Positions 1-64,000 of a stretch of 64,000 nt of DNA are shown here, piece after piece (within the stretch, counting starts at the first letter, position 1; the number at the start of each line of letters is the position of its first letter). The stretch spans positions 128,001-192,000 of the forward strand of contig SCQK01000007.1 in NCBI GenBank assembly GCA_004321885.1, given 5' to 3'. Position numbers and translations under genes: made by a program. The notes under the pieces are model-generated. The model saw only the letters and a list, made by a program, of their open reading frames with translations. It was not told where the DNA came from and made no database searches. Origin of the DNA: Patescibacteria group bacterium. Its GTDB lineage: Bacteria > Patescibacteriota > Patescibacteriia > Magasanikbacterales > GWA2-37-8.

Positions 1-2264
1 CGCGCTGGCCGGATGCCTTAAAGCTATTAAATCAGGAACTAAACCGGCTAGTTCGCGAGGTTAAGCGCGCCAAACCGATTATTGAACGGCTATTTAAGAA
101 GGAAGCTGATTTAACTGATGCTTATCGTGAATTTGACGCGGATGTCAACAAGATAAAACTAACCTTGGCAGAAGCAAATACCAAGATATCGGCCGGCGAT
201 TTAGAAGCCGCTTTTAGCATTATTGAAATTGATTTTTTTGATCAAATAGATAACGTGGAACAAAATTACCGCTCCATAATTATCATAAGCAATTTAGGCC
301 GCTTTGCTTCCTATCTTAAACAAAACATTACCACAAGCCAAAACGAAATTAAGTCGTTGAAGAAAAAAGGCATTGATGCGAGCGAACTTCAGGATTTGTT
401 AAGTCATATCAAGACCAACGGCAACGATGTTTTGGCATTGATAAAAGCCAAACCCATTGACGAGGATGCGATTCTTTCCGGAATTCAAGAGATGGACGAA
501 TTAAAACAGGATTTTTCCGACAAAGTAAGCGAAGTTACCGATGGAGAAGAGATGTCGTGGGGTAAAGATGGCAGTTTTTTTTCTAAAACAGAACTATCTT
601 CAAAGGCTGTAGAAGCAATAAGTTGGCTACAGAAACAAGTTAACTGGACCGCCTCTGTTCCTGTAACGAGCATGGATGTTCCATCAAGTGAAACAACATT
701 GACCGCGCCTCAGTCTGGTAATCAATCAACCTCAACACCTTCAAGCGCCACACCGGCAACACCAGCCACTCCAGCGGTCTCTTCTTCTGTCAGCGCCGCC
801 CCGGCTTCACCGGCGGTTCCAGCCACGCCCGCACAACCAGCATTAACCGCAGACACGACGGTTCCTTCCACGCCCACAAATCTAACCGCTAATTCTTCCA
901 GTTCTGTTCAAATTAATCTGGCTTGGACCGCTTCAACAGATAATGTTGGTGTGACTGGTTATCGCATCTATCGCGGAGGCGTCCAAATGGGCACTTCAAA
1001 TACCACTAATTATTCCGATACAGGACTTTCTTCGTTAACTACTTATTCTTATACTGTGGCGGCTTATGATGCGGCTGGTAATGTTTCTCCTCAATCAACT
1101 TCGGCAAGCGCCACAACACAGGCATTAGACACAACTCCGCCTGTCATCTCCTCGGTTTCAGTATCTCTTACCTCCGATTCTGCCACCATTACTTGGACAA
1201 CCAATGAATCTTCTGATTCACAAGCGAGTTATGGGTTGACATCCTCATATGGCAATACAACTCCATTGAACTCTTCTCCGGTTGTTTGGCATTCTGTTTC
1301 GCTTTCAAATTTAACTGGTGGCACAACTTTTCATTACAAAGTAATCTCCACAGATGGTTCAGGGAATAAAACCGAAAGCGGAGATGCAACTTTTACAACA
1401 ACATCTTCTGTCTTGCCAGCACCGAGTTTTCTTACGAAATGGGGTTCTCGGGGTTCTGATAATGGACAGTTTAATTCTCCTTTCGGTATCGCCGTAGATG
1501 CCAGTGGCAATGTTTATGTGGTGGACAGCCACAATCACCGTATTCAGAAATTCACCAGCAATGGCGTGTTTACCACCAAGTGGGGCTCTTCGGGTTCTGG
1601 CGACGGGCAGTTTTCTTACCCTTTCAGCATCGCCGTAAATGCCAGTGGTAATATTTATGTGACGGATGACAATAAGCATATTCAAAAATTTACCAACGAC
1701 GGCACCTTTATCCTCAAATGGGGCTCTTATGGTTCTGGTAATGAGCAGTTTTCTAGTCCTGAGGCTATCGCCGTAGATGCCGGTGGCAATGTTTATGTGG
1801 TGGACAGACCTAATAACCGCGTCCAAAAATTTACTGGGGATGGCACATTTATTACTAAGTGGGGCTCTTCGGGTTCTGGCGACGGGCAGTTTCAAGATCC
1901 TCGTGGTATCGCCATAGATGGTAGTGGCAATGTTTATGTGGTGGATTCCTCCAATAGCCGTGTCCAAAAATTTACTAGCGATGGCGCTTTTATCACTAAG
2001 TGGGGCTCTTCGGGTTCTGGCGATGGACAGTTTTTTACTCCTTTCAATATCGCCGTAGATGCCAGTGGCAATGTTTATGTGGCGGACGGCTACAATAATC
2101 GTGTTCAAAAATTTACCAGCAATGGCGTGTTTATCACCAAGTGGGGCTCTTCGGGTTCTGGCGATGGACAGTTTTCCCTTCCTCGTGGTATCGCCATAGA
2201 TGGTAGTGGCAATGCCTACGTGACGGAAGCCGACAACAGCCGCGTCCAAAAATTCGCTCCGTAA
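1..2264 (+). CDS. 5'-partial surface protein: Ser/Thr/Pro-rich linker, two fibronectin-III-like domains, six NHL (six-bladed beta-propeller) repeats
   Basis: The reading frame is open from the window edge; the track's 165 start is a TTG and there is no in-frame ATG. Six repeats of the form KWGSSGSGDGQF..P.GIAVD.SGNVYV.D..N.RVQKFT are typical NHL blades. Upstream are Fn3-like 'WTASTDNVGVTGYRIYR' and 'ITWTTNESSDSQASYG' segments and an STPA-rich linker. Confidence 0.75.
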   Translation, partial: RWPDALKLLNQELNRLVREVKRAKPIIERLFKKEADLTDAYREFDADVNKIKLTLAEANTKISAGDLEAAFSIIEIDFFDQIDNVEQNYRSIIIISNLGRFASYLKQNITTSQNEIKSLKKKGIDASELQDLLSHIKTNGNDVLALIKAKPIDEDAILSGIQEMDELKQDFSDKVSEVTDGEEMSWGKDGSFFSKTELSSKAVEAISWLQKQVNWTASVPVTSMDVPSSETTLTAPQSGNQSTSTPSSATPATPATPAVSSSVSAAPASPAVPATPAQPALTADTTVPSTPTNLTANSSSSVQINLAWTASTDNVGVTGYRIYRGGVQMGTSNTTNYSDTGLSSLTTYSYTVAAYDAAGNVSPQSTSASATTQALDTTPPVISSVSVSLTSDSATITWTTNESSDSQASYGLTSSYGNTTPLNSSPVVWHSVSLSNLTGGTTFHYKVISTDGSGNKTESGDATFTTTSSVLPAPSFLTKWGSRGSDNGQFNSPFGIAVDASGNVYVVDSHNHRIQKFTSNGVFTTKWGSSGSGDGQFSYPFSIAVNASGNIYVTDDNKHIQKFTNDGTFILKWGSYGSGNEQFSSPEAIAVDAGGNVYVVDRPNNRVQKFTGDGTFITKWGSSGSGDGQFQDPRGIAIDGSGNVYVVDSSNSRVQKFTSDGAFITKWGSSGSGDGQFFTPFNIAVDASGNVYVADGYNNRVQKFTSNGVFITKWGSSGSGDGQFSLPRGIAIDGSGNAYVTEADNSRVQKFAP
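1426..2264 (+). repeat. six tandem ~141-bp near-identical DNA repeats, each encoding one NHL blade
   Basis: 'aagtggggctcttcgggttctggcga(c/t)gg(g/a)cagttt' recurs with a period of 141 nt. Confidence 0.8.
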
Positions 2265-2320
2265 AACAATTAGACCGTTATTAACAAAAAAATTCCGCTT
2301 AAACGGGGCTTGTGGACTGT

Positions 2321-2353
2321 TTACTTCCAAATAGCCAATGTTTGTGGTATAAT
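2321..2353 (+). promoter_or_regulatory. sigma70-like promoter with extended -10 (TGgTATAAT at 2345-2353) for the HU gene
   Basis: TGnTATAAT lies 54 nt upstream of the HU ATG and is followed by a GC-rich short leader. Confidence 0.45.
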
Positions 2354-2406
2354 AAATCCAGTTAATTCTTAACTTGGGCTTGCGCCCTGCGCGGCCCGCA
2401 ATATAT

Positions 2407-2688
2407 ATGGCAGGTTTGACGAAGTCAGCCCTGTTGTCCGCCCTGGCGGAGACAACCGGTCTGGCCAAGAAAGACGTCGTCGGCCTCATGGACGCCATGA
2501 TGGAATTGGCGTACAAAGAGGTCAAGAAAAGCGGGGTATTCGTGGTGCCCGGCTTGGGCAAGCTGGTAAAGGTGCATCGCGCCGCGCGCGAAGGCCGCAA
2601 TCCGGCTACCGGAGCGAGCATCCATATTCCGGCAAAAACCGTGGTGAAATTCCGCGTGGCCAAGGCCGCCAAAGAAGCGGTACTGTAA
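2407..2688 (+). CDS. hup: HU/IHF-family histone-like DNA-binding protein
   Basis: MAGLTKSALL...GVFVVPGLGKLVKVHRAAREGRNPATGASIHIPAKTVVKFR is the canonical HU arm and fold. The likely start is the internal ATG at 2407 (the track ORF starts at 2374). Confidence 0.9.
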   Translation: MAGLTKSALLSALAETTGLAKKDVVGLMDAMMELAYKEVKKSGVFVVPGLGKLVKVHRAAREGRNPATGASIHIPAKTVVKFRVAKAAKEAVL

Positions 2689-2702
2689 AAATTACGTAAA
2701 TT

Positions 2703-2736
2703 AAAAAGACCTCGATTTAACCGGGGTCTTTTTAAT
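2703..2736. terminator. bidirectional rho-independent terminator between convergent genes
   Basis: aaaaGACC-tcgatttaaccgg-GGTCttttt: a stem flanked by an A-run and a T-run. Confidence 0.5.
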
Positions 2737-2742
2737 TTGTTG

Positions 2743-3138
2743 CTAAAATTTGAATTTCTCTCCGTATTGGCCGAGAAGCGGCAGTGGTTCTTGTTTCCCG
2801 CCCAAAGCGTTCATGATGCCCAAAATCAAGAGAATCAACAAACCAATGGAAGCCAACCAGCCCACCACCCAACCGATAAAAGGAATCATAGCGATAATCC
2901 AGGTAACGACCCAGCCAAGGAACAAAGTCAGCCCCTGCTTCACGTGATATTTCACGAACGGATCATTCTTCGCGTCCGTGAGCAGAGGCACGAAGAAAAT
3001 AAGATAAGCGACCACGGCCATGCCGGTATTTTTTTGCGCCTGATTGGGCTGCGGCGGCTGTGCCGGCGGTTGAGGCGGCGGCGTTGGCTGCGGCTGTGGC
3101 GCCGAGGTCGGCGTTTGTCCCATTTGGTTCTCGTCCAT
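2743..3138 (-). CDS. small membrane protein with a Pro/Gln-rich N-terminus and two TM helices (DUF4870/Yip1-like)
   Basis: PQPQPTPPPQPPAQPPQP low-complexity segment, then FVKYHVKQGLTLFLGWVV...IGWVVGWLASIGLLILLILG hydrophobic helices. Confidence 0.6.
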   Translation of the reverse strand: MDENQMGQTPTSAPQPQPTPPPQPPAQPPQPNQAQKNTGMAVVAYLIFFVPLLTDAKNDPFVKYHVKQGLTLFLGWVVTWIIAMIPFIGWVVGWLASIGLLILLILGIMNALGGKQEPLPLLGQYGEKFKF

Positions 3139-3216
3139 AGAGGAAAAAATTAATGACTAAGATAGAGATATGATACACCTTGAACAAAAAACGGGCAATA
3201 GCAAATACCGAGCGCG

Positions 3217-3246
3217 TTGACATCAGCCCTTTTTTTAGGGTATTAT
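3217..3246 (+). promoter_or_regulatory. promoter TTGACA-18-TATTAT directly upstream of the tRNA cluster and tsaD
   Basis: ttgaca at 3217-3222 and tattat at 3241-3246; the tRNA 5' end (3256) is about 10 nt downstream. Confidence 0.5.
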
Positions 3247-3286
3247 TAAGCCAATGTCAGGGTAGCTCAGTTGGTAAGAGCACAGG

Positions 3287-3404
3287 ATTCACCCTCCCAC
3301 CAAAATGGCTGGGTAGCTCAGTTGGTAAGAGCACGGGATTCATAACCCCGAGGTCGGCAGTTCGATTCTGCCCCCAGTCACGATTGTTTGGTGGGAGGGT
3401 GAAT
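3287..3404 (+). repeat. 18-bp perfect inverted repeats (ATTCACCCTCCCACCAAA / TTTGGTGGGAGGGTGAAT) bracketing the inner tRNA inside the anticodon loop of the outer tRNA
   Basis: 3287-3304 is the exact reverse complement of 3387-3404. Confidence 0.9.
3307..3380 (+). tRNA. complete tRNA(CAU), elongator Met or Ile2 type
   Basis: GGCTGGG-TA-GCTC-AGTTGGTAA-GAGC-A-CGGGA-TTCATAA-CCCCG-AGGTC-GGCAG-TTCGATT-CTGCC-CCCAGTC-A. The acceptor stem has one G-U pair. There is no 1-72 mismatch, so this is not an initiator. Confidence 0.8.
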
Positions 3405-3445
3405 AACCCTGAGGTCGAGGGTTCGACTCCCTCCCCTGACACTAT

Positions 3446-4529
3446 GCTTCTGTTAGGCATAGAGTCATCTTGCGACGATACTTCAGTGGCCCTGGTCGCC
3501 TGCGGCGAACGGGGCTGTTTTGTGGTTGCCGAAAAAACCGCTTCGCAAACCGCGCTCCATAAAAAATACGGGGGCGTGGTGCCGGAAATAGCCGGGCGGG
3601 CGCACGCGGAAAAAATCGTGCCCCTGATTGAGGCGGTTCTGCGAGGAAAAAAGCCGGATGTTATCGCCGTAACCGCCGGACCCGGATTGATTACCGGTTT
3701 GCTGGTTGGCGTGGAAGCGGCGCGCGTTTTGTCATACGCGTGGAATGTGCCGCTATTGGCGGTAAATCATATTGAAGGGCACATCTATTCCGTGGAATTG
3801 GAAAACGAAAAAATCAAGTTCCCCGCTCTCGCGCTTATTGCCAGCGGTGGTCATACCGAGCTGATTTTTATGAAAAACCACGGCCAGCACAAACTGCTTG
3901 GCGCCACGCGCGACGACGCGGCCGGCGAATGTTTTGACAAGGTCGCCAAACTGCTCGGTCTCCCCTACCCGGGCGGTCCGGAAATTTCTCGGCTGGCGAT
4001 TGGCGGCGACCCGGGCGCCATAAAATTTCCGCGGCCGATGATAGAAAGCGATAATTACGACTTCAGTTTTGCCGGATTAAAAACCGCGGCGCTGTATTGG
4101 TTAAGGGATAATGTCATTGCGAGGCCTGAAAGGCCGAAGCAATCCCCCACAATCAAGCAAGGGATTGCTTCGCTTCGTTCCACTTCGCTCGCAATGACAA
4201 TGAATGATTTCTGCGCCAGTTTTGAGCAAGCGATAGTAGACGTCTTGGTCGCGAAAACTCTGAAAGCGGCCAGACAATACAAACCGAAAACCGTTATTCT
4301 TGCTGGCGGGGTTTCGGCGAACAAGAAACTTCGCTCTGCGCTTGAAAAGGCAATAAAAACTCTCGCTCCAATTACCAATTTCCAATTACCAATTTCCAAT
4401 TATTGTATGGACAACGCGGCCATGCTCGCCGTGGCCGGATATTATCGCGCGAAGAAAAAAAATTTCACTGATTGGAAAAAAATCCAAGCTGACCCGAATT
4501 GGACGATTTCTGGATTCCCCCGTACTTAG
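3446..4529 (+). CDS. tsaD: tRNA N6-adenosine threonylcarbamoyltransferase TsaD (Kae1/TsaD family)
   Basis: MLLLGIESSCDDTSVALV...AVNHIEGHIY...GGVSAN. The start is at 3446, not the track's 3180, which would run through the tRNAs. It carries two in-frame repeat insertions (4112-4199 and 4368-4402), and its last codons and stop lie inside repeat 4512-4543. Confidence 0.9.
4112..4199. repeat. family C long palindromic element (TGTCATTGCGAGGCCTGAAAGGCCGAAGCAATCCC...GGGATTGCTTCG...GCAATGACA) inserted in-frame in tsaD
   Basis: A near-identical copy lies at 27761-27838, and a half copy at 59138-59165. Confidence 0.85.
4368..4402. repeat. family B heptamer array (CCAATT[A/T])5, the complement of (GGAAATT)n, in-frame in tsaD; encodes ITNFQLPISNY
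   Basis: Direct heptamer tandem array; the same unit is present at 26432, 28424, 28866 and 59164. Confidence 0.85.
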
Positions 4530-4543
4530 TCGGGGGAATGACA
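4512..4543. repeat. family C hairpin GGATTCCCCCGTACTTAGTCGGGGGAATGACA; supplies the last 5 codons and stop of tsaD and lies between tsaD and dnaE
   Basis: Identical copies at 26832-26863 and 33789-33819. Confidence 0.85.
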
Positions 4544-4551
4544 AACTTGCG

Positions 4552-7500
4552 TTAAATATTCACCCGCGGGCCCAGCACAGTGCCCCTGCCCAAAAGCGCT
4601 TCCAGTTCTTCCAGTAAATTTTCTTTGAGCTCCACCGAATACGAGGTCTTGATAATTTTATGACTAACGGACAAAAATACTTTTCTGTTCCCCGGATACT
4701 TTGCTAAAATCGCTTTGATGACGTTGGCTTTTTCTTTGAGCACACTTTTATCCACTGATATTTTCAAACCATCCAGCGCCTCTTCGCCAACGCGCGGCCG
4801 CACCTCGCTGGCAATCTCTTCCTCGGGCGCATAGCGGCGCACCGAGGGATAGGCGTGGTTTACTAATAGCTGTCCGGCCAAATCTTTGGCGTTTTCTTTG
4901 GTAAGCAAATAGGCCTTTTCCACGAACAGCTTGTCATCACCCTCTTCTTTGGAGGTCCGGCCCACCACGGCCACGGGCTTGCCTTCCTGCCACACCTCTT
5001 TGGTGCTTTCCAACGTGCGCGGGAAAACCAATAATTCCAGATTGCCGCTCGTGTCGCCGATGGTAACAAAAAGCATGGGCTGGCCCTGGCGCGTGATTTT
5101 TTTCTTCACACTTTCCACCATGCCGCCCACTGTTACCCAACTGTCGCGCGGCTGGCCGCCGAGCTCGCGAACCGGCGTCAGCGCCCTGGTCATCTCTTCG
5201 GCGAAATACGCGAACGGATGGGCGGTAACGTACAAACCGAGCAGTTCTTTTTCCCAGGATAATTTTTCTTCCTCGGTGGCTACCAGCGCCGGAGCCAGTG
5301 TTACTTTGGCGGCCAATTCAATGGCCGTGCCCATAAACAGCGAATTTTGGTTAGATACGCGCTTTTCCTGCGTTTGCTTGATGAAGCTCAATAAATTTTC
5401 AATGTTGGCCAAAAGTAATCCCCGGTCGTGGCCAAAGCAATCAAGCGCCCCGCATTTGAGCAAACTCTCCAATGATTTTTTGTTCAAATCCTTGTCTTGC
5501 ACGCGCGACAAAAAGTTTTCCAAATTTTCGTAGCGGCCGTTGTTCTTTCGTTCGCGATAAATCACCTCGGCGATATGCTCTCCCAAATTTTTGATGCCGT
5601 TGAGACCGAAACGGATATGGGCTTTTGTTTCGCCCTCAGACGCAATCATCGCGAAACTCTTAAAGCTCTCGTTTATATCCGGCGGCAAAACCTTGAGCCC
5701 CATGCGCTCGCACTCGGCGATGATTTCCGGCACCTTGTCTATGTCTCCGCTTTCGGCGATTAAAACTGCGGTCATGTACTGAATCGGAAAATTCGCTTTC
5801 ATGTAGGCGGTCTGGTACGCGACTATCGCGTAACTTGCGGCATGGCTTTTATTGAATCCGTAAGCCGCGAACGGCTCTATCAATTCCCACAAACGGTGAA
5901 TTTTTATCTCTTTGATTTTGCCGTGCTCCACACAGCCCTTAAAAAACTTATCCTTTTGCTTGGCCATTTCCGCCGGAATTTTTTTGCCCATGGCTTTTCT
6001 GAACTTATCGGCCTCTTCCCAATTATAGCCGGCTAAATTTATAGCTGTGAGCAAGACATCGTCCTGATAAACAATCAGGCCCAGCGATTGGTCCAAATAG
6101 TCCTTCATGCGCGGGTCAAGGTAATCTATCAGCTCGGGATGATTTTTGCGCCGGATATATTCGGGAATTGATTCCATTGGGCCCGGACGGAAAAGCGCCA
6201 CCATGGCCATGATGTCAAAAATTGATTCGGGCTTTAGCTCTTTCAAATAGCGCGTCATGCCCGAGCCGGAAAGCTGGAACACGCCCACGGTTTCCCCGCG
6301 CGCCAGCATTTCGTAAGTTTTCTTATCGTTCCAGGGATACAAATTTTCCAGGTTGATTTTTTGCCCGGTGGTTTTTTCCACGATTTCCACGGCATGCCCC
6401 AAAATGGAAAGATTGCGGATGCCCAAAAAGTCCATTTTAAGCAGGCCGGCCGCTTCCACAGAATGCATTTCATACTGAGTGGTCACGCGCTCGCCGCCGG
6501 TCTCTCTTTGCACCGGCGTAAAGTCGGTCAGCGGGGTCGGAGCGATGACTACGCCGGCCGCGTGGATGGAAGTATGCCGGCCGCACCCCTCTATTTTTTG
6601 CGCCAAATCCAACAGCCGTTTGGCCTCGGCATTTTTGTCATACAATTCTTTCAACGCCGGTTCCAGCTCTATGGCGCGCGCGATAGTCATGTGAAACCCC
6701 TGGGCGCCAAAGGGAATAAGCTTAGCCACCTGGTCGCAAAAAGAATAGGAGTAGCCCAGGGCCCGGCCCACGTCGCGCACAGCCCCGCGCGCGAGCATGG
6801 TGCCGAAGGTGATAATCTGCGCCACCTTGTCGGCCCCGTATTTTTGCGTGACATAGGCAATCATTTCGTCGCGGCGATCGTCGGCAAAATCCGCGTCAAT
6901 ATCGGGCGGGCTGGGACGGAATGGATTTAAGAAACGTTCAAAAGGCAGTTTGAAAAAAAGCGGATTGGCATTGACAATACCCATGGCATAGGACACGATG
7001 GAGCCGGCGGCCGAGCCCCTGGTGGTTTCAATTATCCCGTGCTCGTGCGCGTAATTCACATAATCGGCCACAGCCAAAAAATACGGCGAATAACCTTTTT
7101 TGCAAATCACATCTAACTCATATTCCACGCGCGTTTTTACTTCAGCCGTAATTTCTAAGAGCTTGGGCAGGCGCTCGTACACCTGTTCGCGCAAATACTG
7201 GTCGGCTGTTTTACCCTCCGGGATGACAATGGGCGGAAAATGCCATTTATTCAGCTGTAATTTCAGGTCCACCCGCTCAGCGATTTTGACGGTATTGGCC
7301 AGGGCCTCGGGCGCGTGGCGAAAGCGGCTCGCGATTTCTTCGGCCGGGCACAGCGACAAATCCATTCCCGCCATGGTGCGGCGGTTCGGTTCGTCCAGGG
7401 TTTTACCGTCGCGGATGCAGGTCACAATATCCTGGGCCTCGGCGTCCGCGGGGTTAAGGTAGTGCGCGTCGCGCGTTACGATAAGCCCTACGCCGGTGTC

Positions 7501-8085
7501 GGCCGACAGTTGAACAAGTTTTGTGTTCAAGTCCATCTGCCCTTCCAAAGCCGGCAAATCCATCAGCTCCAGATAAAAATTCTCTTTGCCAAAAATAGCT
7601 TCGTATTCCAGCGCGGTCTTTTTCGCCTTTTCGTAATTGTTTTCTTTGAGCAAATTATGCGCCACCTCGCCGTGCATGCAAGCCGAAGCCGCCAGCAGGC
7701 CATCGTGATACTGGCGCAGGAGTTCTTTGTCCAGCCGCGGTTTGTAATAAAAGCCCTCCAAATGTCCCAGCGAGGACAGCTTCATTAAATTTTTGTAGCC
7801 GGCGTAATTTAACGCCAGAAGCAGAAGGTGAAAATATTTTTGGTCATTGGGATTTTTTTCAAAACGGCTGTTGGGCGCCAAATACGCTTCCATGCCAATG
7901 ATGGGCTTGATGCCCTCTTTGCGGCAGGCCTCGTAGAATTCAATGGCCCCGTACATGTTGCCGTGGTCCGTCAGAGCGAGTGCCGAAAAACCGCGCGCCT
8001 TGGCGGTTTTCACCAGCTCATCTATTTTCGGCAGACCATCCAACAGCGAATAATGGGAGTGGACGTGGAGGTGGACAAAAGACAT
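4552..8085 (-). CDS. dnaE: DNA polymerase III alpha subunit
   Basis: PHP domain MSFVHLHVHSHYSLLDG; 1177 aa; full-length similarity pattern. Confidence 0.95.
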   Translation of the reverse strand: MSFVHLHVHSHYSLLDGLPKIDELVKTAKARGFSALALTDHGNMYGAIEFYEACRKEGIKPIIGMEAYLAPNSRFEKNPNDQKYFHLLLLALNYAGYKNLMKLSSLGHLEGFYYKPRLDKELLRQYHDGLLAASACMHGEVAHNLLKENNYEKAKKTALEYEAIFGKENFYLELMDLPALEGQMDLNTKLVQLSADTGVGLIVTRDAHYLNPADAEAQDIVTCIRDGKTLDEPNRRTMAGMDLSLCPAEEIASRFRHAPEALANTVKIAERVDLKLQLNKWHFPPIVIPEGKTADQYLREQVYERLPKLLEITAEVKTRVEYELDVICKKGYSPYFLAVADYVNYAHEHGIIETTRGSAAGSIVSYAMGIVNANPLFFKLPFERFLNPFRPSPPDIDADFADDRRDEMIAYVTQKYGADKVAQIITFGTMLARGAVRDVGRALGYSYSFCDQVAKLIPFGAQGFHMTIARAIELEPALKELYDKNAEAKRLLDLAQKIEGCGRHTSIHAAGVVIAPTPLTDFTPVQRETGGERVTTQYEMHSVEAAGLLKMDFLGIRNLSILGHAVEIVEKTTGQKINLENLYPWNDKKTYEMLARGETVGVFQLSGSGMTRYLKELKPESIFDIMAMVALFRPGPMESIPEYIRRKNHPELIDYLDPRMKDYLDQSLGLIVYQDDVLLTAINLAGYNWEEADKFRKAMGKKIPAEMAKQKDKFFKGCVEHGKIKEIKIHRLWELIEPFAAYGFNKSHAASYAIVAYQTAYMKANFPIQYMTAVLIAESGDIDKVPEIIAECERMGLKVLPPDINESFKSFAMIASEGETKAHIRFGLNGIKNLGEHIAEVIYRERKNNGRYENLENFLSRVQDKDLNKKSLESLLKCGALDCFGHDRGLLLANIENLLSFIKQTQEKRVSNQNSLFMGTAIELAAKVTLAPALVATEEEKLSWEKELLGLYVTAHPFAYFAEEMTRALTPVRELGGQPRDSWVTVGGMVESVKKKITRQGQPMLFVTIGDTSGNLELLVFPRTLESTKEVWQEGKPVAVVGRTSKEEGDDKLFVEKAYLLTKENAKDLAGQLLVNHAYPSVRRYAPEEEIASEVRPRVGEEALDGLKISVDKSVLKEKANVIKAILAKYPGNRKVFLSVSHKIIKTSYSVELKENLLEELEALLGRGTVLGPRVNI

Positions 8086-8099
8086 ATTTGTGTAAAAGT

Positions 8100-8145
8100 C
8101 CCCTCCCTAATAGGGGAGGGATAAAGGGTGGGGTTAAATCGCCAC
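8100..8145. repeat. family A hairpin repeat (CCCCTCCC-TAATA-GGGGAGGG...GGGTGGGGTTAAATCGCCAC)
   Basis: Inverted repeat with an AT loop; a consensus shared with about 20 loci. Confidence 0.8.
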
Positions 8146-8180
8146 TATGTTACCTCAACTATTCTTTTTTATCAAACAAA

Positions 8181-8222
8181 AATCCCTCCCTTTTAGGGGA
8201 GGGACAGGAGCGGGCTAAATCA
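8181..8222. repeat. family A hairpin repeat
   Basis: aatccctcccttttaggggagggacaggagcgggctaaatcac. Confidence 0.8.
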
Positions 8223-8606
8223 CTTCCTGAACGCGTCGGCGGCTTTATGCATGCCCTTGGCCGTGGCTTCCACTGCTTTGTCCACCGCTTCTTTGGCCGC
8301 GTGGTCAAAATTTTTGGCCCCCTGATGCGCCCAGTGCCGGGCCTTATTTTTGACAAAATTCTTCACATACCCGGCCGCGCCGTGGCCGGCCATGGAAAGC
8401 AGGCCGGAAATCTGCTCCACCTTGCGGCGGATATACGTGACCGTGTCGGTGAGCCCCTGCAAGCGGGTGCGGAACTCTTCCACGATTTGGCTGGTATTGC
8501 GCAACAAACGCGCCAGATAATAAAACATCCAGCACATAAAGCCAGTTACCCACAGCACGCAAAATGCCAGCACCAGATACAAAATATCTTTGGAGTTTTC
8601 AAACAT
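8220..8606 (-). CDS. small membrane-anchored protein (YtxH/DUF948-like)
   Basis: An N-terminal TM (ILYLVLAFCVLWVTGFMCWMFYYL) followed by a helical Ala/Lys-rich tail. Confidence 0.55.
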   Translation of the reverse strand: MFENSKDILYLVLAFCVLWVTGFMCWMFYYLARLLRNTSQIVEEFRTRLQGLTDTVTYIRRKVEQISGLLSMAGHGAAGYVKNFVKNKARHWAHQGAKNFDHAAKEAVDKAVEATAKGMHKAADAFRK

Positions 8607-8656
8607 ACTATGTTAATGAAAAATAACGACGGATATAGTATACCACAATTTTCTCA

Positions 8657-11137
8657 CTAACGCATCTTGGCGCCAAACTTTTCTTCCAAAATTTTCCTCG
8701 CTTTCTCGCACGCCGCGTCCACCTCGGCCGAGGTCAGGGTTTTTTCCGCGTCCCCGTAGGTCAAGTGGTAGGCCATACTTTTGGAATCCGCGGCCAACTC
8801 ATTGCCCTCGTAAACATCAAACAACTCAACTTTTTTTAGCAAGACATCGGCGCCTTTGAGAGCGTCCAAAATTTCACCGTGAGCCGTTTCTTTCTTCACC
8901 GTGAAAGCAATATCACGCTCCGATTCCGGATAAACCGGCACCGGCGCGTAGGCGGATTTTGAACGAAAAATTTTTTCCGACAGTTTGGTCAAATTTATCC
9001 GCAAGACACCCACCCGTTTGTCCAAGCCGTAATTTGCCCCGACCGACGGATTTAATTCGCAAACAACTCCGACCATTGCGCCGCCATGGGAAAACAAAGA
9101 TAGCCGCGTCGGATGCTCCCAAGGCAAAACCTTATCTATTTTCGCCAGTTCAAATTGCCTGCCCAAAGACGCAAACACAACCTCCAGCGCGCGCCGCGCT
9201 TCCCAATAACCAGCATTGGTTTTTTTGTCAACGCAAACCGCGGTCAACCAAGTATCCTGATGCGGCAAGAGCTGACTGCTGTTTTTAGCCGCGCGCGGAC
9301 CGGATTCTTCGGACATAAACACCTGCCCGGTTTCAAAAATTTTCACCGAGGAATAACGCTCCAGATTGGCGGCCAGATTATCCAATAAATTCGGCAATAA
9401 ATTGCGGCGCAAATACGGTTTTTCTTTGGACAACGGATTATCCAGTTCAATATATTTGGCCATATCATCGCCCAAATTTTTTATCTGCGCTTCGCTGACA
9501 AATGAATAATTGTAGACCTCGCTGTAGCCCAACTCTCTCACGAGTGTTTCGCCGGCTTTCCTTTCCAAAACACGCAAACGATTGGCTTCAGACGGCGCCA
9601 CTGAAAAAGCAGGCAGAGACGGCGGAATATTGTTGAAACCGTAAAAGCGCGCCACTTCTTCCACCAAATCCTCGGCCGAAGAGATGTCTTTGGTCGCGCG
9701 CCAGGTGGGCGCCAATACCGACAAAACATCTTTTTTCGTTTTAACCACAAAACCCAACCGTTCCAAAATTTTGATGGTTTCTTTTTTGTTCAATTCCACG
9801 CCCAGCCGCTTGGCCGCGAAGGCTAAAGGCAATTCAATAGGCCCGCGCTTGGATTTGAAGTCCGCCGCGTCAGCGATATTGCTCGCCACGCGGCTGGCCG
9901 GACACAATTCCAACGTCAGCTGAACCGCGCGGCGCAGAGCCAGTTCGGCTAGATTCGGGTCCAACGACTTTTCAAAACGCGCCGATGACTCGGTGCGCAG
10001 ACCCAATTTGCCGGCGGTTTTGCGAATCGAGCCGGCGTCAAAATTGGCTGATTCAAAAATAATGGTTGAGGTGCTGTCGGTAACGCCGCTGTTTAACCCG
10101 CCCATCACCCCGGCAATCGCCACCGGTTCTTTTTCGTCGGCGATCACAAGCATGCTTGAATACAATTTGTGTTCAGTGCCGTCAAGGGTCGTGAACTTTT
10201 CTCCTTCTTTGGCCGGCCGCACCACAATCTTTTTTTCCTTGAAACGCGCCGCGTCAAACGCGTGCATGGGCTGTCCCAAATCCAGCATCACGTAATTGGT
10301 AATATCAACGACGTTGTTTATGGGCCGCACGCCGGCCGCGAGCAATCGCTTTTTCAGCCAGCCCGGCGATGATTTGATGTCCACTCCTTCTATGGCCGCG
10401 GCCATGTAGCGCGGACACAGCTTTTTGCCTGTCCTCACACCAAAATCTTTGGTGTGGGGGTCTTTCACTTCCACGCGCAAACTGATTTTTTTGCCTCCGC
10501 CTCGGGCGGATATTTTGGGCGGGGTATAACCACCAAATTCTTTACGATAAAGCGCCGCTACTTCGCGGGCGATGCCGTAGTGGCCCCACAAGTCAGGCCG
10601 ATGCGACAAAGATTTGTTGTCCACTTCCAGCACCGCGTCGTCCAAACCCAAAGCGACGGAGAGCGGCCTGCCGACCTGCGCCTTGACGCCGGTCAAATCA
10701 ATTATTTCTTTTTCTTCGCGCAAGGGAAACATTTCTTCCAAACCGATTTCCGTGGCCGAACAAATCATGCCCTGCGAATCCACGCCGCGAATGGCGGCCG
10801 GTTGTAATTCCACCGGCTCCCCGGCTCCGTGCCAGCGCACCCTGGCGCCCGCTTTGGCCAGGGCCACCAGCATTTTTTCGCGCACGTTACTACCGCCGCA
10901 AACGATTTTTAATTTCTTTTCGCCCACGTCAACCACGCAAACTTTTAATTTGTCAGCGTTGGGGTGTTTCTCCACTTTCAGCACTTTGCCCACCACAATA
11001 TTTTCCAAACTTTTTTCCTGCCGCTCCACTTTCTCCACTTCCACCACGCTCATTTTCAGTTTCTCAGCCACATCTTCTGGCGTCACCGAATCGGGCAAAC
11101 GCACGTAATCTTTTAACCACTTATATGAAATCAACAT
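8657..11137 (-). CDS. pheT: phenylalanine--tRNA ligase beta subunit
   Basis: MLISYKWLKDY start; B3/4 and B5 region motifs; 826 aa. Confidence 0.92.
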   Translation of the reverse strand: MLISYKWLKDYVRLPDSVTPEDVAEKLKMSVVEVEKVERQEKSLENIVVGKVLKVEKHPNADKLKVCVVDVGEKKLKIVCGGSNVREKMLVALAKAGARVRWHGAGEPVELQPAAIRGVDSQGMICSATEIGLEEMFPLREEKEIIDLTGVKAQVGRPLSVALGLDDAVLEVDNKSLSHRPDLWGHYGIAREVAALYRKEFGGYTPPKISARGGGKKISLRVEVKDPHTKDFGVRTGKKLCPRYMAAAIEGVDIKSSPGWLKKRLLAAGVRPINNVVDITNYVMLDLGQPMHAFDAARFKEKKIVVRPAKEGEKFTTLDGTEHKLYSSMLVIADEKEPVAIAGVMGGLNSGVTDSTSTIIFESANFDAGSIRKTAGKLGLRTESSARFEKSLDPNLAELALRRAVQLTLELCPASRVASNIADAADFKSKRGPIELPLAFAAKRLGVELNKKETIKILERLGFVVKTKKDVLSVLAPTWRATKDISSAEDLVEEVARFYGFNNIPPSLPAFSVAPSEANRLRVLERKAGETLVRELGYSEVYNYSFVSEAQIKNLGDDMAKYIELDNPLSKEKPYLRRNLLPNLLDNLAANLERYSSVKIFETGQVFMSEESGPRAAKNSSQLLPHQDTWLTAVCVDKKTNAGYWEARRALEVVFASLGRQFELAKIDKVLPWEHPTRLSLFSHGGAMVGVVCELNPSVGANYGLDKRVGVLRINLTKLSEKIFRSKSAYAPVPVYPESERDIAFTVKKETAHGEILDALKGADVLLKKVELFDVYEGNELAADSKSMAYHLTYGDAEKTLTSAEVDAACEKARKILEEKFGAKMR

Positions 11138-11143
11138 AAACGG

Positions 11144-11170
11144 GGATCCTGAAACAAGTTCAGGATGACA
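11144..11170. repeat. family D hairpin GGATCCTGAAACAAGTTCAGGATGACA between pheT and pheS
   Basis: Reverse-orientation copy of the TCATCCTGAACTTGTTTCAGGATC unit found at 51263, 59817 and 29553. Confidence 0.8.
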
Positions 11171-11172
11171 AT

Positions 11173-12204
11173 TTAAAACTGTTTTATGAATCGCAAATCT
11201 CCGCTCTCCAAATGGCGAACGTCTTCAATGCCGTATTTAAGCATGACCAAACGGGTAAGGCCGAAACCAAACGCGAACCCGGAATAAATTTTTGGGTCAA
11301 CACCGCCTTCTCTGAGCACATTAGGGTGAATCATTCCTCCAGGCATCACTTCAAGCCATCCGGTATTTTTGCACACTCGACATCCTTTTCCGTGACACAA
11401 AAAACAAGTCAATTCTCCGCGCACGCCCGGTTCTACGAATGGATAAAATTTCGGCATTAAGCGCAGCTCGGTACCGACGCCAAATAAATGATCCGCGACT
11501 GCCTGCATCACGCCTTTCATGTGAGCAAAGCTGATATTTTTATCTATTACTATTCCTTCAAGTTGATAAAATGTATGCTCATGCCTTGGGTCAGTAGCTT
11601 CATTCCGATAACATTTGCCCGGAACAATCGCCCGCAGGGGCACCCCGTATTTTTGCATGGCCCGCACCTGCACCGAAGAAGTATGCGTGCGCAAAACCCA
11701 ATCCGAATGCCCTTTGATGTAAAAAGTGTCCTGCATGTCGCGCGCCGGATGCTCGGGTGGAATATTAACGGCCGTAAAATTGTAATAATCGCTTTCAAGT
11801 TCCGGCCCGTCCAAAACCATAAAACCCATGGAGGTAAACAAATCTTCCAAGTCCTTTTGCACCAAAGTATTGGGATGAAAATGCCCGCGTTCCTCCACAG
11901 GCAAAGCCGGCTGGGTGACATCCACCCGCTCTTTTTCCAAACTGTTCTTCCACTCCCCTGTCATCAGTTCGGATTTTTTCGCCGCCAGCGCCTTTTCTAT
12001 CGCCCCCTTCACCTCGTTCGCCAATTGTCCGGCGCTTTTTTTCTCTTCATCGCTCAAATTTTTCAACCCCTTCAAAAGCAAAGTCAGCTCGCCGCTCTTG
12101 CGGCCCAGCAATTTTATTTCTAACTGTTCCAATTCGCCCGCGCTTTTGGTCGCCCCGATCTCGCGCAAGGCCGATTCCTTTAATTGAACAAGTTTGTCTA
12201 TCAT
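11173..12204 (-). CDS. pheS: phenylalanine--tRNA ligase alpha subunit
   Basis: Class II aaRS motifs with a ...GGMIHPNVL...RLVMLKYGIEDVR...FIKQF C-terminus. The start is at MIDKLVQLK (12204) rather than the track's 12261. Confidence 0.9.
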   Translation of the reverse strand: MIDKLVQLKESALREIGATKSAGELEQLEIKLLGRKSGELTLLLKGLKNLSDEEKKSAGQLANEVKGAIEKALAAKKSELMTGEWKNSLEKERVDVTQPALPVEERGHFHPNTLVQKDLEDLFTSMGFMVLDGPELESDYYNFTAVNIPPEHPARDMQDTFYIKGHSDWVLRTHTSSVQVRAMQKYGVPLRAIVPGKCYRNEATDPRHEHTFYQLEGIVIDKNISFAHMKGVMQAVADHLFGVGTELRLMPKFYPFVEPGVRGELTCFLCHGKGCRVCKNTGWLEVMPGGMIHPNVLREGGVDPKIYSGFAFGFGLTRLVMLKYGIEDVRHLESGDLRFIKQF

Positions 12205-12227
12205 ACTGAAATAAAAAAATTTATAAT

Positions 12228-12752
12228 TTATTTCCACCACCGCGGCAAATGTTCCGAACATGCCTTAAAAAGCTCTTCTGATACAAGGTTGCGGTGATTA
12301 CGCATAATAAATGGCAAATTTCTGACATGCGCGCCCGGATAAATGCCAACTATCTTGGCGTCTTTATCGGCGATCGTGATGACGGATTTTTTCATGTCCG
12401 CTCCAGCGTCGCGAAGACCATAATCAAATTCTTCTGTTACTATATTATATGCCGAAATCCAGCCACCGAGACAATCAATAAATTTACCGCCTAAGCCGCA
12501 ACCGTCTTCAATGCACATTGGTAAATCGTTTATCACATACACATAAAAATACGATGGGGTCACGATATCAAAAGGCGGGTGCCGGACAGTATGAGTCCCG
12601 GCTCCTTCCGCCGCCTTCATGCCAAGAGCTATGGTCTCGTACTGTTTGACACCAAAAGGATACTTTTGCCAGACAAAAATGCCGACACCGACAAAAATAG
12701 TCGCGAGAAGCGCCAAAATTATTTTTTTTCTATGGCGCAATACAAAACTCAT
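12228..12752 (-). CDS. hypothetical membrane-anchored/secreted protein
   Basis: N-terminal TM KIILALLATIFVGVGIFVW; no family recognised. Confidence 0.5.
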   Translation of the reverse strand: MSFVLRHRKKIILALLATIFVGVGIFVWQKYPFGVKQYETIALGMKAAEGAGTHTVRHPPFDIVTPSYFYVYVINDLPMCIEDGCGLGGKFIDCLGGWISAYNIVTEEFDYGLRDAGADMKKSVITIADKDAKIVGIYPGAHVRNLPFIMRNHRNLVSEELFKACSEHLPRWWK

Positions 12753-12754
12753 AC

Positions 12755-13732
12755 TTAATCCACTATTTCCAGCACGCCGACGCTCATAAAATCGCCCTTG
12801 CGCGCTTTGATTAATGAATCATAAATTTCCATCCAGCGTTTAACTTCAATAATAGTCATGCAGCCGCGCGAATGCCCACCTGCGTGGAGATATCTTTCGC
12901 CGCTATGACCAATCTTAAACCAAGTCATGGCCCGTTTTGATTCATCCATATAACTCTCACCGCCCTTATGTGCGTAATCCGGAATTTCAATATCATATAA
13001 CCCTTTTTCCCAAGGCATATCCGGATAATCAGTTGCTTGATATTTTTTATCTTTCAAGAAGAAAACTTTTTGGGAGATGGAATACTTGGCGCGAATCATC
13101 GGCTTGTGATTAACGCCGGAAATAAACCAGGAGGAACCGTTGTCGCGCAATTTGATGGATGCCATTTTACCGCGATACGGACCTTCTAAGATAATAAAAT
13201 ACTCTCTTTCGTTAGATACTCGTTCCGGTTTTAGTTTTAAAAAAGCGGGCACTGGTCTTACTAACTTACTATCTTCAATCCTCACAATTAAAAACCCTTG
13301 CGAACCGTCTATATCAGGCACATAACGCACCGCATCAGAGACAACTGCTTCCAAGATTATTTCAAAAAGCGCGGTTTTTGAACCCCATGATTTGCCCCAA
13401 ATTGAACGGGTTTCTTTTATTTGAACCTCAAAAGGAAACTTTTGGGGTTTATTGTCGGAGGTATCAATTTTTATAGTGCTTTGCGCCCTGCCGACGTCGT
13501 TAAATAAAATATCTTTTTCAATAACGGTAACCGTAACCTCGGTTTTAAATTGCTGTTGATCGGTTTCAATTTTCCTCATTTCGCTGTCTATTTTCTCTGT
13601 CGTGCCGGCTTTAATTCTTTTATCCACGCGCAAAAACTTTCCCAGTATTTCAATTTCTATACGGATATCGTCGCCGATAGAATCGCCGCTGTATTTTATT
13701 TTTGTCAGTTTTAGCTGAACGGATTTAAGCAT
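12755..13732 (-). CDS. protein with a C-terminal L,D-transpeptidase (YkuD)-like catalytic domain
   Basis: FKIGHSGERYLHAGGHSRGCMTI matches the His...Ser-x-Gly-Cys spacing of YkuD catalytic sites. There is no signal peptide, and it forms an operon with 12228-12752. Confidence 0.45.
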   Translation of the reverse strand: MLKSVQLKLTKIKYSGDSIGDDIRIEIEILGKFLRVDKRIKAGTTEKIDSEMRKIETDQQQFKTEVTVTVIEKDILFNDVGRAQSTIKIDTSDNKPQKFPFEVQIKETRSIWGKSWGSKTALFEIILEAVVSDAVRYVPDIDGSQGFLIVRIEDSKLVRPVPAFLKLKPERVSNEREYFIILEGPYRGKMASIKLRDNGSSWFISGVNHKPMIRAKYSISQKVFFLKDKKYQATDYPDMPWEKGLYDIEIPDYAHKGGESYMDESKRAMTWFKIGHSGERYLHAGGHSRGCMTIIEVKRWMEIYDSLIKARKGDFMSVGVLEIVD

Positions 13733-13747
13733 AAATTTTTTGGCCTT

Positions 13748-14851
13748 TTAAAAAATCTTTTGGAAAAACGCGCCGATGGCGCCGCTAAAACGGCCGATAT
13801 CTTTTACGGTCACCAGCACCACCAGCAACATCAGCAAAACAAATCCAACTGTATGCGCGACTTGCTCGTAGCGCGGCGTAATCGGCCGCCGCAAAATTTT
13901 GCTGAGCCCCAAAAACAGCAAACGCCCGCCATCCAAAGCCGGAATCGGCAAGATGTTGATAATCGCGAGATTCAAAGAAAGCAAAGCGACGAAGTTTATC
14001 ATATAGGCCCAACCCATACGCGCCACCTGCCCGGTCATCACCGCGATACCCACCGGGCCGGATACTGCTTCACCAACAGGCTCGCCCGCGAACAGACCGC
14101 GAATTAACAAATAAAACGCGAGCACAATTTCTTTTAAATAATATCCGGTGGCCAGTATGCCTTCCGAAATGGCCTTATACCACGGATATTTAACAGTGCC
14201 GATTTCGGCCAACCCCACGCCAATGCCGGCGCGGCCCGATTCATAAACAAACGGCTTGATTTTTTTGGTGATTGTTTCCGTGCCGCGCTTCACCGTGACC
14301 GAGATTTCTTTATCCTTGTTGGCGGCCACGTATTCCTGCATCTGTTTTAACCGCGGCTGTTCTATGGCGTCAAGACGCGTGATGGAATCACCGGGTTTGA
14401 GTCCGGCGGCCTCGGCCGGTTTGCCCGAAATTACCTGGGCTATCTGCAACTGTCTGTCTTTTACACCTTCCACGGACGCGAACGAATCCACGGCCTGCGG
14501 CATGCCGACAGCGAAACCGATGGAAAGCAGGACCGCGGCCAAAACCACATTCATTCCAACTCCGGCAAACAAGGTAATCGCGCGCTTCCACATTTTTTGC
14601 GCGCCAAAACTATCCGGACCGGTTTCATCCGCGTCTTCACCTTTAATCTTCACAAACCCGCCGAGTGGAATCAAATTAAAGGAATACATTACGCCGGATT
14701 TTTTGCTTGTATATTTGAAAAGCCGCGGCGGAAAACCGAAACCGAATTCATACACCTTCATGCCGCTTTTGCGCGCAACAATAAAATGCCCGAATTCGTG
14801 GGAGAGGACCAAAATTGCCAAAACAGCGAGGAAGATTAACAAAGTTAACAT
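13748..14851 (-). CDS. rseP: RIP metalloprotease RseP (site-2 protease)
   Basis: HEFGHFIVAR zinc motif, a PDZ region and an LDGG motif. Confidence 0.9.
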   Translation of the reverse strand: MLTLLIFLAVLAILVLSHEFGHFIVARKSGMKVYEFGFGFPPRLFKYTSKKSGVMYSFNLIPLGGFVKIKGEDADETGPDSFGAQKMWKRAITLFAGVGMNVVLAAVLLSIGFAVGMPQAVDSFASVEGVKDRQLQIAQVISGKPAEAAGLKPGDSITRLDAIEQPRLKQMQEYVAANKDKEISVTVKRGTETITKKIKPFVYESGRAGIGVGLAEIGTVKYPWYKAISEGILATGYYLKEIVLAFYLLIRGLFAGEPVGEAVSGPVGIAVMTGQVARMGWAYMINFVALLSLNLAIINILPIPALDGGRLLFLGLSKILRRPITPRYEQVAHTVGFVLLMLLVVLVTVKDIGRFSGAIGAFFQKIF

Positions 14852-14929
14852 ACCTTTATTAGCTATTGCTCAAATTCCGCTTATTATATACAATATATAA
14901 TGTAATTTATTCTTAAACCAACGCGAAGT

Positions 14930-15496
14930 ATGATGATACTTTACATCATTTTGCCGGTAGTGGCAATAGTGGCGGTGTGGCTGATTGCCACGTATAACGG
15001 GCTTATCCGCTCCAAAAACCGCGTGGATGAGGCATTCTCTGACATAGACGTGCAACTTAAACGCCGCTATGATTTGATTCCGAATCTGGTGGAAACCGTG
15101 AAGGGCTACATGACGCACGAGCAGAATACGCTGGTGAAATTGACCGAAGCGCGCGCCGCGGCCATGTCCGCGCATGATAATAAAAACGCTTCGCTGGCCG
15201 ACAAGGAAAAAGCCGAGAACATGTTAAGCGAAACATTAAAAAGTTTGTTCGCGGTGACGGAAAATTATCCGGACCTCAAGGCCAGCCAGAACTTCTTGCA
15301 GTTGCAGGATGAATTGAGCGATACGGAAAACAAAATTCAGGCCTCACGCCGCTTTTACAACGGCAACGTGCGCGACTTCAACACCAAGATTCAGGTGTTC
15401 CCCACCAATATGGTGGCCGGTTGGTTGAAATTCGTGAAATACGAATTTTTCCAAGCCGCCGAGGGTGAAAGACAAAACGTACAGGTGAAATTTTAA
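14930..15496 (+). CDS. lemA: LemA family protein
   Basis: N-terminal TM then GLIRSKNRVDEAFSDIDVQLKRRYDLIPNLV, the LemA signature. Confidence 0.85.
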   Translation: MMILYIILPVVAIVAVWLIATYNGLIRSKNRVDEAFSDIDVQLKRRYDLIPNLVETVKGYMTHEQNTLVKLTEARAAAMSAHDNKNASLADKEKAENMLSETLKSLFAVTENYPDLKASQNFLQLQDELSDTENKIQASRRFYNGNVRDFNTKIQVFPTNMVAGWLKFVKYEFFQAAEGERQNVQVKF

Positions 15497-15502
15497 TGGC
15501 GT

Positions 15503-16393
15503 ATGTACTCCCAAATAGATTCCAACAAGCGCAAAAGCGTCTTCTTGATGATGATATTTATCGCCTTCATCATTGTTTTGGGTTATGTCTTTGATAAGGT
15601 ATGGGGCGCGCCGGGCGCGTATAGCGGTGTGTTTTTCGCTATCTTTATTTCGCTCCTCATGACCATGATTTCATATTTTAGCGGCGACAAAATCGCGCTC
15701 CTCACCACCGGCGCCAAACCGATAATAAAAGAAGAAAACCGCTACCTGTACAACATGGTGGAAAATCTCTGCATCACATCGGGTATGCCCGTGCCGAAAA
15801 TATATATCATTGAAGACGAGGCAATAAACGCTTTCGCCACCGGGCGCAAACCGGAGTTGTCTTCCATCGCTGTAACTACCGGGGCAATAAAAAAATTGGC
15901 CAACGAGGAGCTGGAAGGGGTGCTGGCGCACGAATTGTCGCATATAAAAAATTACGACATCCGCTTCATGATGCTGGTGGCGGTGATGGTGGGCTCCATA
16001 GCTATTCTCTCGGATATTTTTATGCGCGCGCGCTGGTTTGGCGGCGGACGGCGTTCTGATTCAGACCGCGGAGGACAAGCCGGCTCTATTTTGCTTATTG
16101 CCGGCGTGATTCTGGCCATTCTCTCGCCCTTAATCGCCGAACTGATCAAGCTGTCTATTTCACGCAAACGCGAATATCTGGCCGACGCCTCGGGTTCTCT
16201 GCTCACCCGCTACCCCGAAGGTCTAGCGCGGGCTCTGGAAAAAATAGCGTCCGAAAACCGGCCCATGGCGCACGCCTCCAAGGCCACGGCTCACCTTTTT
16301 ATCGCCAATCCTTTCAGCGGCCGCAAAGTGGCCGCCTTGTTCTCCACCCATCCGCCGATTGAGGAAAGAATAAAAATCCTGCGGGGAATGTAA
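15503..16393 (+). CDS. M48 family zinc metalloprotease (HtpX-like)
   Basis: HELSHIKNYD HExxH motif, 4 TM segments and a C-terminal EERIKIL. Confidence 0.85.
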   Translation: MYSQIDSNKRKSVFLMMIFIAFIIVLGYVFDKVWGAPGAYSGVFFAIFISLLMTMISYFSGDKIALLTTGAKPIIKEENRYLYNMVENLCITSGMPVPKIYIIEDEAINAFATGRKPELSSIAVTTGAIKKLANEELEGVLAHELSHIKNYDIRFMMLVAVMVGSIAILSDIFMRARWFGGGRRSDSDRGGQAGSILLIAGVILAILSPLIAELIKLSISRKREYLADASGSLLTRYPEGLARALEKIASENRPMAHASKATAHLFIANPFSGRKVAALFSTHPPIEERIKILRGM

Positions 16394-16433
16394 TTTCCCT
16401 CCCCTTTATAAGGGGAGGGATAGGGAGGGGTAA
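16394..16433. repeat. family A hairpin repeat
   Basis: tttccctcccctttataaggggagggatagggaggggtaaa. Confidence 0.85.
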
Positions 16434-16436
16434 ATT

Positions 16437-16943
16437 ATGCTTTCCATCAAACTCCATCGCCAAAAACCCGGACTGTGCGGACCGGCTTGCCTGAAAATGG
16501 CGCTGGAATTTTTTTCGGCCAAAGGCCGACCCGCCTTTGGCGGGGGCAAAAGCGAAGCCGAATTGACGCGACTGGCCAAAGGCACAAAAAACAAAGGCAC
16601 AAACGCGGCTGATTTACTGGGCGTGGCGCGCTCACTCGGGTTTGATGGATTTATTAAGGACTCCGCGGAAATAAAAGACATAAAAAAATTTGTTGTAAAC
16701 AACAAAATCCCCGTTATAGTGGATTGGTTTTCTCGCGACGACGGCCATTACAGCGTGGTCGTTGACGTTGATAACAAAAATATTTTTCTGGCCGACCCGG
16801 AAACGGCGAAAATAAAAAAGATTGATTTAAAAACTTTCAAACGCGTCTGGTTTGATTTCCCGGGCGATTTTCTAAAAACCAAAAACGAAATTATTATCCG
16901 AAGGATGATTGTCATTTGGCCGACCAATTTCCTCTCCCCTTGA
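16437..16943 (+). CDS. stand-alone peptidase C39-like (papain-like cysteine peptidase) domain protein
   Basis: QKPGLCGPACLKMAL (catalytic Cys) and DGHYSVVVDVD (His). The C-terminal 10 residues are encoded by a family A repeat. Confidence 0.7.
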   Translation: MLSIKLHRQKPGLCGPACLKMALEFFSAKGRPAFGGGKSEAELTRLAKGTKNKGTNAADLLGVARSLGFDGFIKDSAEIKDIKKFVVNNKIPVIVDWFSRDDGHYSVVVDVDNKNIFLADPETAKIKKIDLKTFKRVWFDFPGDFLKTKNEIIIRRMIVIWPTNFLSP

Positions 16944-17070
16944 TAAGAGGAGAGCGAGAGAGGGGTATCGCGGTTTCCCCTCCCCTTTTTAAGGGGAGGG
17001 TGAGGGATGAGTAATCGTCAATTCCCCCGCCCCTTTATAAGGGGCGGGCGGGGGTGGGGTAAACAATCGC
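16931..17070. repeat. cluster of three family A hairpin repeats (16931-16966, 16973-17015, 17021-17070)
   Basis: cctctccccttgataagaggagag..., tttcccctcccctttttaaggggagggtgagggatgagtaatcg and attcccccgcccctttataaggggcgggcgggggtggggtaaacaatcgcc. Confidence 0.85.
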
Positions 17071-17074
17071 CAGT

Positions 17075-17509
17075 ATGCCAACAAAATTTTACAACAAACC
17101 GATTCTTAAAAAAATCAGGAGCAAACTTCGTAATGAGATGACAAGGGGAGAAAAAATTTTGTGGTCAAAATTGCGAAGAAAAAATTTAGAATTCAAATTC
17201 CGCAGACAATACGGAATAGGAAATTACGTTCTTGATTTTTACTGTGTAGAATTGAAACTGGCGATTGAAATTGACGGGCTTTCGCACCACAGCGAGAAAG
17301 CGTTTGAAGAGGATTGCAAACGACAAAAATATTTGGAATCGTTGGGAATAACTGTAATGAGATACAACAGCGAAGATGTTTTTAAAAAATTGGAGCAGGT
17401 GGCCGAGCAAATTTATCAGACGTGTCAGAACTTAAACGCGAAATTGCCTACCCCCACCTCGCCTCCCCCTTATAAAGGGGGAGAAAGTCGGCGATTTCTC
17501 TCCCCTTGA
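17075..17509 (+). CDS. DUF559-type endonuclease-domain protein (Vsr/restriction-endonuclease-like fold)
   Basis: GEKILWSKLRRKNLEFKFRRQYGIGNYVLDFYCVELKLAIEIDG is the hallmark of DUF559. The C-terminus reads through family A repeats. Confidence 0.7.
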   Translation: MPTKFYNKPILKKIRSKLRNEMTRGEKILWSKLRRKNLEFKFRRQYGIGNYVLDFYCVELKLAIEIDGLSHHSEKAFEEDCKRQKYLESLGITVMRYNSEDVFKKLEQVAEQIYQTCQNLNAKLPTPTSPPPYKGGESRRFLSP

Positions 17510-17540
17510 TAAGGGGAGAGCGAGAGAGGGGTAAACACTC
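17449..17540. repeat. two family A hairpin repeats (17449-17490, 17494-17540)
   Basis: tacccccacctcgcctcccccttataaagggggag... and tttctctccccttgataaggggagagcgagagaggggtaaac. Confidence 0.85.
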
Positions 17541-17554
17541 TTACTCACACTAAA

Positions 17555-17833
17555 TTATTTTTTCTTCCACGGGTCTTCTACATCCGATAAAGACGGAATT
17601 TTTTTATGTTTTTTAGCAATTGCAGCAGCTGCTCGCTTCAAATCTTCTGTAGCGTCAGGCATTTCGTTTACAGAAGGGACCTGGACCCTAAGAAGTTGAA
17701 TGTCTTTATATAACGTTCCGTCACTGGTTCTAACTGCGTAGTAAGTAAAAGCATTCGGATCTGGATATTTTTTTGGTTGTATAACCCTGACCTCTACGAT
17801 TGTCCCTAAACTTTGGCCGTTTACGACGATCAT
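17555..17833 (-). CDS. hypothetical small protein
   Basis: 92-aa ORF with no recognisable family. Confidence 0.4.
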   Translation of the reverse strand: MIVVNGQSLGTIVEVRVIQPKKYPDPNAFTYYAVRTSDGTLYKDIQLLRVQVPSVNEMPDATEDLKRAAAAIAKKHKKIPSLSDVEDPWKKK

Positions 17834-18022
17834 TTCTTTTCCGATCTCGGGAACATCTTTTACATAGATTGTCCCTTCTACGTATTCGCGCGGTGGTTGA
17901 TGTTCTGGTATATTAGTATTGAATTAATTTTATATAAAGTTGACCCTCATAACTAACCGCGTAGACTGATATTATACAGGCCTCATGTTTTACGGTCAAT
18001 TGGAGTTCTGCAAGACAATCTT

Positions 18023-18146
18023 ACTCCACCCCACCTCGCCTCCCCCTTGGAGAGGAAACAACGATTACCCCTCCCCAACCCTCCCCTTATAAATGACGAT
18101 TACCCCTCTCTAACTCTCCCCTTATAAAGGGGAGAGAAACGACGAC
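18023..18146. repeat. three family A repeats and half-repeats (18023-18060, 18066-18100, 18101-18146); the last supplies the C-terminus and stop of the phosphomannomutase gene
   Basis: tacccctctctaactctccccttataaaggggagagaaacgacgac. Confidence 0.8.
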
Positions 18147-19516
18147 ACTTCTTTTGTCTTATCGGTCATCAGCGACTCTGAACGCGCTTCCAAGTTGAGG
18201 CGCATTTTGTTTTCGGTGTTTGACGCGCGCACGTTAAACCACCAGTCCGGCCATTCAAAAGACAGCCCGTCAAAGTCATATTTCAAATTCGCGCCATACT
18301 TTTCCCGCAAAGCAACGAACACCGCCTGCTTGTCTTCCACCGCGAAATTGATTTCACCCGAATGAAAATACTTATACAAAGGCGCGCAATACTCGCTTAT
18401 CGTCTTCCCGCTCTCGGACAGCTCCTGCAAAATCTTCAAGAGCATTATCTCCGGCGCCTCAAAAGTGCCGTGCGGCATTTTCAAGAAAAAATGCCCGGAT
18501 GATTCGCCGGCGAACACAGCTCCGGTCTCGGCCATCTTTTCTTTTATCAGCGAATGCCCCACTTTGGTCACCATTGGTTTGCCGCCGGCCTCCACGATCA
18601 TGTCCTCGGTGATTTTGCCAGGCCGAACATCGTAGCAAATTGTCGCGCCCGGATACTCGCGCAAAAATATCTGCGCCAAAATGCCACGCACTATGGCCGG
18701 CTCTATTGTCTTGCCTTTTTCGTCAACAAAAAATACTCGGTCCGCGTCGCCATCAAGAGCCACGCCCAAATCAGCGCCGGTTTCAACAACTTTTTCTTGA
18801 AGCGCGCGGTTGTTTACATCTTTCAAAGGATCGGCCTCGTGATTTGGAAAATTACCGTCCAGTTCAAAATACAAAGGCACTAACTCGCACGGTAAATGTT
18901 TGAATAATTCTTCCATCAAAGGTCCGCCCATACCGTTGGCCGAATCAACCACCACTTTGAGTGGATTAATTTTCTTCACGTCCGCCTGGGTGAGAGCGAA
19001 GGCGATGTGATCCGCGATGACGTTTTCTTTTTTTGACAATACCCCCTTCTCACCTCCCCCTTGTAAAGGGGGAGGGATTGCGCCACCCGCGATCATATCG
19101 CGGATTTCCATTATTCCGGTATCTCCACTTATCGGACCGGCCGCGGCGCGCACCATCTTAAACCCGTTATACTTCGCCGGATTGTGTGAGGCCGATACTT
19201 GCAAGCCGCCGTCATAGCCGTAATGGGCCACGGAAAAATAAAAAGTCGGCGTGGAAACCAAACCAACGTCAATCACGTTCACGCCTTGCTCCAAAATTCC
19301 TTTGATAACCGCGTTTGCCAAAACCGGAGAAGAAGCGCGCATGTCGCGGCCCACAACGACTGTTACCCCTCCCTCACCCTCCCCTTGTAAAGGGGAGGGA
19401 GTGCGCCTGATAAACTCCGCGAACGCCCGCCCCACCTTAAAAGCCAAACCCTCGTTTAATTCATCCGGATACACCCCCCTGATGTCATAGGCCTTAAAAA
19501 TTTGTGCTGGAAACAT
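18122..19516 (-). CDS. phosphomannomutase/phosphoglucomutase family protein (alpha-D-phosphohexomutase)
   Basis: SASHNPAKYNGFK active-site loop and GVALDGDADR metal loop. It carries two in-frame family A insertions (19040-19083 and 19363-19405). Confidence 0.88.
   Translation of the reverse strand: MFPAQIFKAYDIRGVYPDELNEGLAFKVGRAFAEFIRRTPSPLQGEGEGGVTVVVGRDMRASSPVLANAVIKGILEQGVNVIDVGLVSTPTFYFSVAHYGYDGGLQVSASHNPAKYNGFKMVRAAAGPISGDTGIMEIRDMIAGGAIPPPLQGGGEKGVLSKKENVIADHIAFALTQADVKKINPLKVVVDSANGMGGPLMEELFKHLPCELVPLYFELDGNFPNHEADPLKDVNNRALQEKVVETGADLGVALDGDADRVFFVDEKGKTIEPAIVRGILAQIFLREYPGATICYDVRPGKITEDMIVEAGGKPMVTKVGHSLIKEKMAETGAVFAGESSGHFFLKMPHGTFEAPEIMLLKILQELSESGKTISEYCAPLYKYFHSGEINFAVEDKQAVFVALREKYGANLKYDFDGLSFEWPDWWFNVRASNTENKMRLNLEARSESLMTDKTKEVSSFLSPL
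19040..19083. repeat. family A hairpin inserted in-frame in the phosphomannomutase gene (encodes GGAIPPPLQGGGEKG)
   Basis: tacccccttctcacctcccccttgtaaagggggagggattgcg. Confidence 0.85.
19363..19405. repeat. family A hairpin inserted in-frame in the phosphomannomutase gene (encodes TPSPLQGEGEGGV)
   Basis: ttacccctccctcaccctccccttgtaaaggggagggagtgcg. Confidence 0.85.
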
Positions 19517-19637
19517 AATTTTGCTTGAAATATTAATGCAAGTACTATATAATAATAATGTAAATTGGGCAAGGTTTATTTCTGGATTCCCGCTCCCTGT
19601 TCAGAGCCAGGGACAAGTTTCGTGGGAATAACAAACT

Positions 19638-22022
19638 ATGAACATCATGGACCGTTTTTCCACTCATCTGCGCGAGGCGCTGGTGCGCGGCATCCGCCTG
19701 GCCACCGAGCTGGGCAACGAACAGGTAGAGCCCGCGCATTTGTTGTTCGCGCTCTTTACCCAAAAAGGGTCCGTGGCCGCCGAAATGCTGGTCAAATTCA
19801 AGATTGATTCCAAAACTATTGAACGCGCCATCATGGACCTGCCCTCCAGAAAAAGCGAACGTCAGGAAGGATTCAACGCGCAAATCATCATCACCCCCCT
19901 CTCGGCCGGCGCCAAAGCAGCTATGGAAAAGGCCATCTTATCCGCCCAGGAAAACAGCCACAACTACATCGGCACCGAGCATTTGCTTTACGCGCTTATA
20001 AAAATCAAAGACAATATTTTGGAAAATATTTTCTCCGCCAGCAACACCGACGAGCGCGAACTGTTGGCGCAAGTGGAATCCTTGCTCGCCAACTCCACCA
20101 AATTTCCGGCCATCAGCGAAATGGCCGACATCTTTGAAAAAATCCAAGAAAATTTGGAAGAAAATTTTCTGCCGCCGTCCGCTCCGCGGCCAAACGACAA
20201 AAATAAAAATAAGAAAAAAAACGGGGCCCTGGAATATTTTGCCGCCAATCTCACCAGCCCCGACATCCAAAAATACATTGACCCGGTCATCGGCCGCCAA
20301 GCCGAAATAGAACGTCTGGAGCATATCCTTTGCCGCCGCACCAAAAACAACCCCATCTTGCTCGGCGACCCTGGTGTGGGCAAGACCGCCATTGTGGAAG
20401 GCATGGCCAAAAAAATCCTGGCCAACGACGTGCCTGACATACTGCTGAACAAAAAAATCTATTCGCTGGATATGGGCCTCCTCATCGCCGGCACCATTTA
20501 TCGCGGCGAGTTTGAGGCGCGCATCAAGCAAATCATAGACGAGGTAGCGGCCAATCCCGACATCATTCTTTTCATAGATGAAATCCACAACATCGTGGGC
20601 ACCGGCTCCAATCAGGGCACCATGGACGCGGCCAATATCCTAAAACCGGCCCTGGCCCGCGGGCAAATCCGCTGTATCGGCGCCACCACCCCGGGCGAAT
20701 ACAAAAAATACATTGAAAGCGACCCGGCCCTGGAGCGCCGCTTCCAGCCCATCTACATCAAACAGCCGAGCGTGGAAGAAACTATCAAAATTTTAAGCGG
20801 GGTGCGCAAAAATTACGAACAGTACCACAATCTTAAAATCACCAACTCGGCCATAGAAGCGGCCGTAAAACTCTCCGACCGTTTTATCGCCAATAAACTT
20901 TTGCCGGACAAGGCCATAGATTTACTGGATGAAACCGGCGCGGCCAAGCGTCTGAAAACGCGCTTGCCGCTGGCGGAAAAAATTCATCGCTTCGGCATTA
21001 TTACGGCCGACGACGTAGCCAGACAGCTGGCCAAAATCATCCAAACGCCGGTTGATTCATTGTTGTTAAACGAAAAAGAAAGGCTGGTCTCGCTGGAAGA
21101 CGAGCTGAAAAAATATATCGTGGGCCAAGACGAAACCATCGGCGGGGTGAGCAAGTTTATCCGGCAGGCGCAACTGCAGTTGTCTAATCCCAACCGGCCC
21201 ATGGCTTCGTTTCTGTTTGTCGGCGAAAGCGGGGTGGGCAAAACCGAGCTGGCCAAAGTGATGGCGCAGGCGCTTTATCCCGGCCGCGAGGCGCTCATTA
21301 AGCTGGACATGAGCGAATTCAGCGAAAGCCACAGCGTTTCCAAACTCTTGGGCTCGCCGGCCGGCTATGTGGGCTATCGCGAAAGCAACCAATTGATAGA
21401 CGCGCTAAAAATAAACCCGTACAGCGTGATTTTGTTTGATGAAATAGACAAAGCGCACAAAGACGTTTCCAAATTGCTTTTGCAAATGCTGGAAAACGGC
21501 GAGGCCACTGATTCTTCGGGCAAAAAAGTTTCACTAAAACATTCTGTCATAGTGCTCACCACTTCCTGGGGAGCGCAGGATATCAAAAAATCCGCTTTCG
21601 GATTCAGTGGTAGTAAAACGGACAACAACTGTCATTCCCGCGAAAGCGGGAATCCAGTCGCCAAGGAAACCGAATCCCGCCTCAAAGAAAAACTGAAAGA
21701 ATTTTTCTCGGCCGAACTCATCAATCGGCTGGACAAAATCTTCTTGTTTAATAATTTATCGGCCGAAGATCTCGGTAAAATCGGCCAAATGGAAATTGAA
21801 CGGCTGAACGAACGCCTGAAAAGATACAAAACCGCGGTGGCGGCCGAGCCGGAATTTTTGGACTGGCTTACGCGGGTATCGGCCAAAAACAGCAACGCGC
21901 GCGATGTGCGTCAGGAGGTGCGCGGGGCCATAGAAAACCTGATGGCTGAAATTATTCTCGCCGAAAACATCAAAGACGGCTACTCGCTTTTTGTGGAAGA
22001 AGACCGAATAAGAATACGGTAA
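19638..22022 (+). CDS. clpC: ATP-dependent Clp protease ATP-binding subunit ClpC-like (double Clp-N, two AAA+ modules)
   Basis: Clp N repeats; GDPGVGKT and GESGVGKT Walker A motifs. It carries an in-frame repeat insertion at 21630-21655. Confidence 0.9.
21630..21655. repeat. family C hairpin TGTCATTCCCGCGAAAGCGGGAATCC in-frame in clpC (encodes CHSRESGNP)
   Basis: Perfect hairpin with the TGTCAT terminus. Confidence 0.75.
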
Positions 22023-22031
22023 ACCGCGCGA

Positions 22032-22106
22032 ACCCCCTCCCCTATTAGGGGAGGGGGAACCCAATTACTCCTCCCCCTTTTAGGGGGAGGATAAAGGAGG
22101 GGGTAT
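22032..22106. repeat. two family A hairpin repeats
   Basis: accccctcccctattaggggagggggaaccc and aattactcctcccccttttagggggaggataaaggagggggtatt. Confidence 0.85.
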
Positions 22107-22108
22107 TT

Positions 22109-22705
22109 ATGCCACAACAAAACTATGCACAACCATTAGTACAAGAACAGCCCGACCCAATGGCGCCTGATGTCTATGGCGAAGGACCCGCGCGCGCAAC
22201 TGAATCGGAAGAATCCGACGAGCAAAAAGCCGCGCGCGAAGCCGAAGAGGAAGAACGGGAAAACGACCTCGCGCAAAAACGGCAAAAAGACCGCGTGGGC
22301 ACTGGCGTTCGCGGAGCCGTCAATCAAAGCAAGTTCGCCCAAAAAGCTATGGAAATAAAAAATTTTCGCAAAATTAAAAATATAAAAAAAGAAATTCAAG
22401 AAAATGAAAAGGAGAAAACCAAGAAAGAAAAAGAAATAAAAAAAATCAGAAGAAAAATTTTCTGGGGCTGGGTCAGAACCATTGGACTGGTGATAATTAC
22501 GGGCGGCGTAGGCACTTTCATGCTTTTGAAAAAAATGTGGGATTCAAAATCTGAACAGGATAAAATTAAAAAATTAAAAAAGGAAATAAAAGATTTGGAG
22601 AAAAAAATGAAAGAAAAAGAAGAGCAGGTTCAGGATTTAATGATAATTTGGAAGAAAAAACAGCGCGAACAGCCGCAGGAATTTGATAACGCTCCGGCGT
22701 ATTAA
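22109..22705 (+). CDS. hypothetical Lys/Glu-rich coiled-coil protein with one TM helix
   Basis: Low-complexity KEKE repeats flank a GWVRTIGLVIITGGVGTFMLL helix. Confidence 0.5.
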   Translation: MPQQNYAQPLVQEQPDPMAPDVYGEGPARATESEESDEQKAAREAEEEERENDLAQKRQKDRVGTGVRGAVNQSKFAQKAMEIKNFRKIKNIKKEIQENEKEKTKKEKEIKKIRRKIFWGWVRTIGLVIITGGVGTFMLLKKMWDSKSEQDKIKKLKKEIKDLEKKMKEKEEQVQDLMIIWKKKQREQPQEFDNAPAY

Positions 22706-22731
22706 ATAAAATTTTATTGTATTCATAAAGC

Positions 22732-23961
22732 TTGTCAATGAATATGTCCGTCAAAAAAATTTTCCTCATCGTCCTCCTGCTTCTGGTGGCGGTTCTTATC
22801 GGTATCGGGCTTTATAAAATGTTTATTGGCGCCAAGCCGGCCGCCAAAATCCCCTATCAACCGCCCGCACCCATTACCCCGGGCGTACTGCCGCCCTCGG
22901 GCGCGCGCACTACGACCGGCGCGGGCGTTCCCGCGGGCGCCATTTTGCCTTCGGCCGGTTTTATGGTGCAAACCTCCACCCCGGCCGGATTCTACAAAGC
23001 CGAGCCAGTCACCCAAATCAGCGCCGACTACGCGGTTTATCCTTCACTGAACCAAACCGGCGGCTTCCGTTATTACAACGCGGCCGACGGCAAATTTTAC
23101 GACATCCGAAACGGCAAAATTACTCCCCTTTCGGACCAGGTCTTTTACAACGCTTCAAACGTCACCTGGGCCAAAAACCGTGACATTGTCGTGATAGAAT
23201 ATCCGGACCAGTCAAAAATCATCTACAATTTTGAAACCGAAAAGCAGGTAACTTTGCCCAAACACTGGAGCGAATTTTCTTTTTCTCCCGAAGGCAAAGA
23301 GATCGCGGCCAAAAGCATTGGCCTGGCCCCGGAAAATCGCTGGTTGGTTACCACGCGAGACGACGGCACCGGCACCAAAACCATAGAACCCATGGGAAAC
23401 AACGCCGACCGCGTGCTGGTGGACTGGTCTCCCAGCCGGCAAGCCGTGGCTTTTTCGCGCACCGGCGAGCCCCTTGGCGCCGAACGCCAGGAAATTTTGC
23501 TCGTTGGCCTGAACGGCGAAAATTTCAAATCCTTGGTGGTTGAGGGCGAAAACTTTTTGCCCAAATGGTCTACCACCGGCAAAAAATTATTATACAGCGT
23601 GGACAGTTCGCGCACGGATTTTAATCCCGAACTCTGGATAAGCGACGCCTATGGCGACCGCATCGGCGATAACAGACAAACCTTAAAATTAAACACCTGG
23701 GCCGACAAGTGCGCTTTCGCGAGCGACGATGCTTTGTACTGCGCCGTGCCCAAAGAATTGCCCCAGGGCGCGGGCATGGCGCGCGACATTGCCAACGGCC
23801 TGGCCGACGAATTGTACAAAATTGACCTGCGCACCGGTCTCAAAACAGTCGTGCCCCTGGGCGGCGATTACAATATCACCAATATTTCTTTTGATGCCGC
23901 CAAATCCGCGTTGTATTTCACGGATTTAAATAAGAGCGGGGTGTTTGAAAGCAAATTATGA
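22732..23961 (+). CDS. membrane-anchored TolB-like (PD40/WD40-like beta-propeller) protein
   Basis: N-terminal TM, then repeated FSFSPEGKEIA, VDWSPSRQAVAFS and PKWSTTGKKLLYS blades. Confidence 0.65.
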   Translation: MSMNMSVKKIFLIVLLLLVAVLIGIGLYKMFIGAKPAAKIPYQPPAPITPGVLPPSGARTTTGAGVPAGAILPSAGFMVQTSTPAGFYKAEPVTQISADYAVYPSLNQTGGFRYYNAADGKFYDIRNGKITPLSDQVFYNASNVTWAKNRDIVVIEYPDQSKIIYNFETEKQVTLPKHWSEFSFSPEGKEIAAKSIGLAPENRWLVTTRDDGTGTKTIEPMGNNADRVLVDWSPSRQAVAFSRTGEPLGAERQEILLVGLNGENFKSLVVEGENFLPKWSTTGKKLLYSVDSSRTDFNPELWISDAYGDRIGDNRQTLKLNTWADKCAFASDDALYCAVPKELPQGAGMARDIANGLADELYKIDLRTGLKTVVPLGGDYNITNISFDAAKSALYFTDLNKSGVFESKL

Positions 23962-24611
23962 CCAAAAAATTTTTCTTGGTGCTCGGCTTAATTCTTATTG
24001 CGACCGGTCTTTTATTCTACAAGCAAATCCGCCGCGCCCTCGGCATTACTGTCACGCCCAATGCCCTGCCGCTTATTGAATTTACCAGCGTCAATATTCC
24101 AGAAGGCGGTTTCACTCCTGTTTTGGGCAACCCGGGCGCGGACATCACCGTAGTGGAATTCGCGGACTTTGCCTGCGGCGAGTGTAAAAAAATTCATTAC
24201 GGTTTAAGCGATTACATCGCAAAAAACCCGCAAAAGGCGCGCCTGATTTGGCGAGGCGTGCCGGCCGGAAAATGGTACGCGGCCGGAAACACACTATCTC
24301 ACCAGGCCTCTTATTGCGCCGACAAGCAGGGCAAATTTTGGCAATTCGCGGCCATGGCCATGTCTGATAAAAATAATCTAACCGAAGCCGGACTGAAAAA
24401 AATGGCTGAGGGTTTGAATCTAAATTTGGTTGCCTGGGGGCGCTGTGCCAACTCCGAAGAAGCCAAACAGGCGGTAACAGCGAACTCCGACATTGCCGCC
24501 GGTCTCGGCATCCGCGCGCTGCCGGGCATTTTTATTAACAACCGCCGCATCAATCTGGACGCCCAGGCCGACATCGTGGAAATTCTCAAAAAATTCGTGG
24601 AAAAAGAATAA
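23958..24611 (+). CDS. DsbA-like thioredoxin-fold thiol-disulfide oxidoreductase
   Basis: N-terminal TM; VVEFADFACGECKK CxxC motif in a DsbA-like context. Confidence 0.7.
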   Translation: MTKKFFLVLGLILIATGLLFYKQIRRALGITVTPNALPLIEFTSVNIPEGGFTPVLGNPGADITVVEFADFACGECKKIHYGLSDYIAKNPQKARLIWRGVPAGKWYAAGNTLSHQASYCADKQGKFWQFAAMAMSDKNNLTEAGLKKMAEGLNLNLVAWGRCANSEEAKQAVTANSDIAAGLGIRALPGIFINNRRINLDAQADIVEILKKFVEKE

Positions 24612-24616
24612 AATTG

Positions 24617-24724
24617 CTGGGGCTCCATAGTCCGAAGTCTCGCCGCTGGCTCCATACTGTGTGTGGAGCCACAATGCACCCTGGCTCCATAGTCCCCGAC
24701 TCAATCGGGGCTGTGGAGCCAGCC
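24617..24724. repeat. family E nested hairpin repeats (GGCTCCATAG ... CTGTGGAGCC)
   Basis: ctggctccatactgtgtgtggagcc and ctggctccatagtccccgactcaatcggggctgtggagccagcc; a related copy sits inside folC (40468-40555). Confidence 0.8.
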
Positions 24725-24731
24725 ATCAATT

Positions 24732-26231
24732 ATGTCCCGTAAAATTTTTCTCACAATCTTTCTCGCCGCGCTTTTGTTTTCTTTTGCCAGCGCTGATTTC
24801 ACGCTGGCGGCGGATTATTGCCGCGTAAAATTAGATGTGACTGCTGTCAGTAAAACCACTCTTGCTTGCTACGACATTAGCGCTTTATCAAATTATCCAA
24901 AGTTCAAAGGAAAAGAGGCGGGAGATATCTGCAATGAATTTTACGGCGACTTGGAAAACCAGGAACCGACCGTTAAAAACTATACAGCCCATGAATGTGT
25001 TTCGGCAGAGTCTTTGGAAGAGTGCAAAAAAGGAAATGAAGCGCCGGCCTGCCCCAAAACAAAACTGGAAGTAATCACAAAATTAACAGCTGAACTAAGA
25101 CCGCCGGCCACGGCTATCCGCATTCCCGGGCTTTCTTTCAGCGAGATAAACAAAAATATTACCGAAGACGCGGCGGGAAATAAATATCTCAACATCCCCT
25201 GGATAGGTGAAATGCTTACAGCCGTGTACAAATTCGCCATCACCATTGTCAGCATCGTGGCCGTGATAATGATTATCATTCAGGGCGCGCGGGTGGTGAC
25301 ATCCGGCGGAGGCGAAGCCAAAATGGACGCGTACAAAAAAATCATTCAGGCCATCATCGGCCTGGCCATCGCCTGGGGTTCTTACGCGATTTTATATAAC
25401 ATCAATCCGGATTTGGTGACCTTCAAGGCGTTGAAGGTGAGATATATCCAACCCATACCAATGCCAGAATTCGCGGATGATTTACAAACCACAAAAAATG
25501 ATACAACCAGTGATTCAAGCGGGTATTCTTCTGTGTTTGCAAATTGTCCAATAACTCTATCAGCTCCATTTTCGCCAAGTGGAAACCCCGCAAACGAAGC
25601 GCGAACAAAAGAATTTTATGACAAAATAAATTCGGTTATTAAGGGTACTACTTTAAGCGACAAAATATTACAAATCGCCGAAGCCGCTTCAAAATGTCAG
25701 ATTCATTTTGGCTCATGCGGAAGAACAATAGGAACTGTTTATACACTGGCTGGTATTACTACAAAAAGTTACGGCAGTGATTGCTTAACAAAACCAAAAG
25801 GATGCTGGACGCATGAACAGTCAAAACAACTTAACACCATATCAAGTAGCTTGATAAAATCATTTCCAAACTACCGTTGCGGACGAGATTGTAAAGGAAA
25901 CAAAGACAGCCCGAGCGGCTGTGCTAATTCGGACAAGGAAGCGAGAAAAAAAATGTTGAGCACTCTGCTATCTGACTCCAACTTGACCAGTAAAGGGTGG
26001 CCGGATACTTGGGCTAATGATTTAAAACCTGGAGATACATTCTGGGTTTACAATGGGAATACGAGTTGTTCCGGATTGCATACCGCGTTATTTTTAGGGT
26101 GGGCGTCAGATGGCGTCGCAAAAGTTATCCAAGGAGCAGCTGGCAAAGCGGTTGGTATGGGGTCCATTTGCATCAAAAAAAGTTGTGGGGAAAGAATGAA
26201 TCCTTTAATAAAAACTTTTCGGCCACAATGA
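24732..26231 (+). CDS. secreted Cys-rich protein with a pilin-like (TrbC/VirB2-like) double-TM hairpin and a C-terminal CHAP/NlpC-P60-like Cys-His hydrolase domain
   Basis: Signal peptide; TM hairpin VYKFAITIVSIVAVIMIII...IIQAIIGLAIAWGSYAIL; C-terminal ...FGSCGRTIG... (Cys) and GDTFWVYNG...GLHTALFLGW (His), which matches CHAP-type motif order. Confidence 0.45.
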   Translation: MSRKIFLTIFLAALLFSFASADFTLAADYCRVKLDVTAVSKTTLACYDISALSNYPKFKGKEAGDICNEFYGDLENQEPTVKNYTAHECVSAESLEECKKGNEAPACPKTKLEVITKLTAELRPPATAIRIPGLSFSEINKNITEDAAGNKYLNIPWIGEMLTAVYKFAITIVSIVAVIMIIIQGARVVTSGGGEAKMDAYKKIIQAIIGLAIAWGSYAILYNINPDLVTFKALKVRYIQPIPMPEFADDLQTTKNDTTSDSSGYSSVFANCPITLSAPFSPSGNPANEARTKEFYDKINSVIKGTTLSDKILQIAEAASKCQIHFGSCGRTIGTVYTLAGITTKSYGSDCLTKPKGCWTHEQSKQLNTISSSLIKSFPNYRCGRDCKGNKDSPSGCANSDKEARKKMLSTLLSDSNLTSKGWPDTWANDLKPGDTFWVYNGNTSCSGLHTALFLGWASDGVAKVIQGAAGKAVGMGSICIKKSCGERMNPLIKTFRPQ

Positions 26232-26326
26232 AAAATCCAACTTCAACATTTTTTTGTTCCAACTGCGGCGCCCAGTTCATGAAGTGGACCGGACGGCCCA
26301 CCCACTTGAACTCGCAATATTTATGA
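26228..26326 (+). pseudogene. duplicated 5' fragment of radA (zinc-ribbon N-terminus), 32-codon remnant
   Basis: MKNPTSTFFCSNCGAQFMKWTGRP parallels the radA N-terminus FICSNCDAQFTKWVGKC, with high nucleotide similarity to 26335-26395. Confidence 0.55.
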
Positions 26327-27759
26327 AAGATGGCTTTAAAACAATTTTTATCTGCTCAAATTGCGACGCGCAATTTACCAAGTGGGTGGGTAAATGTTTG
26401 GAATGCGGGAAGTGGGGAACAATTGAAAAATCCCAATTTCCAATTTCCAATTTCCAATCAAATTCCAAACTCCAAAATCCAAACACCCAAAATTATCCAC
26501 CAGTAACGACGAAAAGACTTTCAGAGATAGACAGCGCGGAAGCCAAAAGGATAAAAACAAACATTGATGAATTAGACAGAGTGCTTGGAGGGGGGCTCGT
26601 GCCGGGCTCCCTTGTTTTATTGGGCGGCGAGCCGGGCATCGGCAAATCCACTTTGGCAGCGCAATTGGCGGCCGCGATTCCCAACACCTTATATATTTCC
26701 GGCGAAGAATCCGCCGAACAGATTAAATTGCGCTTTGAGCGATTGGGGATTCCGGGTCAAGCCCGGAATGACAATAATGAGACCTTGCGCTTCGCGAACG
26801 CGACGAGCGTGGAGAGTGTGATAGCGGCCATGGATTCCCCCGTACTTAGTCGGGGGAATGACAGTAAAAACGAGACGGTCGGAATGACAAAACCACAACT
26901 CGTTATTGTTGACTCAATTCAGACAACGAGATCAGACGAAGTAGAGGGCGAGGCCGGAAGTATAAACCAAGTGCGGGCCTGCGCGGTTAAACTCATGGAA
27001 GCGGCAAAATCCACGGGCGTACCGATTGTTTTAATCGGCCAAGTGACCAAAGACGGCGCCGTGGCCGGCCCCAAAACCCTGGAACATCTGGTGGACACTG
27101 TGCTCTATCTGGAAGGCGACCGCTTTCACCAATTCAGAATCTTGCGCGCCGCCAAAAATCGCTTTGGCTCAACCGATGAAGTCGGAATTTTTTCCATGGA
27201 AGAAAACGGCCTGCGAGAAGTGAAAAATCCATCGGCCGCGTTTTTGTCCGGACGCGAAGAAAATGTGCCCGGCTCTTGCGTTACCTGCCTGATGGAAGGC
27301 ACCCGTCCCCTGCTGATTGAAGTGCAGGCGCTCGTAACAAAAACTAACTTCGGCTATCCCCAGCGCCGGGCCTCGGGCTTTGACCTAAACCGCTTGCAAG
27401 TGCTTATCGGCGTGCTGACCAAACGCGCCGGACTGCCGCTGGACACTTATGATGTATTTTTGAATGTCGTGGGCGGGATAAGCGCCGAGGAACCGGCCGT
27501 GGACTTGGCCGTGGTGCTCTCCATCGCTTCGGCCACGAAAAACAAACAACTGCCCAAGGGGCTGGCCGCTTTTGGCGAAGTGGGTTTGGGCGGCGAAGTG
27601 CGCGCCGTCAGCCAAGCCAAAAAACGTCTGGATGAAATCAAAAAAATGGGATTTGAATTCGCCGTGGTGCCGGCTTCTTCCGAAGAATACAAAGCGGGCG
27701 GCATCAAAATCGCGCCGGTAAAAAATGTGAAAGAATTAGTAGAAAGGATTGTCTTGTGA
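26323..27759 (+). CDS. radA: DNA repair protein RadA/Sms
   Basis: C4 zinc ribbon; RecA-like GGEPGIGKST Walker A; KNRFG motif; Lon-like C-terminus. It carries in-frame repeat insertions at 26432-26493, 26748-26773 and 26832-26863. Confidence 0.92.
   Translation: MKDGFKTIFICSNCDAQFTKWVGKCLECGKWGTIEKSQFPISNFQSNSKLQNPNTQNYPPVTTKRLSEIDSAEAKRIKTNIDELDRVLGGGLVPGSLVLLGGEPGIGKSTLAAQLAAAIPNTLYISGEESAEQIKLRFERLGIPGQARNDNNETLRFANATSVESVIAAMDSPVLSRGNDSKNETVGMTKPQLVIVDSIQTTRSDEVEGEAGSINQVRACAVKLMEAAKSTGVPIVLIGQVTKDGAVAGPKTLEHLVDTVLYLEGDRFHQFRILRAAKNRFGSTDEVGIFSMEENGLREVKNPSAAFLSGREENVPGSCVTCLMEGTRPLLIEVQALVTKTNFGYPQRRASGFDLNRLQVLIGVLTKRAGLPLDTYDVFLNVVGGISAEEPAVDLAVVLSIASATKNKQLPKGLAAFGEVGLGGEVRAVSQAKKRLDEIKKMGFEFAVVPASSEEYKAGGIKIAPVKNVKELVERIVL
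26432..26493. repeat. family B heptamer array (CCAATTT)n plus degenerate units, in-frame in radA (encodes FPISNFQSNSKLQNP...)
   Basis: cccaatttccaatttccaatttccaatcaaattccaaactccaaaatccaaacac. Confidence 0.85.
26748..26773. repeat. family C hairpin GGATTCCGGGTCAAGCCCGGAATGACA in-frame in radA
   Basis: Same subfamily as 34358-34383. Confidence 0.8.
26832..26863. repeat. family C hairpin GGATTCCCCCGTACTTAGTCGGGGGAATGACA in-frame in radA (encodes DSPVLSRGNDS)
   Basis: Identical to 4512-4543 and 33789-33819. Confidence 0.85.
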
Positions 27760-27760
27760 C

Positions 27761-27838
27761 TGTCATTGCGAGGCCTGAAAGGCCGAAGCAATCCCTTGCA
27801 ATGTGGGATGGGATTGCTTCGCTTCGCTTGCAATGACA
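27761..27838. repeat. family C long palindromic element exactly filling the gap between convergent radA and recG
   Basis: tgtcattgcgaggcctgaaaggccgaagcaatccc...gggattgcttcgcttcgcttgcaatgaca. Confidence 0.85.
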
Positions 27839-30013
27839 TTACTCCAAATGCACTGCATTCTCCCACTCTTTAATCTTCGCCGTTAAGGTCGGAAATTTCC
27901 CCAATCTCGGCGCCACTTGCCGCGCCGCCTCGCGCGCTTTTTTTATTATCTCTTTATCCGTCAGCTTGGCCAAACGCAAATTCATAAACCCGCTCTGGGC
28001 CGTGCCATAGACCTCGCCGGGCCCGCGCATTTCCAAATCCTTTTCCGCCAGCTTGAACCCGTCGTTATTTTTTTCAAAAAATCGCAGGCGCTCCAGGGCG
28101 CGCGGCGACTCCTGCTCCACGAACAAAAAACAATATGACTGATGAACCGAACGCCCCACCCGGCCGCGAAATTGGTGTAACTGGGCCAATCCAAACCTCT
28201 CGGCCCCCTCTATCATCATCACGCTGGTGTTTGGAATATCCACACCCACCTCCACCACAGACGTGGAAACCAAAATATCCAACTCGCGCTTCCTGAATTT
28301 TTCCATTGTCCCGTCTTTTTCTTTTGGTTTGAGGCGTCCATGCAAATATCCCACCCGCAAATCCGGAAATATATTTTTTGAAAGTTTTTCAAATTCTGAA
28401 AGCACCGATTTCTTGTCGTCTTTTGGAAATTGGAAATTGGAAATTGGAAATTCTTCGTTGTTTGCCCCAATTAAAGGGCAAACAACGAAGCACTGCCTGC
28501 CTTTTTTTACTTGTTCGCGGATAAAAGTGTACGCCTTGACGCGATTTACCGGCTCCACCAGCCGCGTCAAAATTTTCTTGCGGCCCGGCGGCAATTCGTT
28601 GATAATGGAAACATCCAGGTCGCCGTAAACCATGAGGGCCAGAGAGCGCGGTATCGGCGTGGCGGTCATGCTCAAAAAATGCGCGCCGCCTCCCTTTTCT
28701 TTTATCGTCTTTCTCTGCCCCACCCCGAAACGATGCTGTTCATCCACAATCACCAAACCCAATCTTTCAAACTCCACTCCTTCTGTCAGTAAAGCATGTG
28801 TGCCAATAATAATTTGAATATTATTACTCTTGATCTTTTCCAAAAAATCTTTTTTATTAAATTTTGAAAATTGGTCATTGGTCATTGATTGGAAATTGGA
28901 AATTGGAAATTGGGATTTTGAACCAGTCAATAAGCCCACTTTAACTTTATGCCCAAGAAGATTAACGATTGAATTATAATGTTGCACCGCAAGTATCTCG
29001 GTGGGCGCCATCAGCACGGCTTGGTAGCCATTCAAAGCCGCGTTGTACATGGCCATAGCCGCCACCACGGTCTTGCCCGAACCGACATCGCCCGACAGCA
29101 GGCGATTCATCGGCGTGGTTTTTTGCAAGTCCTGTAAAATTTCCCAGGCCGAAATTTTTTGCGTTTTGGTTAGTGTAAAAGGCAAACTCGCCACAAATTC
29201 CTTGATGGCGTTTTCGTTAAAAGCGAGGGACGGGGCTTTGGCGTCGGCTTTTTCCAGCCGCGACAGTTCGGCTTTAAGCTGAATCAAAAATAACTCATCA
29301 AATTTCAGACGCTCGGTGCTTTTGGCCAAATCAATTTCATCTTTGGGAAAGTGAATACCCTGCAAAGCCGATGATAAAGGCGCTAAATCATACTTGTCTA
29401 AAATTTCATCAGGCAGCCATTCTTGCATTGCGGCCGATAATACAATCACCTGGCTAACCAAAAAACGAATCTGTTTTTGGGTCAGCCCGGCCGTAAGCGG
29501 ATACATCGGCACCAGTCGCGCCGTGTGGGTCGTATACAAACCCTCCCCTTTCAGAGCCTGCCCTGAACTTGTTTCAGGGGGAGGGACAGAGGGTGGGGTA
29601 TTCACTCGCTCATACACCGGCCCAATCATCTGCGCCCCCAACATATCGGTCCGCGCCTTGCCCGACAAAAAAACCTCGTCCCCGGGCCTAAGCGTCTTGC
29701 CAATAAACGGCTGATTAAACCAGACCACGCGCAAACTACCGCTCGCGTCCGAAACCAGCGCTTCGGTGATGTTTTTTCTCTGACGCGGACTGCGCTTGTT
29801 GGCGATGAGCTCAACTTTGGCGCGCACTGTCACCGCCTCCCCGTGTTTCAGGTCGGCGATTTTTACCACGCTCCGAAAATCCTCGTAACGGAAAGGAAAA
29901 TAAAAAAGAAGGTCGGCCGCCGTGGCCACACCCAAACGCTCCAGCCGCTTGGCCGTGGTCTTGCCCACTCGGGAAAGTTGTGAGATTGGGGTGTTTAAGT
30001 TCATAATCAGCAT
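27839..30013 (-). CDS. recG: ATP-dependent DNA helicase RecG
   Basis: Wedge domain; DVGSGKT Walker A; DEQHRFG; helicase C motifs. It carries in-frame insertions of family B (28424-28454, 28866-28916) and a nested A/D repeat (29537-29607). Confidence 0.92.
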   Translation of the reverse strand: MLIMNLNTPISQLSRVGKTTAKRLERLGVATAADLLFYFPFRYEDFRSVVKIADLKHGEAVTVRAKVELIANKRSPRQRKNITEALVSDASGSLRVVWFNQPFIGKTLRPGDEVFLSGKARTDMLGAQMIGPVYERVNTPPSVPPPETSSGQALKGEGLYTTHTARLVPMYPLTAGLTQKQIRFLVSQVIVLSAAMQEWLPDEILDKYDLAPLSSALQGIHFPKDEIDLAKSTERLKFDELFLIQLKAELSRLEKADAKAPSLAFNENAIKEFVASLPFTLTKTQKISAWEILQDLQKTTPMNRLLSGDVGSGKTVVAAMAMYNAALNGYQAVLMAPTEILAVQHYNSIVNLLGHKVKVGLLTGSKSQFPISNFQSMTNDQFSKFNKKDFLEKIKSNNIQIIIGTHALLTEGVEFERLGLVIVDEQHRFGVGQRKTIKEKGGGAHFLSMTATPIPRSLALMVYGDLDVSIINELPPGRKKILTRLVEPVNRVKAYTFIREQVKKGRQCFVVCPLIGANNEEFPISNFQFPKDDKKSVLSEFEKLSKNIFPDLRVGYLHGRLKPKEKDGTMEKFRKRELDILVSTSVVEVGVDIPNTSVMMIEGAERFGLAQLHQFRGRVGRSVHQSYCFLFVEQESPRALERLRFFEKNNDGFKLAEKDLEMRGPGEVYGTAQSGFMNLRLAKLTDKEIIKKAREAARQVAPRLGKFPTLTAKIKEWENAVHLE
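28424..28454. repeat. family B (GGAAATT)4 array in-frame in recG (encodes EFPISNFQFP)
   Basis: ttggaaattggaaattggaaattggaaattc. Confidence 0.85.
28866..28916. repeat. family B heptamer array with TTGGTCA variants, in-frame in recG (encodes SQFPISNFQSMTNDQFS)
   Basis: gaaaattggtcattggtcattgattggaaattggaaattggaaattggga. Confidence 0.85.
29537..29607. repeat. family A hairpin carrying a nested family D hairpin (29553-29580) in its loop, all in-frame within recG
   Basis: caaaccctcccctttcaGAGCCTGCCCTGAACTTGTTTCAGGgggagggacagagggtggggtattc. Confidence 0.75.
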
Positions 30014-30057
30014 TATACCAAAACCGGCCGCCTTTGGCGACCGGTCTTCATTGATTA

Positions 30058-31461
30058 TTATTCATTGTCCTCTGCTATTCCTTTTCTTGCTCTCTCTCGT
30101 TCTTCTCTGGCGGCTTTTGACGAAAATGGTTTATGTGTAACTATATCTATCCCTCCTGCTCCTTTTGCAACATGACTTTCAATTTTTTTGTATGGCTTGG
30201 GTGTTTTTGGTTTATCAATCACAGGCGCCGCATATTGCTCCATCACAAACGGTTTCTTTTCCGGCGGTATAAATACTTGCGCCCGCGGACGCTTATTCCT
30301 GAATATTGTTTTTGTTTTGTCTACTACTACATCTGTTTCATCTACTACTACATCCTTTTCACTTATCGCTTCTTCTTCGCCCGCCTGAAATTCGGCTATC
30401 TCGTGCGCCGCACGCTTTTTCGCCTGATAATTCGCCGCTTCCTGCGCCCCGACAGCGCTCATCGCCAATCCGGCCGCGGCCACGCCAGTAGCCAGCTTGC
30501 CTATTTTTCTTCCAACTTTTTTACCCAGGTCCGGTACTGTCTTATCCGGCGCCACCTCCCGAGCTCGCTCCGTCTGTGGAATATCCTCTATCCTCTTCTC
30601 TGTCTTTTGTGCAGACAATAACTCTTCTTGTATCTGTAGTTCCAGATTAACTATGTCAGCCTTAAGTTGGGCTTTTTGTGCGCGCTTTTCTTTGCTGAAT
30701 ATGGAAAACACGCCAAACCTCGCCAGCTCCGCTTTCTTGGCCGCGATTTGCGCCGACAATTTATCCATCACGTCGCCCTGTTTAAACCATTTCTTGTCCT
30801 CATACGAAAAATCATCTTCCAACAAATTTTCATCAATACTCGTCGGCGCGCCATTAGCCTCTTGGTGGACAGCCGCCCACTCCTCCATATCTTTCGCTTT
30901 CACGAATGTTTCTTTCGGCTTTTTGTATATCGCCTTGCCAACTGTTTTCAGCTCTTTTGTTCCTGCCCTATATTCCGCTATTTTATCCTTAAATTCATCC
31001 AATTTTTTCCCTAATTCATCCACTTCCTTCTTGGTTGCTACAACATCAAAAAATTTTTCCAAAATTTTAACATCTAAATCAAACTCTTTCTTTTCTTCTT
31101 TTGACAAACCGCTTTTTGCTTCAACAAATTCATTTCTTGCTCTATCTAATTCTCGCTTTCTATGTGTTTCTTCCAAGACACCTCTTCCAATCAGTTCCTC
31201 AACTTCTTCATCTTCGCTAACAATATCTGTGTCCTTTATTCCTTTTTCCCTGGCCCATGGGACGCGTTGTTCTTGAGTAGACGGCGGTAACTCTCTACTT
31301 TCTTGAACTTCAAACATATCCCCTTCGTCTAATTCAATGTCGTTATCTTCGGTTGGAACGGGTGGCATTTTCGCTCGTTTTTTATCCGCTATCAAACGCC
31401 CTAATTCTTCGGAGCTTAATCTGCGGGCTAAGCCGCCTTCGCCTCTTCTTGGCATATACAA
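30058..31461 (-). CDS. hypothetical charged/coiled-coil protein with a central TM segment
   Basis: Glu/Lys-rich; LATGVAAAGLAMSAVGA helix; no family recognised. Confidence 0.45.
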   Translation of the reverse strand: MYMPRRGEGGLARRLSSEELGRLIADKKRAKMPPVPTEDNDIELDEGDMFEVQESRELPPSTQEQRVPWAREKGIKDTDIVSEDEEVEELIGRGVLEETHRKRELDRARNEFVEAKSGLSKEEKKEFDLDVKILEKFFDVVATKKEVDELGKKLDEFKDKIAEYRAGTKELKTVGKAIYKKPKETFVKAKDMEEWAAVHQEANGAPTSIDENLLEDDFSYEDKKWFKQGDVMDKLSAQIAAKKAELARFGVFSIFSKEKRAQKAQLKADIVNLELQIQEELLSAQKTEKRIEDIPQTERAREVAPDKTVPDLGKKVGRKIGKLATGVAAAGLAMSAVGAQEAANYQAKKRAAHEIAEFQAGEEEAISEKDVVVDETDVVVDKTKTIFRNKRPRAQVFIPPEKKPFVMEQYAAPVIDKPKTPKPYKKIESHVAKGAGGIDIVTHKPFSSKAAREERERARKGIAEDNE

Positions 31462-31524
31462 AATGGTTAATTGTTTTTAATGTCTGCTCTCTTTTTAATA
31501 TTATACACCAAATCCAAACGTCAA

Positions 31525-33708
31525 TCAATCCTTCTTTATCTCCAGCACAAGCGGCTCGGACAGGTTGCGATAGCCGCCGCTGTTGTATAGCTGCAAATCC
31601 GGAAATTTTATTTTAGCGCCATTTTCGCTCAACTCGTAGAGCACGCCCTTGGCGGCGGTTTCCAGAGCGACCGCGCCCGCGGACACGTTCGCGGTCTTGC
31701 CGGAAAGCAAATTCTTGGCGCTCCAGCCGGCCGTGCTGAATTGACCCGCTGTCATCTTCACCGCGAAAGTCCCGTCTTTCAAAACACCGGCCCCGCCCAA
31801 ATCAAACTCCAATTCGTGGTCGTAATTAAAATCCATGGCGCTGACAGCCGCCTGCCCGGCAATATATTGGGGCGGAAATTTTTCCCGGTACTTCACTTTT
31901 ACTTTCCACTTGCCCAGATACGGATACTTGGCGCCCTTGGCGGCGGGCCCGGTCATTTCCCCATCAGCGGCAAAATCAAGCGCGCCTTTGTAATTGGCCG
32001 ACAGGGAAAAAAGCGGGGTGATGACGAGCGTCTTGTTGGCGCTGATGCCGAAACAGCTCGGCCGGTTGTCCACCACCAGCCGGGTTATGCTGGTTTTCTT
32101 GCTTTGCTCGCCGTTGCTGAAAATCAAAACCACTCTTTCAAAATTTTCTTTGGCAATTTCCAGGCAAAAAGCCCGGCTCTCTTTATTTGTCCAATCCTCT
32201 ATATACGGCGGCTCGGATTTGGCTTTGGGAAAAATCACCGCCTTAACGCCGGCCTTGTCCAACTGGCCAGAAAATTTTTTCAAGTCGCCAAAAATGACTT
32301 TTTTAATTTTCTTGCCTTCGTCCGCCACCGAGACCTCGGCCACCTGCGCGGTCAGGGCGGCCACCGGGTCCTGCCATAAAATAAAAGCGCCCAATTCGGA
32401 ATAAAGATGCATTTTCGCGTTCGCGCCTTCATCAGACGAGCGCTTGGGAAAAACCCCGCTTTGGTCTTTATAAAAATTCACCGGCGCGCGGTTGTAATTC
32501 CACAACGTAAATTCTTTCCAGTTCGCTTTCAGGCCGCCGGCGATGGTTTTGTCGGCCGCTTCCAGCGCCGAGGCGCTTCTGGCCGCGTCAAAAATTTTCT
32601 TGATAATGCCTACGCCGTATTTTTGCGACAGATAAAACGGAAAAACATAAGCGCCGTATTCGTGATTCTGGCCGTCTTTGTACAAAGCGACTTCAGGTTT
32701 GGGAATAAAAGTGCCGCTGTATTCCTGTTCAGTATTTAATTTTGGGTAAATAAAATCCTCGGCCCAGACAGCCGTGCCCTCTATCCACCACCAATTTTTA
32801 GCCGAAAACGCCGAACCAAAAGCGTGCTGGAAAGTATGAAACAACTCATGGACTGTCGTGCCTTTGAGCATGGCGTCGCTTAAATTGTCGCGCACGATGA
32901 CAAAACTGCTTTTGTTGTTCGGGTCCGGCACGTTCACGCCATAGGTGGAGCCGCTTTTGGATTTTACCCACTTGCTCGTGCCGGCCACCACATAGATGTC
33001 GGTCTTATTGTCTCCGCCCAAAGCGCCGTCGGGCGGCGGCTCCACGCCGAGCAAATCCTTGAAGCGGGTGTAGGCCTTGTCGGCGTTCAGGTTGGCGGCA
33101 ATTTTTTTAGCCGTGTTGTCAAAGAGCGCTTGCTTCACCTGTTTGCCGTCTTCCATTACGGTAATTTCCGGATGCCAAATTTTAATTTTGCCGTCGGCGG
33201 TAACCAGAGCGCCCTTAAAACTTAGCGGCCGGTCATAGGCCAGGGCGGCTTCCGCGAAACGGAAAAACTCCGGCTGGCGAGCGCGCTCCATGGCCAGTTT
33301 TTGCTCTTGACGGTTGATAAAACTATCCGGGTCATCCGGGCGTTTGAAATACGGCGCCAAAATGGCTTTCGTTTTGTCCGATAGCTGGCCGTAGTTTTCC
33401 ATGAGCCGAACAAACACCCCCGCGTCTTCAAACACCAGCTGGCCGCTCCAATATTTTTCCGGCAGTTTCTCGTCATCTCCGAAAAGAAATTGTACTTTAT
33501 ATATTAAAGCCGTCTCAAAATCAATTTTTCTATCCGTCAAGTCCTGTTCTATCATGTCCAGGCCGGTCGGGCCGGTGGCCAGCCGCGACTCTTTGGACGC
33601 CGGTACTAATTTGAGCCGCCAAAAAGCGGACAACAAAAAAGCCGCCAGGGCAATCAAAACACCGGCGGCTTGCAAAATAGTTTTCTTTTGTGGAAACGCG
33701 ATGGTCAT
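31525..33708 (-). CDS. membrane-anchored zincin-like metalloprotease (HExxH)
   Basis: N-terminal TM; TTVHELFHTFQHAFG motif. Start taken at the third codon to avoid the adjacent tRNA. Confidence 0.55.
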   Translation of the reverse strand: MTIAFPQKKTILQAAGVLIALAAFLLSAFWRLKLVPASKESRLATGPTGLDMIEQDLTDRKIDFETALIYKVQFLFGDDEKLPEKYWSGQLVFEDAGVFVRLMENYGQLSDKTKAILAPYFKRPDDPDSFINRQEQKLAMERARQPEFFRFAEAALAYDRPLSFKGALVTADGKIKIWHPEITVMEDGKQVKQALFDNTAKKIAANLNADKAYTRFKDLLGVEPPPDGALGGDNKTDIYVVAGTSKWVKSKSGSTYGVNVPDPNNKSSFVIVRDNLSDAMLKGTTVHELFHTFQHAFGSAFSAKNWWWIEGTAVWAEDFIYPKLNTEQEYSGTFIPKPEVALYKDGQNHEYGAYVFPFYLSQKYGVGIIKKIFDAARSASALEAADKTIAGGLKANWKEFTLWNYNRAPVNFYKDQSGVFPKRSSDEGANAKMHLYSELGAFILWQDPVAALTAQVAEVSVADEGKKIKKVIFGDLKKFSGQLDKAGVKAVIFPKAKSEPPYIEDWTNKESRAFCLEIAKENFERVVLIFSNGEQSKKTSITRLVVDNRPSCFGISANKTLVITPLFSLSANYKGALDFAADGEMTGPAAKGAKYPYLGKWKVKVKYREKFPPQYIAGQAAVSAMDFNYDHELEFDLGGAGVLKDGTFAVKMTAGQFSTAGWSAKNLLSGKTANVSAGAVALETAAKGVLYELSENGAKIKFPDLQLYNSGGYRNLSEPLVLEIKKD

Positions 33709-33709
33709 G

Positions 33710-33781
33710 TGCACCCGCCAGGAGTCGAACCTGGATTTCCGGCTTCGCAGGCCAGTGTCCTATCCATTGAACGACGGGTGC
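33710..33781 (-). tRNA. tRNA-Arg, anticodon read as GCG
   Basis: Reverse complement GCACCCG-TC-GTTC-AATGGATAG-GACA-CTGGC-CTGCGAA-GCCGG-AAAT-CCAGG-TTCGACT-CCTGG-CGGGTGC-A. Confidence 0.8.
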
Positions 33782-33788
33782 ATGACTA

Positions 33789-33819
33789 GATTCCCCCGTA
33801 CTTAGTCGGGGGAATGACA
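33789..33819. repeat. family C hairpin (AGATTCCCCCGTACTTAGTCGGGGGAATGACA) downstream of the tRNA
   Basis: Identical core to 4512 and 26832. Confidence 0.85.
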
Positions 33820-33837
33820 ATTTTTTGGGTGCGTTTT

Positions 33838-34344
33838 TTAGTGTAGCTTGAACACTCTTCCCAATTTGTCGCTAAGCGGCTCTTCTTCCTGTTCTAAATC
33901 TTCCTGCAAAAACTGGTTCAAAAAATCGCGAATCGGCCTGGGGTCGTTATCCAACAGCGGCACTTGCAGGCGATGCCTAATCAAACTGCTTAACGAAAAA
34001 TATAAATTCTTCACCTCGGGCGGATTGTAAATAATCCAAAAACTCTTCAACTCGCTGTAGCGATAAAACTTGCACCCCAGCACAATGCCCACTTCGGTAA
34101 TCGCAAAATTCACCTGCAAAGGGGTCTGCAAACTCTGCATGTATAAAATGATGCCAAAAAGAGCGATGATGAGCGTAAAAATATAATTGGCGGTCCACAA
34201 GGAATAAACTAAAAGTAGCGCGGCCACTGCGCCCATCAGCCAATACCAGCGCTTGTCTCTTTCGTGCTCTTCGTATTCTTTTACCGACCATTGATAAACC
34301 ACGCGGCCGATGTTCACGTCTTCTTTTAGCAAATTGTTGGGCAT
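33838..34344 (-). CDS. hypothetical membrane protein (2 TM)
   Basis: Start set at MPNNLLKEDV to avoid overlapping the repeat and tRNA-Val. Confidence 0.5.
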   Translation of the reverse strand: MPNNLLKEDVNIGRVVYQWSVKEYEEHERDKRWYWLMGAVAALLLVYSLWTANYIFTLIIALFGIILYMQSLQTPLQVNFAITEVGIVLGCKFYRYSELKSFWIIYNPPEVKNLYFSLSSLIRHRLQVPLLDNDPRPIRDFLNQFLQEDLEQEEEPLSDKLGRVFKLH

Positions 34345-34357
34345 AATTTTTATTTTA

Positions 34358-34383
34358 GATTCCGGATCAAGTCCGGAATGACA
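34358..34383. repeat. family C hairpin AGATTCCGGATCAAGTCCGGAATGACA
   Basis: Perfect hairpin with an ATGACA terminus. Confidence 0.8.
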
Positions 34384-34386
34384 GCG

Positions 34387-34460
34387 TGCACGCATCTGGA
34401 CTCGGACCAGAGACCTCTGTCGTGTGAGGACAGCGCTCTAACCAACTGAGCTATGCGTGC
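34387..34460 (-). tRNA. tRNA-Val (anticodon CAC)
   Basis: Reverse complement GCACGCA-TA-GCTC-AGTTGGTTA-GAGC-G-CTGTC-CTCACAC-GACAG-AGGTC-TCTGG-TCCGAGT-CCAGA-TGCGTGC-A. Confidence 0.85.
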
Positions 34461-34543
34461 CAGTTTAACCAATCTTATCACAAATTCCAATAGAAATCAA
34501 GCCTGCCTGCCGCAAGACAGGCATTGAAAAGCAAATAAAATAG

Positions 34544-34552
34544 TGATACAAT
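34544..34552 (+). promoter_or_regulatory. extended -10 element TGATACAAT upstream of the LCP gene
   Basis: TGnTACAAT is 21 nt upstream of the ATG at 34573. Confidence 0.35.
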
Positions 34553-34572
34553 GCGTATTACTTATCCCTCCC

Positions 34573-36093
34573 ATGATTAAAGATACTCAAGACGAAAACG
34601 CGGATGAGAACTACGTTGGCCCTGAATTCAAACCCAACCTGCTCTCGCCCCAGGACTTAAAACCAATCGCGGCCGCGGCCCGACCCAAGCCCTGGCTCTT
34701 TTATATTATAGCCATTTTGCTTCTGGCATTTATCGTCAATTACAGCGTCAAATTTTATACCCTAATAAAATGGTCGCGCGGCCAAACCAACGTGGACCCG
34801 GTCACATTAAAGCCCCGCAAAACCGGTTTGTTTGAAACCATCAGAAATTTTTTTGACAGCACGCCCGACATGACCGGCGGAACGGAAAGAATCAATATAC
34901 TCCTTTTGGGCATCGGCGGCCCGGGCCACGACGGCGCCTATCTTAGCGACACCAACATTATTTTAAGCGTCAAGCCGGCTGAAAAAAAAGCCGCGCTTAT
35001 TTCCATTCCCCGCGACCTGACGGTAAAAATGGACGGCTATGGCTACAGAAAAATAAACGAGGCCAACGCCTACGGCGAAATAAAACAAACCGGCGCCGGC
35101 GGCGAATACGCGCGCCAAATTTTTGAACAGACTTTCGGCATGACCATTCCCTACTACGCGCGCGTGGATTTTCAAGCCTTTGTGGATTTGGTGGACGCGG
35201 TGGGAGGCGTGGATGTAAACGTTCCCCGCGCTTTCACGGATTATTCATACCCGGGGCCGAATTATTCCTACCAAACCATCTCTTTCGCGGACGGCTGGCA
35301 GCACCTGGACGGCGCCCGCGCTCTTGTTTACGCGCGCTCGCGCCACGGCAGTAATGGCGAGGGTTCGGATTTCGCGCGCGCTCGCCGACAGCAAACGGCA
35401 ATTTCCGCCCTGAAAGAAAAATTCTTGTCCGCCGGCACCCTGCTCAACCCGGTTCGCCTGCAAAAAATTATTGACTCGCTCACGACCCACATCTCCACCA
35501 ATTTAAGCTTCGCGCAAATCAAATACCTGGCCGACTTGTCCAAAGAAATCGGCGACGACAGCGTGAAGACCCTGGTCCTGGACGACAGCCCGGGCGGATT
35601 TTTGGGCACCACCATTTCCGAGGAAGGCGCCTTTCTGCTGGTGCCCCGGACTGGAAATTTTACCGCCATCAACAGCGCCATTTGGAATGTCTTTGAAAGC
35701 ACGAGCACGGCCAGACTGGCCAGCGAGACGCGCGCTGCTTCGGCCGCGGCCAAGCCCTTATTTCTCATGGTCAAGGTGGAAATCCAAAACGGCACCTGGC
35801 GCGCAGGCTATGCCGCCAAAATTAAGCAGGAGCTCGCGGACAAGGGTTATAACATTTCCGGAATCGGCAACAGCGTCAAAAGACCGGTGGCGACCTCTAC
35901 TATATATATATTAAACAAAAAGGCCGACAAAAAAACCATCAGCGACCTGGCTAATACTATGAATTTGCCAGTCACGGTAATTTTGCCCGAATGGCTGGCC
36001 TACTCTTATGACGACCCAGCCACCTCTGCTAGTGAAGCGGGCGCCAAGTACCGCGCGGACACGGATATATTGATAGTGCTGGGAGAACAATAA
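34573..36093 (+). CDS. LytR-CpsA-Psr (LCP) family cell-envelope protein
   Basis: N-terminal TM; LISIPRDLTV...GYRKINEANAYG LCP core. The track ORF begins at a GTG at 34543; the ATG at 34573 is preferred. Confidence 0.85.
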   Translation: MIKDTQDENADENYVGPEFKPNLLSPQDLKPIAAAARPKPWLFYIIAILLLAFIVNYSVKFYTLIKWSRGQTNVDPVTLKPRKTGLFETIRNFFDSTPDMTGGTERINILLLGIGGPGHDGAYLSDTNIILSVKPAEKKAALISIPRDLTVKMDGYGYRKINEANAYGEIKQTGAGGEYARQIFEQTFGMTIPYYARVDFQAFVDLVDAVGGVDVNVPRAFTDYSYPGPNYSYQTISFADGWQHLDGARALVYARSRHGSNGEGSDFARARRQQTAISALKEKFLSAGTLLNPVRLQKIIDSLTTHISTNLSFAQIKYLADLSKEIGDDSVKTLVLDDSPGGFLGTTISEEGAFLLVPRTGNFTAINSAIWNVFESTSTARLASETRAASAAAKPLFLMVKVEIQNGTWRAGYAAKIKQELADKGYNISGIGNSVKRPVATSTIYILNKKADKKTISDLANTMNLPVTVILPEWLAYSYDDPATSASEAGAKYRADTDILIVLGEQ

Positions 36094-36094
36094 T

Positions 36095-37459
36095 ATGGCC
36101 ACGCCCGCGAAAATTATAGAAGAAAACTTGCCGACCGTGGCCTTGGTAGGCCGCGTTAACGTGGGCAAATCCACCCTGTTCAACAAGCTCATCGGCCAAA
36201 ACCGCGCCCTGGTTTCCAAAATTCCGGGCACCACGCGCACGCCCAATACGGGTAAAGTTTTTTGGCGCGGCCAAAATTTCCGACTGATAGACACGGGCGG
36301 GCTCACCTTTTCCGATGATGTGCCGTTGGAAAAAGAAATTATCGCCCAAACCGAAATGGCGCTCGCCAAAGCCGATGCCGTGATTTTTTTGACTGATATT
36401 CAAACCGGCCTTTTGCCCCAAGAACGCGAGCTGGCGCGCCGCCTGATAAAAAACAAGGAACGGGTGCTGTTTACGGCCAACAAGGCCGACAACGAACGCC
36501 TGCGCTTATTGGCTCATGAAAAAGACTGGCTGAAACTCGGTTTGGGAGCGCCCTTGCCCATTTCCGCGGCCAGCGGGGCCAATGTGGGCGAACTGCTGGA
36601 GCGCGTCTTTGCCAAATTGGGCAAACTGAAAAAGCGGCCGAAAAAAATAAAAGAAATTGCGGCGATAAAAGTGGCGATTGTGGGCCGGCCCAATGTGGGC
36701 AAGTCGTCTTTGTTTAATAATTTAATCGGCGCCCAATCCGCCATTGTCAGCGACATGCCCCACACCACGCGCGAACCGCTGGATACTTTGGTCAATTTTG
36801 AAAGCCATCCCATTGTTTTTGTGGACACGGCCGGCATCAGGCGCAAGGCCAAAGTGGCCGGGGAATTGGAACGCGAGGGCATTGCCAAAAGCATACAAAT
36901 GATACAAAAATCCGATATTGTGCTTTTGGTGCTGGACACGGGCGAGCCCCTTTCCTCGCAAGACCAGCAGCTGGGCGGACTCTTGCGCGAAAACACCAAG
37001 AGCGTGATTATTGTTTTAAACAAATGGGACCTGGCCGAAAGCAACGAGGACTCGTTTAGAAACGAGGTGAAAAAAAGAATTTACGGCGCGTTCCCACATT
37101 TGGATTTCGCGCCGATTGTTTTTACCAGCGCCAAAACCCAGTACCGCGTGCACCAAATTTTTCCTCTTATCTTGCGCGCCTGGGACGAAAGGCATACAAT
37201 TATTCCCGAAGAGAAATTGGACGAATTCTGGAAAAAAGTGAGCCGCGAGCACCGGCCGGCGCGAGGCAAGGGCACCAGGCATCCCAAAATTTTGGGCTTC
37301 TGCCAGTTGCGCGCCAGCCCGCCTATGTTTGAAATGCAAATCAAGGCCAAGACGTCTTTGCATTTTTCTTATGTGCGCTATATTGAAAACCGCTTGCGCG
37401 AACATTTTGGTTTTTTCGCCACGCCGATTGTGATAAAACTAACAAAGGTGAAGAGATAG
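36095..37459 (+). CDS. der: ribosome-biogenesis GTPase Der (EngA)
   Basis: Two GTPase domains (GRVNVGKST and GRPNVGKSS) and a KH-like C-terminus. Confidence 0.92.
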   Translation: MATPAKIIEENLPTVALVGRVNVGKSTLFNKLIGQNRALVSKIPGTTRTPNTGKVFWRGQNFRLIDTGGLTFSDDVPLEKEIIAQTEMALAKADAVIFLTDIQTGLLPQERELARRLIKNKERVLFTANKADNERLRLLAHEKDWLKLGLGAPLPISAASGANVGELLERVFAKLGKLKKRPKKIKEIAAIKVAIVGRPNVGKSSLFNNLIGAQSAIVSDMPHTTREPLDTLVNFESHPIVFVDTAGIRRKAKVAGELEREGIAKSIQMIQKSDIVLLVLDTGEPLSSQDQQLGGLLRENTKSVIIVLNKWDLAESNEDSFRNEVKKRIYGAFPHLDFAPIVFTSAKTQYRVHQIFPLILRAWDERHTIIPEEKLDEFWKKVSREHRPARGKGTRHPKILGFCQLRASPPMFEMQIKAKTSLHFSYVRYIENRLREHFGFFATPIVIKLTKVKR

Positions 37460-37460
37460 C

Positions 37461-37931
37461 ATGAAATTAATTGTCGGTCTGGGAAATCCGGGAAAAGAAT
37501 ACGAAGGCACGCGGCATAACGTGGGATTTTTTTGCGTTGATAAATTAAAGGAGGCGCTGGCCGGCGCGAAAATAATTTTTGCCAAGCCGGATAAATTTAT
37601 GAACAACTCGGGCCCGGCCGTGGCCAAAATTTTGCGCTACCATAAAATAAAACCGAGCGACCTGCTGGTGATTCACGACGACAAAGACATTCCACTCGGC
37701 GAATACAAAATCCAGACCGGACGCGGCTCGGCCGGGCACAAGGGCGCGCAGTCTATCATTGACGCTTTGGACACGAAAGATTTCACGCGCCTGCGCGTCG
37801 GAATCGCGCCCACGGATAAAGAAATAAAAAACACGAGCGATTTTGTGCTGAAAAAATTTAGCAAAAAAGAAAAAGAAATAATCAATCAAGTTAGTAATGA
37901 AATAGTTGAACGGATAAAATCTCAAATATGA
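37461..37931 (+). CDS. pth: peptidyl-tRNA hydrolase
   Basis: MKLIVGLGNPGKEYEGTRHNVGF signature. Confidence 0.92.
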   Translation: MKLIVGLGNPGKEYEGTRHNVGFFCVDKLKEALAGAKIIFAKPDKFMNNSGPAVAKILRYHKIKPSDLLVIHDDKDIPLGEYKIQTGRGSAGHKGAQSIIDALDTKDFTRLRVGIAPTDKEIKNTSDFVLKKFSKKEKEIINQVSNEIVERIKSQI

Positions 37932-39010
37932 ACTATCGCGCGGCGCTGGCCCATTTCCCGAAAATTACGTACGGAAGGTACAAAAAAATTCTGGACCTTT
38001 TTTCGGATTTGAAAAATTTGTGGCAGGCGGAAATGGAAGAACTGACGCAAGCCGGCCTGGAAGAAAACATCGCGCACGAATTTTTGCTCTGGCGCGAATC
38101 CAACCCGGCCGGCTCCATTTTGGAACGGATGAAAAAAGAAAAAATTAAAACCGTGTCTTTGGGCGACCCGGCTTACCCGGCTTTGCTCGCCGAAATAAAC
38201 GACCCGCCCATGACTTTGTTTTATCGCGGAGTTTTGGAAGCGGACAACGGCCCGGCCGTGGCCGTGGTGGGCACGCGCAATTGCACCATGTACGGCCAGC
38301 AGGTCTGCGTGGAAATCAGCGGCGCCTTGGCGCGGCAAGGCATTACAGTGGTCAGCGGACTGGCGCTGGGGCTGGACGGCGCGGCCCACCAGGCGGCCTT
38401 GGAAAACAAAGGCAGGACCATTGCCGTGCTCGGCTCGGGCATTGACGACGCGCATATTTATCCTTCGGCTCATCGCCCATTGGCGCAAAAAATCATCGCC
38501 GAGGGCGGGGCCGTTGTTTCCGAATATCCGCCGGGCTTTTTGGCCGCGCCCTATTCTTTTCCGGCGCGCAACCGCATCATCGCCGGGCTGTCGCTGGGCA
38601 CGTTGGTGGTGGAAGCCCCCGAGGAATCCGGCGCGCTCATTACCGCGCGCTGCGCCCTTGATTACAACCGCGAAGTTTTTGCCGTGCCGCACAATATTAC
38701 TTCCGCAAACGGCGTAGGGTGCAACAACCAATTAAAACTCGGGGCCAAACTCGTTACCTCGGCCGACGATATATTGGAGGCTTTAAATCTAAAAAGTCTG
38801 GCCCAAACCGTGCTTTTGAAAAAAGAACCGGCCGCGTCAAACCCGACCGAAGAAGCGGTGCTGGCACAGCTGTCGCGCGAACCCAAACACATAGACGCCG
38901 TGGCCAAGGAAACAGGCATTGACAGCCGGCTAATAAGTAGTACACTAACGCTGTTGGAAATAAAAGGAGTGGTAAAAAATCTGGGGGGAATGAATTATGT
39001 TGTAAGTTAA
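37928..39010 (+). CDS. dprA: DNA-processing protein DprA (Smf)
   Basis: Rossmann-like VVSGLALGLDGAAHQAAL...VVEAPEESGALITA motifs. Confidence 0.88.
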   Translation: MNYRAALAHFPKITYGRYKKILDLFSDLKNLWQAEMEELTQAGLEENIAHEFLLWRESNPAGSILERMKKEKIKTVSLGDPAYPALLAEINDPPMTLFYRGVLEADNGPAVAVVGTRNCTMYGQQVCVEISGALARQGITVVSGLALGLDGAAHQAALENKGRTIAVLGSGIDDAHIYPSAHRPLAQKIIAEGGAVVSEYPPGFLAAPYSFPARNRIIAGLSLGTLVVEAPEESGALITARCALDYNREVFAVPHNITSANGVGCNNQLKLGAKLVTSADDILEALNLKSLAQTVLLKKEPAASNPTEEAVLAQLSREPKHIDAVAKETGIDSRLISSTLTLLEIKGVVKNLGGMNYVVS

Positions 39011-39067
39011 GTGTCAAAAACATAAGTACTAAATAAAAAGCCCGCAAAGAGTCAATAATTTTTATCT

Positions 39068-39739
39068 ATGACAAAATCAACCATACAAAAAATTGTATTC
39101 ACAATCATATTTGTAGCCATCGGCTTCGGCCTGATGCAAGTGCCATTTACCCAGCTGATAGGCTCAAAATTAAAATTCACTTTGTTTGATTTTTACGGCC
39201 CAATCGCCGGCGGATTTCTGGGTTCGGTTTGGGGTATGATTACGGTTTTGGCAATGCAAATCGCCAACTGGGCTTGGCACGGATTTAACACCGAAACAGC
39301 CACCCTTATTCGCTTTTTCCCCATGCTGTTCGCGGTTTTGTACTTTGCCAGAAAATCACGCGCCATTTTGGCAGTGCCGGTCATCGCCATGCTCGTGTTT
39401 TGGGCGCATCCCGAGGGCAGGCAGGCTTGGCACTTCGCTCTGTATTGGCTGATTCCTTTGGCAGCGCACTTTTTCCGAAATAAAATTTTGTTCGCGCGCG
39501 CTTTGGGCACGACCTTTACGGCCCACGCGGTGGGCGGCGCATTGTGGATTTGGTTTGTGCCCGGCATGAAGGCCGCGGCCTGGATAGGCCTCATTCCGGT
39601 GGTTTGGAAAGAACGCGGGCTGATGGCAATCGGCATTACCTTGTCTTTCGTCGTCTTCAATTTCCTCTTCAGCCTGGCCGCTAAAAAAATCCGGGGCCTG
39701 GACTTTCTGAAACTTCACCCAAAGTATTCGGTCAAATGA
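39068..39739 (+). CDS. polytopic membrane protein, possibly an ECF-transporter S-component-like protein (next to folC)
   Basis: Six to seven TM helices, about 220 aa, translationally coupled to folC. The family assignment is tentative. Confidence 0.35.
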   Translation: MTKSTIQKIVFTIIFVAIGFGLMQVPFTQLIGSKLKFTLFDFYGPIAGGFLGSVWGMITVLAMQIANWAWHGFNTETATLIRFFPMLFAVLYFARKSRAILAVPVIAMLVFWAHPEGRQAWHFALYWLIPLAAHFFRNKILFARALGTTFTAHAVGGALWIWFVPGMKAAAWIGLIPVVWKERGLMAIGITLSFVVFNFLFSLAAKKIRGLDFLKLHPKYSVK

Positions 39740-41115
39740 ACTTCCAAGAGGCCTACAATTACATAATCTCCCTGGCCAATATTCCGCGCAAAGAATACAT
39801 GGCCGACCCCAAACATTGCCCCTGGTACTTAAAACGGTTGAAGTTTTTTTTGCGTATTTTGGGAAATCCGGAGAAAAAAATACCCCACATCATACACGTT
39901 ACCGGCACCAGCGGCAAGGGTTCGGTCTGCCTGATGTTGGACTCCATTCTGCGTGAAGCGGCCCGCCACCGCGCCAAAAATTTTGGTGTGGTGGGCACGC
40001 TCACATCGCCTCACGCCTCGGCCATTATGGAGCGCTGGGAAGTAAACGGCCGGCCAATGCCTAAAAAAGAATTCGCGGCGCTGGTAGAAAAAATCAAGCC
40101 CAAACTGGACCAGTATATGCGCAAAACGCCGTATGACATGCTCGCCTACGGCGAACTGGCCACGGCTATGGCGCTTTACTATTTCGCCAAAAAAAAAATA
40201 GAATGGGCCGTGCTGGAAGTGGGCTGCGGCGGACGCTATGATTCCACCAATGTAATCCCGCGCAAAGATGTGGCCGTGATAACTAATATCGGCCTTGATC
40301 ATACGCAAACACTCGGCAATACCAAAGAAAAAATCGCCTATGAAAAAGCCGGCATTATCAAACGCGGATGCCAGGTGTTCACGATGGAAACAAACAAAAA
40401 AATTCTGCGCGTGATAGAAAAAGAATGCCAAAAAAATCACGCCCCGCTTAAAATTGTCTACCCCTTAGGCTGGCTCCATAGTTCCGCCAAAGGCGGACTG
40501 TGGAGCCAACGAATGCACTCTGGCTCCACAGCCCTTTGGGACTATGGAGCCAGCCGCCTCCCGGTTCTCGGCGCCCATCAACAAAAAAACGCGGCCCTCG
40601 CGGCCGCGGTGGCGCGTTCAATCGGCATCTCCGAAAAAGCAATCACGCGCGGCCTGGCCAAAGTAAAATTGCCAATCAGAATGGAAGTCGTTTCGCGCAA
40701 GCCCATAGTCATCTTAGACGGCGCGCACAACAAGGACAAAATGCAAACAACAGTGGAAGCAATCTCCTCCCCCTTTATAAGGGGGAGGCGTGGTGGGGGT
40801 AGGGGTAACATCCACCTCATCCTCGGCTTTGCCGACAATAAGGACTACCCGGCCATGCTCAAACAGCTCGCGGCGCTAAAACCAACCACCGTCGCCTGCA
40901 CCCGCTTCAGCCACAATTTCTTCCGCAAGGCCGCGGACCCCAAAATCCTGGCGGCCAAAATAAAAAAACTGCTTCCCCGCGCCAAAACCGAAATTTTTTT
41001 GGATGTTTTAGACGGCTTCAGCTGGAGCAAAAAACAAGCCGCGCCCAGCGACATTATCCTCTGCACCGGCTCCATATTCCTAAGCGGCGAATTGCGTCTC
41101 AAAATTATCAGGTGA
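39736..41115 (+). CDS. folC: folylpolyglutamate synthase/dihydrofolate synthase (Mur ligase family)
   Basis: HVTGTSGKGS P-loop; NIGLDH. It carries in-frame repeat insertions at 40468-40555 (family E) and 40762-40809 (family A). Confidence 0.85.
   Translation: MNFQEAYNYIISLANIPRKEYMADPKHCPWYLKRLKFFLRILGNPEKKIPHIIHVTGTSGKGSVCLMLDSILREAARHRAKNFGVVGTLTSPHASAIMERWEVNGRPMPKKEFAALVEKIKPKLDQYMRKTPYDMLAYGELATAMALYYFAKKKIEWAVLEVGCGGRYDSTNVIPRKDVAVITNIGLDHTQTLGNTKEKIAYEKAGIIKRGCQVFTMETNKKILRVIEKECQKNHAPLKIVYPLGWLHSSAKGGLWSQRMHSGSTALWDYGASRLPVLGAHQQKNAALAAAVARSIGISEKAITRGLAKVKLPIRMEVVSRKPIVILDGAHNKDKMQTTVEAISSPFIRGRRGGGRGNIHLILGFADNKDYPAMLKQLAALKPTTVACTRFSHNFFRKAADPKILAAKIKKLLPRAKTEIFLDVLDGFSWSKKQAAPSDIILCTGSIFLSGELRLKIIR
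40468..40555. repeat. family E double hairpin in-frame in folC (encodes GWLHSSAKGGLWSQRMHSGSTALWDYGASR)
   Basis: ggctggctccatagttccgccaaaggcggactgtggagcc...ctggctccacagccctttgggactatggagccagcc. Confidence 0.8.
40762..40809. repeat. family A hairpin in-frame in folC (encodes SPFIRGRRGGGRGN)
   Basis: tcctccccctttataagggggaggcgtggtgggggtaggggtaac. Confidence 0.8.
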
Positions 41116-41169
41116 TAACCGCATATTGATAACCGCATATTTGACTAAACGCGATTTTTGCTTTATTCT
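41113..41169 (+). promoter_or_regulatory. tandem direct repeat (TGATAACCGCATAT x2) abutting a TTGACT-17-TATTCT promoter-like element upstream of topA
   Basis: gtgataaccgcatattgataaccgcatatTTGACTaaacgcgatttttgcttTATTCT. Confidence 0.35.
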
Positions 41170-41179
41170 TTATTAAATG

Positions 41180-41228
41180 ACCATTACCCCCTCCTCGCCT
41201 CCCCCTTCAAAAGGGGAAGAGAAATAAT
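41180..41228. repeat. family A hairpin in the topA leader
   Basis: ccattaccccctcctcgcctcccccttcaaaaggggaagagaaataat. Confidence 0.8.
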
Positions 41229-41229
41229 T

Positions 41230-43449
41230 ATGTCCACTCTCGTCATCGTGGAATCGCCCACCAAGGCAAAAACCATTTCCAAATTTCTCGGCAAAGACTA
41301 CACAGTGAAGTCGTCTTTCGGGCATCTGCGCGATTTGCCCAAAAGCAAACTGGGCGTGGATACGGAACACAACTTTGAACCGCACTACATCGTGAGCCGC
41401 GCCAAGACCAAAATCGCCAAGGAACTGAAATCAGCGGCCAAAAAATGCGATGAAGTGCTATTCGCCACTGATGAAGACCGCGAGGGCGAGGCCATTTCCT
41501 GGCACCTGGCCTTTATTTTAGACATAGACCCGGAAGACGCCAAGCGCATTGTTTTTCATGAGATAACCAAAACAGCCATCACCCACGCCCTGCAAAATCC
41601 CCGCCCCCTGGACATGAAGATGGTGCACGCCCAGCAGGCCCGCCGCGTGCTGGACCGCCTGGTCGGCTACGAACTCTCGCCTTTCCTGTGGCGCAAAGTG
41701 GCGCGCGGGCTGTCGGCCGGACGGGTGCAATCCGTGGCCGTGCGCCTGATCTGCGAACGCGAACGCGAAATCCAGGCCTTCAAATCCGAAGAATACTGGA
41801 CCCTGGAAGGAACTTTTATAGCGCCCGAAAAAGCCGGGGAACCAAAAGAATTTTCCGCCAAACTTTTTTCCATGCCGGGCAAAAAGCTGGAAAAACTTGA
41901 CCTCAAAAACAAAGAACAAATTGACAAAATTTTATCCGACTTAAAAGACGCGCGCTACGCCGTCGCCGGCGTGGAAGAAAAAAAAATAAAGCGCGTTCCC
42001 CCGCCCCCGTTCACCACTTCCGCGCTCCAGCAGGAAGCGCATCACCGGCTGGGATTTTCGGCCAAGCAGACAATGATGCTGGCCCAGCAATTATACGAGG
42101 GCGTGGAACTGACCGGCGAGGGCGCGGCCGGTCTTATCACCTACATGAGAACCGACTCGGTAAACCTGTCGGAAAAATTTTTGGACGACGCCAAAAATTA
42201 TGTGCAAAAAACTTTTGGCAGCCAATATGCCCTAACGGCTCCGCGAGTCTTTCGCAACAAAAGCAAAAACGCGCAGGAAGCGCACGAATCAATCCGCCCC
42301 ACCGAAGCCGGCCGCGCGCCCGACCAGCTGAAAGACCATTTGGAAAAAAATCAATTCAGGCTTTACGATTTAATCTGGCGCCGCGCCCTGGCCACGCAAA
42401 TGGCCGCGGCCGAGCTCAAAGCCACGGCCATAGACATTGCCTGTGACAAAAATTATGATTTCAAAGCCAACGGCCAGCAAATTATTTTTGACGGCTTTTT
42501 GCAATTGTATCCGGACAAATCAAAAGAAAACTATTTGCCGCGCCTGAAAAAAGACGACGAAGTAAGTTGCAAAGAATTAAAACCCGAACAGCACTTCACC
42601 GAGCCGCCGGCGCGCTACAACGACGCCACGCTCGTGAAAACCCTGGAAGATTACGGCATCGGCCGGCCTTCCACCTACGCCCCCACCATCGCCACCATAG
42701 AAGACCGCGGCTACATTGAACGCGACGACAAAAAACGGCTGGCGCCCAAAGAAATCGCTTTTTTGGTAAACGATTTGCTGGTCAAACATTTCCCTCATGT
42801 CGTTGATTTCAAATTCACGGCCGAAATAGAAGACAGCCTGGACCAAATCGCGCGCGGCCAAAAACAGTGGCAGCCGGTGGTGGCGGATTTCTACGGGCCC
42901 TTTGAAAAAAATCTGCGCCAAAAAGACCAGGAACTGAAAAAAAGCGACATCGCGCAGGAAAAAACAGACGAGGTATGCGAAAAATGCGGGTCGCCCATGC
43001 TCATCAAAATGGGGCGCTTCGGCAAATTTATGGCCTGCTCCAATTTCCCGGAATGCAAAAACACCAAAAATCTAAACGGCGGCAAAAGCGCCGAGCCAGA
43101 GCCCACCGACGAGATATGCGAAAAATGCGGGTCGCCCATGCTAAAACGTCAGGGCCGCTATGGCCCCTTCCTGGGCTGTTCCAAATATCCGGCCTGCAAA
43201 AATATCAAAAATATTGACGTAAAAATAAACCTTAAATGCCCAAAGTGCGGCGCGGGCGACGTGGTGGCCAAGCGCAGCAAGCGCGGCAAAACTTTTTACG
43301 GCTGTAACCGCTACCCGGACTGCGATTTCGCCCTGTGGGATAAACCGACGGGCGAATTGTGCCCTGACTGCGGCAAGCCCCTGGTGTTCGGCAAAGAAAA
43401 AACCAGATGCTCAAACAAAGAATGCTCATACGAAAAAAATCCCGCTTAA
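41230..43449 (+). CDS. topA: DNA topoisomerase I
   Basis: Toprim MSTLVIVESPTKAKTI; active-site region; C-terminal C4 zinc ribbons (CEKCGSPM, repeated). The start is at 41230, not the track's 41158. Confidence 0.93.
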   Translation: MSTLVIVESPTKAKTISKFLGKDYTVKSSFGHLRDLPKSKLGVDTEHNFEPHYIVSRAKTKIAKELKSAAKKCDEVLFATDEDREGEAISWHLAFILDIDPEDAKRIVFHEITKTAITHALQNPRPLDMKMVHAQQARRVLDRLVGYELSPFLWRKVARGLSAGRVQSVAVRLICEREREIQAFKSEEYWTLEGTFIAPEKAGEPKEFSAKLFSMPGKKLEKLDLKNKEQIDKILSDLKDARYAVAGVEEKKIKRVPPPPFTTSALQQEAHHRLGFSAKQTMMLAQQLYEGVELTGEGAAGLITYMRTDSVNLSEKFLDDAKNYVQKTFGSQYALTAPRVFRNKSKNAQEAHESIRPTEAGRAPDQLKDHLEKNQFRLYDLIWRRALATQMAAAELKATAIDIACDKNYDFKANGQQIIFDGFLQLYPDKSKENYLPRLKKDDEVSCKELKPEQHFTEPPARYNDATLVKTLEDYGIGRPSTYAPTIATIEDRGYIERDDKKRLAPKEIAFLVNDLLVKHFPHVVDFKFTAEIEDSLDQIARGQKQWQPVVADFYGPFEKNLRQKDQELKKSDIAQEKTDEVCEKCGSPMLIKMGRFGKFMACSNFPECKNTKNLNGGKSAEPEPTDEICEKCGSPMLKRQGRYGPFLGCSKYPACKNIKNIDVKINLKCPKCGAGDVVAKRSKRGKTFYGCNRYPDCDFALWDKPTGELCPDCGKPLVFGKEKTRCSNKECSYEKNPA

Positions 43450-43459
43450 AACGGGATTT

Positions 43460-45016
43460 TTGTTTCCGCCCGCCGCAGTTGAAAAAAGAAGCGAAGCCTG
43501 TATAATGGAAGTTATGCGCGAAATCATTCTCAAAAACGACCCGGAACTCAAGGACCTCCTGGATGAACTAAAAAATTATTGCCGCAAAGACGACCTGATA
43601 ATGGCTCGCCTGGTTTATGATTTCGCGGACAAGGCGCATGAGGGGCAGATGCGCAAATCAGGCGTGCCGTACATAAAGCATTGTCTGGCCACGGCCTACA
43701 TTTTGGCCAAAATGAAGATTGACATCGGCATTATTATCGCCGCTCTGCTTCACGACGTGCCCGAGGACACCCATGTCACGCTGGAAGAAGTGGAGAAAAA
43801 TTTCGGCCATGACGTGGCCTCGCTGGTAAAAGGCGTCACCAAATTGGGCAAGCTGAAATATCGCGGCGTGGAAAGATACATTGAGAACCTGCGCAAAATG
43901 TTCGTGGCCATGGCCGAAGACATCCGCGTAATGATTATAAAATTCGCGGACCGCATCAACAACCTGGCCACGCTCGACGCCCTGCCGCCCAAAAAACGCC
44001 ACCGCATCGCTCTGGAAAGCCTGGAAATTTACGCCCCCATTGCCAACCGCCTGGGTATGGGCGAATTCAAAAGTCTACTGGAGGATTTGTCTTTTCCGCA
44101 TATCTATCCCAAAGAATATGAAAAAGTTTTTCAAGTCAGACAAGATTACCTGGCCGGACAGCAGGCCTATTTGGACCGGGTGATGCAAATCGCGAGGGAA
44201 GAAATGACCGCCGCCGGCATCAATTGGAGCGACGTGCACGGCCGCGAAAAAACCTTGTACAGTTTGTATAAAAAAATACTGAGCAAGGGCTGGGACAACG
44301 TGGACAAAGTGTACGACATCGTGGCCATCAGAATCATCGTGGGCGACGTAGGCGACTGCTACGCGGCCCTGGGCATTATCCACAAACTGTGGCGCCCGCT
44401 CAAAGGCAGAATAAAAGATTATATATCCCAGCCCAAGCCCAACGGCTACAAATCATTGCACACCACGGTTTTTTGCGCCGAGGGCAGAATCGTGGAATTT
44501 CAGATTCGCGACGCGGAAATGCACGGCGAGGCCGAGCACGGCATCGCCGCCCACTGGCATTACGACGAACAGGGCGCTAAAATTCCGGCGCGCGACATCA
44601 ACTGGGCCGTGGAGCTGGCTTCCATCCAAAAAAATATTTTGGAAAAAATTTCCGACCTCAACGAGCTGAAAGTGGACTTTTTCCGCAACCGCATTTTTGT
44701 TTTCACCCCCCAGGGCGACGTGATGGACCTGCCCGAAGACGCCACGCCCATTGATTTCGCCTACAACATTCACACCGACGTGGGCAACCATTGCAACGGC
44801 GCCAAGGTCAATGACCAGATGGTCTCTCTGGATGCGCCCTTAAAAAGCGGGGACGTGGTGGAGATTATTATGGACAAAAACCGCAAAGGCCCCAGCCCGG
44901 ACTGGCTGAAAACCGTAAAAACCCACTCAGCCAAATCGCGCATCAAATCCAATCTCAAACATAGCCGCTCGTCTTTGTGGCTGCAAATGATTTTGCCGAA
45001 GCCGAAGAAGAAGTGA
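43460..45016 (+). CDS. bifunctional (p)ppGpp synthetase/hydrolase, RelA/SpoT family (short form)
   Basis: HD hydrolase LLHDVPEDT; synthetase DYISQPKPNGYKSLHTTV; TGS-like C-terminus. The start may be the internal ATG at 43475. Confidence 0.88.
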   Translation: MFPPAAVEKRSEACIMEVMREIILKNDPELKDLLDELKNYCRKDDLIMARLVYDFADKAHEGQMRKSGVPYIKHCLATAYILAKMKIDIGIIIAALLHDVPEDTHVTLEEVEKNFGHDVASLVKGVTKLGKLKYRGVERYIENLRKMFVAMAEDIRVMIIKFADRINNLATLDALPPKKRHRIALESLEIYAPIANRLGMGEFKSLLEDLSFPHIYPKEYEKVFQVRQDYLAGQQAYLDRVMQIAREEMTAAGINWSDVHGREKTLYSLYKKILSKGWDNVDKVYDIVAIRIIVGDVGDCYAALGIIHKLWRPLKGRIKDYISQPKPNGYKSLHTTVFCAEGRIVEFQIRDAEMHGEAEHGIAAHWHYDEQGAKIPARDINWAVELASIQKNILEKISDLNELKVDFFRNRIFVFTPQGDVMDLPEDATPIDFAYNIHTDVGNHCNGAKVNDQMVSLDAPLKSGDVVEIIMDKNRKGPSPDWLKTVKTHSAKSRIKSNLKHSRSSLWLQMILPKPKKK

Positions 45017-45018
45017 AT

Positions 45019-45867
45019 TTACGGCCCCTTGGTGATGCGCTTGATGAGGCGCGCTAATTCCTCCCGGGAATAAAAATCAATGTGAATAGCGCCGCGCTCT
45101 CCCCTTTTGGTGATGTTTACTCGCGTGCTTAAAATGCCGCGCAATTCGTCTTCCAAAAAAGATAAATTCGGGTCGCGCTTTTTTTTATTTAAGGTAACTT
45201 TGCTCGCTTCTCTTTCTGTTTCGGCAGAAGACATTTTCCCGGCCAGCATGGTGGCCAATGCCGCCATTTGTTTTTTGACATCGGGAAAAGCCAATAGGGC
45301 GCGCGCCTGAGCATAGCCTATCTGTTCTTTTATCAGGGCTTCTTTGGCTGGCTCGGGCAAATCCAGCAAACGGATGGTATTGGAAATCACGGGCCGGCTT
45401 TTGCCCACGCGCTTGCCAATGTCTTCGTGCGAAATGCCAAACTCTTTGTGCAGACGGCTATACGCGAAAGCCTTTTCTATGGGATTCAGGTCTTCGCGCT
45501 GGATGTTTTCTATCAAAGCCACTTCCAACTTTTGCTTGTCCGGCAATTCTTTAATAATAGCCGGCACCGTGGCCAGACGCAAAAGCTGGGCCGCGCGCAA
45601 GCGGCGCTCGCCGGCCACCAGCTCATAGCCGCCGTCGGCCTTTTCCGTAACCAACAGGGGCTGTAAAATGCCATGCTCTTTGATGGAATCAGCCAGCTCG
45701 CCCAGCTCTGGCTCGCTGAAATTTTTGCGCGGCTGATGCGGATTGGGCGCAATGGCATGAGCCGGAATCTGCCAAATTTTGCTTTGGTTTTCATTGCCGG
45801 CGCTTGGCTTGTTTTTTTTGGATGAAGTGGGCGTGATAAGCGCGCCCAAACCGCGACCTAATGACAT
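45019..45867 (-). CDS. parB: chromosome partitioning protein ParB
   Basis: GILQPLLVTEK...YELVAGERRLRAA ParB box and HTH. Confidence 0.9.
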   Translation of the reverse strand: MSLGRGLGALITPTSSKKNKPSAGNENQSKIWQIPAHAIAPNPHQPRKNFSEPELGELADSIKEHGILQPLLVTEKADGGYELVAGERRLRAAQLLRLATVPAIIKELPDKQKLEVALIENIQREDLNPIEKAFAYSRLHKEFGISHEDIGKRVGKSRPVISNTIRLLDLPEPAKEALIKEQIGYAQARALLAFPDVKKQMAALATMLAGKMSSAETEREASKVTLNKKKRDPNLSFLEDELRGILSTRVNITKRGERGAIHIDFYSREELARLIKRITKGP

Positions 45868-45872
45868 AAAAT

Positions 45873-45915
45873 GTACCCCCTACCTAACCTCCCCCTTATT
45901 AAGGGGGAGGACATT
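45873..45915. repeat. family A hairpin between parA and parB
   Basis: gtaccccctacctaacctcccccttattaagggggaggacatt. Confidence 0.8.
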
Positions 45916-46678
45916 ATTCAAACGCTCCCAATAATTCCCTGGCCAGCCGCTCGTAGGCCTTGGCCGCTTTGCCGCCGTTGTCGTAATGAAAAATACTCTG
46001 CCCGAAACTGGGGGCCTCGGCCAAACGCACGGTGCGCGGAATCACGGACCGGAAAATATTATTGGGAAAAAATTTGTAAAGCTCGTTCATCACTTCGCCC
46101 GACAGGCTGTTGCGCGGGTCATACATGGTGAGCACGGCGCCGAGCACTTTCAGGTCCGGCTTCAAACTCTCGCGCACCAGGTCTATAGTTTTCAAGAGCT
46201 GGCCCAAACCTTCCAGGGCGTAATACTCGGCTTGCACCGGAATAAGCACGTGGGTGGCGGCAATGAGCCCGTTTAGGGTTAAAAGGCCAAGCGACGGCGG
46301 GCAGTCTATAATAATATAGTCGTAAGCGTGCGCCACTTCCGAGAGAGCATCAGCCAGTTTGTTCTCGCGCCCTTCCATATTTACCAGCTCCACGCTGGCG
46401 CCGGCTAAATCCGGCGTGGCCGGGGCCACGCGCAAACCGGCATGGCCAGTGTTGAGCACAATATCGTGCAGGCGGGCCTGGCCGGAAATGGTGTGATAAA
46501 GGCCTTTTTCAAGCTCTTGATGTTTTATGCCCAGTCCCGAAGTGGCATTGCCCTGCGGGTCCAAATCAACCAGAAGCACAAACTTGCCTTCTTCGGCCAA
46601 AGCCGCGGCCAGATTGATGGCCGTGGTGGTTTTCCCCACTCCCCCTTTTTGATTCACGATGGAAATAATCTGCGGCAT
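45914..46678 (-). CDS. parA: chromosome partitioning ATPase ParA/Soj
   Basis: IVNQKGGVGKTTTAINLA deviant Walker A. The start is at MPQIISI (46678) rather than the track's 46726. Confidence 0.9.
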   Translation of the reverse strand: MPQIISIVNQKGGVGKTTTAINLAAALAEEGKFVLLVDLDPQGNATSGLGIKHQELEKGLYHTISGQARLHDIVLNTGHAGLRVAPATPDLAGASVELVNMEGRENKLADALSEVAHAYDYIIIDCPPSLGLLTLNGLIAATHVLIPVQAEYYALEGLGQLLKTIDLVRESLKPDLKVLGAVLTMYDPRNSLSGEVMNELYKFFPNNIFRSVIPRTVRLAEAPSFGQSIFHYDNGGKAAKAYERLARELLGAFE

Positions 46679-46791
46679 ACCAAAATTATCATTCCAGCCC
46701 ACGAGCTGGAATCCATTTGTCAACAATAGTATATCATAAAAGCAAACGCGGATAAAGGGCTTCTACGTTTGTTTTTAATTTTACGTCAGGG

Positions 46792-47379
46792 CTACGCCCT
46801 TTTCTCAAACCGTTTTTGCGCGACGGACCAATCCAAAACCCTAAAAAAAGCGGCGATATAATCGGCTCGTTTCGCGCCATAGTCAATCAGATAGGCGTGC
46901 TCAAAAACATCCAGGGGCAAGATGGGCAAAGCGCCGGCCAAATGCCCGATGTGGTGCTCGTTTATCCAGGCATTTGTTAATCGGTTTTCCACGGCGTCAT
47001 AATAAAGAATGGTCCAGCCAATGCCGCGCATGGCCGCGGTGGCGCGAAAATCCGTTTCCCAGTTTTCATAAGAGCCAAAATCCTCAACCATTTTTTCGTG
47101 CAAAGGCGACATGGTGTCAAGCGGCGTGGAATTTTTTGAGAGTTGACCAAAATAATATTCATGCAAGCGCATGCCGTTAAACTCCCAGCCAAAGCGGCGC
47201 TTTAATTCGGCAAACCCGGGCGTATCTGTTTTACCCTCGCCCCTCATTTTTTCCAAAATATCCATGAGTTTGTTGGCATTGGCGACATACCCTTGATAAA
47301 GTGAGAAATGTGTTTGCAGGGCCCGGTCGCTAAAACCCTCCAAACCCAACAGGGCCTCGTAATTTTTCGCTTCGTACAT
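46792..47379 (-). CDS. Fe/Mn superoxide dismutase
   Basis: HH...FNGMRLHEYYF...DVFEHAYLIDY metal ligands and family signature. Confidence 0.9.
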   Translation of the reverse strand: MYEAKNYEALLGLEGFSDRALQTHFSLYQGYVANANKLMDILEKMRGEGKTDTPGFAELKRRFGWEFNGMRLHEYYFGQLSKNSTPLDTMSPLHEKMVEDFGSYENWETDFRATAAMRGIGWTILYYDAVENRLTNAWINEHHIGHLAGALPILPLDVFEHAYLIDYGAKRADYIAAFFRVLDWSVAQKRFEKRA

Positions 47380-47442
47380 ACGTTATAATTAAAAACTAAG
47401 AGCTAACAGGTATGATATACTACCCGGCGCGTGGATGTCAAA

Positions 47443-47471
47443 TTGACAAAAGACCAAAAATCAAATATACT
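47443..47471 (+). promoter_or_regulatory. promoter TTGACA-17-TATACT upstream of tRNA-Leu
   Basis: ttgaca at 47443-47448 and tatact at 47466-47471; the tRNA starts 21 nt downstream. Confidence 0.5.
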
Positions 47472-47491
47472 GTCCATAGTTTTTTGTGTTA

Positions 47492-47576
47492 GCCGAAGTG
47501 GCGGAATTGGCAGACGCGCACGACTCAAAATCGTGTTCCTTCGGGAGTGAGGGTTCGATTCCCTCCTTCGGCACCA
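47492..47576 (+). tRNA. tRNA-Leu (anticodon CAA), CCA encoded
   Basis: GCCGAAG-TG-GCGG-AATTGGCAGA-CGCG-CACGA-CTCAAAA-TCGTG-long variable arm-GAGGG-TTCGATT-CCCTC-CTTCGGC-ACCA. Confidence 0.88.
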
Positions 47577-47613
47577 AAAAAATCCCCCCGGCTTATTCGG
47601 GGGGATTTTTTTA
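47577..47613. terminator. bidirectional rho-independent terminator (tRNA-Leu / rpsA)
   Basis: aaaaaaTCCCCCCG-gcttattc-GGGGGGAttttttt. Confidence 0.7.
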
Positions 47614-48834
47614 TTCTTTCTTTTCCGCCGCATCTGCTGTTTCTTGCGATTGGCCTTCAGGCTGAATTTCTTCGGCCGGCTTCGCTTCTTCGGCCTTGGC
47701 CGCCGTGGCTTCAGCCGAGGCAGGCTTTTCTTCCTTCTTCTCTTCAGCTTTTCGCGCGCTTTTGCCTTTCACTCCGGCCGCGCGCAGGCCCAGGCGGTGC
47801 TCCATCGGCTCCAGCGACACAATCTCAAATTCTTTGGTTTCGCCCACCTTAAATTTGTCGTTTATATTCGCGATGGACTCGTCGGCCAGCTCGGAGATAT
47901 GGGCCAGGCCGTGAATTTCCTTGTCCAGCGCCACCATCAGACCAAACGGCTCCACTTTCAAGATTTTGCCGCTTACCTTATCGCCCATTTTGTATTTTTC
48001 TTTCACGCTCTTCCATGGGTCATCCACCAGGCGCTTGATGGACAAATAAATTTTGGAACGGTCCAGCTGGATAATTTGCGCTTTGATTTTGTCGCCCACT
48101 TTCAAAATATCCTTGGGGTGGTCTATTCTCTGCCAGGCGATTTCGGAAATGTGCACCAGACCTTCCAGGTCATTGCCAAACCTGACAAAAGCCCCGAAAG
48201 AAGTGAGGGCGCTCACCTCGCCTTCCACCAGGTCGCCGATTTTATACGATTCCAGCACGGCTTTTTGCGCGTCTTCCCAAACCGCTTTTTCCGACACAAT
48301 CAATTTTTCTTCTTTCTCGTCTGCGTCAATCACTTTTATCTCCAGCTCTTTGTTTATCAGTTCGCGCAATTTTTCCAAAATACGGCCCTTGTCGCCGCCG
48401 GCTACGCGCGGATAATGTTCGGGGCTAAGCTGGGAAACAGGCATAAAACCGGCCAGGGCTCCCACCTGCATCATCAGACCGCCCTTGTTGGCCGACAGCG
48501 CTTTGCCTTTCACGGCCAGGCCCTCGTTCATCCATTTCTTCACGTTGTCCCAGGCGCGCTGATAGCCGGCCACGCGGAAAGACAATTCCATTTCGCCGTT
48601 TTCGTTTTCCAGTTCCATTACCGTGGCTTCCACTTCATCGCCCACTTTCAAATTGCCGTACTCGCGCGATTCGGCAAACAGCTCGCGGCCGCGCACCACG
48701 CCCACGGTGAGGCCCTGCACGTCCAGCTGAATCTGGCCTTTTTCCACCGAGATGATTTTGCCTTTAATGACATCGCCCGCTTTGGGGATGTTGGCCGTGT
48801 GCGCCATTACTAAATTCTTAAAGTCATCGGACAT
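47611..48834 (-). CDS. rpsA: 30S ribosomal protein S1
   Basis: Four S1 domains (GDVIKGKI..., GDLVEGEVS..., etc.) and a Glu/Lys/Ala-rich C-terminal tail. Confidence 0.88.
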   Translation of the reverse strand: MSDDFKNLVMAHTANIPKAGDVIKGKIISVEKGQIQLDVQGLTVGVVRGRELFAESREYGNLKVGDEVEATVMELENENGEMELSFRVAGYQRAWDNVKKWMNEGLAVKGKALSANKGGLMMQVGALAGFMPVSQLSPEHYPRVAGGDKGRILEKLRELINKELEIKVIDADEKEEKLIVSEKAVWEDAQKAVLESYKIGDLVEGEVSALTSFGAFVRFGNDLEGLVHISEIAWQRIDHPKDILKVGDKIKAQIIQLDRSKIYLSIKRLVDDPWKSVKEKYKMGDKVSGKILKVEPFGLMVALDKEIHGLAHISELADESIANINDKFKVGETKEFEIVSLEPMEHRLGLRAAGVKGKSARKAEEKKEEKPASAEATAAKAEEAKPAEEIQPEGQSQETADAAEKKE

Positions 48835-48965
48835 ATCTCAAACAAAAAAACCTCTCTTAACCCTTTCCGCTTGGCGGATGCGGGTGCCTGCCTCTAAATC
48901 GGGCCGGCTTATTTGTTTATATTGTATCCAAAGCTTACAACAACCGGAAAAAAGTGTCAAGGCAT

Positions 48966-49017
48966 AAAAAATCAATAGACGGTGGGCGCTATAACGCTCC
49001 ACCGTCCGGCGTTTTTG
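48966..49017. terminator. hairpin flanked by an A-run and a T-run (bidirectional terminator-like) upstream of rpsA and downstream of 49045-49311
   Basis: aaaaaatcaataGACGGTGGGCGctataaCGCTCCACCGTCcggcgttttt. Confidence 0.45.
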
Positions 49018-49044
49018 TCTGGGAGCCTCCTATTCGCCTCATCT

Positions 49045-49311
49045 CTACTCACCTCCTTCCATTCGGACGAGGGCCCGAATGATGTCTGTAAACTCTCTGA
49101 TCGCTTTGAGAGTCTCCGGTTCTCTGGCTGACTCTGCACCAAAACGATGGTGGCCGTTCTGAATGGCCGCTTTCTGCGCTTCTTGCGCCACCACCACTTC
49201 CAACCGAAGCAAAGCTACGCCAAGCGGGCCGTTCACCAACATATCCAGCAGTTCTTTTTCTGCCGGAAACAACTTTGCGGCTGTTGCCAGCAATGACGAC
49301 GAGATTTGCAT
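49045..49311 (-). CDS. hypothetical small protein
   Basis: 88-aa ORF with no family recognised. Confidence 0.35.
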   Translation of the reverse strand: MQISSSLLATAAKLFPAEKELLDMLVNGPLGVALLRLEVVVAQEAQKAAIQNGHHRFGAESAREPETLKAIREFTDIIRALVRMEGGE

Positions 49312-49397
49312 TTCCTCCTCCTTTGTTTCCTCGTGCCGTTTCTCCCCAAAACGCCTATATTCTTATTACCACAATCAAAGAAAAATAACAAATCCGG

Positions 49398-50324
49398 CTA
49401 CGGATTTAACTGCCACTGAAGAAGCACCGGGTCAAATGTGGTTGAAGTTATGTTAATCATTCCCGGCTGGAGCGTCTGCTGACCAGACGGCGGGGCCACT
49501 TGCGGCGGCGCGTTCGGATTTTTGTATTTCAGCGGGACAGATACAGTGTCAGACACCAGCTTCTTTGTCTGGTCGTAATAGAAAACGTATAAAATAAGCG
49601 TCTGGCCGTCGGTGAGACTGCCGGCTAAATTAATTTTTTTGCTGAAATCACCCCACAGGCCAGGCTCCAGCGCCCCCGGGCCGTTGGGAGAGTAAGCCGT
49701 GGCAACCTCGCTGAAATAGGCAACGCCGCCTGACTGCACGCTGACCATAATTTCATCGCCGGCGCTGGCCAGCGAACTGCCGTATATTTTTGAATGGCCA
49801 ATGACGTCAAAAGTGTTTCCCACTTCGGAATTTGAGGCGGGATGAGAAATAGTGATATTCGGCGGGGCCGGCGGACGCTCTTGTTCCGGAGCCGGCGGTT
49901 GTTGGCCGGGATTTTGAGCGGGCGGATTTTGACCCGGAGGCGGAGCCGGATTTTGCCCGGTACTGCCGCCAGACCCGGCGCCGCCGCTGCCGGCCCCCGC
50001 GACACCGGTGCCGGTCGACGAATTATTAGATGTATTGCCTGTCGGCTGATTCTGTTTTTGCCCGCCGGCTACCGACGTAGTGCCGCCTGTTGCCGCCGTG
50101 CCTCCCTGGGCGCTGCCTGCTGTAGCCGTAGCCGCGCCCTGCGCCCGGTCTCTGGCAACCTGCTCGCCAGACGGCCCCGCATTGTTTGCGTTCTTGTTTT
50201 TGCTAAAATAGCGCCCGGCCCCCAGACCCAGGGCCAAAGCCAAAATTATCGCTAACGCGACAATGAGGGCGCCTTTTTTACCTTTCTTTTTAATTTGCTC
50301 AGCCGATATTTGTTGTTCTGTCAT
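49398..50324 (-). CDS. hypothetical membrane-anchored protein with a Gly/Pro/Thr-rich linker and a C-terminal globular domain
   Basis: N-terminal TM; GAGSGGAGSGGSTGQNPAPPPGQNPPAQNPGQQPPAP low-complexity segment. Confidence 0.55.
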   Translation of the reverse strand: MTEQQISAEQIKKKGKKGALIVALAIILALALGLGAGRYFSKNKNANNAGPSGEQVARDRAQGAATATAGSAQGGTAATGGTTSVAGGQKQNQPTGNTSNNSSTGTGVAGAGSGGAGSGGSTGQNPAPPPGQNPPAQNPGQQPPAPEQERPPAPPNITISHPASNSEVGNTFDVIGHSKIYGSSLASAGDEIMVSVQSGGVAYFSEVATAYSPNGPGALEPGLWGDFSKKINLAGSLTDGQTLILYVFYYDQTKKLVSDTVSVPLKYKNPNAPPQVAPPSGQQTLQPGMINITSTTFDPVLLQWQLNP

Positions 50325-50357
50325 ATGTAAATATTTACATTGTTATACTACATTAAT

Positions 50358-51914
50358 TTAAAAATTTGTCAAAATATCTTTTATTAAAGGCACGATGATA
50401 TTTTTTTGATAGAAGTACGCGTTGGTTGGTTTTTTGGTAATAGGGAAGATTAAAGACGGCACCAACAATTCCTGACTCGCGTTGTCTTTATAAGTCCAAA
50501 TCTTTACCAGCTCCACGCTCGGGGTGCCCAGTTCAATTTTGACTACGCGGGCATTCGGGCCCTGCTCGGCGGCGTAAAACTCCTGACGCCAGCCCCCGGC
50601 CTCGGCCAGTTTTTGCAAACGGCTCGCGTCTTTTTCCGCGGCATAGCCCGAACTTTCATATTGCTGGCTGGTCAAGTTGTACACATTTTGCACCGTCAGG
50701 CCGTGCGCGTTCACGGCCACACTTAAACCACTTTTGTAACCAGACTCTTCATATATATTCTTGCCTTCCACTTTGAGCGGATAAATTACAGTGAGGGAAT
50801 CGGGCGCGTAATATTCGGCCGTACCAGAATCTTTTACAGCCGCCACTCCGTAACCGATCAGCCAGTCCTTTTGTATTTCGGGCGGGCCGTAGCTGTCGGT
50901 CGGTATGCCGTAGTCCCGCAAAAATTTATCGGCCGCCGCGATTATTTTATCGTCGCCCGGCAGATCCGAAACCCGCAAGGGTTTGTAGTACTCCGGAGAA
51001 ACCACCATATCGCTGGACCTTGTCCAATTGCTCCAATTCTGATTTATGGAAACCGAACTCTCATTCAAGTCAACATAGACCGAGTAGCCGCGGTCGCGAT
51101 TCTCGCTAAAACTGATGTTTTGCACCTTGATGCCGGAAAATTTGTTCCAATCAATGCCCAGCCGTGCGCCCGAAAGCAAGGAAGAAAGCTGGCCAAACGA
51201 AGCATCGCCGCCTTTGATTCTTTTCAGCACCTGCATCGTCCCGCTGTCATCCTGTCCACCATTGTCATCCTGAACTTGTTTCAGGATCTCCATTATCGGT
51301 TCGCCTTTATATGCATATTTATACACGTCATAAACCGGATAGTCGGGCGCTATCGTCTTGCCGGGTTCGGCAATGCCTGTGGCAACACCGGCGCTGCCCC
51401 GGCCATACGCGGCCACGGGGGCCGAAGGGGCTGGCGAGCCCAGGGCAATCTCCCTCTTCTCCTGTTTTTGCGCAGGCGCGGGTGCGGCCGCGTCCGGGCC
51501 GGCCGTTGCACCAGCCGCGGCTTTTTCTTCTAACAGCAGATTGCCAAACGCGTTGTCGGCCAGTTTGGTCACGCTCGTTTGCGCGTTCTTTAAATCGAAC
51601 AATCCGGGCCTGATATTATTTTTCACAAAAGAAAAAACCAGCAAAACCGAAGCCGCTGCCCCGGCGCCGATAAAAAGCCAGGAGAGCGGCTGAAAGCGCC
51701 GGGCCGGACGCGCCCGGGCCAAACGCGCGCCAGCTTCCAGCTCGTTGGCTCGCGTCAGTAAACGCTCGCGTAAAGCCAAACGAAATTTTTCATCAAACTT
51801 CGTGTCCGGCCGAGACGCCAGCAGTTCGTTGATAATTTTTATCACTTCCTGTTCGCGCGAACGCAACTCCGGCTCCATCGCATACAAATCGTTTAATATT
51901 TTTTGAATATCCAT
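50358..51914 (-). CDS. putative anti-sigma factor (N-terminal cytoplasmic helix, one TM, large extracytoplasmic domain)
   Basis: Overlaps the upstream ECF sigma gene; TM LSWLFIGAGAAASVLLVFSFV. It contains an in-frame family D repeat (51263-51293). Confidence 0.55.
   Translation of the reverse strand: MDIQKILNDLYAMEPELRSREQEVIKIINELLASRPDTKFDEKFRLALRERLLTRANELEAGARLARARPARRFQPLSWLFIGAGAAASVLLVFSFVKNNIRPGLFDLKNAQTSVTKLADNAFGNLLLEEKAAAGATAGPDAAAPAPAQKQEKREIALGSPAPSAPVAAYGRGSAGVATGIAEPGKTIAPDYPVYDVYKYAYKGEPIMEILKQVQDDNGGQDDSGTMQVLKRIKGGDASFGQLSSLLSGARLGIDWNKFSGIKVQNISFSENRDRGYSVYVDLNESSVSINQNWSNWTRSSDMVVSPEYYKPLRVSDLPGDDKIIAAADKFLRDYGIPTDSYGPPEIQKDWLIGYGVAAVKDSGTAEYYAPDSLTVIYPLKVEGKNIYEESGYKSGLSVAVNAHGLTVQNVYNLTSQQYESSGYAAEKDASRLQKLAEAGGWRQEFYAAEQGPNARVVKIELGTPSVELVKIWTYKDNASQELLVPSLIFPITKKPTNAYFYQKNIIVPLIKDILTNF
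51263..51293. repeat. family D hairpin TGTCATCCTGAACTTGTTTCAGGATCTCCAT in-frame in the anti-sigma gene (encodes EILKQVQDD)
   Basis: Identical to 59817-59848; there is also a TGTCATCCTG half-copy at 51245. Confidence 0.8.
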
Positions 51915-52483
51915 AGTGCGAACAAAATTATTAATTCAAGAAGCGGCATTTCGGCGCGCAATTTCGCCATCACCCGCGAAAAGCTCATCCGGCAGCTCTC
52001 GGCGCTTTTGCCCAGCGCTTCGGCAATCTCTTCATAAGGCATTTCCTGCCACACCCGCATGATAACGATTTCTCTTTGCGTCGGCTCCAGTTTGCCCAGA
52101 TATTTTTTTACTTTTTCCAGCGTGTCTCGCGCGTCTATGGCGCTATCCAAATCAACGTGTTCCCCTGCCTTGCCGGCAGGCAGGCCTAAATCCCAAACAT
52201 CCTCTATATTCACGTCTGCTTTTTTCACGCGGTAATAATCAATCACCGTGTTGCGCGCGATGGCATAAAGCCAGGCCGAAAAAGTGCCTTTGTCCGGGTC
52301 AAATTTTTTTACGCTTTCCAGCCCTTTCATAAAAACCTGGCTGACAATATCCTCGGCCGTTTCTTTGTGCCAGGTTTTGAAATACACGAAGTCATAAATC
52401 TTCTTCGCATATTTATCATAAAGAAGTCCAAACTGCTTTAATTCCCCTTTTTGACATTGGCCTATTATCTCCCTGTCTTCCAT
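51893..52483 (-). CDS. ECF-type RNA polymerase sigma factor (sigma-70 regions 2 and 4)
   Basis: YAKKIYDFVYFKT...SAWLYAIARNTVIDYYR (region 2) and EIAEALGKSAESCRMSFSRVMAKLR (region 4). Confidence 0.85.
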   Translation of the reverse strand: MEDREIIGQCQKGELKQFGLLYDKYAKKIYDFVYFKTWHKETAEDIVSQVFMKGLESVKKFDPDKGTFSAWLYAIARNTVIDYYRVKKADVNIEDVWDLGLPAGKAGEHVDLDSAIDARDTLEKVKKYLGKLEPTQREIVIMRVWQEMPYEEIAEALGKSAESCRMSFSRVMAKLRAEMPLLELIILFALWIFKKY

Positions 52484-52516
52484 AATAAAACGAAAAAAAC
52501 AAAATGATGTAACCGC

Positions 52517-53521
52517 CTATTTGCGGTTGCGATAAAGGAAATCAATAAACTTGGCGGCCAGCATGTCGGCTCCGGCCGTATTCACGTGCCCGCCGTCATT
52601 TTCCGCCCAGGACTGGTTCAGGCACAAGTGATTCACCCCGTCGTCGGCCTTATTGACGCACAGCTCGCCGTTGTTGTTCATGCTTTCCAACGTGGCTATG
52701 TCAAAAACCTGTTCGGCCGGATAAGCCTTCCTCAATTTGTCATTCCAGGCTTCGCGCAAATCATTGTGGCTGGCCGCGTCGCCGGCCTCTCCCAGCGGCG
52801 CTGTCATGTGCAAAAATTTCACGCCGGGAAATTCCTTTTGCAATGCCGCAATGGTGGATTGATAGGTCTCAAAACTTAGATTGCCGGGAAAATCCACGAA
52901 GCATAATTTCATCAGGACCAGGTCAACATTGGCGCCAATGCCGCCGCGCAATTTTTGCGCGAACGCGTCAAGCTTTGATTGCGGGTCTTCGTTTTCGCCG
53001 ATATTATTATTGCCGATTATACCGGGCCTTAAATCCGCGGCCCTGGCGATTTCCACCACGCTCACGCCGCTGTTTGGATTTTTCTCCAAAACCCTGTTCA
53101 CCCCGTCCAAAATTTGCGCACCTACCGACTGGTGGCCAAACCAAATTCTGTCTTTGGCAAGCGAGCTCAACTTTTGCGCCAGAGTTGGCGTTGCTCCCGG
53201 CGGCAATACCGGCGCTGGCGCTGGTTTGGACGCAATTTTTTTCGCGGTCATCGCGCGAACTTTATCAAACGGCACCCGGGCGAGCGTTTTCGCGCCCACT
53301 TTTTTCACCGCGCTCCACGATTTGAAATACGTAAAGAAAATTTTCGGGGCAGGAAATATTTTCTTCGTGCATTTGCTTGTCACATAGTACACGGCTTTAC
53401 TCGCGCTTGTCTTGTAGGCCTTGTTTACCGGCAAAGCGCAGGCGGCGCTGGCGCTGTTTGTCGCGATAAAAATACCGGCCGCGATGGTTAACCCCGCCAA
53501 AATTGATGGTGTTTTTCCCAT
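52517..53521 (-). CDS. secreted hypothetical hydrolase-like protein (possibly SGNH-like)
   Basis: Signal peptide and an Ala/Pro linker. The family assignment is weak. Confidence 0.4.
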   Translation of the reverse strand: MGKTPSILAGLTIAAGIFIATNSASAACALPVNKAYKTSASKAVYYVTSKCTKKIFPAPKIFFTYFKSWSAVKKVGAKTLARVPFDKVRAMTAKKIASKPAPAPVLPPGATPTLAQKLSSLAKDRIWFGHQSVGAQILDGVNRVLEKNPNSGVSVVEIARAADLRPGIIGNNNIGENEDPQSKLDAFAQKLRGGIGANVDLVLMKLCFVDFPGNLSFETYQSTIAALQKEFPGVKFLHMTAPLGEAGDAASHNDLREAWNDKLRKAYPAEQVFDIATLESMNNNGELCVNKADDGVNHLCLNQSWAENDGGHVNTAGADMLAAKFIDFLYRNRK

Positions 53522-53540
53522 ATTCGAAATGAGTGAGGGA

Positions 53541-53571
53541 AATAATCAAATGCATTTGATTATTTCCGAAC
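53541..53571. promoter_or_regulatory. perfect 14-bp inverted repeat GGAAATAATCAAAT-gca-ATTTGATTATTTCC in the divergent promoter region upstream of the ECF sigma operon
   Basis: Exact palindrome with no T-run, so more likely an operator than a terminator. Confidence 0.4.
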
Positions 53572-53726
53572 GAATGAGAATATATGTGGCGTAGCCCCTA
53601 TATAATTTTATTAAAAAAATATTAAATAAACGACTGGTAAAACCCGCCTTTTAACCCATTTCGACGCTTGCCTTATCTCCCAATTTATGATAAACTATTT
53701 CTATAATTTTTACCATAGCTTCGCGT

Positions 53727-54341
53727 ATGCACATCTCCTGGCTGGGACAAACCTGCGTCAAATTGCAAACCAAAAATCTGGATGAAGACGTCGTTATTTT
53801 GATAGACGCTTACAAACCGAAGCGCGGTGAATTTCCGCGCAATTTCGGACCGGCCATTGCCATGTTTTCAAGCGGCGCCGAAAACGCGGCCACTGTTTCA
53901 CAAAACGCTTTTACTGTAGACACCCTCGGCGAATTTGAAATCAAAGATTGTATGCTCTATTCCATGCCCGGCGGCGCGGATAATTTTGTTTTCAAAATCG
54001 GCGCCGAGGGTTTGTCCGTGGTCCACTTGGGACGGCTCAAAAAACCGCTGGAAAACGGCGAGCTGGAAAAAATCCTTAGCCCGGATATTCTCTTCGTGTC
54101 GGTTGGCGGCGGTCCGGATTATCTGGAGCCGAAAGATGCGGCCGCCATGATAACGGCGCTGGAGCCGCGCGTCATCATACCGACAGGGTTTAAATGCGAT
54201 ACCGACCCTGATGCCAAACCGCTTTCCGCCTTCATTTCCGCCATCGGGCTCAAACCAGAATCGGCGGAAAAAAAGGTGATTATAAAAAAGAAGGACTTGC
54301 CGCAGGAAGAAACCAAACTGTGCGTTTTGGAGAAAGAATAG
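53727..54341 (+). CDS. MBL-fold metallo-hydrolase-like protein
   Basis: About 200 aa; beta-lactamase-fold-like pattern, ...VVHLGRL...ILFVSVGGG...; weak. Confidence 0.45.
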   Translation: MHISWLGQTCVKLQTKNLDEDVVILIDAYKPKRGEFPRNFGPAIAMFSSGAENAATVSQNAFTVDTLGEFEIKDCMLYSMPGGADNFVFKIGAEGLSVVHLGRLKKPLENGELEKILSPDILFVSVGGGPDYLEPKDAAAMITALEPRVIIPTGFKCDTDPDAKPLSAFISAIGLKPESAEKKVIIKKKDLPQEETKLCVLEKE

Positions 54342-54342
54342 T

Positions 54343-54678
54343 ATGCCACGCAAAAAATCAACTCCCAAAAAATCAGAACCCGTCAGCCAAATGATCTATG
54401 TTTCCAACGAACCGGCCCGCAAATGGATGTGGCTGTTGGTGGCTATTTTCGTCATACTCATCGCGGCGCTGTGGGGTTGGTCATTCAAAGTCAGGCTCGC
54501 ATCTTTTAGCTGGCAAAACACTCCTGAAAACAAGCTCGTGGAAAAAAGCCAGAACGACTGGGACGAACTATTTCGCGAAGCGGAAGCGAATCAAAATAAA
54601 ACCATTTTGGAAGAACAAGTAAAAAATTTAATCAAACAAATATCCGTCACCTCAACGATAAATAGCGCCACACCTTAA
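54343..54678 (+). CDS. hypothetical small membrane protein
   Basis: TM WMWLLVAIFVILIAALWGW. Confidence 0.4.
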   Translation: MPRKKSTPKKSEPVSQMIYVSNEPARKWMWLLVAIFVILIAALWGWSFKVRLASFSWQNTPENKLVEKSQNDWDELFREAEANQNKTILEEQVKNLIKQISVTSTINSATP

Positions 54679-54680
54679 TT

Positions 54681-57600
54681 ATGCAAGCAAAAATTGAACT
54701 GCCCAAGGCGCCAATCGGCGCTATCACTCCCGCGCCCATCGTGGACGAGATGCGCAAATCATATCTGGAATACGCCATGAGCGTGATTGTTTCCCGCGCC
54801 CTGCCTGACGTGCGCGACGGCCTCAAACCGGTGCACCGCCGCATTTTGTACGCTATGTGGAACATGGGCCTGCGCCACAACGCCAAGTTCCGCAAATCGG
54901 CGCACGTGGTCGGCGAGGTGATGGCGAAATACCATCCGCATGGCGACTCGGCAATCTATGATTCCATGGTGCGCATGGCGCAGGATTTTTCCATGGGCCA
55001 CACGCTGGTGCACGGCCAAGGAAACTTTGGCTGTTTCACAAAAGATACCAAAGTCAAATTAACTGATGGCCGTGGTTTGAATTTTGAAGATTTAATCAAA
55101 GAATACGAATCGGGAAAGAAAAATTTTACTTACTCCATAAACAATTCCGGTCTAATTTCCATTGCCGAAATAAAACATCCCAGATTAACCAAAAAATCCG
55201 CTGAAATAATGAAGGTGGTATTGGATAACGGCGAAGAAATCAGATGTACCTTGAATCACCTGTTCATGTTAAGAAATGGAAGCTACAAGGAAGCAAAAGA
55301 TTTACAAGCCGGTGAATCGCTGATGCCCTTGTATCAAAAAATTTCCGAAAAAACCGACAAGTTAAACCGCGAAGGATACATCTTAATCCACCAAAACAAA
55401 ACCGGCGAATGGGTGCCGGCCCACCACTTGGCGGATAATTTTAATCTGAATGAAAAAAAATATGCTATAACGCGCGGCAGAGTTCGTCACCATGTTGATT
55501 ATAATAAATTAAATAATAACCCGGACAATATCATTCGCATGCGCTGGGGCGAACACTGGAAAATTCACTACTCGCACGCGAAAGAAATGCATCAAAATAA
55601 TGAGTACGTAAAAAAACTTGCCGATGGCAGAAAAAAATTCTGGGCCGATAATAAAAATAGGAAAAAATACGCGGAAAGAATTTCTGTCCGCAATATTAAG
55701 AATTGGAAAAATTCGGAATACCGCGAAAAAACGCGTCAATTCCTTAGCGAAACAAACAAGGAGTATTTAAAGAACCATCCGGAAAAAATAGCTGAAATTA
55801 AAAAGACGGCTTCGGCCACTTTTAAAAAATTATGGTCAATACCTTATTATAAAAACTTATTCCACGATAAGATCGTCGCCGCGAACAAAAAAAGAATATC
55901 CAACAATACTGGCAAGAAAAAATTCTTGACTATCTGCAAAGAGGCGTTAAATCGCTTTAAGACAATTAATGAACAATCATACGAGCATGCCCGAAAAAAA
56001 GTTTACCCATATGGACGCGCTACGATGTGGCAGACCGGCTTCAAAAAATACTTTGCTGAAAATTTGGATACACTGACGCAAGAAGCGGTAAAAAACCACA
56101 AGGTGACCAAAATTGAATTTTTGAATGAAAAAGAAGATGTGTTTGATATTACGATTGATAAGTGGCACAATTTCGCTTTGGCCTCCGGAATTTTTGTACA
56201 TAACTCAATGGACGGAGACAACGCCGCCGCCTACCGCTACACCGAAGCCAAATTGGAATCATTGGCCGAAGAAATACTCGCCGACATTGACAAGGAAACG
56301 GTAAACTTCGTCCCCAACTACGATGGCTCGCACAACGAACCGACCGTCCTGCCGGCCAAGGTCCCCAACCTCTTGCTGAACGGCACAGTAGGTATTGCCG
56401 TGGGCATGGCCACTTCCATTCCCCCGCACAATCTGGGCGAACTCTGCGACGGCCTGATAAAACTGATTGACGACCCGGAAACCACGGTGGAAGAACTCTC
56501 GGAAATAATCAAGGGGCCGGACTTCCCCACCGGCGGCATCATTTACAATAAAAAAGATATTTTGGCCGCCTATTCCACGGGTCGCGGCGGCATTGTCATA
56601 CGCGCCAAAGCGGAAATACAGGAAAGCAAATCAGGCCAGTTCCAAATCATAGTGAGCGAAGTGCCTTACCAAATAAACAAAGCGGCGCTGATAGAAAAAA
56701 TCGCCGAGCTGGTGCAGGAAAAAAAGATAGACGGCATCAAGGACCTGCGCGATGAAACCAACAAAGACGGCGTGCGCATCGTTATTGAACTAAAAAAAGA
56801 TTCATATCCGAAAAAAGTTTTAAACCGCCTGTTCCAGCTCACCGAACTGCAGACCACTTTCCACACGAACATGCTCGCTCTGGTGGACGGCATCCAGCCG
56901 CGCGTTTTGAATCTCAAAAACGTCTTGGAAGAATTCATCAAACACCGCCAGGAAATAATCCGCCGGCGCACCGAGTTTGACTTAAACAAGGCCAAGGAGC
57001 GCGCCCATATTTTGGAAGGCCTGAAAATGGCGCTGGACAAAATTGACGCCGTGATAAAAACCATCCGCGCTTCCAAAGACAAGGACGAGGCTAAAAAGAA
57101 CTTGATGTCCAAATTCAAATTCACCGACCGGCAGGCCGTGGCCATTTTGGAAATGAAACTGCAGCAGCTGGCCAATTTGGAAAGACAAAAAATTGAGGAT
57201 GAATTGAAAGAGAAAAAACTGCTGATAAAAGAGCTGGAATCAATACTGGCTTCCAAAACTAAAATTCTGCAAATAATCAAAAAAGACACGGCCGAGTTGA
57301 AGGCCAAATACGGCCGCGAACGCGGAACGCAAATAGTAAGCCACGGCGTGAAGGAATTCACCGTGGAGGACTTGGTGCCGAACGAACCCACGATTATAAT
57401 GATTACCACCGACGGCTATATCAAGCGCCTGCCGCCGGACACCTTCCGTCAGCAATCGCGCGGCGGTAAAGGCGTAATCGGCGTTACCACCAAAGAAGAA
57501 GACAGTGTGGAACACTTACAGGCAACCAACACGCACGACAATATCTTGTTCTTCACCAACCGCGGACGCGTATTCCAGTTGATGGCCTATGATATACCGC

Positions 57601-58319
57601 AAGCCAGCCGCACGGCCAAGGGGCAGGCTCTAGTTAATTTTCTGCAACTGGCGCCCAATGAAAAAGTGACGGCCTTGCTGGGCATGAGCGAGCTGGAAAA
57701 AATTAAATTCCTGGTCATGGTGACGCGCCAAGGGCTGATTAAAAAAACCGCGCTGGAAGATTTTGCTAATGTGCGCAAGAGCGGTCTTATCGCCATCAAA
57801 CTGAAACCGAACGACAATCTGGAATGGGTCAAGCCATCCACCGGCGCGGATGAAATATCCATCGTCACTAAAAAGGGTCAGGCTATCCGATTTAAGGAAA
57901 AAGACGTGCGGCCAATGGGGCGCGGGGCCAGCGGCGTGCGCGGCGTGCGCTTGCACACGGACGACGAAGTGATTTGTATGGATATCGTTGACCCGAAAAA
58001 CGTCTCGCTGGAGTTGTTTATTGTGGGCGAAAACGGTCTGGGCAAACGCACTCCCCTGGCGCAATACAAAGTGCAAGGACGCGGGGGCAGTGGCATCAAG
58101 ACCGCGGCCATCACGGATAAAACCGGATTCCTTATCCACGCCAAGGTCATAGACAAAGTGGAATCGGCCGAGCACGATTTGATACTGATGTCGGCCAAGG
58201 GCCAGGTTATCCGCTTGCCATACAAATCTGTTTCGGTCTCGGGTCGCGCCACCCAGGGCGTGCGCCTGATGCGCTTCAAAGAGGGCGGCGACAAAGTGGG
58301 AAGCGTGACGTTGTTGTAA
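54681..58319 (+). CDS. gyrA: DNA gyrase subunit A interrupted by an in-frame intein (aa 118-508)
   Basis: N-extein ...HGQGNFG, then the intein, then C-extein [17 protein letters not shown] (catalytic Tyr region), GyrA box and a C-terminal beta-pinwheel. Confidence 0.93.
55032..56204 (+). mobile_element. GyrA intein (391 aa) with an HNH-type homing-endonuclease domain
   Basis: Begins with Cys (CFTKDTKV), ends ...GIFVHN, followed by a +1 Ser. An internal HNH motif [28 protein letters not shown] is present. Exactly 1173 nt, in-frame. Confidence 0.85.
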
Positions 58320-58328
58320 ATTTCGTAT

Positions 58329-58364
58329 AAAAAAATCCCTCCGGAAATGCGGAGGGATTTTTTT
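58329..58364. terminator. rho-independent terminator after gyrA, bidirectional with tRNA-Arg
   Basis: aaaaaaaTCCCTCCG-gaaat-GCGGAGGGAttttttt. Confidence 0.75.
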
Positions 58365-58366
58365 GT

Positions 58367-58437
58367 GCCCTCGGCGCGAATCGAACGCGCATCACCAGCT
58401 TCGGAGGCTAGTGTCCTATCCATTGAACGACGAGGAC
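58367..58437 (-). tRNA. tRNA-Arg (anticodon CCG)
   Basis: Reverse complement GTCCTCG-TC-GTTC-AATGGATAG-GACA-CTAGC-CTCCGAA-GCTGG-TGAT-GCGCG-TTCGATT-CGCGC-CGAGGGC-A. Confidence 0.85.
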
Positions 58438-59432
58438 TAAAATATCCGGCGCAATTTTCTTAACCAGCCGTATACCTTACACTTTTTTTTATTAATAATC
58501 AAGTCAAAAGTGCCCGGGGCTTCTTTGTAGGCGCCGCCAAAACCGAGTTTGAAACGAGTGACACCGGCGTATTGGTGGCGCGGTTCACCTTGCGGCGCGA
58601 TACCGAAAAAATCATAAAACTTGTAGCCCAGCTTTTTTCCCAACTTAATTCCTTCCCATTGCAATAGATACGGGGCCATCAAATGGCGGCACGCGTAATC
58701 GGACGCGCCGTACAGATAAGTAAAGGTGCCACCAAACCCGACAAACACCGCCGAAGCTACGGGCGCGTTTTCGTGATAAGCCGTGAGCTGATAGACAAAA
58801 TCTGAACTGATGACTTTTTTGTAATGCTCCTCCGGGTGGGTCTTGAAATTATCCCGCTTGGCCGTCTCTTTTTCCAATTTGATAAAAACATCCGCGTTCT
58901 TTTCGTTGGCGATTCGCAAATTTTTTCGCGCCGCCAAATTTATATTGTAGCGCGTTTTTTGACCCATGCCGGCAAGCAGTTCATCCTCGGACTTGATTAA
59001 GTCCAAAATCAACGTGGCGCGAGGGGTGATGTCTATTGTCTTGTTCGCCCCCTCCGGAACCTGTTCCGGTTCAACGCGGAAAAACACGCACTTTTTGGAT
59101 TTCAGATAATCAATCAAAGTCTTATATGTTTCGTCAAGGGATTCTTCGCTTCGCTCAGAATGACAATTGGAAATTGGAAATGCTTCACTTCGTTCAGAAA
59201 AAGGGAAATTGGAAATTCCAACAGGTCCTTTGGGGCAAAAGGCGTATTTCCAGCCAAACGGCAAATCAACGTACACAATCTGGGCCCAAGCCAAAACAGC
59301 GCCGTTTTCCTCTATTTCCAAACGCTCAACTTTTTTGCCCTCGGCAATCAAAATATCACCCCATTCCCATGATTGGGAAAAAGGCAGATTTTGAGGCCAA
59401 TTCGCGCTATTTTCCACGACTCTCATCTGCAT
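58437..59432 (-). CDS. FemAB-family peptidoglycan interpeptide-bridge aminoacyltransferase
   Basis: FemAB-like fold signature ...YKFYDFFGI...FKLGFGG at the C-terminus. It contains in-frame family B/C insertions (59138-59220). Confidence 0.7.
   Translation of the reverse strand: MQMRVVENSANWPQNLPFSQSWEWGDILIAEGKKVERLEIEENGAVLAWAQIVYVDLPFGWKYAFCPKGPVGISNFPFSERSEAFPISNCHSERSEESLDETYKTLIDYLKSKKCVFFRVEPEQVPEGANKTIDITPRATLILDLIKSEDELLAGMGQKTRYNINLAARKNLRIANEKNADVFIKLEKETAKRDNFKTHPEEHYKKVISSDFVYQLTAYHENAPVASAVFVGFGGTFTYLYGASDYACRHLMAPYLLQWEGIKLGKKLGYKFYDFFGIAPQGEPRHQYAGVTRFKLGFGGAYKEAPGTFDLIINKKKCKVYGWLRKLRRIF
59138..59220. repeat. composite insertion in the femAB-like gene: a family C half element (59138-59165) plus family B heptamer arrays (59164-59220); encodes ...NFPFSERSEAFPISNCHSERSEE
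   Basis: gggattcttcgcttcgctcagaatgacaattggaaattggaaatg...gggaaattggaaattcc. Confidence 0.8.
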
Positions 59433-59524
59433 ATTAGCCCCATTTTACCCCAACTCTCGCCAAAAAGCAATTTGAGCTCAACTACTTGCAAAAATTGAGA
59501 ATTTAATATATGATTACAAGCGTT

Positions 59525-59579
59525 TAATACCCCTCCCATGCCCCTCCCCTAAAAGGGGAGGGATGAAAAGTGGGGTTGC
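59525..59579. repeat. family A extended hairpin upstream of rpmF
   Basis: taatacccctcccatgcccctcccctaaaaggggagggatgaaaagtggggttgc. Confidence 0.85.
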
Positions 59580-59591
59580 TAATTTTATTCT

Positions 59592-59810
59592 ATGGGTCTT
59601 CCCGGACATCGCCGAACCTCTTCGGACAAACGGCGCCGCTCGGCTCATTTTGCTTTGACCGAGGTCAACGCGCAAAAATGCCCCAAATGCGGCACGGCCA
59701 TTTTGCCCCATCGTGTTTGCGCTTTTTGCGGCACATACAAAGGCCGCCAAGTGATTGACGTGAGCAAGCGCGACGTCAGAGGCAAAAGACGGGCAAAGAA
59801 AAACAAATGA
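59592..59810 (+). CDS. rpmF: 50S ribosomal protein L32 (zinc-ribbon type)
   Basis: [17 protein letters not shown]...[25 protein letters not shown]; C4 ribbon. Confidence 0.85.
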
Positions 59811-59816
59811 CACAAA

Positions 59817-59848
59817 GCGTCATCCTGAACTTGTTTCAGGATCTCCAT
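59817..59848. repeat. family D hairpin GCGTCATCCTGAACTTGTTTCAGGATCTCCAT between rpmF and nusB
   Basis: Identical to 51263-51293. Confidence 0.85.
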
Positions 59849-59856
59849 TTTATTCT

Positions 59857-60282
59857 ATGTCAAACCGCCATTTAGCCAGAAGCATAGCCATGCAAGCTCT
59901 GTTTGAATGGGATTTCCGCGGGCAACCGCCGGAATTTTTGGAACAGACAATAGCGCGCGACCTGGAAGAATTCGGTCCGGGCCTTGATGAACAAAAATTC
60001 GCGGAAAAAATCACCGAGGAGGTGCAAAAACACATTGGCGAAATAGACGCCCTGATAACAAAATACGCGCCCCAGTGGCCGATTGAGCAAATCACCGTGA
60101 TTGACAGAAACGTTCTGCGCATCGGCATCTATGAATTAAAATTCGGCGAAGGCGTGCCCCCGAAAGTGGCCATCAACGAAGCGATTGAACTGGCGAAAAG
60201 TTTCGGCGGCCCGTCTTCGGGCAAATTTGTCAACGGCGTGCTGGGCGCGATTTACAACGACATGGAGAAGCCGAAAGAATAA
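59857..60282 (+). CDS. nusB: transcription antitermination factor NusB
   Basis: [14 protein letters not shown]...NGVLGAI pattern. Confidence 0.85.
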
Positions 60283-60290
60283 TTATATAT

Positions 60291-61061
60291 ATGACAAAAG
60301 CAATGACACTGCCTGAAGTGAAGGAAAAAGATTTTCCAGCTTTGGAAGAAAAACTGGGCATCAAATTCAAACACCGCGATTATTTGGCGCAGGCGTTCGT
60401 GCACCGCTCTTATTTGAACGAGCACCATGATTTTCCCCTGCATCACAACGAACGGCTGGAATTTTTAGGCGACGCGGTGCTGGAACTGGTGGTGACGGAA
60501 TTTTTGTTCAAGGAATATTCCAACCCCGAGGGCGAGCTGACCAACTGGCGCGCGGCCCTGGTCAACGCCAAAATGCTGGCCAGCATCGCCTATGAAATCG
60601 GCATGGAATCATATTTGTTTTTAAGTCACGGCGAAGCCAAAGACGCCGGCACCAAGGCGCGTGATTTTATCATGGCCAACACTATAGAAGCGCTTATTGG
60701 CGCGATTTACCTGGATAGGGGCTATGACGTAACCAGGCAATTCGTGGCGCGCTGGGTACTCGTCAAATTGCCGCATGTTTTGGAAAACGGATTATACATG
60801 GACGCCAAGAGCCGCTTCCAGGAATCGGCCCAGGAGCTGGTGGGCGTTACTCCGTCTTATCGCGTTTTGAAAGAAGAAGGGCCGGACCACAATAAATTTT
60901 TCAAGGTGGGCATTTACTTAAACGGCGAACTCGTGGCCGCGGGCGAAGGCACCAGCAAGCAGGAAGCCCAAACCGAAGCCGCCGAAGCCGCGCTCAAAAT
61001 CAAGGGCTGGAAGGGGCCGAAAATAAACGTGATGAAAAAAGAAGAAGGAGACGCGATTTGA
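60291..61061 (+). CDS. rnc: ribonuclease III
   Basis: ERLEFLGDAVLELVVTEFLF RNase III signature and a dsRBD C-terminus. Confidence 0.93.
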   Translation: MTKAMTLPEVKEKDFPALEEKLGIKFKHRDYLAQAFVHRSYLNEHHDFPLHHNERLEFLGDAVLELVVTEFLFKEYSNPEGELTNWRAALVNAKMLASIAYEIGMESYLFLSHGEAKDAGTKARDFIMANTIEALIGAIYLDRGYDVTRQFVARWVLVKLPHVLENGLYMDAKSRFQESAQELVGVTPSYRVLKEEGPDHNKFFKVGIYLNGELVAAGEGTSKQEAQTEAAEAALKIKGWKGPKINVMKKEEGDAI

Positions 61062-61078
61062 ATTTTCTTTACAAATCC

Positions 61079-61151
61079 GCGCCGCTAGCTCAGCTGGTAG
61101 AGCAGAGGACTCTTAATCCTAAGGTCCAGGGTTCGATCCCCTGGCGGCGCA
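61079..61151 (+). tRNA. tRNA-Lys (anticodon CTT)
   Basis: GCGCCGC-TA-GCTC-AGCTGGTA-GAGC-A-GAGGA-CTCTTAA-TCCTA-AGGTC-CAGGG-TTCGATC-CCCTG-GCGGCGC-A. Confidence 0.85.
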
Positions 61152-61157
61152 CAATTC

Positions 61158-61229
61158 GCCCTCGTCGTTCAATGGATAGGACACCAGGCTTCGAACCTGG
61201 TAATGTGGGTTCGATTCCTGCCGAGGGCA
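61158..61229 (+). tRNA. tRNA-Arg (anticodon TCG)
   Basis: GCCCTCG-TC-GTTC-AATGGATAG-GACA-CCAGG-CTTCGAA-CCTGG-TAAT-GTGGG-TTCGATT-CCTGC-CGAGGGC-A. Confidence 0.85.
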
Positions 61230-62003
61230 CTAAACCGTCACACTCTCTACTTTTATTCTTCCTTCCAAATAATTTTTATCATCTTTGAACGCGGCCGTTG
61301 CTTCATCCGCCAATTCGCCACTGCCCAACACAATTATTACAAACGGATTTTCTGTTGTAAATAATTCTCCAAATCCGTGATGGCCGAAAGCGATATTTAC
61401 CGCCACTTTTAATTCTTCGGTCGCGTATTCAGCCGGCAAATACGCGCGGCTGATAACAAAACCCATGGGCAAACCATCGGCAGACGGATTAAATTTTCCC
61501 GTGCCGTCAAAATACACCACACGCGCGCTGTGAAATTCGGCCGGCCGCGCCATTTCTGTCAAAGCCACATGGCGGTAGCGCGCCCCGAGTTTGTCGGCTA
61601 ATTTTTTCGCCCAATCAATCGCCAAATTATCCATTTGCTCGGATGTCGGTTCGGTTCCTTGGTTGTCGCGCTTGTAAGCGAGCCCGGCCGCGCCGCAACC
61701 TCCGTGGCTTGTGATTTCGCTCACGCCCAAATTTTTCATCAGCCCGGCTGTTTTTTTCAGCCGCTCGGCTTCGGAGCTCGCCGGAAACAAAATGCCAGAA
61801 CCGGCCATGGGGAATTTTGTCAGGCCGCCCATTTTTTTGTGCGCCACGCCTTCATCCATGCAGACAACGCACTCGTGCGTGTTCACAAAACATTTGCCCC
61901 ACTCCGGCAAATTTTTTAAATATTTTTCCGTTCCCTGTTCGTAAATTTTTCGCATTACTTCTTGTCCATTGCTCCATTCAGCTTCCAGATTCTCATTATG
62001 CAT
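61230..62003 (-). CDS. hypothetical protein with a Cys/His-rich putative metal site
   Basis: HECVVCMDEG ... SHGGCGAAG about 60 aa apart, with spacing reminiscent of beta-carbonic-anhydrase-type zinc ligands but not diagnostic. Confidence 0.4.
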   Translation of the reverse strand: MHNENLEAEWSNGQEVMRKIYEQGTEKYLKNLPEWGKCFVNTHECVVCMDEGVAHKKMGGLTKFPMAGSGILFPASSEAERLKKTAGLMKNLGVSEITSHGGCGAAGLAYKRDNQGTEPTSEQMDNLAIDWAKKLADKLGARYRHVALTEMARPAEFHSARVVYFDGTGKFNPSADGLPMGFVISRAYLPAEYATEELKVAVNIAFGHHGFGELFTTENPFVIIVLGSGELADEATAAFKDDKNYLEGRIKVESVTV

Positions 62004-62098
62004 AAAGTTGTCATTCCAATTTAATATCGCATTACGCGAAATTTAGAGATAAGCACCAACCCGCCGCGCCTATCTCCTTGGAACTTGGCAGGCAAGTG

Positions 62099-62746
62099 CT
62101 AAGCGGCGTCAGACGACTCCAACAGCCCGGGATCCGGCTCTTTTCCTTGAGGCCAGACCTCAATCTCCGGGTGCGTCTTCCTCCACTGCACCCATCCCTT
62201 GGCCCGAAGCCTCAAGAAACTATGATACCCCGAGTCATGATCGTAGAGGCCGAAGATGAGAAGCACCTTCGTCTTTCCGATGGCCAGGCGCTTCTTGATA
62301 TTCAGCTTGCCCTTGACCATCAGGTCAAGACACTGTATCAGCTTCAGCTTGTACTTTTCACAACCGCGGCAGGTGGCGTGATGACCTACAATGGTGAGGT
62401 AGTTATTTCCCTCGGTGTTCATGAACGTCCGCAGGGTTACTTCTATTACAGTATAGTACGGCCGATCGTCGTTCAGCGGGGAGAAGGGGAAAACCGCCAG
62501 GTGCGCCCCCACGAAACTGACGTTCGCCATGCCGTTCAGCGGGTCTCTTCTTCCCCGGCCAGCCAGCGAAAGGACGCGCTCATCGGCCTCTTGGTTGAAG
62601 CGGCCGCATCCGCAAGTGATGTACGCCTTGCCTGGCTCAAAGCCGTGGCCGTCCAGCCGATTAAGTACCCCGGCCGCCAACAACTGACTAATGACCTTTC
62701 GCTCCTCATCGTTGTAGCCGAATAAACTTGACTCCCTCTGTGTCAT
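62099..62746 (-). CDS. hypothetical protein, higher-GC gene (first of a 2-gene cassette); 4-Cys CGC...CRGC motif
   Basis: GC clearly above the window average; GC-rich codons; no family recognised. Confidence 0.5.
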   Translation of the reverse strand: MTQRESSLFGYNDEERKVISQLLAAGVLNRLDGHGFEPGKAYITCGCGRFNQEADERVLSLAGRGRRDPLNGMANVSFVGAHLAVFPFSPLNDDRPYYTVIEVTLRTFMNTEGNNYLTIVGHHATCRGCEKYKLKLIQCLDLMVKGKLNIKKRLAIGKTKVLLIFGLYDHDSGYHSFLRLRAKGWVQWRKTHPEIEVWPQGKEPDPGLLESSDAA

Positions 62747-62897
62747 CTGTGTAACCTCCTTGGTTAGGAAGGTGCGTTTGTTGATTGATAATATGATATT
62801 GTATTGATTTTAACTAAAAAAGTCAAAAAAAGAAGGCCCGACCGCAAAAGCTGAAAAACTTGCGGCGGACCTTGAAAGGACAAATAAAGCAGACAGC

Positions 62898-63464
62898 CTA
62901 CTGTGGACGGACGAGCTGCATGCGGCGGAACTCGCGCCACTTCTTACCGGAGAGGAAATACGTTCTCTTATCCTCTTCCGCTCCAGTCCAGTCCACATGA
63001 AGCTTGCACCTCACGCGGAGGCCGTGGTTGATCTCATCCTTGATCTCATCCTTGACGCCGACTATCCAGTCGACGATGGTGATGACGTCCAGCCCCCAGG
63101 CATCAGCTTTCCCACAGGGGACATGAGCAATGAGGACCACGGTGTCAATCTCCTTGAGCTCCCGCGACTCGCGAATCTCCTCGAACAACATGTTGCCCTT
63201 CTCGCGACCGGCGGGATCCGGGCACTTGCGGTTCATCAGCAGAGGACCGCCGTTGATGGCGTGTAGGTGCGGCCGGGGCCGGCAGACACGCTCAATATAC
63301 TTCATCTGATCGAGCGCCTGATCGCCATCGCCGCAGAGCACCACGATCGCCCCGCCGCTGACATCCAACAATTTCGGCTCGACGTCCAGGAAAAAACCCT
63401 CTTCGCGCAGAACTGCCAGATCGTGCAACTCCTTCTCGGTAAGCTTACGGGCGTGTTTTCCCAC
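62898..63464 (-). CDS. hypothetical protein, higher-GC gene (second of the cassette)
   Basis: IVVLCGDGDQ ... VVLIAHVPCG motifs; no family recognised. A 420-nt AT-rich leader lies upstream. Confidence 0.5.
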   Translation of the reverse strand: MGKHARKLTEKELHDLAVLREEGFFLDVEPKLLDVSGGAIVVLCGDGDQALDQMKYIERVCRPRPHLHAINGGPLLMNRKCPDPAGREKGNMLFEEIRESRELKEIDTVVLIAHVPCGKADAWGLDVITIVDWIVGVKDEIKDEINHGLRVRCKLHVDWTGAEEDKRTYFLSGKKWREFRRMQLVRPQ

Positions 63465-63838
63465 TTGCGTCTCCTTTTGGCGTAGGTAGTTGAGGGAAAG
63501 AGCGCTTCAAATTTTGAAACACTCGGTTTCATAATTTGCGAACATCATTTTACTCCGCTTCTCAAAAAAAATCAAGGGTCGTTCTTTTTTGAAAAACAAT
63601 TTTTTACAGACTGCTTGCGGGGTCGCATGACCCTGTGCATAACTTTTCCTAAAACTATTTTCATTCCGAAAAAAAAGTTTTATAATATATGCAGGTCGAG
63701 AAGAAAAATTTTACGTTGATGCTTGTCATGTAAAATTTCTTCAAAAATTTTTGCCGCGCTCATCAGATGGGAACTTACCCTAGGGGGCTCTCACGAGGAT
63801 GAACGCCCAAAAATTATCTTACTCTCTATTCCAGACCT

Positions 63839-63864
63839 GTATCCCGACTAAGTCGGGATGACAG
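63839..63864. repeat. family C hairpin GTATCCCGACTAAGTCGGGATGACAG
   Basis: ATGACA terminus and a perfect hairpin. Confidence 0.75.
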
Positions 63865-63893
63865 TGCGCTGGGACAGAAAGGGGGTGTCTATT

Positions 63894-63941
63894 ATGGCCA
63901 AGAAGAAAGCCAAGAAGAAGGGCGGTAAGAAGCGAAAATAG
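63894..63941 (+). CDS. candidate 15-aa Lys-rich small protein MAKKKAKKKGGKKRK
   Basis: SD-like AAAGGGGGTG 7 nt upstream of the ATG and an intrinsic terminator 10 nt after the stop. Confidence 0.35.
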   Translation: MAKKKAKKKGGKKRK

Positions 63942-63951
63942 TTTGGTAACT

Positions 63952-63987
63952 AAAACCTCCCGGCTTAGCCGGGAGGTTTTGTTTTTT
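63952..63987 (+). terminator. rho-independent terminator
   Basis: aaaaCCTCCCGGC-ttag-CCGGGAGGttttgtttttt. Confidence 0.75.
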
Positions 63988-64000
63988 AGAATAATCGCGA

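What the first reader, a model, noticed from the sequence alone, without database searches (positions are those of the whole stretch)
3256..3441. A tRNA gene split in its anticodon loop by a 112-nt palindromic insert that carries a second complete tRNA
The two halves of a canonical tRNA(CAU) are 112 nt apart. Exon 1 (3256-3290) holds the acceptor 5' arm, the D arm, the anticodon stem and TTC. Exon 2 (3403-3441) holds ATAA, the anticodon 3' stem, the T arm and the acceptor 3' arm. Their 7-bp acceptor arms (GTCAGGG/CCCTGAC) are perfectly complementary. The intervening DNA has 18-bp perfect inverted repeats (3287-3304 and 3387-3404) that extend from the anticodon loop, and these arms enclose a second, intact 74-nt tRNA(CAU) gene (3307-3380). 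The outer and inner tRNAs are paralogous: their 5' halves differ at a single base. Bacterial tRNA introns are normally group I ribozymes longer than 200 nt; a 112-nt helix-bounded insert holding another tRNA does not fit that class. There are three possible explanations. First, a novel intron or split-tRNA arrangement, conceptually like the Nanoarchaeum split tRNAs joined by complementary leaders. Second, a tRNA-carrying MITE-like element that has inserted into a tRNA anticodon loop. Third, a recent disruption that left a pseudo-tRNA. The intact arms on both sides argue against old decay. The cluster sits behind a good TTGACA-18-TATTAT promoter and directly upstream of tsaD, whose product modifies A37 of ANN-decoding tRNAs, which include tRNA(CAU).
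Basis: seen in the sequence. Interest (0 to 1): 0.9.

Follow-up and report, generated by a model that had tools for sequence, protein, structure and literature searches.

The report
tRNA gene nested inside another tRNA
In a Candidate Phyla Radiation (CPR) bacterium, a complete methionine-type tRNA gene sits inside the anticodon loop of a second, otherwise intact copy of the same tRNA; it is most likely a gene-replacement scar rather than a new kind of intron, but only RNA data can settle that.

Summary
Two halves of a clean elongator tRNA(CAU) (3256-3290 and 3403-3441) are separated by 112 nt. The insert holds a perfect 18-bp inverted repeat and an intact 74-nt tRNA(CAU) (3307-3380).

- **Organism:** a Candidatus Magasanikbacteria (CPR/Patescibacteria) genome.
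- **Outer tRNA:** it is the resident gene. Relatives carry it uninterrupted, 1-4 nt upstream of the tsaD start codon.
- **Inner tRNA:** it is 97% identical to the tsaD-linked tRNA of another lineage and brings about 10 nt of that gene's native leader.
- **Right helix arm:** it has no match in the few native trailers examined and reads as an inverted copy of the left junction.
- **Known RNA classes:** no group I core, known ribozyme or bulge-helix-bulge motif is present.
- **Recurrence:** a second nested case (insert in the D-loop) turned up in an unrelated CPR contig. Several contigs carry decayed 5' or 3' remnants beside an intact copy.

Best reading: one tRNA copy was inserted into the other. 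One promoter drives both, the inner tRNA is the working one, and the outer halves are not rejoined. The outer acceptor/T-arm probably still marks the RNase Z cut that makes the leaderless tsaD mRNA. True splicing is not excluded (about 0.1).

The parts
3217..3246 (+). Sigma-70-type promoter, TTGACA - 18 nt - TATTAT. It is the only promoter-like site upstream of the whole nested unit. The predicted transcription start is 2-3 nt before outer G1.
   Evidence: 11 of 12 matches; sequence.
3256..3290 (+). Outer tRNA(CAU) 5' half: acceptor 5' strand GTCAGGG, D arm, anticodon-stem 5' strand and loop bases TTC.
   Evidence: It is orthologous to the intact tsaD-linked tRNAs of L209, L210 and L211 (93-95% identity).
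3287..3304 (+). Left helix arm, ATTCACCCTCCCACCAAA. The first 4-5 nt are outer anticodon-loop bases. The last 9 nt are the start of the native-type leader of the inner tRNA.
   Evidence: repeat I1; CCACCAAAA matches the L210 native leader, p about 0.004; TTCACCCTCCCACCAAAAT matches the L154 left junction, p about 1e-4.
3296..3306 (+). Leader-like segment CCCACCAAAAT immediately 5' of the inner tRNA. It is homologous to the leaders of tsaD-linked tRNA(CAU) genes in relatives.
3307..3380 (+). Inner, intact elongator-type tRNA(CAU), 74 nt, with no encoded CCA. It is the likely working gene.
   Evidence: 66.1 bits. It is 97% identical to the tRNA directly upstream of tsaD in L205.
3381..3386 (+). 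Short trailer of the inner tRNA (CGATTG). It may be a remnant of the donor's tRNA-tsaD junction, but the similarity is weak.
   Evidence: compare L205 CTAATATGTT and L009 CTATATGTTT; inference.
3387..3404 (+). Right helix arm, TTTGGTGGGAGGGTGAAT: an exact inverted copy of 3287-3304. No native tRNA trailer among the relatives I inspected (L205, L210) contains its complement.
3403..3441 (+). Outer tRNA(CAU) 3' half: loop bases ATAA, anticodon-stem 3' strand, T arm, acceptor 3' strand CCCTGAC and discriminator A3441.
   Evidence: an orphan T arm outside any called tRNA.
3444..4529 (+). tsaD (t6A37 synthesis). Its ATG is 2 nt after the outer tRNA end, there is no Shine-Dalgarno sequence, and it is probably translated from a leaderless mRNA whose 5' end is made by tRNA 3' processing.
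   Evidence: TsaD, PF00814; leaderless pattern across the clade.

Best explanation
This is an insertional duplication, that is, a gene replacement in place. The resident elongator tRNA(CAU) gene normally sits directly in front of tsaD in this group of Magasanikbacteria. It has been split at anticodon position 34/35 by a roughly 96-nt copy of the orthologous gene from another lineage. That copy brought about 10 nt of its native leader and a few nt of trailer. An inverted copy of the left junction closes the insert into an 18-bp stem.

The DNA origin is most simply a microhomology or template-switch (fold-back) event. The junctions share only 1-5 nt of homology.

How it works is inferred, not shown:
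1. The single promoter at 3217-3246 makes one transcript, which folds as a cloverleaf inside a cloverleaf.
2. RNase P and RNase Z release the inner tRNA, which is the working tRNA. The long stem may first be opened by RNase III, which the genome encodes.
3. The two outer halves are not rejoined and do not decode.
4. The stem keeps the outer acceptor stem and T arm together. RNase Z can therefore still cut after A3441 and create the nearly leaderless tsaD mRNA. That dependence would explain why only an insertion preserving the outer fold could survive at this site.
For: **Shown**
- The outer tRNA is the syntenic resident gene. Intact orthologues lie 1-4 nt from the tsaD ATG in L003, L006, L009, L010, L205 and L210, and are 93-95% identical in L209-L211.
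- The inner tRNA is 97% identical to the L205 tsaD-linked tRNA. Its leader CCACCAAAA matches the L210 native leader.
- The right arm is an exact inverted copy of exon end plus filler plus leader. It is not present in the native trailers I inspected.
- There is no second promoter inside the unit.
- No group I, ribozyme or other Rfam family is found apart from the inner tRNA.
- This tRNA-tsaD junction is a rearrangement hot spot. L010 has a decayed 5' fragment. L208 and L211 have a 125-nt element with an 18-nt duplicate of the tRNA 3' end. L005 and L215 have about 100-nt inserts.
- A second full nested case exists (L108, insert in the D-loop, left junction repeated in a contig from a second sample, L213), and 5'-fragment-plus-intact-tRNA cases exist in L154, L156 and L112.
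- tsaD looks leaderless across the clade. In 33 of 55 loci a -10-like box ends 5-11 nt before the ATG, against 12.6% in controls. Only 3 of 55 have a Shine-Dalgarno-like motif.
- RNase III and DprA (natural transformation) genes are in the window.

**Inferred**
- The processing steps, the non-joining of the outer halves, and the template-switch origin.
Against: - No RNA data of any kind were available.
- Both outer halves are flawless and the 18-bp stem is perfect. That fits a very recent event, but it fits selection on the RNA equally well.
- The insert ends of the window and L108 look alike (CCCTCC(C)ACC; GGTGGGRGG..TGAA, p about 0.03-0.14). The window and L154 left junctions are clearly homologous (p about 1e-4). 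This hints at a discrete recurring element rather than independent accidents.
- Outer and inner tRNAs share a genome-specific D-loop and a 24-nt identical block. This suggests they have coexisted long enough for gene conversion, which sits less easily with 'very recent'.
- L108 is not next to tsaD, so the tsaD-processing argument cannot explain why its outer halves are retained.
- The rest of the genome could not be read. I do not know whether another elongator tRNA(CAU) exists.
Confidence: 0.55

Rival explanations
1. It is a true protein-dependent intron. The 112-nt insert is cut out of the outer pre-tRNA and the halves are ligated, so both tRNAs mature from one transcript. One possible route is a staggered cut in the stem. 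The 3290|3403 junction corresponds to a 2-nt 3' overhang, which is RNase III geometry.
For: - Both halves are perfect and the joined product is a clean tRNA.
- The stem extends the anticodon stem and the nested fold is strongly favoured.
- Junction option 3290|3403 lies across the helix with a 2-nt 3' stagger (read).
- RNase III is encoded in the window.
- A second nested case exists whose outer tRNA is also restored by removing the insert.
Against: - No bacterial tRNA splicing endonuclease/ligase pathway of this kind is known. Bacterial tRNA introns are self-splicing (PMC4390854, PMC13011429).
- There is no bulge-helix-bulge motif. The only bulge is 3405-3407 on the 3' strand, and the 3' junction is not in it.
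- The junctions sit inside a perfect helix in the window but at the unpaired base of the helix in L108, so the two cases share no geometry.
- The outer tRNA is redundant with the inner one.
- Other contigs show the outer-type fragment decaying while the intact copy persists.
- RNase III products (3'-OH and 5'-P) are not RtcB substrates (established enzymology).
Confidence: 0.1
2. It is a discrete mobile or recurrent element: a short palindrome-ended cassette that carries its own tRNA(CAU). It inserts into resident tRNA(CAU) genes at various positions and compensates for the damage it causes.
For: - Two full cases sit at different positions: the anticodon loop here and the D-loop in L108 and L213.
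- The insert ends are similar.
- The L154 left junction is homologous to the window's (p about 1e-4).
- The logic parallels integrative elements that restore the tRNA they interrupt.
Against: - There is no target-site duplication and no transposase or integrase within several kb.
- There is no other copy of the arms in 64 kb.
- The inner half of the left arm is native tRNA leader, not an element terminus.
- Each inner tRNA resembles local or orthologous tRNAs rather than the other inner tRNA.
- The window-to-L108 left-arm similarity is not significant on its own (p = 0.14).
Confidence: 0.2
3. It is an assembly or amplification artefact: two strain alleles of the same tsaD-linked tRNA chimerically joined.
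For: - Both tRNA types natively occupy the same locus in different lineages, so a mixed population could supply both.
- The window's own contig could not be found in an independent assembly.
Against: - The junctions share only 1-5 nt, far below assembler k-mer sizes.
- An assembler cannot invent a perfect inverted copy that restores a cloverleaf.
- Three or four precise chimeric joins within 112 nt would be needed.
- The analogous L108 left junction is reproduced in a contig from a second sample.
Confidence: 0.04

Closest known systems
Group I introns in bacterial tRNA anticodon loops, including the IA introns of Patescibacteria at 33/34 and 35/36 (PMC13011429)
   Same: It interrupts the anticodon loop of a bacterial tRNA in the same phylum, and it hides the host tRNA from ARAGORN and Rfam.
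   Different: It is only 112 nt. There is no group I core (no Rfam match). There is no exon-terminal U and no intron-terminal G. Its interior is a complete tRNA rather than a ribozyme.
Archaeal bulge-helix-bulge (BHB) introns, the tRNA-Trp intron that encodes a box C/D RNA, and Nanoarchaeum split tRNAs (PMC4390854; the tRNA-Trp case is from my own knowledge)
   Same: A helix forms between exon-proximal and insert sequence and extends the anticodon stem. The intervening RNA carries another functional RNA.
   Different: There is no second bulge, and the 3' junction lies in the helix rather than in a bulge. The organism is a bacterium with no known splicing endonuclease. The halves lie in cis on one transcript.
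Partial tRNA duplications at integration sites of prophages and genomic islands (attL/attR)
   Same: A fragment of the old tRNA lies beside a functional copy supplied by incoming DNA. The tRNA gene is the target. The L208/L211 relatives show the classic direct 18-nt duplicate of the tRNA 3' end.
   Different: Here the flanks are inverted, not direct. The incoming piece is a whole tRNA of about 100 nt. There is no integrase and no cargo.
MITEs and other small palindromic insertion elements
   Same: It is short and non-coding, with 17-18-bp terminal inverted repeats.
   Different: There is no target-site duplication. There is a single copy in 64 kb. The termini are partly native leader sequence and partly host anticodon-loop sequence.
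tRNA punctuation and tRNA-linked mRNA processing (mitochondrial punctuation model; bacterial tRNA-mRNA co-transcripts such as the tufB operon) - from established knowledge
   Same: A tRNA-shaped structure immediately 5' of a coding region can define the mRNA 5' end through RNase Z or RNase P cleavage.
   Different: Here the punctuation tRNA would be a split, non-decoding shell held together by an inserted stem. This is untested.
Template-switch (quasipalindrome) and microhomology-mediated break-induced replication rearrangements - from established knowledge
   Same: These events produce templated insertions with perfect inverted copies of nearby sequence and junctions of 1-5 nt microhomology.
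   Different: This is a mutational mechanism, not a genetic system. It was not demonstrated here.

Membership tests
Functional bacterial tRNA (inner gene, 3307-3380) | Cloverleaf with conserved D-loop and T-loop nucleotides, scoring above the Rfam RF00005 gathering threshold. | tested here: met
   66.1 bits against a threshold of 29; ARAGORN tRNA-Met(cat); 97% identical to an orthologue in L205.
Functional bacterial tRNA (outer gene, halves joined) | A contiguous gene, or a demonstrated route that joins the halves. | tested here: not met
   It is not called in place, even with the ARAGORN intron option. It is called only after 112 nt are removed by hand. No joining route is known.
Initiator tRNA(CAU) | A 1:72 mismatch, three G:C pairs at the bottom of the anticodon stem, and A11:U24. 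| tested here: not met
   Both tRNAs have a paired G1-C72, C11-G24 and an A31.C39 mismatch. They are elongator-type. Whether they are Met or Ile2 was not resolved.
Group I intron | Conserved catalytic core (P3-P9) detectable with the Rfam intron model. | tested here: not met
   A permissive Rfam scan of 3150-3550 at E up to 10 finds only the inner tRNA.
Group I intron | Size of about 200 nt or more; U at the end of the 5' exon; G at the 3' end of the intron. | tested here: not met
   The insert is 112 nt. The exon ends in C or A. The insert ends in A.
Archaeal/eukaryal BHB intron | Two 3-nt bulges on opposite strands separated by a 4-bp helix, with both splice sites in the bulges. | tested here: not met
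   There is one 3-nt bulge (3405-3407) on the 3' strand. The 5' junction is 4 bp away, but inside an unbroken 18-bp helix. The 3' junction is also in the helix.
Archaeal/eukaryal BHB intron | Presence of a splicing endonuclease (EndA) and an RtcB-type ligase. | not tested
   40 of the 50 long ORFs of the 64-kb window were scanned against Pfam and show neither. The other ten ORFs and the rest of the genome were not examined.
MITE | Terminal inverted repeats and small non-coding size. | tested here: met
   A 17-18-bp perfect inverted repeat and a 112-nt insert.
MITE | Target-site duplication flanking the repeats. | tested here: not met
   The flanks are CAGGA and TAACC (or GGATTC and ATAACC), with no direct repeat.
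MITE | Multiple copies in the genome. | tested here: inconclusive
   No other copy of the arm at up to 3 mismatches above chance in 64 kb. The rest of the genome is unavailable. Related left junctions occur in L154 and possibly L108.
Integrase-mediated insertion into a tRNA gene | A direct repeat of the tRNA segment (att core) at both ends, and a recombinase gene nearby. | tested here: not met
   There is no direct repeat at the insert ends. The neighbours are an NHL-repeat protein, an HU-like protein, a membrane protein, tsaD and dnaE.
Split tRNA (Nanoarchaeum type) | Halves encoded at separate loci and joined in trans through complementary leaders. | tested here: not met
   The halves are 112 nt apart behind one promoter.
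RNase III substrate | About two turns of uninterrupted dsRNA, and RNase III present in the organism. | tested here: inconclusive
   The helix is 18 bp perfect plus a 4-bp coaxial anticodon stem across a 3-nt bulge. An rnc gene lies at 60291-61061. Cleavage was not testable.

The most novel reading that the evidence does not exclude
Bacteria of the Candidate Phyla Radiation possess a protein-dependent tRNA splicing route. A helix-bounded insert that itself carries a tRNA would be excised from the anticodon loop (here) or the D-loop (L108) by a double-strand-specific nuclease, and the halves religated. One transcript would then yield two mature tRNAs plus a leaderless tsaD mRNA.
Probability: 0.07. 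Interest if true: 0.95.

Novelty: new variant of a known kind. Interest (0 to 1): 0.55.

Why it matters
I found no description of a complete tRNA gene nested inside another tRNA gene in bacteria in four targeted searches of the held library.

- **If the scar reading is right:** it shows how tiny CPR genomes turn over an essential single-copy tRNA gene. A new copy lands inside the old one and takes over its promoter. It also warns that standard tRNA finders will miss such hosts.
- **A wider point that is testable at once:** in this clade tsaD, and at least one other gene (L154), starts 1-4 nt after a tRNA and lacks a ribosome-binding site. tRNA 3' processing probably creates leaderless mRNAs, a bacterial form of tRNA punctuation. 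That dependence constrains which insertions can survive.
- **If the outer tRNA is rejoined:** it would be the first protein-dependent tRNA intron in Bacteria.

Tried and rejected
- **Group I intron or known ribozyme:** Rfam at gathering and at permissive thresholds finds only the inner tRNA.
- **Bulge-helix-bulge motif:** checked by hand on the fold; absent.
- **Multi-copy element in the window:** the arm search is at chance level.
- **'All tRNAs here sit in processing stems':** the other six tRNAs have no enclosing helix, only ordinary terminators.
- **The window's own contig in the gene-position index:** not on record.
- **Close relatives of this genome:** none. The next TsaD is 70% identical, so the age of the insertion could not be bracketed.
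- **Spurious ORF calls over nested tRNAs:** a protein word search with the translated region found nothing.
- **N-terminal extensions of TsaD homologues:** uninformative.
- **Viral contig scans with two patterns:** nothing relevant.
- **Metagenome scan for two tRNA 5' halves fewer than 62 nt apart:** Most were coding repeats, so the true frequency of nesting is unknown.
- **Orphan T-arm scan of all fetched loci:** apart from a few orphan T arms in other fetched contigs that I did not follow up (for example L104, L125/L150, L148, L156, L201), the only clear orphan tRNA 3' halves next to an intact tRNA were the window and L108.
- **Relatives of the L108 contig:** only a near-identical second sample (L213) kept the tRNA cluster.
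- **Met versus Ile2 identity of the two tRNAs:** not resolved.

Full report
**1. The observation**

The region reads exactly as described.
- Positions 3256-3290 carry the acceptor 5' strand GTCAGGG, the D arm, the anticodon-stem 5' strand and TTC.
- Positions 3403-3441 carry ATAA, the anticodon-stem 3' strand, the T arm, CCCTGAC and a discriminator A.
- Between them are 112 nt with a perfect 18-bp inverted repeat (3287-3304 and 3387-3404).
- Inside the repeat is a complete tRNA(CAU) at 3307-3380. ARAGORN calls it, and Rfam scores it at 66.1 bits.

Neither program sees the outer tRNA in place. Joining 3290 to 3403 gives a textbook tRNA-Met(cat), called by ARAGORN as 75 nt (74 nt to the discriminator A3441). 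The junction can be shifted by one A.

As RNA, 3250-3445 folds into a cloverleaf within a cloverleaf: -91 kcal/mol, z = -6.5, with no shuffle as stable.

One detail of the finding is off. The two 5' halves differ at three positions (2, 4 and 28), and at one only from position 5 onward.

The promoter TTGACA - 18 nt - TATTAT at 3217-3246 is an 11-of-12 match and is the only one upstream. tsaD starts at 3444, 2 nt after the outer tRNA end.

**2. Organism and the resident gene**

TsaD homologues place the window in Candidatus Magasanikbacteria, within the CPR/Patescibacteria. The exact protein is known from one NCBI contig of 214.5 kb. The next closest is only 70% identical, so no close relative is available.

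In many relatives an uninterrupted tRNA(CAU) lies upstream of tsaD. It ends 1-4 nt before the ATG in L003, L006, L009, L010, L205 and L210, and further away in L001, L005, L208, L209, L211 and L215.

The outer tRNA, once joined, is 93-95% identical to those of L209, L210 and L211 and has their GTCAGGG/CCCTGAC acceptor stem. The outer tRNA is therefore the resident, syntenic gene, interrupted only in this genome.

Both tRNAs are elongator-type: G1-C72, C11-G24, and an A31.C39 mismatch shared by the whole family. Whether they are Met or Ile2 was not resolved.

**3. Where the inner tRNA comes from**

The inner tRNA is 97% identical (two D-loop bases differ) to the tRNA that sits directly in front of tsaD in L205, L206 and L207, a lineage with the same tsaD-dnaE synteny.

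The 10-11 nt before it (CCCACCAAAAT) match the native leader of the L210 gene (GACCACCAAAAAT, p about 0.004). The few bases after it weakly resemble the tRNA-tsaD junction of relatives.

So the insert is a copy of the orthologous locus with stubs of its own flanks. The window encodes DprA, so uptake of foreign DNA is plausible.

The right arm, in contrast, is not present in the native trailers I inspected. It is an exact inverted copy of outer-loop bases ATTCA, plus a 5-nt filler, plus the leader. The junctions share only 1-5 nt.

This pattern is a templated insertion, then a fold-back copy, then a return to the original template at a short microhomology. It is what template-switch or microhomology-mediated replication events produce (established knowledge; inference here).

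One complication remains. Outer and inner tRNAs share a 24-nt identical block, including a D-loop variant (AGTTGGTAA) that the closest relatives lack. This hints at gene conversion and some period of coexistence.

**4. What it is not**

- No group I core and no known ribozyme or other family is detected, even at E up to 10.
- The insert is half the size of the smallest group I introns and lacks their boundary nucleotides.
- Known tRNA introns in Patescibacteria are group I, subgroup IA (PMC13011429). Bacterial tRNA introns in general are self-splicing (PMC4390854).
- The helix is not a bulge-helix-bulge motif. There is a single 3-nt bulge (3405-3407), and both junctions lie inside an unbroken helix.
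- There is no target-site duplication, no recombinase nearby and no further copy of the arms in 64 kb.
- The other six tRNAs in the window are not enclosed by stems.

**5. Is it a one-off?**

I scanned metagenome contigs for two tRNA 5' halves too close together to be tandem genes. It still returned the following.

- **L108: a second full nested case.** An outer tRNA(CAU) is interrupted in the D-loop by a stem of about 13 + 4 bp (one U.G pair, one bulge) that encloses an inner tRNA(CAU). The outer tRNA is called once the insert is removed. The contig is from a CPR bacterium. Its left junction is reproduced exactly in a contig from a second sample, L213.
- **L154, L156, L112 and the relative L010: partial cases.** Each carries a 5' fragment of a tRNA(CAU) just upstream of an intact one, with no 3' partner.
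- **Similarity of the junctions.** The L154 left junction (TTCACTTCCCACTAAAAT) is clearly homologous to the window's (TTCACCCTCCCACCAAAAT, p about 1e-4). The similarity to the L108 arms is marginal (p = 0.14 left, 0.03 right).

At the tRNA-tsaD junction itself:
- L208 and L211 carry a conserved 125-nt element in the T-loop, with an 18-nt direct duplicate of the tRNA 3' end next to tsaD.
- L005 and L215 carry other inserts of about 100 nt.

The picture is repeated insertion of new copies or elements into this small, highly transcribed gene. Old fragments decay on either side, and the window and L108 are the fresh state with both halves still present.

**6. Why the outer shell may still matter**

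Across 55 Patescibacteria tsaD loci, 33 have a -10-like hexamer ending 5-11 nt before the start codon (12.6% in controls). Only 3 have a Shine-Dalgarno-like motif. tsaD therefore looks like a leaderless gene in this clade.

Where a tRNA precedes it, there is neither a -10 box nor a ribosome-binding site, and the ATG follows the tRNA by 1-4 nt. The simplest reading is that RNase Z cleavage after the discriminator creates the translatable 5' end. The tRNAs lack encoded CCA, which is the RNase Z substrate class (established knowledge). L154 shows the same arrangement with a different gene.

RNase Z and RNase P need only the acceptor stem and T arm. An insertion in the anticodon loop that is closed by a stem leaves that module intact. 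An insertion that broke the module would silence tsaD. This gives a selective filter for the architecture seen here. It does not explain L108, which is followed by a terminator-like hairpin rather than by tsaD.

**7. Mechanism, with status**

Shown:
- The anatomy.
- Orthology of both tRNAs.
- A single promoter.
- Absence of known intron or ribozyme features.
- Recurrence elsewhere.
- The clade-wide leaderless pattern.
- An RNase III gene at 60291-61061.

Inferred:
- One transcript is made.
- The inner tRNA is released by RNase P and RNase Z, perhaps after RNase III opens the 18-bp stem.
- The outer halves are not rejoined.
- The outer acceptor/T-arm serves as the tsaD processing site.
- The insert arose by a template-switch event.

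**8. The splicing alternative**

With the 3290|3403 junction, the two cut sites lie across the helix with a 2-nt 3' overhang. That is the geometry of RNase III, whose products a classical RNA ligase could join. This is the most novel reading the data allow.

Against it:
- No such pathway is known in bacteria.
- The junction geometry differs in L108.
- The outer tRNA is redundant.
- Outer-type fragments decay elsewhere.

I give it about 0.1 as stated, and 0.07 for the full general form.

**9. Verdict**

The feature is genuine and unusual. It is most likely a recent tRNA gene replacement by nested insertion, at a locus where tRNA processing also defines an mRNA start. It is a new variant of disrupted tRNA genes rather than a demonstrated new system. 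It is worth an RNA-level check because the decisive experiment is simple and the unlikely outcome would be important.

Noticed in passing
L208:1029-1186 and L211:827-978 (relatives; not in the window): A conserved structured element of about 125 nt is inserted in the T-loop (56/57) of the tsaD-linked tRNA(CAU). An exact 18-nt duplicate of the tRNA 3' end is retained next to tsaD. The core is GAACGCCGGA..ATGTCCGCTCGCGCGGACGRTGAGGCGGTGGCTAACCCGAATC..GATGAGAGGTGAAGCC. An internal segment complementary to the T-loop co-varies with each host tRNA. There is no Rfam match.
   Followed up: partly
55 tsaD loci: 54 of L001-L060 plus L202; window 3442-3446: tsaD appears to be leaderless across this Patescibacteria clade. 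A -10-like box, often TGnTAnAAT, ends 5-11 nt before the ATG in 33 of 55 loci (control 12.6%), with almost no Shine-Dalgarno motifs. In tRNA-linked loci the ATG follows the tRNA by 1-4 nt, which suggests tRNA-punctuated leaderless mRNAs. L154 has the same layout with an unrelated small ORF.
   Followed up: partly
L010:2836-2920: A decayed tRNA(CAU) 5' fragment lies just upstream of the intact tsaD-linked tRNA. It has a hairpin-containing insertion of about 30 nt in its D-loop, at the same D-loop position as the L108 insert.
   Followed up: partly
L005:2903-3000; L215:1391-1500: Other GC-rich or palindromic spacers of about 100 nt lie between the tRNA(CAU) and tsaD in two relatives. They are unrelated to each other and to the window insert, so the junction is an insertion hot spot.
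   Followed up: no
window 3287 and 3407; 3338 and 3346; all orthologues: An A31.C39 mismatch at the bottom of the anticodon stem (GGATTCATAACC) is conserved in every tsaD-linked tRNA(CAU) of this family, including both the outer and the inner tRNA.
   Followed up: no
window 34386-34460 (-): ARAGORN calls tRNA-Val(CAC) here, but it does not reach the Rfam gathering score. Its T-loop reads TCCGAGT instead of the usual TTCRANY.
   Followed up: partly
window 59857-61230: nusB, rnc (RNase III) and then tRNA-Lys(CTT) and tRNA-Arg(TCG) follow one another with gaps of 8-18 nt, on the same strand. This looks like another mixed protein-tRNA transcription unit.
   Followed up: no
window 17075-17509 (+): A stand-alone DUF559/Vsr-like endonuclease gene. 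DprA (37928-39010) is also present, which is consistent with natural transformation.
   Followed up: no
L147:1096-1240 (+) and L149 (- strand; about 953-1100 in reverse-complement coordinates): Two different contigs share a conserved 36-nt tRNA-Thr 5' fragment (GCCTGGGTAGCTCAGTGGTAAGAAAATCTTGCCACT) about 35 nt upstream of an intact tRNA-Thr(GGT). L161 has two tandem 61-nt repeats, each starting with a tRNA-Phe 5' fragment, ahead of an intact tRNA-Phe. Partial 5' copies upstream of tRNAs are not rare in metagenomes.
   Followed up: no
L154 and L156 (- strand; positions about 645-700 and 10886-10945 in reverse-complement coordinates): The 5' fragments in these two unrelated contigs resemble each other (GGTTAGAGCGAGGGAYTT) more than they resemble their own downstream intact tRNAs. 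Each ends in a short-loop hairpin that mimics an anticodon stem. This is unexplained.
   Followed up: partly

What the first reader, a model, noticed from the sequence alone, without database searches (positions are those of the whole stretch)
4368..4402. In-frame (GGAAATT)n heptamer arrays inserted into at least four conserved genes, encoding an FPISNFQ peptide
The same 7-nt unit is tandemly repeated in tsaD (4368-4402), radA (26432-26493), recG twice (28424-28454 and 28866-28916) and the femAB-like gene (59164-59220). In every case it lies inside a conserved housekeeping ORF without breaking the frame, and it always yields FPISNFQ-like inserts. A 7-nt period is not a multiple of 3, so only arrays that restore the frame can survive; this implies repeated insertion and selection. 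The arrays could be hotspots for slippage, and perhaps for phase or length variation in essential proteins.
Basis: seen in the sequence. Interest (0 to 1): 0.75.

Follow-up and report, generated by a model that had tools for sequence, protein, structure and literature searches.

The report
In-frame heptamer microsatellites in housekeeping genes
A 7-base DNA stutter (AATTTCC, four to five copies) sits in frame inside several core genes of an uncultivated ultra-small (Patescibacteria) bacterium. Related species carry the same kind of stutter at the same spots, so this is a known type of simple repeat in an unusual place, where it keeps rewriting small pieces of conserved proteins.

Summary
The arrays are real, far above chance, and all in frame. 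They are best read as heptanucleotide microsatellites, not repeated insertions of one element. The window comes from a Magasanikbacteria-like Patescibacteria genome.

- **recG:** both arrays are inserts relative to canonical RecG and fall in low-confidence loops.
- **radA:** the array lies in a linker that is exactly 21 nt (3 units) longer than in four relatives.
- **femAB:** the arrays add 17 aa relative to the closest homolog.
- **tsaD (the focal coordinates):** this is not an insert. The array overwrites a native, confidently modelled segment with no length change.

Species only 60-70% identical carry heptamer arrays at the same codon positions, but with different, internally uniform units (AATTTCC, AATTTTC, AATTTCG, AAATTTC, CCAATTA, CCAAGTA, GAAACCC). 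That is the signature of in-place turnover.

Period 7 is specifically over-represented in these genomes. Among arrays found in other genomes, 98 of 123 lie in long ORFs and one clearly breaks a frame.

The shared orientation (45:8 in Patescibacteria) fits stop-codon avoidance, because the G-containing strand is about 7 times more prone to nonsense mutations. There is no direct evidence for phase variation.

Unexplained features are the roughly 30-nt modal length, the fixed 5' phase, and a degenerate 3' tail.

The parts
4368..4402 (+). tsaD array: (CCAATTA/CCAATTT)x5, 14-nt period x2.6, encoding PITNFQLPISNY. It replaces the native FPxTNFQIPxLKY segment with no change in length.
3447..4529 (+). 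tsaD host gene. The true start is at 3447; the longer ORF from 3180 runs over a tRNA-Met gene at 3307-3381.
26433..26458 (+). radA array, perfect part: (CCAATTT)3.7, encoding QFPISNFQ.
26459..26493 (+). radA array, degenerate 3' tail of about five decayed units (AAATTCC, AAACTCC, AAAATCC, AAACACC), encoding SNSKLQNPNTQ.
26323..27759 (+). radA host gene. The array lies in the linker between the zinc ribbon and the ATPase domain. That linker is 7 aa (21 nt, 3 units) longer than in four relatives.
28423..28452 (-). recG site 2 array: sense strand (AATTTCC)4.3, encoding EFPISNFQFP. It sits in an 11-aa insert relative to canonical RecG.
28888..28913 (-). recG site 1 array: sense strand (CAATTTC)3.7, encoding QFPISNFQ. 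It sits in a 16-aa insert relative to canonical RecG.
28870..28887 (-). recG site 1, second block: sense strand (CAATGAC)2.6, encoding SMTNDQ. It stops exactly where one more unit would create an in-frame TGA. Its complement is the rotation TTGGTCA.
27839..30013 (-). recG host gene.
59165..59181 (-). femAB array a: 2.4 units, encoding FPISN.
59204..59217 (-). femAB array b: 2 units, encoding ISNF. Together with array a and two copies of a GAGCGAAGCGAAG-type repeat arm, it looks by eye like an imperfect duplication of about 37 nt.
58437..59432 (-). femAB-family host gene. The segment after CPKGP is 45 aa here, 28 aa in the closest homolog (70% identity), and 17-28 aa in most others.

Best explanation
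These are heptanucleotide microsatellites embedded in coding sequence. They are simple-sequence repeats with a 7-nt unit, of the kind known mainly from intergenic DNA of cyanobacteria, Xanthomonas and Beggiatoaceae.

Shown:
- In this Patescibacteria lineage a process specific to period 7 makes and renews short tandem arrays.
- The arrays sit at fixed, orthologous positions in housekeeping genes.
- Each lineage's array is internally uniform, but the unit differs between lineages by one or a few bases.
- Lengths differ between species at several sites. In the one clean case, the radA linker, the difference is exactly 21 nt.

Inferred:
- The arrays arise and turn over by slipped-strand mispairing or out-of-register repair. 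They are seeded where native codons already resemble two units, for example tsaD AAT TTC CAA ATT CC, which encodes N-F-Q-I-P.
- Translation then filters the outcome. Only net changes divisible by 3 survive. Only units free of stop codons in all three frames can exceed about 20 nt. Only positions that tolerate a short peptide rich in F, P, I, S, N and Q keep an array.
- The uniform orientation follows from that filter. With C rather than G on the sense strand, a mutated or homogenised unit rarely creates a stop.

The arrays are probably near-neutral passengers that remodel loops, linkers and, in tsaD, a structured segment. They are probably not regulatory switches.
For: - **Period-7 specificity.** In 0.84 Mb around arrays from other genomes there are 189 exact arrays of at least 3 copies with period 7. 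That compares with 1, 3, 8 and 1 for periods 5, 6, 8 and 9. Sixty-three of the 189 have other units.
- **Same result without selecting on arrays.** In the RecG loci closest to the window's gene, chosen by homology alone, period-7 runs of at least 12 matches number 12, against at most 1 for any other period from 4 to 12.
- **Orthologous arrays with different uniform units.** recG site 1 carries AATTTCC (window, L121), CAATTTT (L257), GAATTTC (L258), CAAATTT (L259) and GAAACCC (L123). Site 2 carries AATTTCC (window, L122, L123), CCAATTA (L258) and CAATCTT (L259). The tsaD site carries CCAATTW x5 in the window and CCAAGTA x5 in L260.
- **Loci evolve independently.** Units differ between loci within one genome (L258, L259, L123), which argues against a master copy.
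- **Length change.** radA is +21 nt. The femAB site has length classes at 21 aa and at 26-28 aa.
- **Compound and decayed arrays lie next to perfect ones**.
- **Frame filter.** 98 of 123 arrays lie in ORFs of at least 150 aa and one gene (gatA, L051) is broken at the array.
- **Stop filter.** On the AATTTCC strand, 1 of 21 unit variants and 1.2% of point mutations create a stop. On the GGAAATT strand the figures are 6 of 21 and 8.3%. AT-rich heptamers are stop-free in 75% of cases with two C, 44% with one G, and 21% with two G.
- **Orientation matches the filter.** Patescibacteria show 45:8 in favour of the C-rich sense strand (p=2e-7). Other units in ORFs total 54 C against 16 G on the sense strand. 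The (CAATGAC) block ends just before a TGA would appear.
- **Placement.** recG arrays lie in regions with pLDDT below 50, between ordered elements. Canonical RecG lacks both inserts.
- **Literature.** Over-representation of heptanucleotide repeats in prokaryotes, and the polymerase-slippage hypothesis, are credited to a 2007 survey as cited in PMC4692102 and PMC4679880.
Against: - **Turnover mechanism is unclear.** Simple slippage changes length by 7 nt, which shifts the frame. How arrays become uniform inside essential genes such as tsaD without a length change is not explained. It needs 21-nt steps, paired gain and loss, or conversion-like events, none of which was observed.
- **Length is not what simple slippage predicts.** Lengths peak at about 27-33 nt (mode 31) rather than declining from the 21-nt detection limit, and this also holds in intergenic DNA.
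- **Boundaries are polar.** 55% of arrays start exactly with AATTTCC against 14% expected. Repeat-like debris is stronger on the 3' side, with a score of 7.9 against 5.7 (p=4e-4).
- **One core is unusually conserved.** The 27-nt core at recG site 2 is identical in three species whose flanking third codon positions are only 24-46% identical.
- **Unit-specific enrichment across genomes could not be tested.** In viral contigs the unit is no more common than composition-matched controls: 11 hits against 4, 23 and 14.
Confidence: 0.7

Rival explanations
1. The arrays are discrete cassettes of about 30 nt, made of heptamers, that are copied into genes as units. Possible routes are ectopic gene conversion or template switching from other arrays, or an unknown polar, strand-specific enzymatic process. 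On this view they do not grow in place.
For: - The same unit occurs at five or six loci within 64 kb and in many phyla.
- Length is unimodal at about 30 nt in both genic and intergenic DNA.
- 55% of arrays start in the same phase.
- A degenerate tail on the 3' side follows the repeat strand rather than gene orientation.
- The tsaD segment is overwritten with no length change.
- The recG site 2 core is identical across three species with saturated flanks.
Against: - No conserved flanks, inverted ends or target duplications were seen.
- Different loci in one genome carry different units (L258, L259, L123).
- Orthologous sites carry single-base unit variants, as expected for in-place evolution.
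- Compound blocks of variant units lie next to each other.
- About 40 different units occur in the same genomes.
- The unit is not enriched in viral contigs, which would be a plausible vehicle.
Confidence: 0.15
2. The arrays are selected functional elements. They could be a contingency switch that turns repair and other genes off and on by +/-7-nt frameshifts. They could be a DNA or RNA motif bound by a protein. Or the FPISNFQ peptide could be a functional module.
For: - The unit length is not a multiple of 3 and lies inside ORFs, which is the architecture of phase-variable loci.
- radA and recG are non-essential repair genes.
- One gene (gatA, L051) is frame-shifted exactly at an array.
- Orientation is strongly biased.
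- Some intergenic arrays form inverted pairs.
- The tsaD array encodes a confidently modelled segment.
Against: - The hosts include genes expected to be essential (tsaD, LeuRS, gatA), not surface or restriction genes.
- Arrays are short, at 4-5 units.
- The count is 98 in-frame arrays to 1 frame-broken one, and that one may be a sequencing error.
- Neither the unit nor the peptide is conserved at orthologous sites: FPISNFQ, FSIFNFQ, FRISNFE, FQISNFK, ETRNPKP, PSTKYQV.
- Canonical orthologs work without the recG inserts.
- Stop-codon avoidance alone accounts for the orientation bias.
- No Rfam family matches.
Confidence: 0.1
3. The arrays are assembly or sequencing artefacts.
For: All sources are metagenome-assembled genomes.
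Against: - The same arrays occur at the same codons in independent assemblies from different projects.
- Reading frames are preserved.
- Decayed copies are present in related species.
- Orientation is biased with respect to genes.
Confidence: 0.01

Closest known systems
Heptanucleotide long simple-sequence repeats of prokaryotes (a 2007 survey, as cited in PMC4692102 and PMC4679880)
   Same: Tandem 7-nt units. Period 7 is specifically over-represented among repeat periods. Polymerase slippage is the proposed cause.
   Different: According to PMC4679880, that survey found repeats whose unit is a multiple of 3 to be the ones most likely to lie in coding regions. Here the arrays are almost all inside ORFs, in frame, at orthologous positions in housekeeping genes, and in Patescibacteria.
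Cyanobacterial short tandemly repeated repetitive (STRR) heptamers (Calothrix PCC 7601, cited in PMC4692102) and GGGGA(T/C)T / GGGAATC repeats of Nostoc and Xanthomonas
   Same: A few favoured heptamer units are repeated at many loci, and arrays vary between close relatives. From my own recall, one window block, (ATTGGTC)2.6, is a rotation of the STRR unit TTGGTCA.
   Different: The Nostoc and Xanthomonas repeats are described as strongly over-represented in intergenic regions (PMC4692102), and those are G-rich and prone to form quadruplexes. The unit here is AT-rich, has no G on the sense strand, and is translated.
TAACTGA direct repeats of Beggiatoaceae, cyanobacteria and some Bacteroidetes (PMC4679880)
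   Same: One favoured heptamer scattered across phyla, with no known way of spreading. Stop codons restrict which orientation can enter genes. One unrelated locus found here (L165) carries that unit as TCAGTTA.
   Different: TAACTGA has stops in the forward orientation and lies mostly upstream of start codons. AATTTCC is stop-free on both strands and lies inside genes.
Rickettsia palindromic elements (in-frame selfish DNA in protein-coding genes; from my own knowledge, not checked in the paper library)
   Same: Repetitive DNA that is tolerated in frame inside conserved housekeeping proteins.
   Different: Those elements are 100-150 bp palindromic mobile elements. The arrays here are 15-35 nt tandem repeats with no self-complementarity or defined ends. 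The window does also contain separate GC-rich repeat-derived in-frame inserts, listed under things noticed in passing; one of them (tsaD) is palindromic.
Phase-variable contingency loci (for example the heptanucleotide repeats at HMW1A of Haemophilus influenzae, PMC8262952)
   Same: A simple repeat whose unit is not a multiple of 3, so gaining or losing one unit shifts the frame or alters expression.
   Different: From my own knowledge, contingency loci have long tracts in surface, adhesin or restriction genes, with documented strain-to-strain switching. Here the tracts are short, the genes are housekeeping, nearly all arrays are in frame, and no switching is documented.

Membership tests
Prokaryotic heptanucleotide simple-sequence repeats (STRR-type arrays) | Head-to-tail copies of a 7-nt unit, at least about 3 copies | tested here: met
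   TRF and exact-run scans give 3.7-5 copies at four of the six array positions. The two femAB arrays have only 2-2.4 copies.
Prokaryotic heptanucleotide simple-sequence repeats (STRR-type arrays) | Excess specific to period 7 over neighbouring periods | tested here: met
   Exact arrays of at least 3 copies number 189 for period 7, against 1, 3, 8 and 1 for periods 5, 6, 8 and 9. In RecG loci chosen without regard to arrays, the count is 12 against at most 1. In the window it is 3 against at most 1.
Prokaryotic heptanucleotide simple-sequence repeats (STRR-type arrays) | A favoured unit recurring at many loci in a genome | tested here: met
   There are 12 dimer matches at six positions in 64 kb against 0.2 expected. 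Several other genomes gave multiple hits.
Prokaryotic heptanucleotide simple-sequence repeats (STRR-type arrays) | Copy number or unit varies between related genomes | tested here: met
   Between species, units and lengths differ at orthologous sites. Variation between strains could not be tested because no genome within 90% identity was found.
Prokaryotic heptanucleotide simple-sequence repeats (STRR-type arrays) | Mainly intergenic location, as reported for the Nostoc, Xanthomonas and Beggiatoa repeats | tested here: not met
   All six window arrays lie in ORFs, as do 98 of 123 arrays in other genomes (ORF of at least 150 aa). This is the respect in which the finding is a variant of the known kind.
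Phase-variable contingency locus | Repeat tract in an ORF or promoter with a unit not divisible by 3 | tested here: met
   A 7-nt unit inside ORFs.
Phase-variable contingency locus | On and off variants differing by whole units within a population or between strains | not testable with these tools
   No reads and no close strains are available. Among consensus assemblies, only 1 of 123 arrays breaks a gene (gatA, L051), and that case could be a sequencing error.
Phase-variable contingency locus | Host genes are surface, antigen or restriction-modification genes | tested here: not met
   The hosts are tsaD, radA, recG, femAB, LeuRS and gatA. By eye from the flanking sequence, they also include a tRNA 2-thiouridylase (MnmA)-like gene.
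In-frame mobile palindromic elements or MITEs (Rickettsia RPE-like) | Palindromic or terminal inverted-repeat structure | tested here: not met
   One strand of the array contains no G, so it cannot pair with itself.
In-frame mobile palindromic elements or MITEs (Rickettsia RPE-like) | Conserved ends and target-site duplication | tested here: not met
   The flanks of 126 arrays share no sequence.
In-frame mobile palindromic elements or MITEs (Rickettsia RPE-like) | In-frame presence inside conserved housekeeping genes | tested here: met

The most novel reading that the evidence does not exclude
The arrays may not be passive slippage products. They could be renewed by a directed, strand-polar, length-limited process of about 30 nt. 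Candidates are conversion-type copying or a dedicated enzymatic activity. Such a process would overwrite coding segments with no net length change, even in essential genes. It would give Patescibacteria a built-in way to rewrite protein loops, or to switch repair genes transiently.
Probability: 0.15. Interest if true: 0.8.

Novelty: new variant of a known kind. Interest (0 to 1): 0.55.

Why it matters
Heptamer repeats are a long-noted but unexplained oddity of bacterial genomes, studied mostly in intergenic DNA. Here they are translated, they sit at the same codons of core genes across species, and they turn over while the frame is kept.

This gives a natural system for asking three questions. 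Why 7 nt? How does a repeat with a non-triplet unit become uniform inside an essential gene? How much of the loop and linker diversity of Patescibacteria proteins is written by repeat dynamics rather than by point mutation?

It also has a practical side. These segments will mislead alignments, domain boundaries and selection tests in genomes of this group.

Tried and rejected
- **Source contig.** An exact-protein look-up for the window's RecG found nothing on record. No relative closer than 68% exists, so repeat-number polymorphism between strains could not be checked.
- **Literature.** No paper in the library contains the repeat or the peptide strings.
- **Unit-specific enrichment.** In viral contigs the target is no more common than controls. 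I therefore do not claim that this particular unit is special across genomes.
- **In-register polarity test.** It showed nothing. A register-free alignment score did show a 3' tail.
- **Candidate frame-broken arrays.** Of three, one is an array that begins at a stop codon (L024) and one looks like a wrong-strand ORF (L073). Only L051 gatA stands.
- **Peptide-level conservation.** Rejected, because orthologous sites encode different peptides.
- **Mobile-element reading.** Rejected as the main explanation, because there are no conserved ends and units differ between loci of one genome.
- **RNA family.** Only tRNAs reach Rfam thresholds in the window.
- **Metagenome scan.** The RecG-based scan returned mostly distant RecG genes (57-37% identity). 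These served as the no-insert baseline rather than as close relatives.
Full report
**Observation**

- tsaD, 4368-4402: five units alternating CCAATTA and CCAATTT, a perfect 14-nt period.
- radA, 26433-26458: (CCAATTT)3.7, followed by about five decayed units to 26493.
- recG, 28423-28452: 4.3 units.
- recG, 28888-28913: 3.7 units, abutting (ATTGGTC)2.6 at 28870-28887.
- femAB, 59165-59181 and 59204-59217: 2.4 and 2 units, separated by a fragment of another repeat.

The dimer with at most one mismatch occurs 12 times against 0.2 expected. Each array lies in an ORF with family matches on both sides. In all six cases the sense strand reads AATTTCC. Because 7 and 3 share no factor, any frame gives the same cyclic peptide. 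The constant FPISNFQ therefore reflects the shared orientation and not a shared frame.

**Source and hosts**

The window comes from a Patescibacteria genome close to Magasanikbacteria. The RecG protein is on record from a 214,539-bp NCBI contig, and the next homolog is only 68% identical. No strain-level comparison is possible.

The window encodes ordinary core genes: dnaE, pheST, clpB-like, radA, recG, der, pth, dprA, topA, relA/spoT, parAB, rpsA, gyrA, rnc and seven tRNAs. The true tsaD start is at 3447, because the upstream ORF extension covers a tRNA-Met gene.

**Is each array an insertion?**

*recG: yes.* Eighty RecG loci recovered by homology show the canonical lengths. Site 1 is 15 aa of the form LxGSxxxxEKxxxxx, and site 2 is 10 aa of the form LIEESEKLxx. 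The window has +16 and +11 aa at these sites. Both positions are gaps against the solved Thermotoga and E. coli structures. In an AlphaFold model with mean pLDDT 77, both arrays fall in stretches with no assigned secondary structure, between ordered elements. pLDDT is below 50 for 374-384, just after the site 1 array, and for 516-534, which contains the site 2 array.

*radA: partly.* The array lies in the linker between the zinc ribbon and the ATPase domain. That linker is 58 aa in the window and 51 aa in four relatives. The difference is exactly 21 nt, or three units.

*femAB: yes.* The segment after CPKGP is 45 aa in the window and 28 aa in the closest homolog (70% identity). Across 120 homologs the lengths cluster at 21 aa and at 26-28 aa.

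*tsaD, the focal coordinates: no.* In 113 of the 119 closest homologs the segment has the same length. Five are one to four residues shorter and one carries an extra insert. The consensus is FPETNFQIPELKYCMDN, against APITNFQLPISNYCMDN in the window. A TsaD model with mean pLDDT 88 places the segment at pLDDT 82-88, with a short strand. In tsaD the array has overwritten native sequence.

**What the relatives show**

I fetched DNA for seven other species with RecG 61-68% identical to the window's. At the same two sites they carry heptamer arrays, but often with a different unit that is uniform within each array.

| Locus | recG site 1 | recG site 2 |
|---|---|---|
| window | CAATTTC x3.7, then CAATGAC x2.6 | AATTTCC x4.3 |
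| L121 | AATTTCC x4.7 | a 37-nt tandem repeat instead |
| L122 | 9-nt repeats instead | AATTTCC x4.5 |
| L123 | GAAACCC x3.7, then decayed AATTTCC-like units | AATTTCC x4.5 |
| L256 | decayed units | no clear array |
| L257 | CAATTTT x3 | other repeat-derived insert |
| L258 | GAATTTC x3.7 | CCAATTA x3.6 |
| L259 | CAAATTT x4 | CAATCTT x3.5 |

The tsaD site behaves the same way. L260 has a perfect (CCAAGTA)5 at exactly the place and length of the window's array. A homolog of consensus type (L262) has no periodicity, but it does contain AAT TTC CAA ATT CC, which is two near-identical units and a plausible seed. The radA linker carries AAAATCC units in L121 and AAGAATG units in L123.

The peptides differ accordingly: FPISNFQ, FSIFNFQ, FRISNFE, FQISNFK, ETRNPKP, IPITNYQ and PSTKYQV. 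Selection is therefore not holding a particular peptide. Units also differ between loci within one genome (L258, L259, L123). Arrays thus evolve locus by locus and are not copied from a master. This is the pattern expected for old, orthologous microsatellites that are continually made uniform in place.

**Generality**

About 60% are Patescibacteria of many classes. The rest are MAGs labelled Nitrospirae, Acidobacteriota, Bacteroidota, Proteobacteria and others, and some low-GC contigs among them may be mis-binned.

Of 123 arrays, 98 lie in ORFs of at least 150 aa. In the 0.84 Mb around them, exact arrays of at least 3 copies number 189 for period 7, of which 63 have about 40 other units. Periods 5, 6, 8 and 9 give 1, 3, 8 and 1. 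The same excess appears in the RecG loci closest to the window's gene, which were chosen without regard to arrays (12 against at most 1). Many of those RecG genes carry heptamer arrays of yet other units.

Same-site recurrences also occur in LeuRS, at two sites in four lineages each. By eye, the flanks suggest the same for a glycosyltransferase and a tRNA 2-thiouridylase (MnmA)-like gene.

In viral contigs the target unit is no more common than composition-matched controls (11 hits against 4, 23 and 14). What stands out is therefore the density of heptamer arrays in these genomes. I estimate about 80 per Mb in the flanks, far above the viral contigs. It is not shown that this particular unit is favoured everywhere.

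**Orientation**

In Patescibacteria, 45 arrays have AATTTCC on the sense strand and 8 have GGAAATT (p=2e-7). Other phyla show 21:13. Other units inside ORFs are also poor in G on the sense strand, with 16 G against 54 C.

Both orientations of AATTTCC are free of stop codons, but they differ in how fragile they are:

| Sense strand | Unit variants that create a stop | Point mutations that create a stop |
|---|---|---|
| AATTTCC | 1 of 21 | 1.2% |
| GGAAATT | 6 of 21 | 8.3% |

The tsaD variant AATTACC contains a stop when reversed. Among AT-rich heptamers, 75% are stop-free with two C, 44% with one G, and 21% with two G. Stop-codon avoidance during mutation and homogenisation is enough to explain the bias. 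The (CAATGAC) block in recG ends exactly where another unit would give TGA.

**Frame**

Only one array clearly breaks a gene. In L051, gatA continues in another frame exactly at (AATTTCC)4.3. This could be a real off-variant, a pseudogene, or a sequencing error. Together with the 21-nt length difference in radA, this shows strong selection for keeping the frame. There is no positive evidence for phase variation.

**Mechanism**

The best-supported account is slippage or misaligned repair that favours 7-nt units, as proposed for prokaryotes in general. It would be seeded where native codons already approximate two units, and then filtered by translation for frame, stop codons and tolerated peptides.

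Shown:
- period-7 specificity
- orthology of the arrays
- differences in unit and in length between species
- preservation of the reading frame
- the asymmetry in stop-codon risk between the two strands

Inferred:
- the molecular slippage step
- the role of native seed sequences
- selection as the cause of the orientation bias

**What remains unexplained**

- Array length peaks at 27-33 nt (mode 31) instead of declining from the 21-nt detection limit, in both genic and intergenic DNA.
- 55% of arrays start exactly with AATTTCC.
- Repeat-like debris is stronger on the 3' side of the C-rich strand, regardless of gene orientation.
- The recG site 2 core is identical in three species whose flanks are saturated at third codon positions.
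- tsaD arrays are uniform without any length change, which single 7-nt slips cannot achieve in an essential gene.

These points keep a conversion-like or polar renewal process alive as a minority reading.

**Comparison with known systems**

The arrays meet the defining features of heptanucleotide simple-sequence repeats of the STRR type, except for location: they are in genes, not between them. They fail the tests for palindromic mobile elements and MITEs, because they have no self-complementarity and no conserved ends. They also fail the gene-class test for contingency loci.

No paper in the searchable library contains the repeat or the peptide. I rate the finding as a new variant of a known kind.

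Noticed in passing
window 54681-58319 (+): The gyrA ORF is 1212 aa and contains an intein splicing domain at about residues 134-508, inside the topoisomerase IV/gyrase A domain.
   Followed up: no
window 4121-4200 (tsaD), radA residues ~175-185 and ~200-222 of ORF 26254-27759, femAB 59130-59165, recG residues 140-159: A second class of in-frame inserts derives from GC-rich repeats.
- tsaD: ARPERPKQSP...GIASLRSTSLAMT, whose DNA is an inverted repeat (GGCCGAAGCAATCCCC...GGGATTGCTTCGCTTCG). It has pLDDT below 50 in the TsaD model.
- radA: GQARNDNNETL and SPVLSRGNDSKNETVGMT, both absent from S. pneumoniae RadA.
- femAB: CHSERSEESL.
- recG: PPSVPPPETSSGQALKGEGL, also pLDDT below 50.

Relatives carry similar peptides at the same recG sites as the heptamer arrays.
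   Followed up: partly
L121 9500-9640 (recG site 2 of a relative): A unit of about 37 nt containing a palindrome (CCTGCCTTGCCGGCAGGCAGG) is repeated three times in tandem. Each copy is therefore read in a different frame (YPTCLAGRQVSN / IQPALPAGRYQISN / LPCRQAGIKYP) and the overall frame is kept. This is another repeat with a non-triplet unit surviving as a triple.
   Followed up: no
L051 ~5994-6023 (Candidatus Tagabacteria MAG): gatA is split into two reading frames exactly at an (AATTTCC)4.3 array. This could be a real frame-shifted allele, a pseudogene, or a sequencing error.
   Followed up: partly
L038, L040, L049, L058, L066, L084, L086, L088, L116 (mostly non-Patescibacteria MAGs): Intergenic (AATTTCC)n arrays that are often preceded by an inverted copy (GAAATTGGAAATT...). 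Most are followed by a short hairpin of the type AGCCGTGAACGGCT or AGCGTTCCGTGAACGCT. They look like a distinct structured intergenic element that uses the same heptamer.
   Followed up: no
L001-L120, all arrays: Array length peaks at about 30 nt. 55% of arrays begin exactly with AATTTCC. Degenerate repeat-like sequence is stronger on the 3' side of the C-rich strand, whatever the gene orientation.
   Followed up: partly
L015, L052, L095, L102 and L068, L080, L094, L119: LeuRS of distant Patescibacteria lineages (Saccharibacteria, Falkowbacteria, Parcubacteria) carries perfect AATTTCC arrays at two fixed sites. At one site, KFPISNFQFPIEV lies directly before the conserved VFTTRPDT motif. From my recall of canonical LeuRS, it takes the place of a native beta-hairpin; this was not checked.
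   Followed up: partly
window 18061-18128: A 35-nt tandem repeat x1.9 (ACGATTACCCCTCCCCAACCCTCCCCTTATAAATG) lies between the DUF559 gene and the phosphoglucomutase-family gene. It is followed by a complementary GGGGAGAG stretch.
   Followed up: no
window 1437-2254: 141/282-nt tandem repeats lie inside a 699-aa protein with NHL repeats and a fibronectin type III domain. These are ordinary protein-domain repeats.
   Followed up: no
L165 4853-4884: An unrelated high-GC locus carries (TCAGTTA)n, the reverse complement of the TAACTGA repeat described in Beggiatoaceae and cyanobacteria.
   Followed up: no

What the first reader, a model, noticed from the sequence alone, without database searches (positions are those of the whole stretch)
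16394..18146. Very dense CCCCTCCCC-TTATAA-GGGGAGGGG hairpin repeats (family A), with about 20 copies in the window, including in-frame copies inside enzymes
About 20 copies of a 40-55-nt imperfect nested palindrome occur in the window: 8100, 8181, 16394, 16931-17070 (three copies), 17449-17540 (two), 18023-18146 (three), 19040, 19363, 22032-22106 (two), 29537, 40762, 41180, 45873 and 59525. Most sit at gene boundaries and probably act as terminators. Four are in-frame inside the phosphomannomutase gene (twice), recG and folC, adding PLQGEGEG/PPLQGGGEKG-type Gly/Pro loops. Others provide the C-terminal residues and stop codons of the C39-like, DUF559 and phosphomannomutase proteins. The 16.4-18.2 kb segment is almost tiled with them and encloses three small accessory genes.
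Basis: seen in the sequence. Interest (0 to 1): 0.6.

Follow-up and report, generated by a model that had tools for sequence, protein, structure and literature searches.

The report
Mobile three-arm hairpin repeats with DUF559 nuclease
The dense CCCC/GGGG hairpins are real: they are about 40-nt mobile repeats that have landed between and inside essential genes of a Patescibacteria genome, and across many bacterial phyla they mark both ends of a small DUF559 endonuclease gene, which suggests an undescribed nuclease-plus-repeat selfish element.

Summary

The unit is not a simple nested palindrome. It has three arms: a C-arm, a TTnnnAA loop and G-arm1 form a 9-11 bp hairpin. Then come 2-4 nt and a G-arm2 that mirrors G-arm1 and ends in GTA(A).

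- **In-frame copies:** four lie in frame in PMM (two), RecG and FolC.
- **C-termini:** three copies supply FLSP(L)* tails and stop codons.
- **Terminators:** only the 8.1-kb copies look like intrinsic terminators.
- **Mobility:** one copy is a precise 40-nt insertion relative to a relative's empty site. The closest syntenic relative has no PMM copies.

The same element occurs in cyanobacteria, Nitrospirota, Planctomycetota, a Photobacterium and next to sul4.

In 80 DUF559 loci chosen by protein alone, 58% carry the element just upstream and 44% carry an inverted copy at the 3' end. Neighbouring genes show 2-3%. The window's DUF559 gene (17075-17509) has this layout.

Best reading: REP/MITE-like solo ends of a DUF559 (Vsr-like nuclease) selfish unit, with some copies co-opted. 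That the nuclease moves them is inferred, not shown.

The parts
8096..8137 (+). Three-arm copy (5-nt-loop subfamily) between a 128-aa membrane-protein gene and a dnaE-like gene, both on the minus strand. The transcripts read it in C-orientation.
   Evidence: CM 34.7 bits. Orthologous to L123:11840-11881 at the same gene junction. The hairpin is followed by CTTTT.
8179..8220 (+). Three-arm copy abutting the TGA stop (8220-8222) of the 128-aa gene. It is the only copy with a clear terminator-like T-run.
   Evidence: CM 35 bits. The terminator scan flags 8205-8182 on the minus strand, followed by TTTTTGTTTGA.
16394..16435 (+). Copy filling the M48-peptidase stop to C39 ATG spacer. G-arm2 (GGGAGGGG) lies 8 nt before the ATG and acts as the Shine-Dalgarno sequence.
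   Evidence: CM 59.6 bits. It is a precise 40-nt insertion relative to L124, whose empty site reads TAA-ATT-ATG. The closer relative L134 has an orthologous copy with compensated arms.
16437..16943 (+). C39-like peptidase gene whose last residues, NFLSP*, come from copy 16929.
   Evidence: Pfam Peptidase_C39, 4.7e-13. L123 and L124 keep a 59-aa remnant homologue.
16929..16970 (+). Copy of the AGAG arm variant overlapping the 3' end of the C39 gene. The TGA stop lies in the hairpin loop.
   Evidence: CM 51.2 bits; sequence read.
16975..17016 (+). Intergenic copy with a decayed G-arm2.
   Evidence: CM 55.4 bits.
17023..17064 (+). Left end of the DUF559 unit: a G-oriented copy 10 nt upstream of the DUF559 ATG.
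   Evidence: CM 56 bits. 46 of 80 unbiased DUF559 loci have the same layout.
17075..17509 (+). DUF559 (Vsr-like PD-(D/E)XK) endonuclease gene. The domain ends near residue 118, and the last 26 residues are translated repeat.
   Evidence: Pfam DUF559, 2.1e-31. The family profile hits PDB 3HRL at 7e-29 and the I-Bth0305I homing endonuclease 3R3P at 3.7e-4.
17446..17487 (-). Right end of the DUF559 unit: a C-oriented copy inside the 3' tail of the ORF (LPTPTSPPPYKGGES).
   Evidence: CM 50.2 bits. 34 of 78 DUF559 loci have an inverted copy at the 3' end.
17495..17536 (+). Copy holding the DUF559 stop codon (TGA in the loop, 17507-17509). With copy 17446 it forms a head-to-head doublet.
   Evidence: CM 58.4 bits. 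The doublet folds at -52.7 kcal/mol, z = -6.0. L134 has the same doublet after its DUF559 gene.
17555..17833 (-). 92-aa ORF with no family match, enclosed by repeats and absent from L134.
   Evidence: No Pfam or NCBIfam hit. A promoter-like site lies at 17999-17971 on the minus strand.
18023..18058 (-). Degenerate copy.
   Evidence: CM 14.6 bits, E = 0.031.
18063..18093 (-). Truncated copy that lacks the C-arm.
   Evidence: CM 11.9 bits; sequence read.
18098..18139 (-). Copy overlapping the 3' end of the PMM gene. It supplies FLSPL* with the TAA stop in the loop (18122-18124).
   Evidence: CM 59.1 bits. Relatives end with ...GLIKS* or ...NLIQE* instead.
19037..19078 (-). In-frame copy in PMM (IPPPLQGGGEKGVL). 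The loop TAA has changed to CAA.
   Evidence: CM 51.3 bits. Net +3-4 aa relative to homologues, and absent from L134.
19361..19402 (-). In-frame copy in PMM (TPSPLQGEGEGGVT). The loop TAA has changed to CAA.
   Evidence: CM 56.2 bits. Net +6 aa relative to homologues, and absent from L134.
22034..22056 (.). Simple hairpin CCCCCTCCCC-TATTA-GGGGAGGGGG after the clpB-like stop codon. It has no third arm.
   Evidence: CM hairpin-only hits on both strands, about 22 bits.
22066..22107 (+). Copy directly upstream of the ATG at 22109. G-arm2 (AAGGAGGGGG) acts as the Shine-Dalgarno sequence.
   Evidence: CM 50.5 bits. Relatives have only about 10 nt of spacer after clpB.
29541..29593 (+). In-frame copy in recG, which lies on the minus strand and reads the copy in C-orientation. 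Its loop is enlarged by a nested hairpin of another repeat family.
   Evidence: CM 13.8 bits. About 15 extra residues relative to T. maritima RecG 1GM5. The nested sequence CCTGAACTTGTTTCAGG belongs to family D14.
40763..40804 (+). In-frame copy in folC (SSPFIRGRRGGGRGN), read in a frame that avoids both TAA triplets.
   Evidence: CM 46.8 bits. Net +7 aa relative to 1O5Z. The same loop carries inserts in many Patescibacteria.
41182..41223 (-). C-oriented copy just upstream of the topA ATG (41230).
   Evidence: CM 49.1 bits. Absent from the folC-topA spacer of L133.
45872..45913 (-). Copy filling the parA stop to parB ATG spacer. G-arm2 lies 8 nt before the ATG.
   Evidence: CM 50 bits. The flanking genes are ParA and ParB by NCBIfam.
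59525..59579 (.). The only copy with both outer arms, forming a full nested palindrome.
   Evidence: CM 40.6 bits on the minus strand and 21.9 bits on the plus strand. Fold -26.8 kcal/mol, z = -2.6.

Best explanation
Family A is a family of about 40-nt mobile 'three-arm' palindromic elements.

**Anatomy (shown).** A C-rich arm and a G-rich arm pair around a TTnnnAA loop. After 2-4 nt comes a second G-rich arm that is the mirror image of the first and ends in GTA(A).

**Relationship to DUF559 (association shown).** The dispersed copies are the solo and clustered non-coding counterparts of the two inverted ends of a small selfish unit. The only gene of that unit is a roughly 120-aa DUF559 (Vsr-like, homing-endonuclease-like) nuclease. 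The window holds one such unit at 17023-17536.

**Behaviour (shown).** Copies arrive by insertion. They survive at stop/start junctions, at 3' ends of genes and in permissive surface loops. Some have been co-opted as follows:
- Three donate a Shine-Dalgarno sequence (16394, 22066, 45872).
- Three supply C-terminal residues and stop codons.
- One or two act as terminator-like hairpins (8.1 kb).

**Inferred, not shown.** That the DUF559 nuclease is what mobilises the elements, by nicking or cleaving the folded ends, with host repair or replication completing the insertion. The exact insertion chemistry is also inferred.
For: **Mobility**
- Copy 16394 is a precise 40-nt insertion. The window reads TAA[TTTCCC...GGGGTAA]ATTATG where L124 reads TAAATTATG.
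- The PMM in-frame copies and the repeat-derived C-terminus are absent from the closest syntenic relative L134.
- The folC-topA and clpB-downstream spacers are empty in relatives.
- In other lineages, different variants of the element occupy the same PMM and FolC loops.

**A family, not a local feature**
- The same three-arm element occurs at more than 118 loci in cyanobacteria, Nitrospirota, Planctomycetota, Saccharibacteria and others.
- It forms a BIME-like array in Photobacterium.
- It sits beside sul4.

**Link to DUF559, tested on 80 metagenome loci chosen by protein only**
- Element density is 6.5 per kb upstream and 4.1 per kb at the 3' end, against 0.25 per kb in the far flanks. The family HMM gives 2.6, 1.6 and 0.13 per kb.
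- 46 of 80 loci have a G-oriented copy upstream and 34 of 78 have an inverted copy at the 3' end. Other genes on the same contigs show 4 of 133 and 3 of 137 (Fisher p = 3e-20 and 1e-14).
- The left and right ends of one gene resemble each other more than ends from different loci (0.48 against 0.275, p < 2e-4).
- Solo copies resemble the DUF559 ends on their own contig (0.53 against 0.25, p = 8e-6).
- DUF559 tails such as PPYKGG, PLAKGEGEGGG and SPLERGRV are translated hairpins.
- Of 72,556 PLSDB records, the best DUF559 match lies in the same Photobacterium replicon that holds 28 element matches, and a repeat array starts 35 nt after its stop codon.
- There are many solo copies and few genes: only 2 DUF559 genes in about 0.95 Mb of element-selected loci.
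- The DUF559 profile matches the Vsr-like homing endonuclease I-Bth0305I, and the putative catalytic residues are invariant.
Against: - No experiment or polymorphism data connect the nuclease to movement.
- A 120-aa nuclease has no integrase or transposase domain.
- Only one clean empty/filled site pair was found, so the target site and any duplication are undefined. TAA or GTAA is repeated at that one site only.
- In-frame copies are net +9 to +21 nt although the unit is 40 nt, so simple insertion cannot be the whole story.
- 42% of DUF559 loci show no upstream element with my detector.
- The rest of the source genome (a 214-kb contig and others) could not be retrieved, so a RAYT or other transposase elsewhere is not excluded.
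- At least one site (8.1 kb) is conserved between genomes with 76% PMM identity. This fits selection for function as well as it fits selfish spread.
Confidence: 0.6

Rival explanations
1. DUF559 is a passenger rather than the driver. Under this reading it is a free-standing homing-endonuclease gene that targets these repeats, cutting tail-to-tail doublets and being copied in by repair. Something else, or nothing any longer, spreads the repeats themselves.
For: - The DUF559 profile resembles the homing endonuclease I-Bth0305I.
- Gene-less tail-to-tail doublets with 10-nt palindromic spacers exist in several MAGs and look like empty homing sites.
- The gene sits between inverted copies.
- The protein has no transposase domain.
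Against: - This does not explain how the solo 40-nt unit inserted at 16394.
- It also does not by itself explain why solo copies track the variant found at their contig's DUF559 ends, although genome-specific families would produce that pattern too.
Confidence: 0.25
2. The hairpins are host regulatory elements selected in place, not selfish DNA. Candidate roles are terminators, 3'-end mRNA stabilisers, or intercistronic cassettes combining a stop codon, a hairpin and a Shine-Dalgarno sequence.
For: - The copy at 8179, and weakly the one at 8096, has a T-run and is conserved at the same gene junction in L123.
- Copies 16394, 22066 and 45872 place GGAGG-like arm 2 exactly 8 nt before an ATG.
- 13 of 18 orientable copies are G-oriented in the sense of transcription.
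Against: - 18-19 of 20 copies lack a U-tract.
- Copies lie inside four essential coding regions.
- There is a precise insertion relative to an empty site.
- The consensus is nearly identical in unrelated phyla, and the element forms tandem arrays.
- The element is specifically associated with a nuclease gene.
- In cyanobacteria arm 2 is GGGTGGGG, which is not a Shine-Dalgarno sequence.
Confidence: 0.15
3. They are classical REP/REPIN elements mobilised by a RAYT (Y1 HUH transposase) encoded elsewhere in the genome.
For: - They are short GC-rich palindromes in high copy, mostly extragenic.
- They occur as doublets (17446/17495) and BIME-like arrays.
- They carry a conserved GTA(A/G) tag.
Against: - No RayT-like ORF was found in the window or in about 1 Mb of loci.
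- No Y1_Tnp family appeared among the 25 families listed for 150 neighbouring ORFs, and none appeared among the window genes scanned.
- The tag lies 3' of an extra arm, not 5' at the hairpin foot.
- REP families are normally species-specific, whereas this consensus spans phyla.
Confidence: 0.08
4. They are MITEs or solo terminal inverted repeats of an IS630/mariner-type insertion sequence that duplicates a TA target.
For: Full palindromic copies in other phyla are flanked TA...TA. The arm-2 end is always followed by TA.
Against: Most window copies have no TA on the hairpin side. No transposase is associated with them.
Confidence: 0.04
5. The defining property is a non-B nucleic-acid structure. 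The mirror-repeat purine arms would form a foldback Y.R*R triplex (or a G-quadruplex) on single-stranded DNA or RNA, and that structure would be what is recognised or selected. This reading is compatible with the best explanation.
For: - Arm 2 mirrors arm 1 in every variant class, with A or T opposite the A. Non-G positions coincide at 56 of 100 informative positions, against 28% when permuted and 20% for a direct-repeat arrangement (p < 1e-4).
- Mirror copies cannot be made by a polymerase.
- All 7 G4 motifs in the window lie in these elements.
Against: - Only 6 of 20 copies have a canonical G4 motif.
- No structural data exist.
- The arms are low-complexity G-runs, so part of the 'mirror' may reflect equal arm lengths anchored by a run of four G.
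Confidence: 0.15

Closest known systems
REP / REPIN / BIME elements with their RAYT (REPtron)
   Same: - They are short GC-rich hairpin repeats present in many copies, mostly at gene boundaries.
- They occur as single units, inverted doublets and alternating arrays.
- One protein gene is flanked by inverted copies while hundreds of solo copies lie elsewhere.
- Some copies are co-opted for RNA 3'-end functions.
   Different: - The flanked gene is a Vsr-like PD-(D/E)XK nuclease (DUF559), not a Y1 HUH transposase.
- The unit has a third, mirror-image arm, and its GTA(A) tag lies beyond that arm.
- The consensus is shared across phyla.
Rickettsia palindromic elements (RPE), and other repeats fused in-frame to genes (reviewed in PMC3184786)
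   Same: Palindromic repeats inserted in frame into essential protein genes at permissive loops. Repeats also extend or replace C-termini.
   Different: - These units are about 40 nt, against 100-150 nt for RPEs.
- The lineage is different.
- Here there is a candidate partner gene.
- Net length changes are smaller than the unit.
MITEs with a parent IS (for example Nezha/ISNpu3 or Correia elements)
   Same: An autonomous unit and non-autonomous derivatives share inverted ends. Empty and filled sites provide evidence of insertion. The elements fold into stable hairpins.
   Different: - No transposase is present.
- Solo 'ends' insert on their own.
- No consistent target-site duplication is seen.
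Small dispersed repeats (SDR) of Nostocaceae (Elhai et al. 2008; cited in PMC4390886 and PMC5861425; the paper itself was not readable here)
   Same: Very small hairpin repeats of cyanobacteria, often nested in other repeats, with no known transposase. My cyanobacterial hits are nested in larger palindromic repeats.
   Different: Identity with a particular SDR family could not be checked. No link to DUF559 and no distribution outside Nostocaceae was found in the held literature.
Vsr-like (EDxHD) homing endonuclease I-Bth0305I
   Same: The DUF559 profile matches its catalytic domain (3R3P, E = 3.7e-4). Both are small selfish nuclease genes.
   Different: I-Bth0305I is encoded in a group I intron. 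DUF559 here is free-standing between inverted hairpin repeats.

Membership tests
REP/RAYT (REPtron) | Short (20-40 nt) GC-rich imperfect palindrome, in high copy and mostly extragenic | tested here: met
   20 copies in 64 kb. 15 lie at gene boundaries or 3' ends. The hairpin shows covariation.
REP/RAYT (REPtron) | Conserved GTAG or CGTC tetranucleotide directly 5' of the hairpin foot | tested here: not met
   The conserved GTA(A/G) lies 3' of an additional 8-10 nt arm, about 11-13 nt from the hairpin.
REP/RAYT (REPtron) | A RAYT (Y1 HUH) gene flanked by inverted REPs | tested here: inconclusive
   No RayT-like ORF by tblastn in the window plus about 1 Mb of loci. None in the Pfam scans. The rest of the source genome could not be fetched.
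REP/RAYT (REPtron) | Inverted doublets (REPIN) and alternating clusters (BIME) | tested here: met
   The 17446/17495 doublet folds at -52.7 kcal/mol, z = -6. Photobacterium carries a 142-nt-period alternating array.
MITE derived from an IS | Terminal inverted repeats shared with a transposase-encoding parent, plus a target-site duplication | tested here: not met
   No transposase lies next to copies. TAA is repeated at one site only. Most copies show no flanking duplication.
Rickettsia palindromic elements (RPE-like) | Palindromic repeat inserted in frame into conserved protein genes without destroying them | tested here: met
   PMM (two copies), RecG and FolC carry copies in loops, compared with homologues and PDB structures.
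Rickettsia palindromic elements (RPE-like) | Sequence homology and size (100-150 bp) matching RPE families | tested here: not met
   The unit is about 40 nt. The Rfam scan gave no family match.
Intrinsic (Rho-independent) terminator | GC-rich hairpin immediately followed by a U-tract on the transcribed strand | tested here: not met
   Only 8205-8182 on the minus strand passes the scan, and 8096 has a weak CTTTT. The other 18 copies lack a T-run.
Integron cassette array / attC | An integron integrase nearby and R/L boxes (RYYYAAC...GTTRRRY) in uniform orientation | tested here: not met
   No integrase among the window genes scanned. No GTTRRRY core is present, orientations are mixed, and the two arms of a half-site are mirror-related rather than inverted.
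G-quadruplex-forming repeat | Four G-tracts of 3 or more G with loops of 1-7 nt in every functional copy | tested here: not met
   Only 6 of 20 copies qualify.
DUF559-flanking three-arm elements (the class proposed here) | A G-oriented copy within about 130 nt upstream of a DUF559 gene and an inverted copy at its 3' end | tested here: met
   Window: 17023-17064 (+), the gene at 17075-17509, and 17446-17487 (-). The same layout occurs in 46 of 80 and 34 of 78 unbiased loci, against 2-3% for control genes.
DUF559-flanking three-arm elements (the class proposed here) | The nuclease binds or cleaves the element and is required for its movement | not testable with these tools
   This needs biochemistry or genetics.

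The most novel reading that the evidence does not exclude
DUF559 Vsr-like nucleases, together with their inverted three-arm hairpin ends, form a previously unrecognised class of selfish element spread across bacterial phyla. It would be a nuclease-only analogue of the RAYT/REP system. Its 40-nt solo ends colonise intergenic spacers and protein loops, and its mirror-symmetric purine arms fold into a three-stranded (foldback triplex-like) structure that the nuclease recognises.
Probability: 0.35. Interest if true: 0.85.

Novelty: new variant of a known kind. Interest (0 to 1): 0.7.

Why it matters
- **A function for DUF559.** This large, widespread 'unknown function' family, routinely annotated as 'very-short-patch-repair endonuclease' or 'endonuclease domain-containing protein', would gain a testable role.
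- **A second repeat/enzyme partnership.** After REP/RAYT, this would be a second such pairing, and one that crosses phyla.
- **Variable protein loops.** It explains why Patescibacteria enzymes carry variable Gly/Pro-rich loop inserts and odd FLSP-type C-termini. This is a practical point for annotation and for structure prediction.
- **Portable expression signals.** A mobile repeat can deliver a ready-made Shine-Dalgarno sequence and stop codon between genes in very compact genomes.
- **A marker for sul4.** The element next to sul4 is a sequence marker that could help trace the unknown donor of that resistance gene.

Tried and rejected
- **Source contig.** The look-up of encoding contigs with window proteins and with the 100%-identical P0001 gave nothing on record. 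No genome-wide census of the source MAG was therefore possible.
- **Rfam.** Only tRNAs passed gathering scores, and the E-value mode gave only spurious miRNA-like hairpin hits.
- **Literature.** Searches for the sequence strings found only human G4 and TERT papers. Elhai 2008 is not held. The supplements of the GTAG/CGTC REP paper do not contain the motif. No paper linking DUF559 or Patescibacteria to such repeats was found.
- **RAYT.** tblastn with E. coli RayT gave no hits.
- **Proteins next to elements.** The 150 ORFs next to elements matched 235 families; the 25 most frequent families listed were dominated by TPR and ATPase domains and included no transposase family.
- **First DUF559 test.** tblastn on the element-selected loci found only one hit, so I nearly dropped this lead. 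The reverse test on protein-selected loci was the decisive one.
- **G-quadruplex as the conserved feature.** Rejected, because only 6 of 20 copies qualify.
- **Integron cassette array.** Rejected, because there is no integrase and no attC core.
- **IS630-type TA duplication.** Rejected for the window copies.
- **Second clean empty site.** The folC-topA spacer was too diverged in L133 to define boundaries.


Full report
**1.

Motif scans are far above chance. CCCCTCCCC with up to 1 mismatch gives 43 matches against 15 expected. The hairpin core gives 47 against 2. A three-arm pattern gives 10 against 0.

Sixteen are strong (E at or below 2e-8). Four are degenerate, truncated or variant: 18023, 18063, 22034 and 29541.

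The hairpin is maintained through compensatory changes. 97% of cells pair, 5 of 10 pairs carry changes on both sides, and 0 of 500 shuffles do as well. Predicted hairpins are -12 to -24 kcal/mol.

The window has 49.7% G+C. It comes from a Patescibacteria MAG related to Magasanikbacteria.

**2. Anatomy**

Aligned in one orientation, the unit reads (A)TTTC-CCTCCCC-TTTATAA-GGGGAGG-G(Y)GA-GGGAGGGG-TAA. It consists of these parts:
- a C-arm, loop and G-arm1 that form the hairpin;
- a 2-4 nt spacer;
- a second G-arm followed by GTA(A).

Only 59525-59579 has both outer arms, so 'nested palindrome' describes the family poorly.

G-arm2 is neither complementary to G-arm1 nor a direct copy of it. It is its mirror image. 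Observed pairs are GGGGAGGG/GGG[A/T]GGGG, GGGGAGAG/GAGAGGGG, GGGGGAGA/AGAGGGGG, GGGGAGAA/AAGAGGGG and GGAGAGGGG/GGGGTGAGG. Across 47 distinct classes the non-G positions coincide at 56 of 100 informative positions. Permuted pairs give 28% and a direct-repeat arrangement gives 20% (p < 1e-4).

A canonical G4 motif is present in only 6 of 20 copies, so G4 is not the conserved constraint. The mirror symmetry is unexplained. A foldback purine-motif triplex is one reading.

**3. Gene context**

- **Shine-Dalgarno donors.** Three copies exactly fill a stop-to-start spacer and place G-arm2 8 nt before the ATG: 16394 (M48 to C39), 22066, and 45872 (parA to parB).
- **C-termini.** Three copies supply FLSP(L)* and a loop stop codon to C39 (16943), DUF559 (17509) and PMM (18122).
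- **In-frame copies.** Four lie in frame.
  - PMM carries two (TPSPLQGEGEGGVT and IPPPLQGGGEKGVL). In both, the loop TAA has become CAA.
  - FolC carries one (SSPFIRGRRGGGRGN), read in another frame.
  - RecG carries one, read in C-orientation, with a hairpin of a different repeat family nested in its loop.
- **Length changes.** Net changes are only +3 to about +15 residues, less than the unit in most cases. Insertion must therefore have been coupled to loss of neighbouring codons.
- **Terminators.** Only the copy at 8182-8205 has a proper T-run, and 8096 has a weak one. The terminator idea fails for the rest.

**4. The copies are insertions**

In the relative L124, the M48 stop and the next ATG read TAA-ATT-ATG. 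The window reads TAA-[TTTCCCTCCCCTTTATAAGGGGAGGGATAGGGAGGGGTAA]-ATT-ATG, a precise 40-nt difference.

The closest syntenic relative found, L134 (M48 80% and PMM about 73% identity by tblastx), has no copy in either PMM loop and a normal PMM C-terminus. Relatives have about 10 nt after clpB where the window has two copies, and no copy upstream of topA.

Other Patescibacteria carry their own variants of the element in the same two PMM loops (L126, L125) and in the same FolC loop (L132). These loops are recurrent landing or survival sites.

Conversely, the 8.1-kb copies are orthologous to a copy at the same junction in L123, between the 128-aa gene and dnaE, and they look like terminators. This fits co-option.

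The M48/PMM convergent spacer is a hot spot, and its content differs between lineages:

| Lineage | Content between M48 and PMM |
|---|---|
| L125 | nothing |
| L123, L124 | a C39 remnant |
| L134 | DUF559 |
| window | C39, DUF559 and orf92, with nine copies |

**5. The family is not specific to this genome**

Most are cyanobacteria (Nostoc, Microcoleus, Pseudanabaena, Chamaesiphon). Nitrospirota, Nitrospinota, Planctomycetota, Saccharibacteria, Nomurabacteria and others also appear. The consensus is nearly identical to the window's, about 38 of 42 positions.

Copies occur as head-to-head or tail-to-tail doublets. In Photobacterium sp. GJ3 they form a BIME-like alternating array with a period of about 142 nt. 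A head-to-head doublet lies between the truncated folK and sul4 in class-1 integron contexts.

No Rfam family matches. No RayT-like ORF was found. No transposase family appears among the 25 most frequent families listed for the 150 ORFs next to elements.

**6. The DUF559 link**

In the window the DUF559 gene has three copies upstream and two at its 3' end. The only other DUF559 gene in my element-selected loci (L117) has a cluster starting 40 nt from its start codon. Many homologues have tails that are translated hairpins, such as PPYKGG, PLAKGEGEGGG and SPLERGRV.

I then took 80 metagenome loci chosen only by DUF559 protein similarity.
- **Family model.** It finds 198 hits in 290 kb.
- **Density, generic three-arm detector.** 6.5 per kb within 130 nt upstream, 4.1 per kb at the 3' end, 0.04 per kb inside the gene and 0.25 per kb in the far flanks. 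The nhmmer figures are 2.6, 1.6 and 0.13 per kb.
- **Layout.** 46 of 80 genes have a G-oriented copy just upstream. 34 of 78 have an inverted copy at the 3' end, often with the stop codon in the hairpin loop. 27 have both.
- **Control.** Other genes on the same contigs show 4 of 133 and 3 of 137 (Fisher p = 3e-20 and 1e-14).
- **The two ends match.** The two ends of one gene resemble each other more than ends from different loci, like terminal inverted repeats (0.48 against 0.275, p < 2e-4).
- **Solo copies match local ends.** Solo copies resemble the DUF559 ends on their own contig (0.53 against 0.25, p = 8e-6).
- **Independent replicon.** Of 72,556 PLSDB records, the best DUF559 match lies in the same Photobacterium replicon that carries the repeat arrays. 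An array begins 35 nt after its stop codon.
- **Protein family.** The DUF559 profile matches PDB 3HRL (7e-29) and the Vsr-like homing endonuclease I-Bth0305I (3R3P, 3.7e-4). The putative catalytic residues are invariant.

**7. Interpretation**

Shown:
- a structured three-arm repeat family;
- insertion at one site, and lineage-specific presence at others;
- in-frame and C-terminal fusions;
- Shine-Dalgarno donation by position;
- a specific, oriented association with DUF559 genes in several phyla, resembling terminal inverted repeats.

Inferred:
- that DUF559 mobilises the elements, rather than merely homing into them;
- the insertion chemistry;
- any role for the mirror-symmetric arms.

The closest known systems are REP/RAYT REPtrons and MITE/IS pairs. 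The in-frame behaviour resembles Rickettsia palindromic elements (review PMC3184786; REP classes in PMC3733652). This family fails the REP tag-position test and the MITE transposase test, and no RAYT was found in the sequence available. I therefore file it as a new variant of the REP/MITE kind, not as a member of either. I found no description of a DUF559-repeat association in the held literature, although Elhai et al. 2008 could not be read.

**8. Limits**

- The rest of the source genome was unavailable.
- Only one clean empty/filled pair defines the insertion.
- Relatedness among copies inflates some statistics.
- All functional statements (Shine-Dalgarno donor, terminator, nuclease activity) rest on sequence alone.

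Noticed in passing
L127 2960-3042 (Aeromonas plasmid NZ_CP077204.1) and L128 (Sphingobium plasmid NZ_CP033227.1): A head-to-head doublet of the same three-arm element lies between the truncated folK and the mobile sulfonamide-resistance gene sul4. It was therefore carried along from sul4's unknown source genome (Chloroflexi was proposed in PMC5732528) and could serve as a marker for tracing that donor.
   Followed up: partly
L129 5230-6170 and L214 985-1200 (Photobacterium sp. GJ3, NZ_CP073579.1): BIME-like tandem arrays of the element in alternating orientation, with a period of about 142 nt and 28 matching places in the replicon. The replicon's DUF559 gene is followed by such an array 35 nt after its stop codon.
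   Followed up: partly
window 28409-28452, 28889-28932 (recG); also 4356-4414, 26414-26458, 59153-59224: A second repeat family consists of tandem GGAAATT/AATTTCC heptamers. In recG it is translated in frame as FPISNFQ, at two places where T. maritima RecG has gaps.
   Followed up: no
window 4510-4544, 26830-26864, 33786-33820; 4112-4177 and 27761-27826; 11143-11173, 51264-51294, 59819-59849: At least three further small hairpin repeat families are present: TTCCCCCGTACTTAGTCGGGGGAA, a 66-nt element, and GTCATCCTGAACTTGTTTCAGGAT. The last of these is also nested in the loop of the family-A copy inside recG (29541-29593).
   Followed up: no
window 54681-58319: The GyrA ORF is 1212 aa long and contains an intein (Pfam Intein_splicing, residues 134-508).
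   Followed up: no
window 16394-18121 compared with L123/L124, L125 and L134: The convergent M48-peptidase/PMM spacer is a lineage-variable hot spot. It is empty in L125, holds a C39 remnant in L123/L124, holds DUF559 only in L134, and holds C39, DUF559 and orf92 in the window. Loss of C39 in L134 looks like a deletion between repeats.
   Followed up: partly
window 39736-41115 (folC), near residue 75: FolC has a window-specific 7-residue insert (ARHRAKNF) that is absent from all 16 aligned homologues. The homologues also carry long, unrelated inserts at two other loops, which suggests that loop insertions are common in Patescibacteria proteins.
   Followed up: no
window 17999-17971 (-) and 19525-19553 (+): Two near-consensus sigma-70-type promoters are present. 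TTGACC-17-TATAAT lies upstream of orf92, and TTGAAA-17-TATAAT lies upstream of the clpB-like gene.
   Followed up: no
L123 2nd PMM loop (within 1611-2978): The 'empty' relative encodes [10 protein letters not shown] with a small hairpin, ATTCCCGC-CAAA-GCGGGAAT, at the position where the window carries a family-A copy. This may be a decayed older copy, or it may be chance.
   Followed up: no
window 165-2264: An NHL/fn3-repeat protein gene contains 141-nt tandem DNA repeats (four copies, 1391-2233).
   Followed up: no
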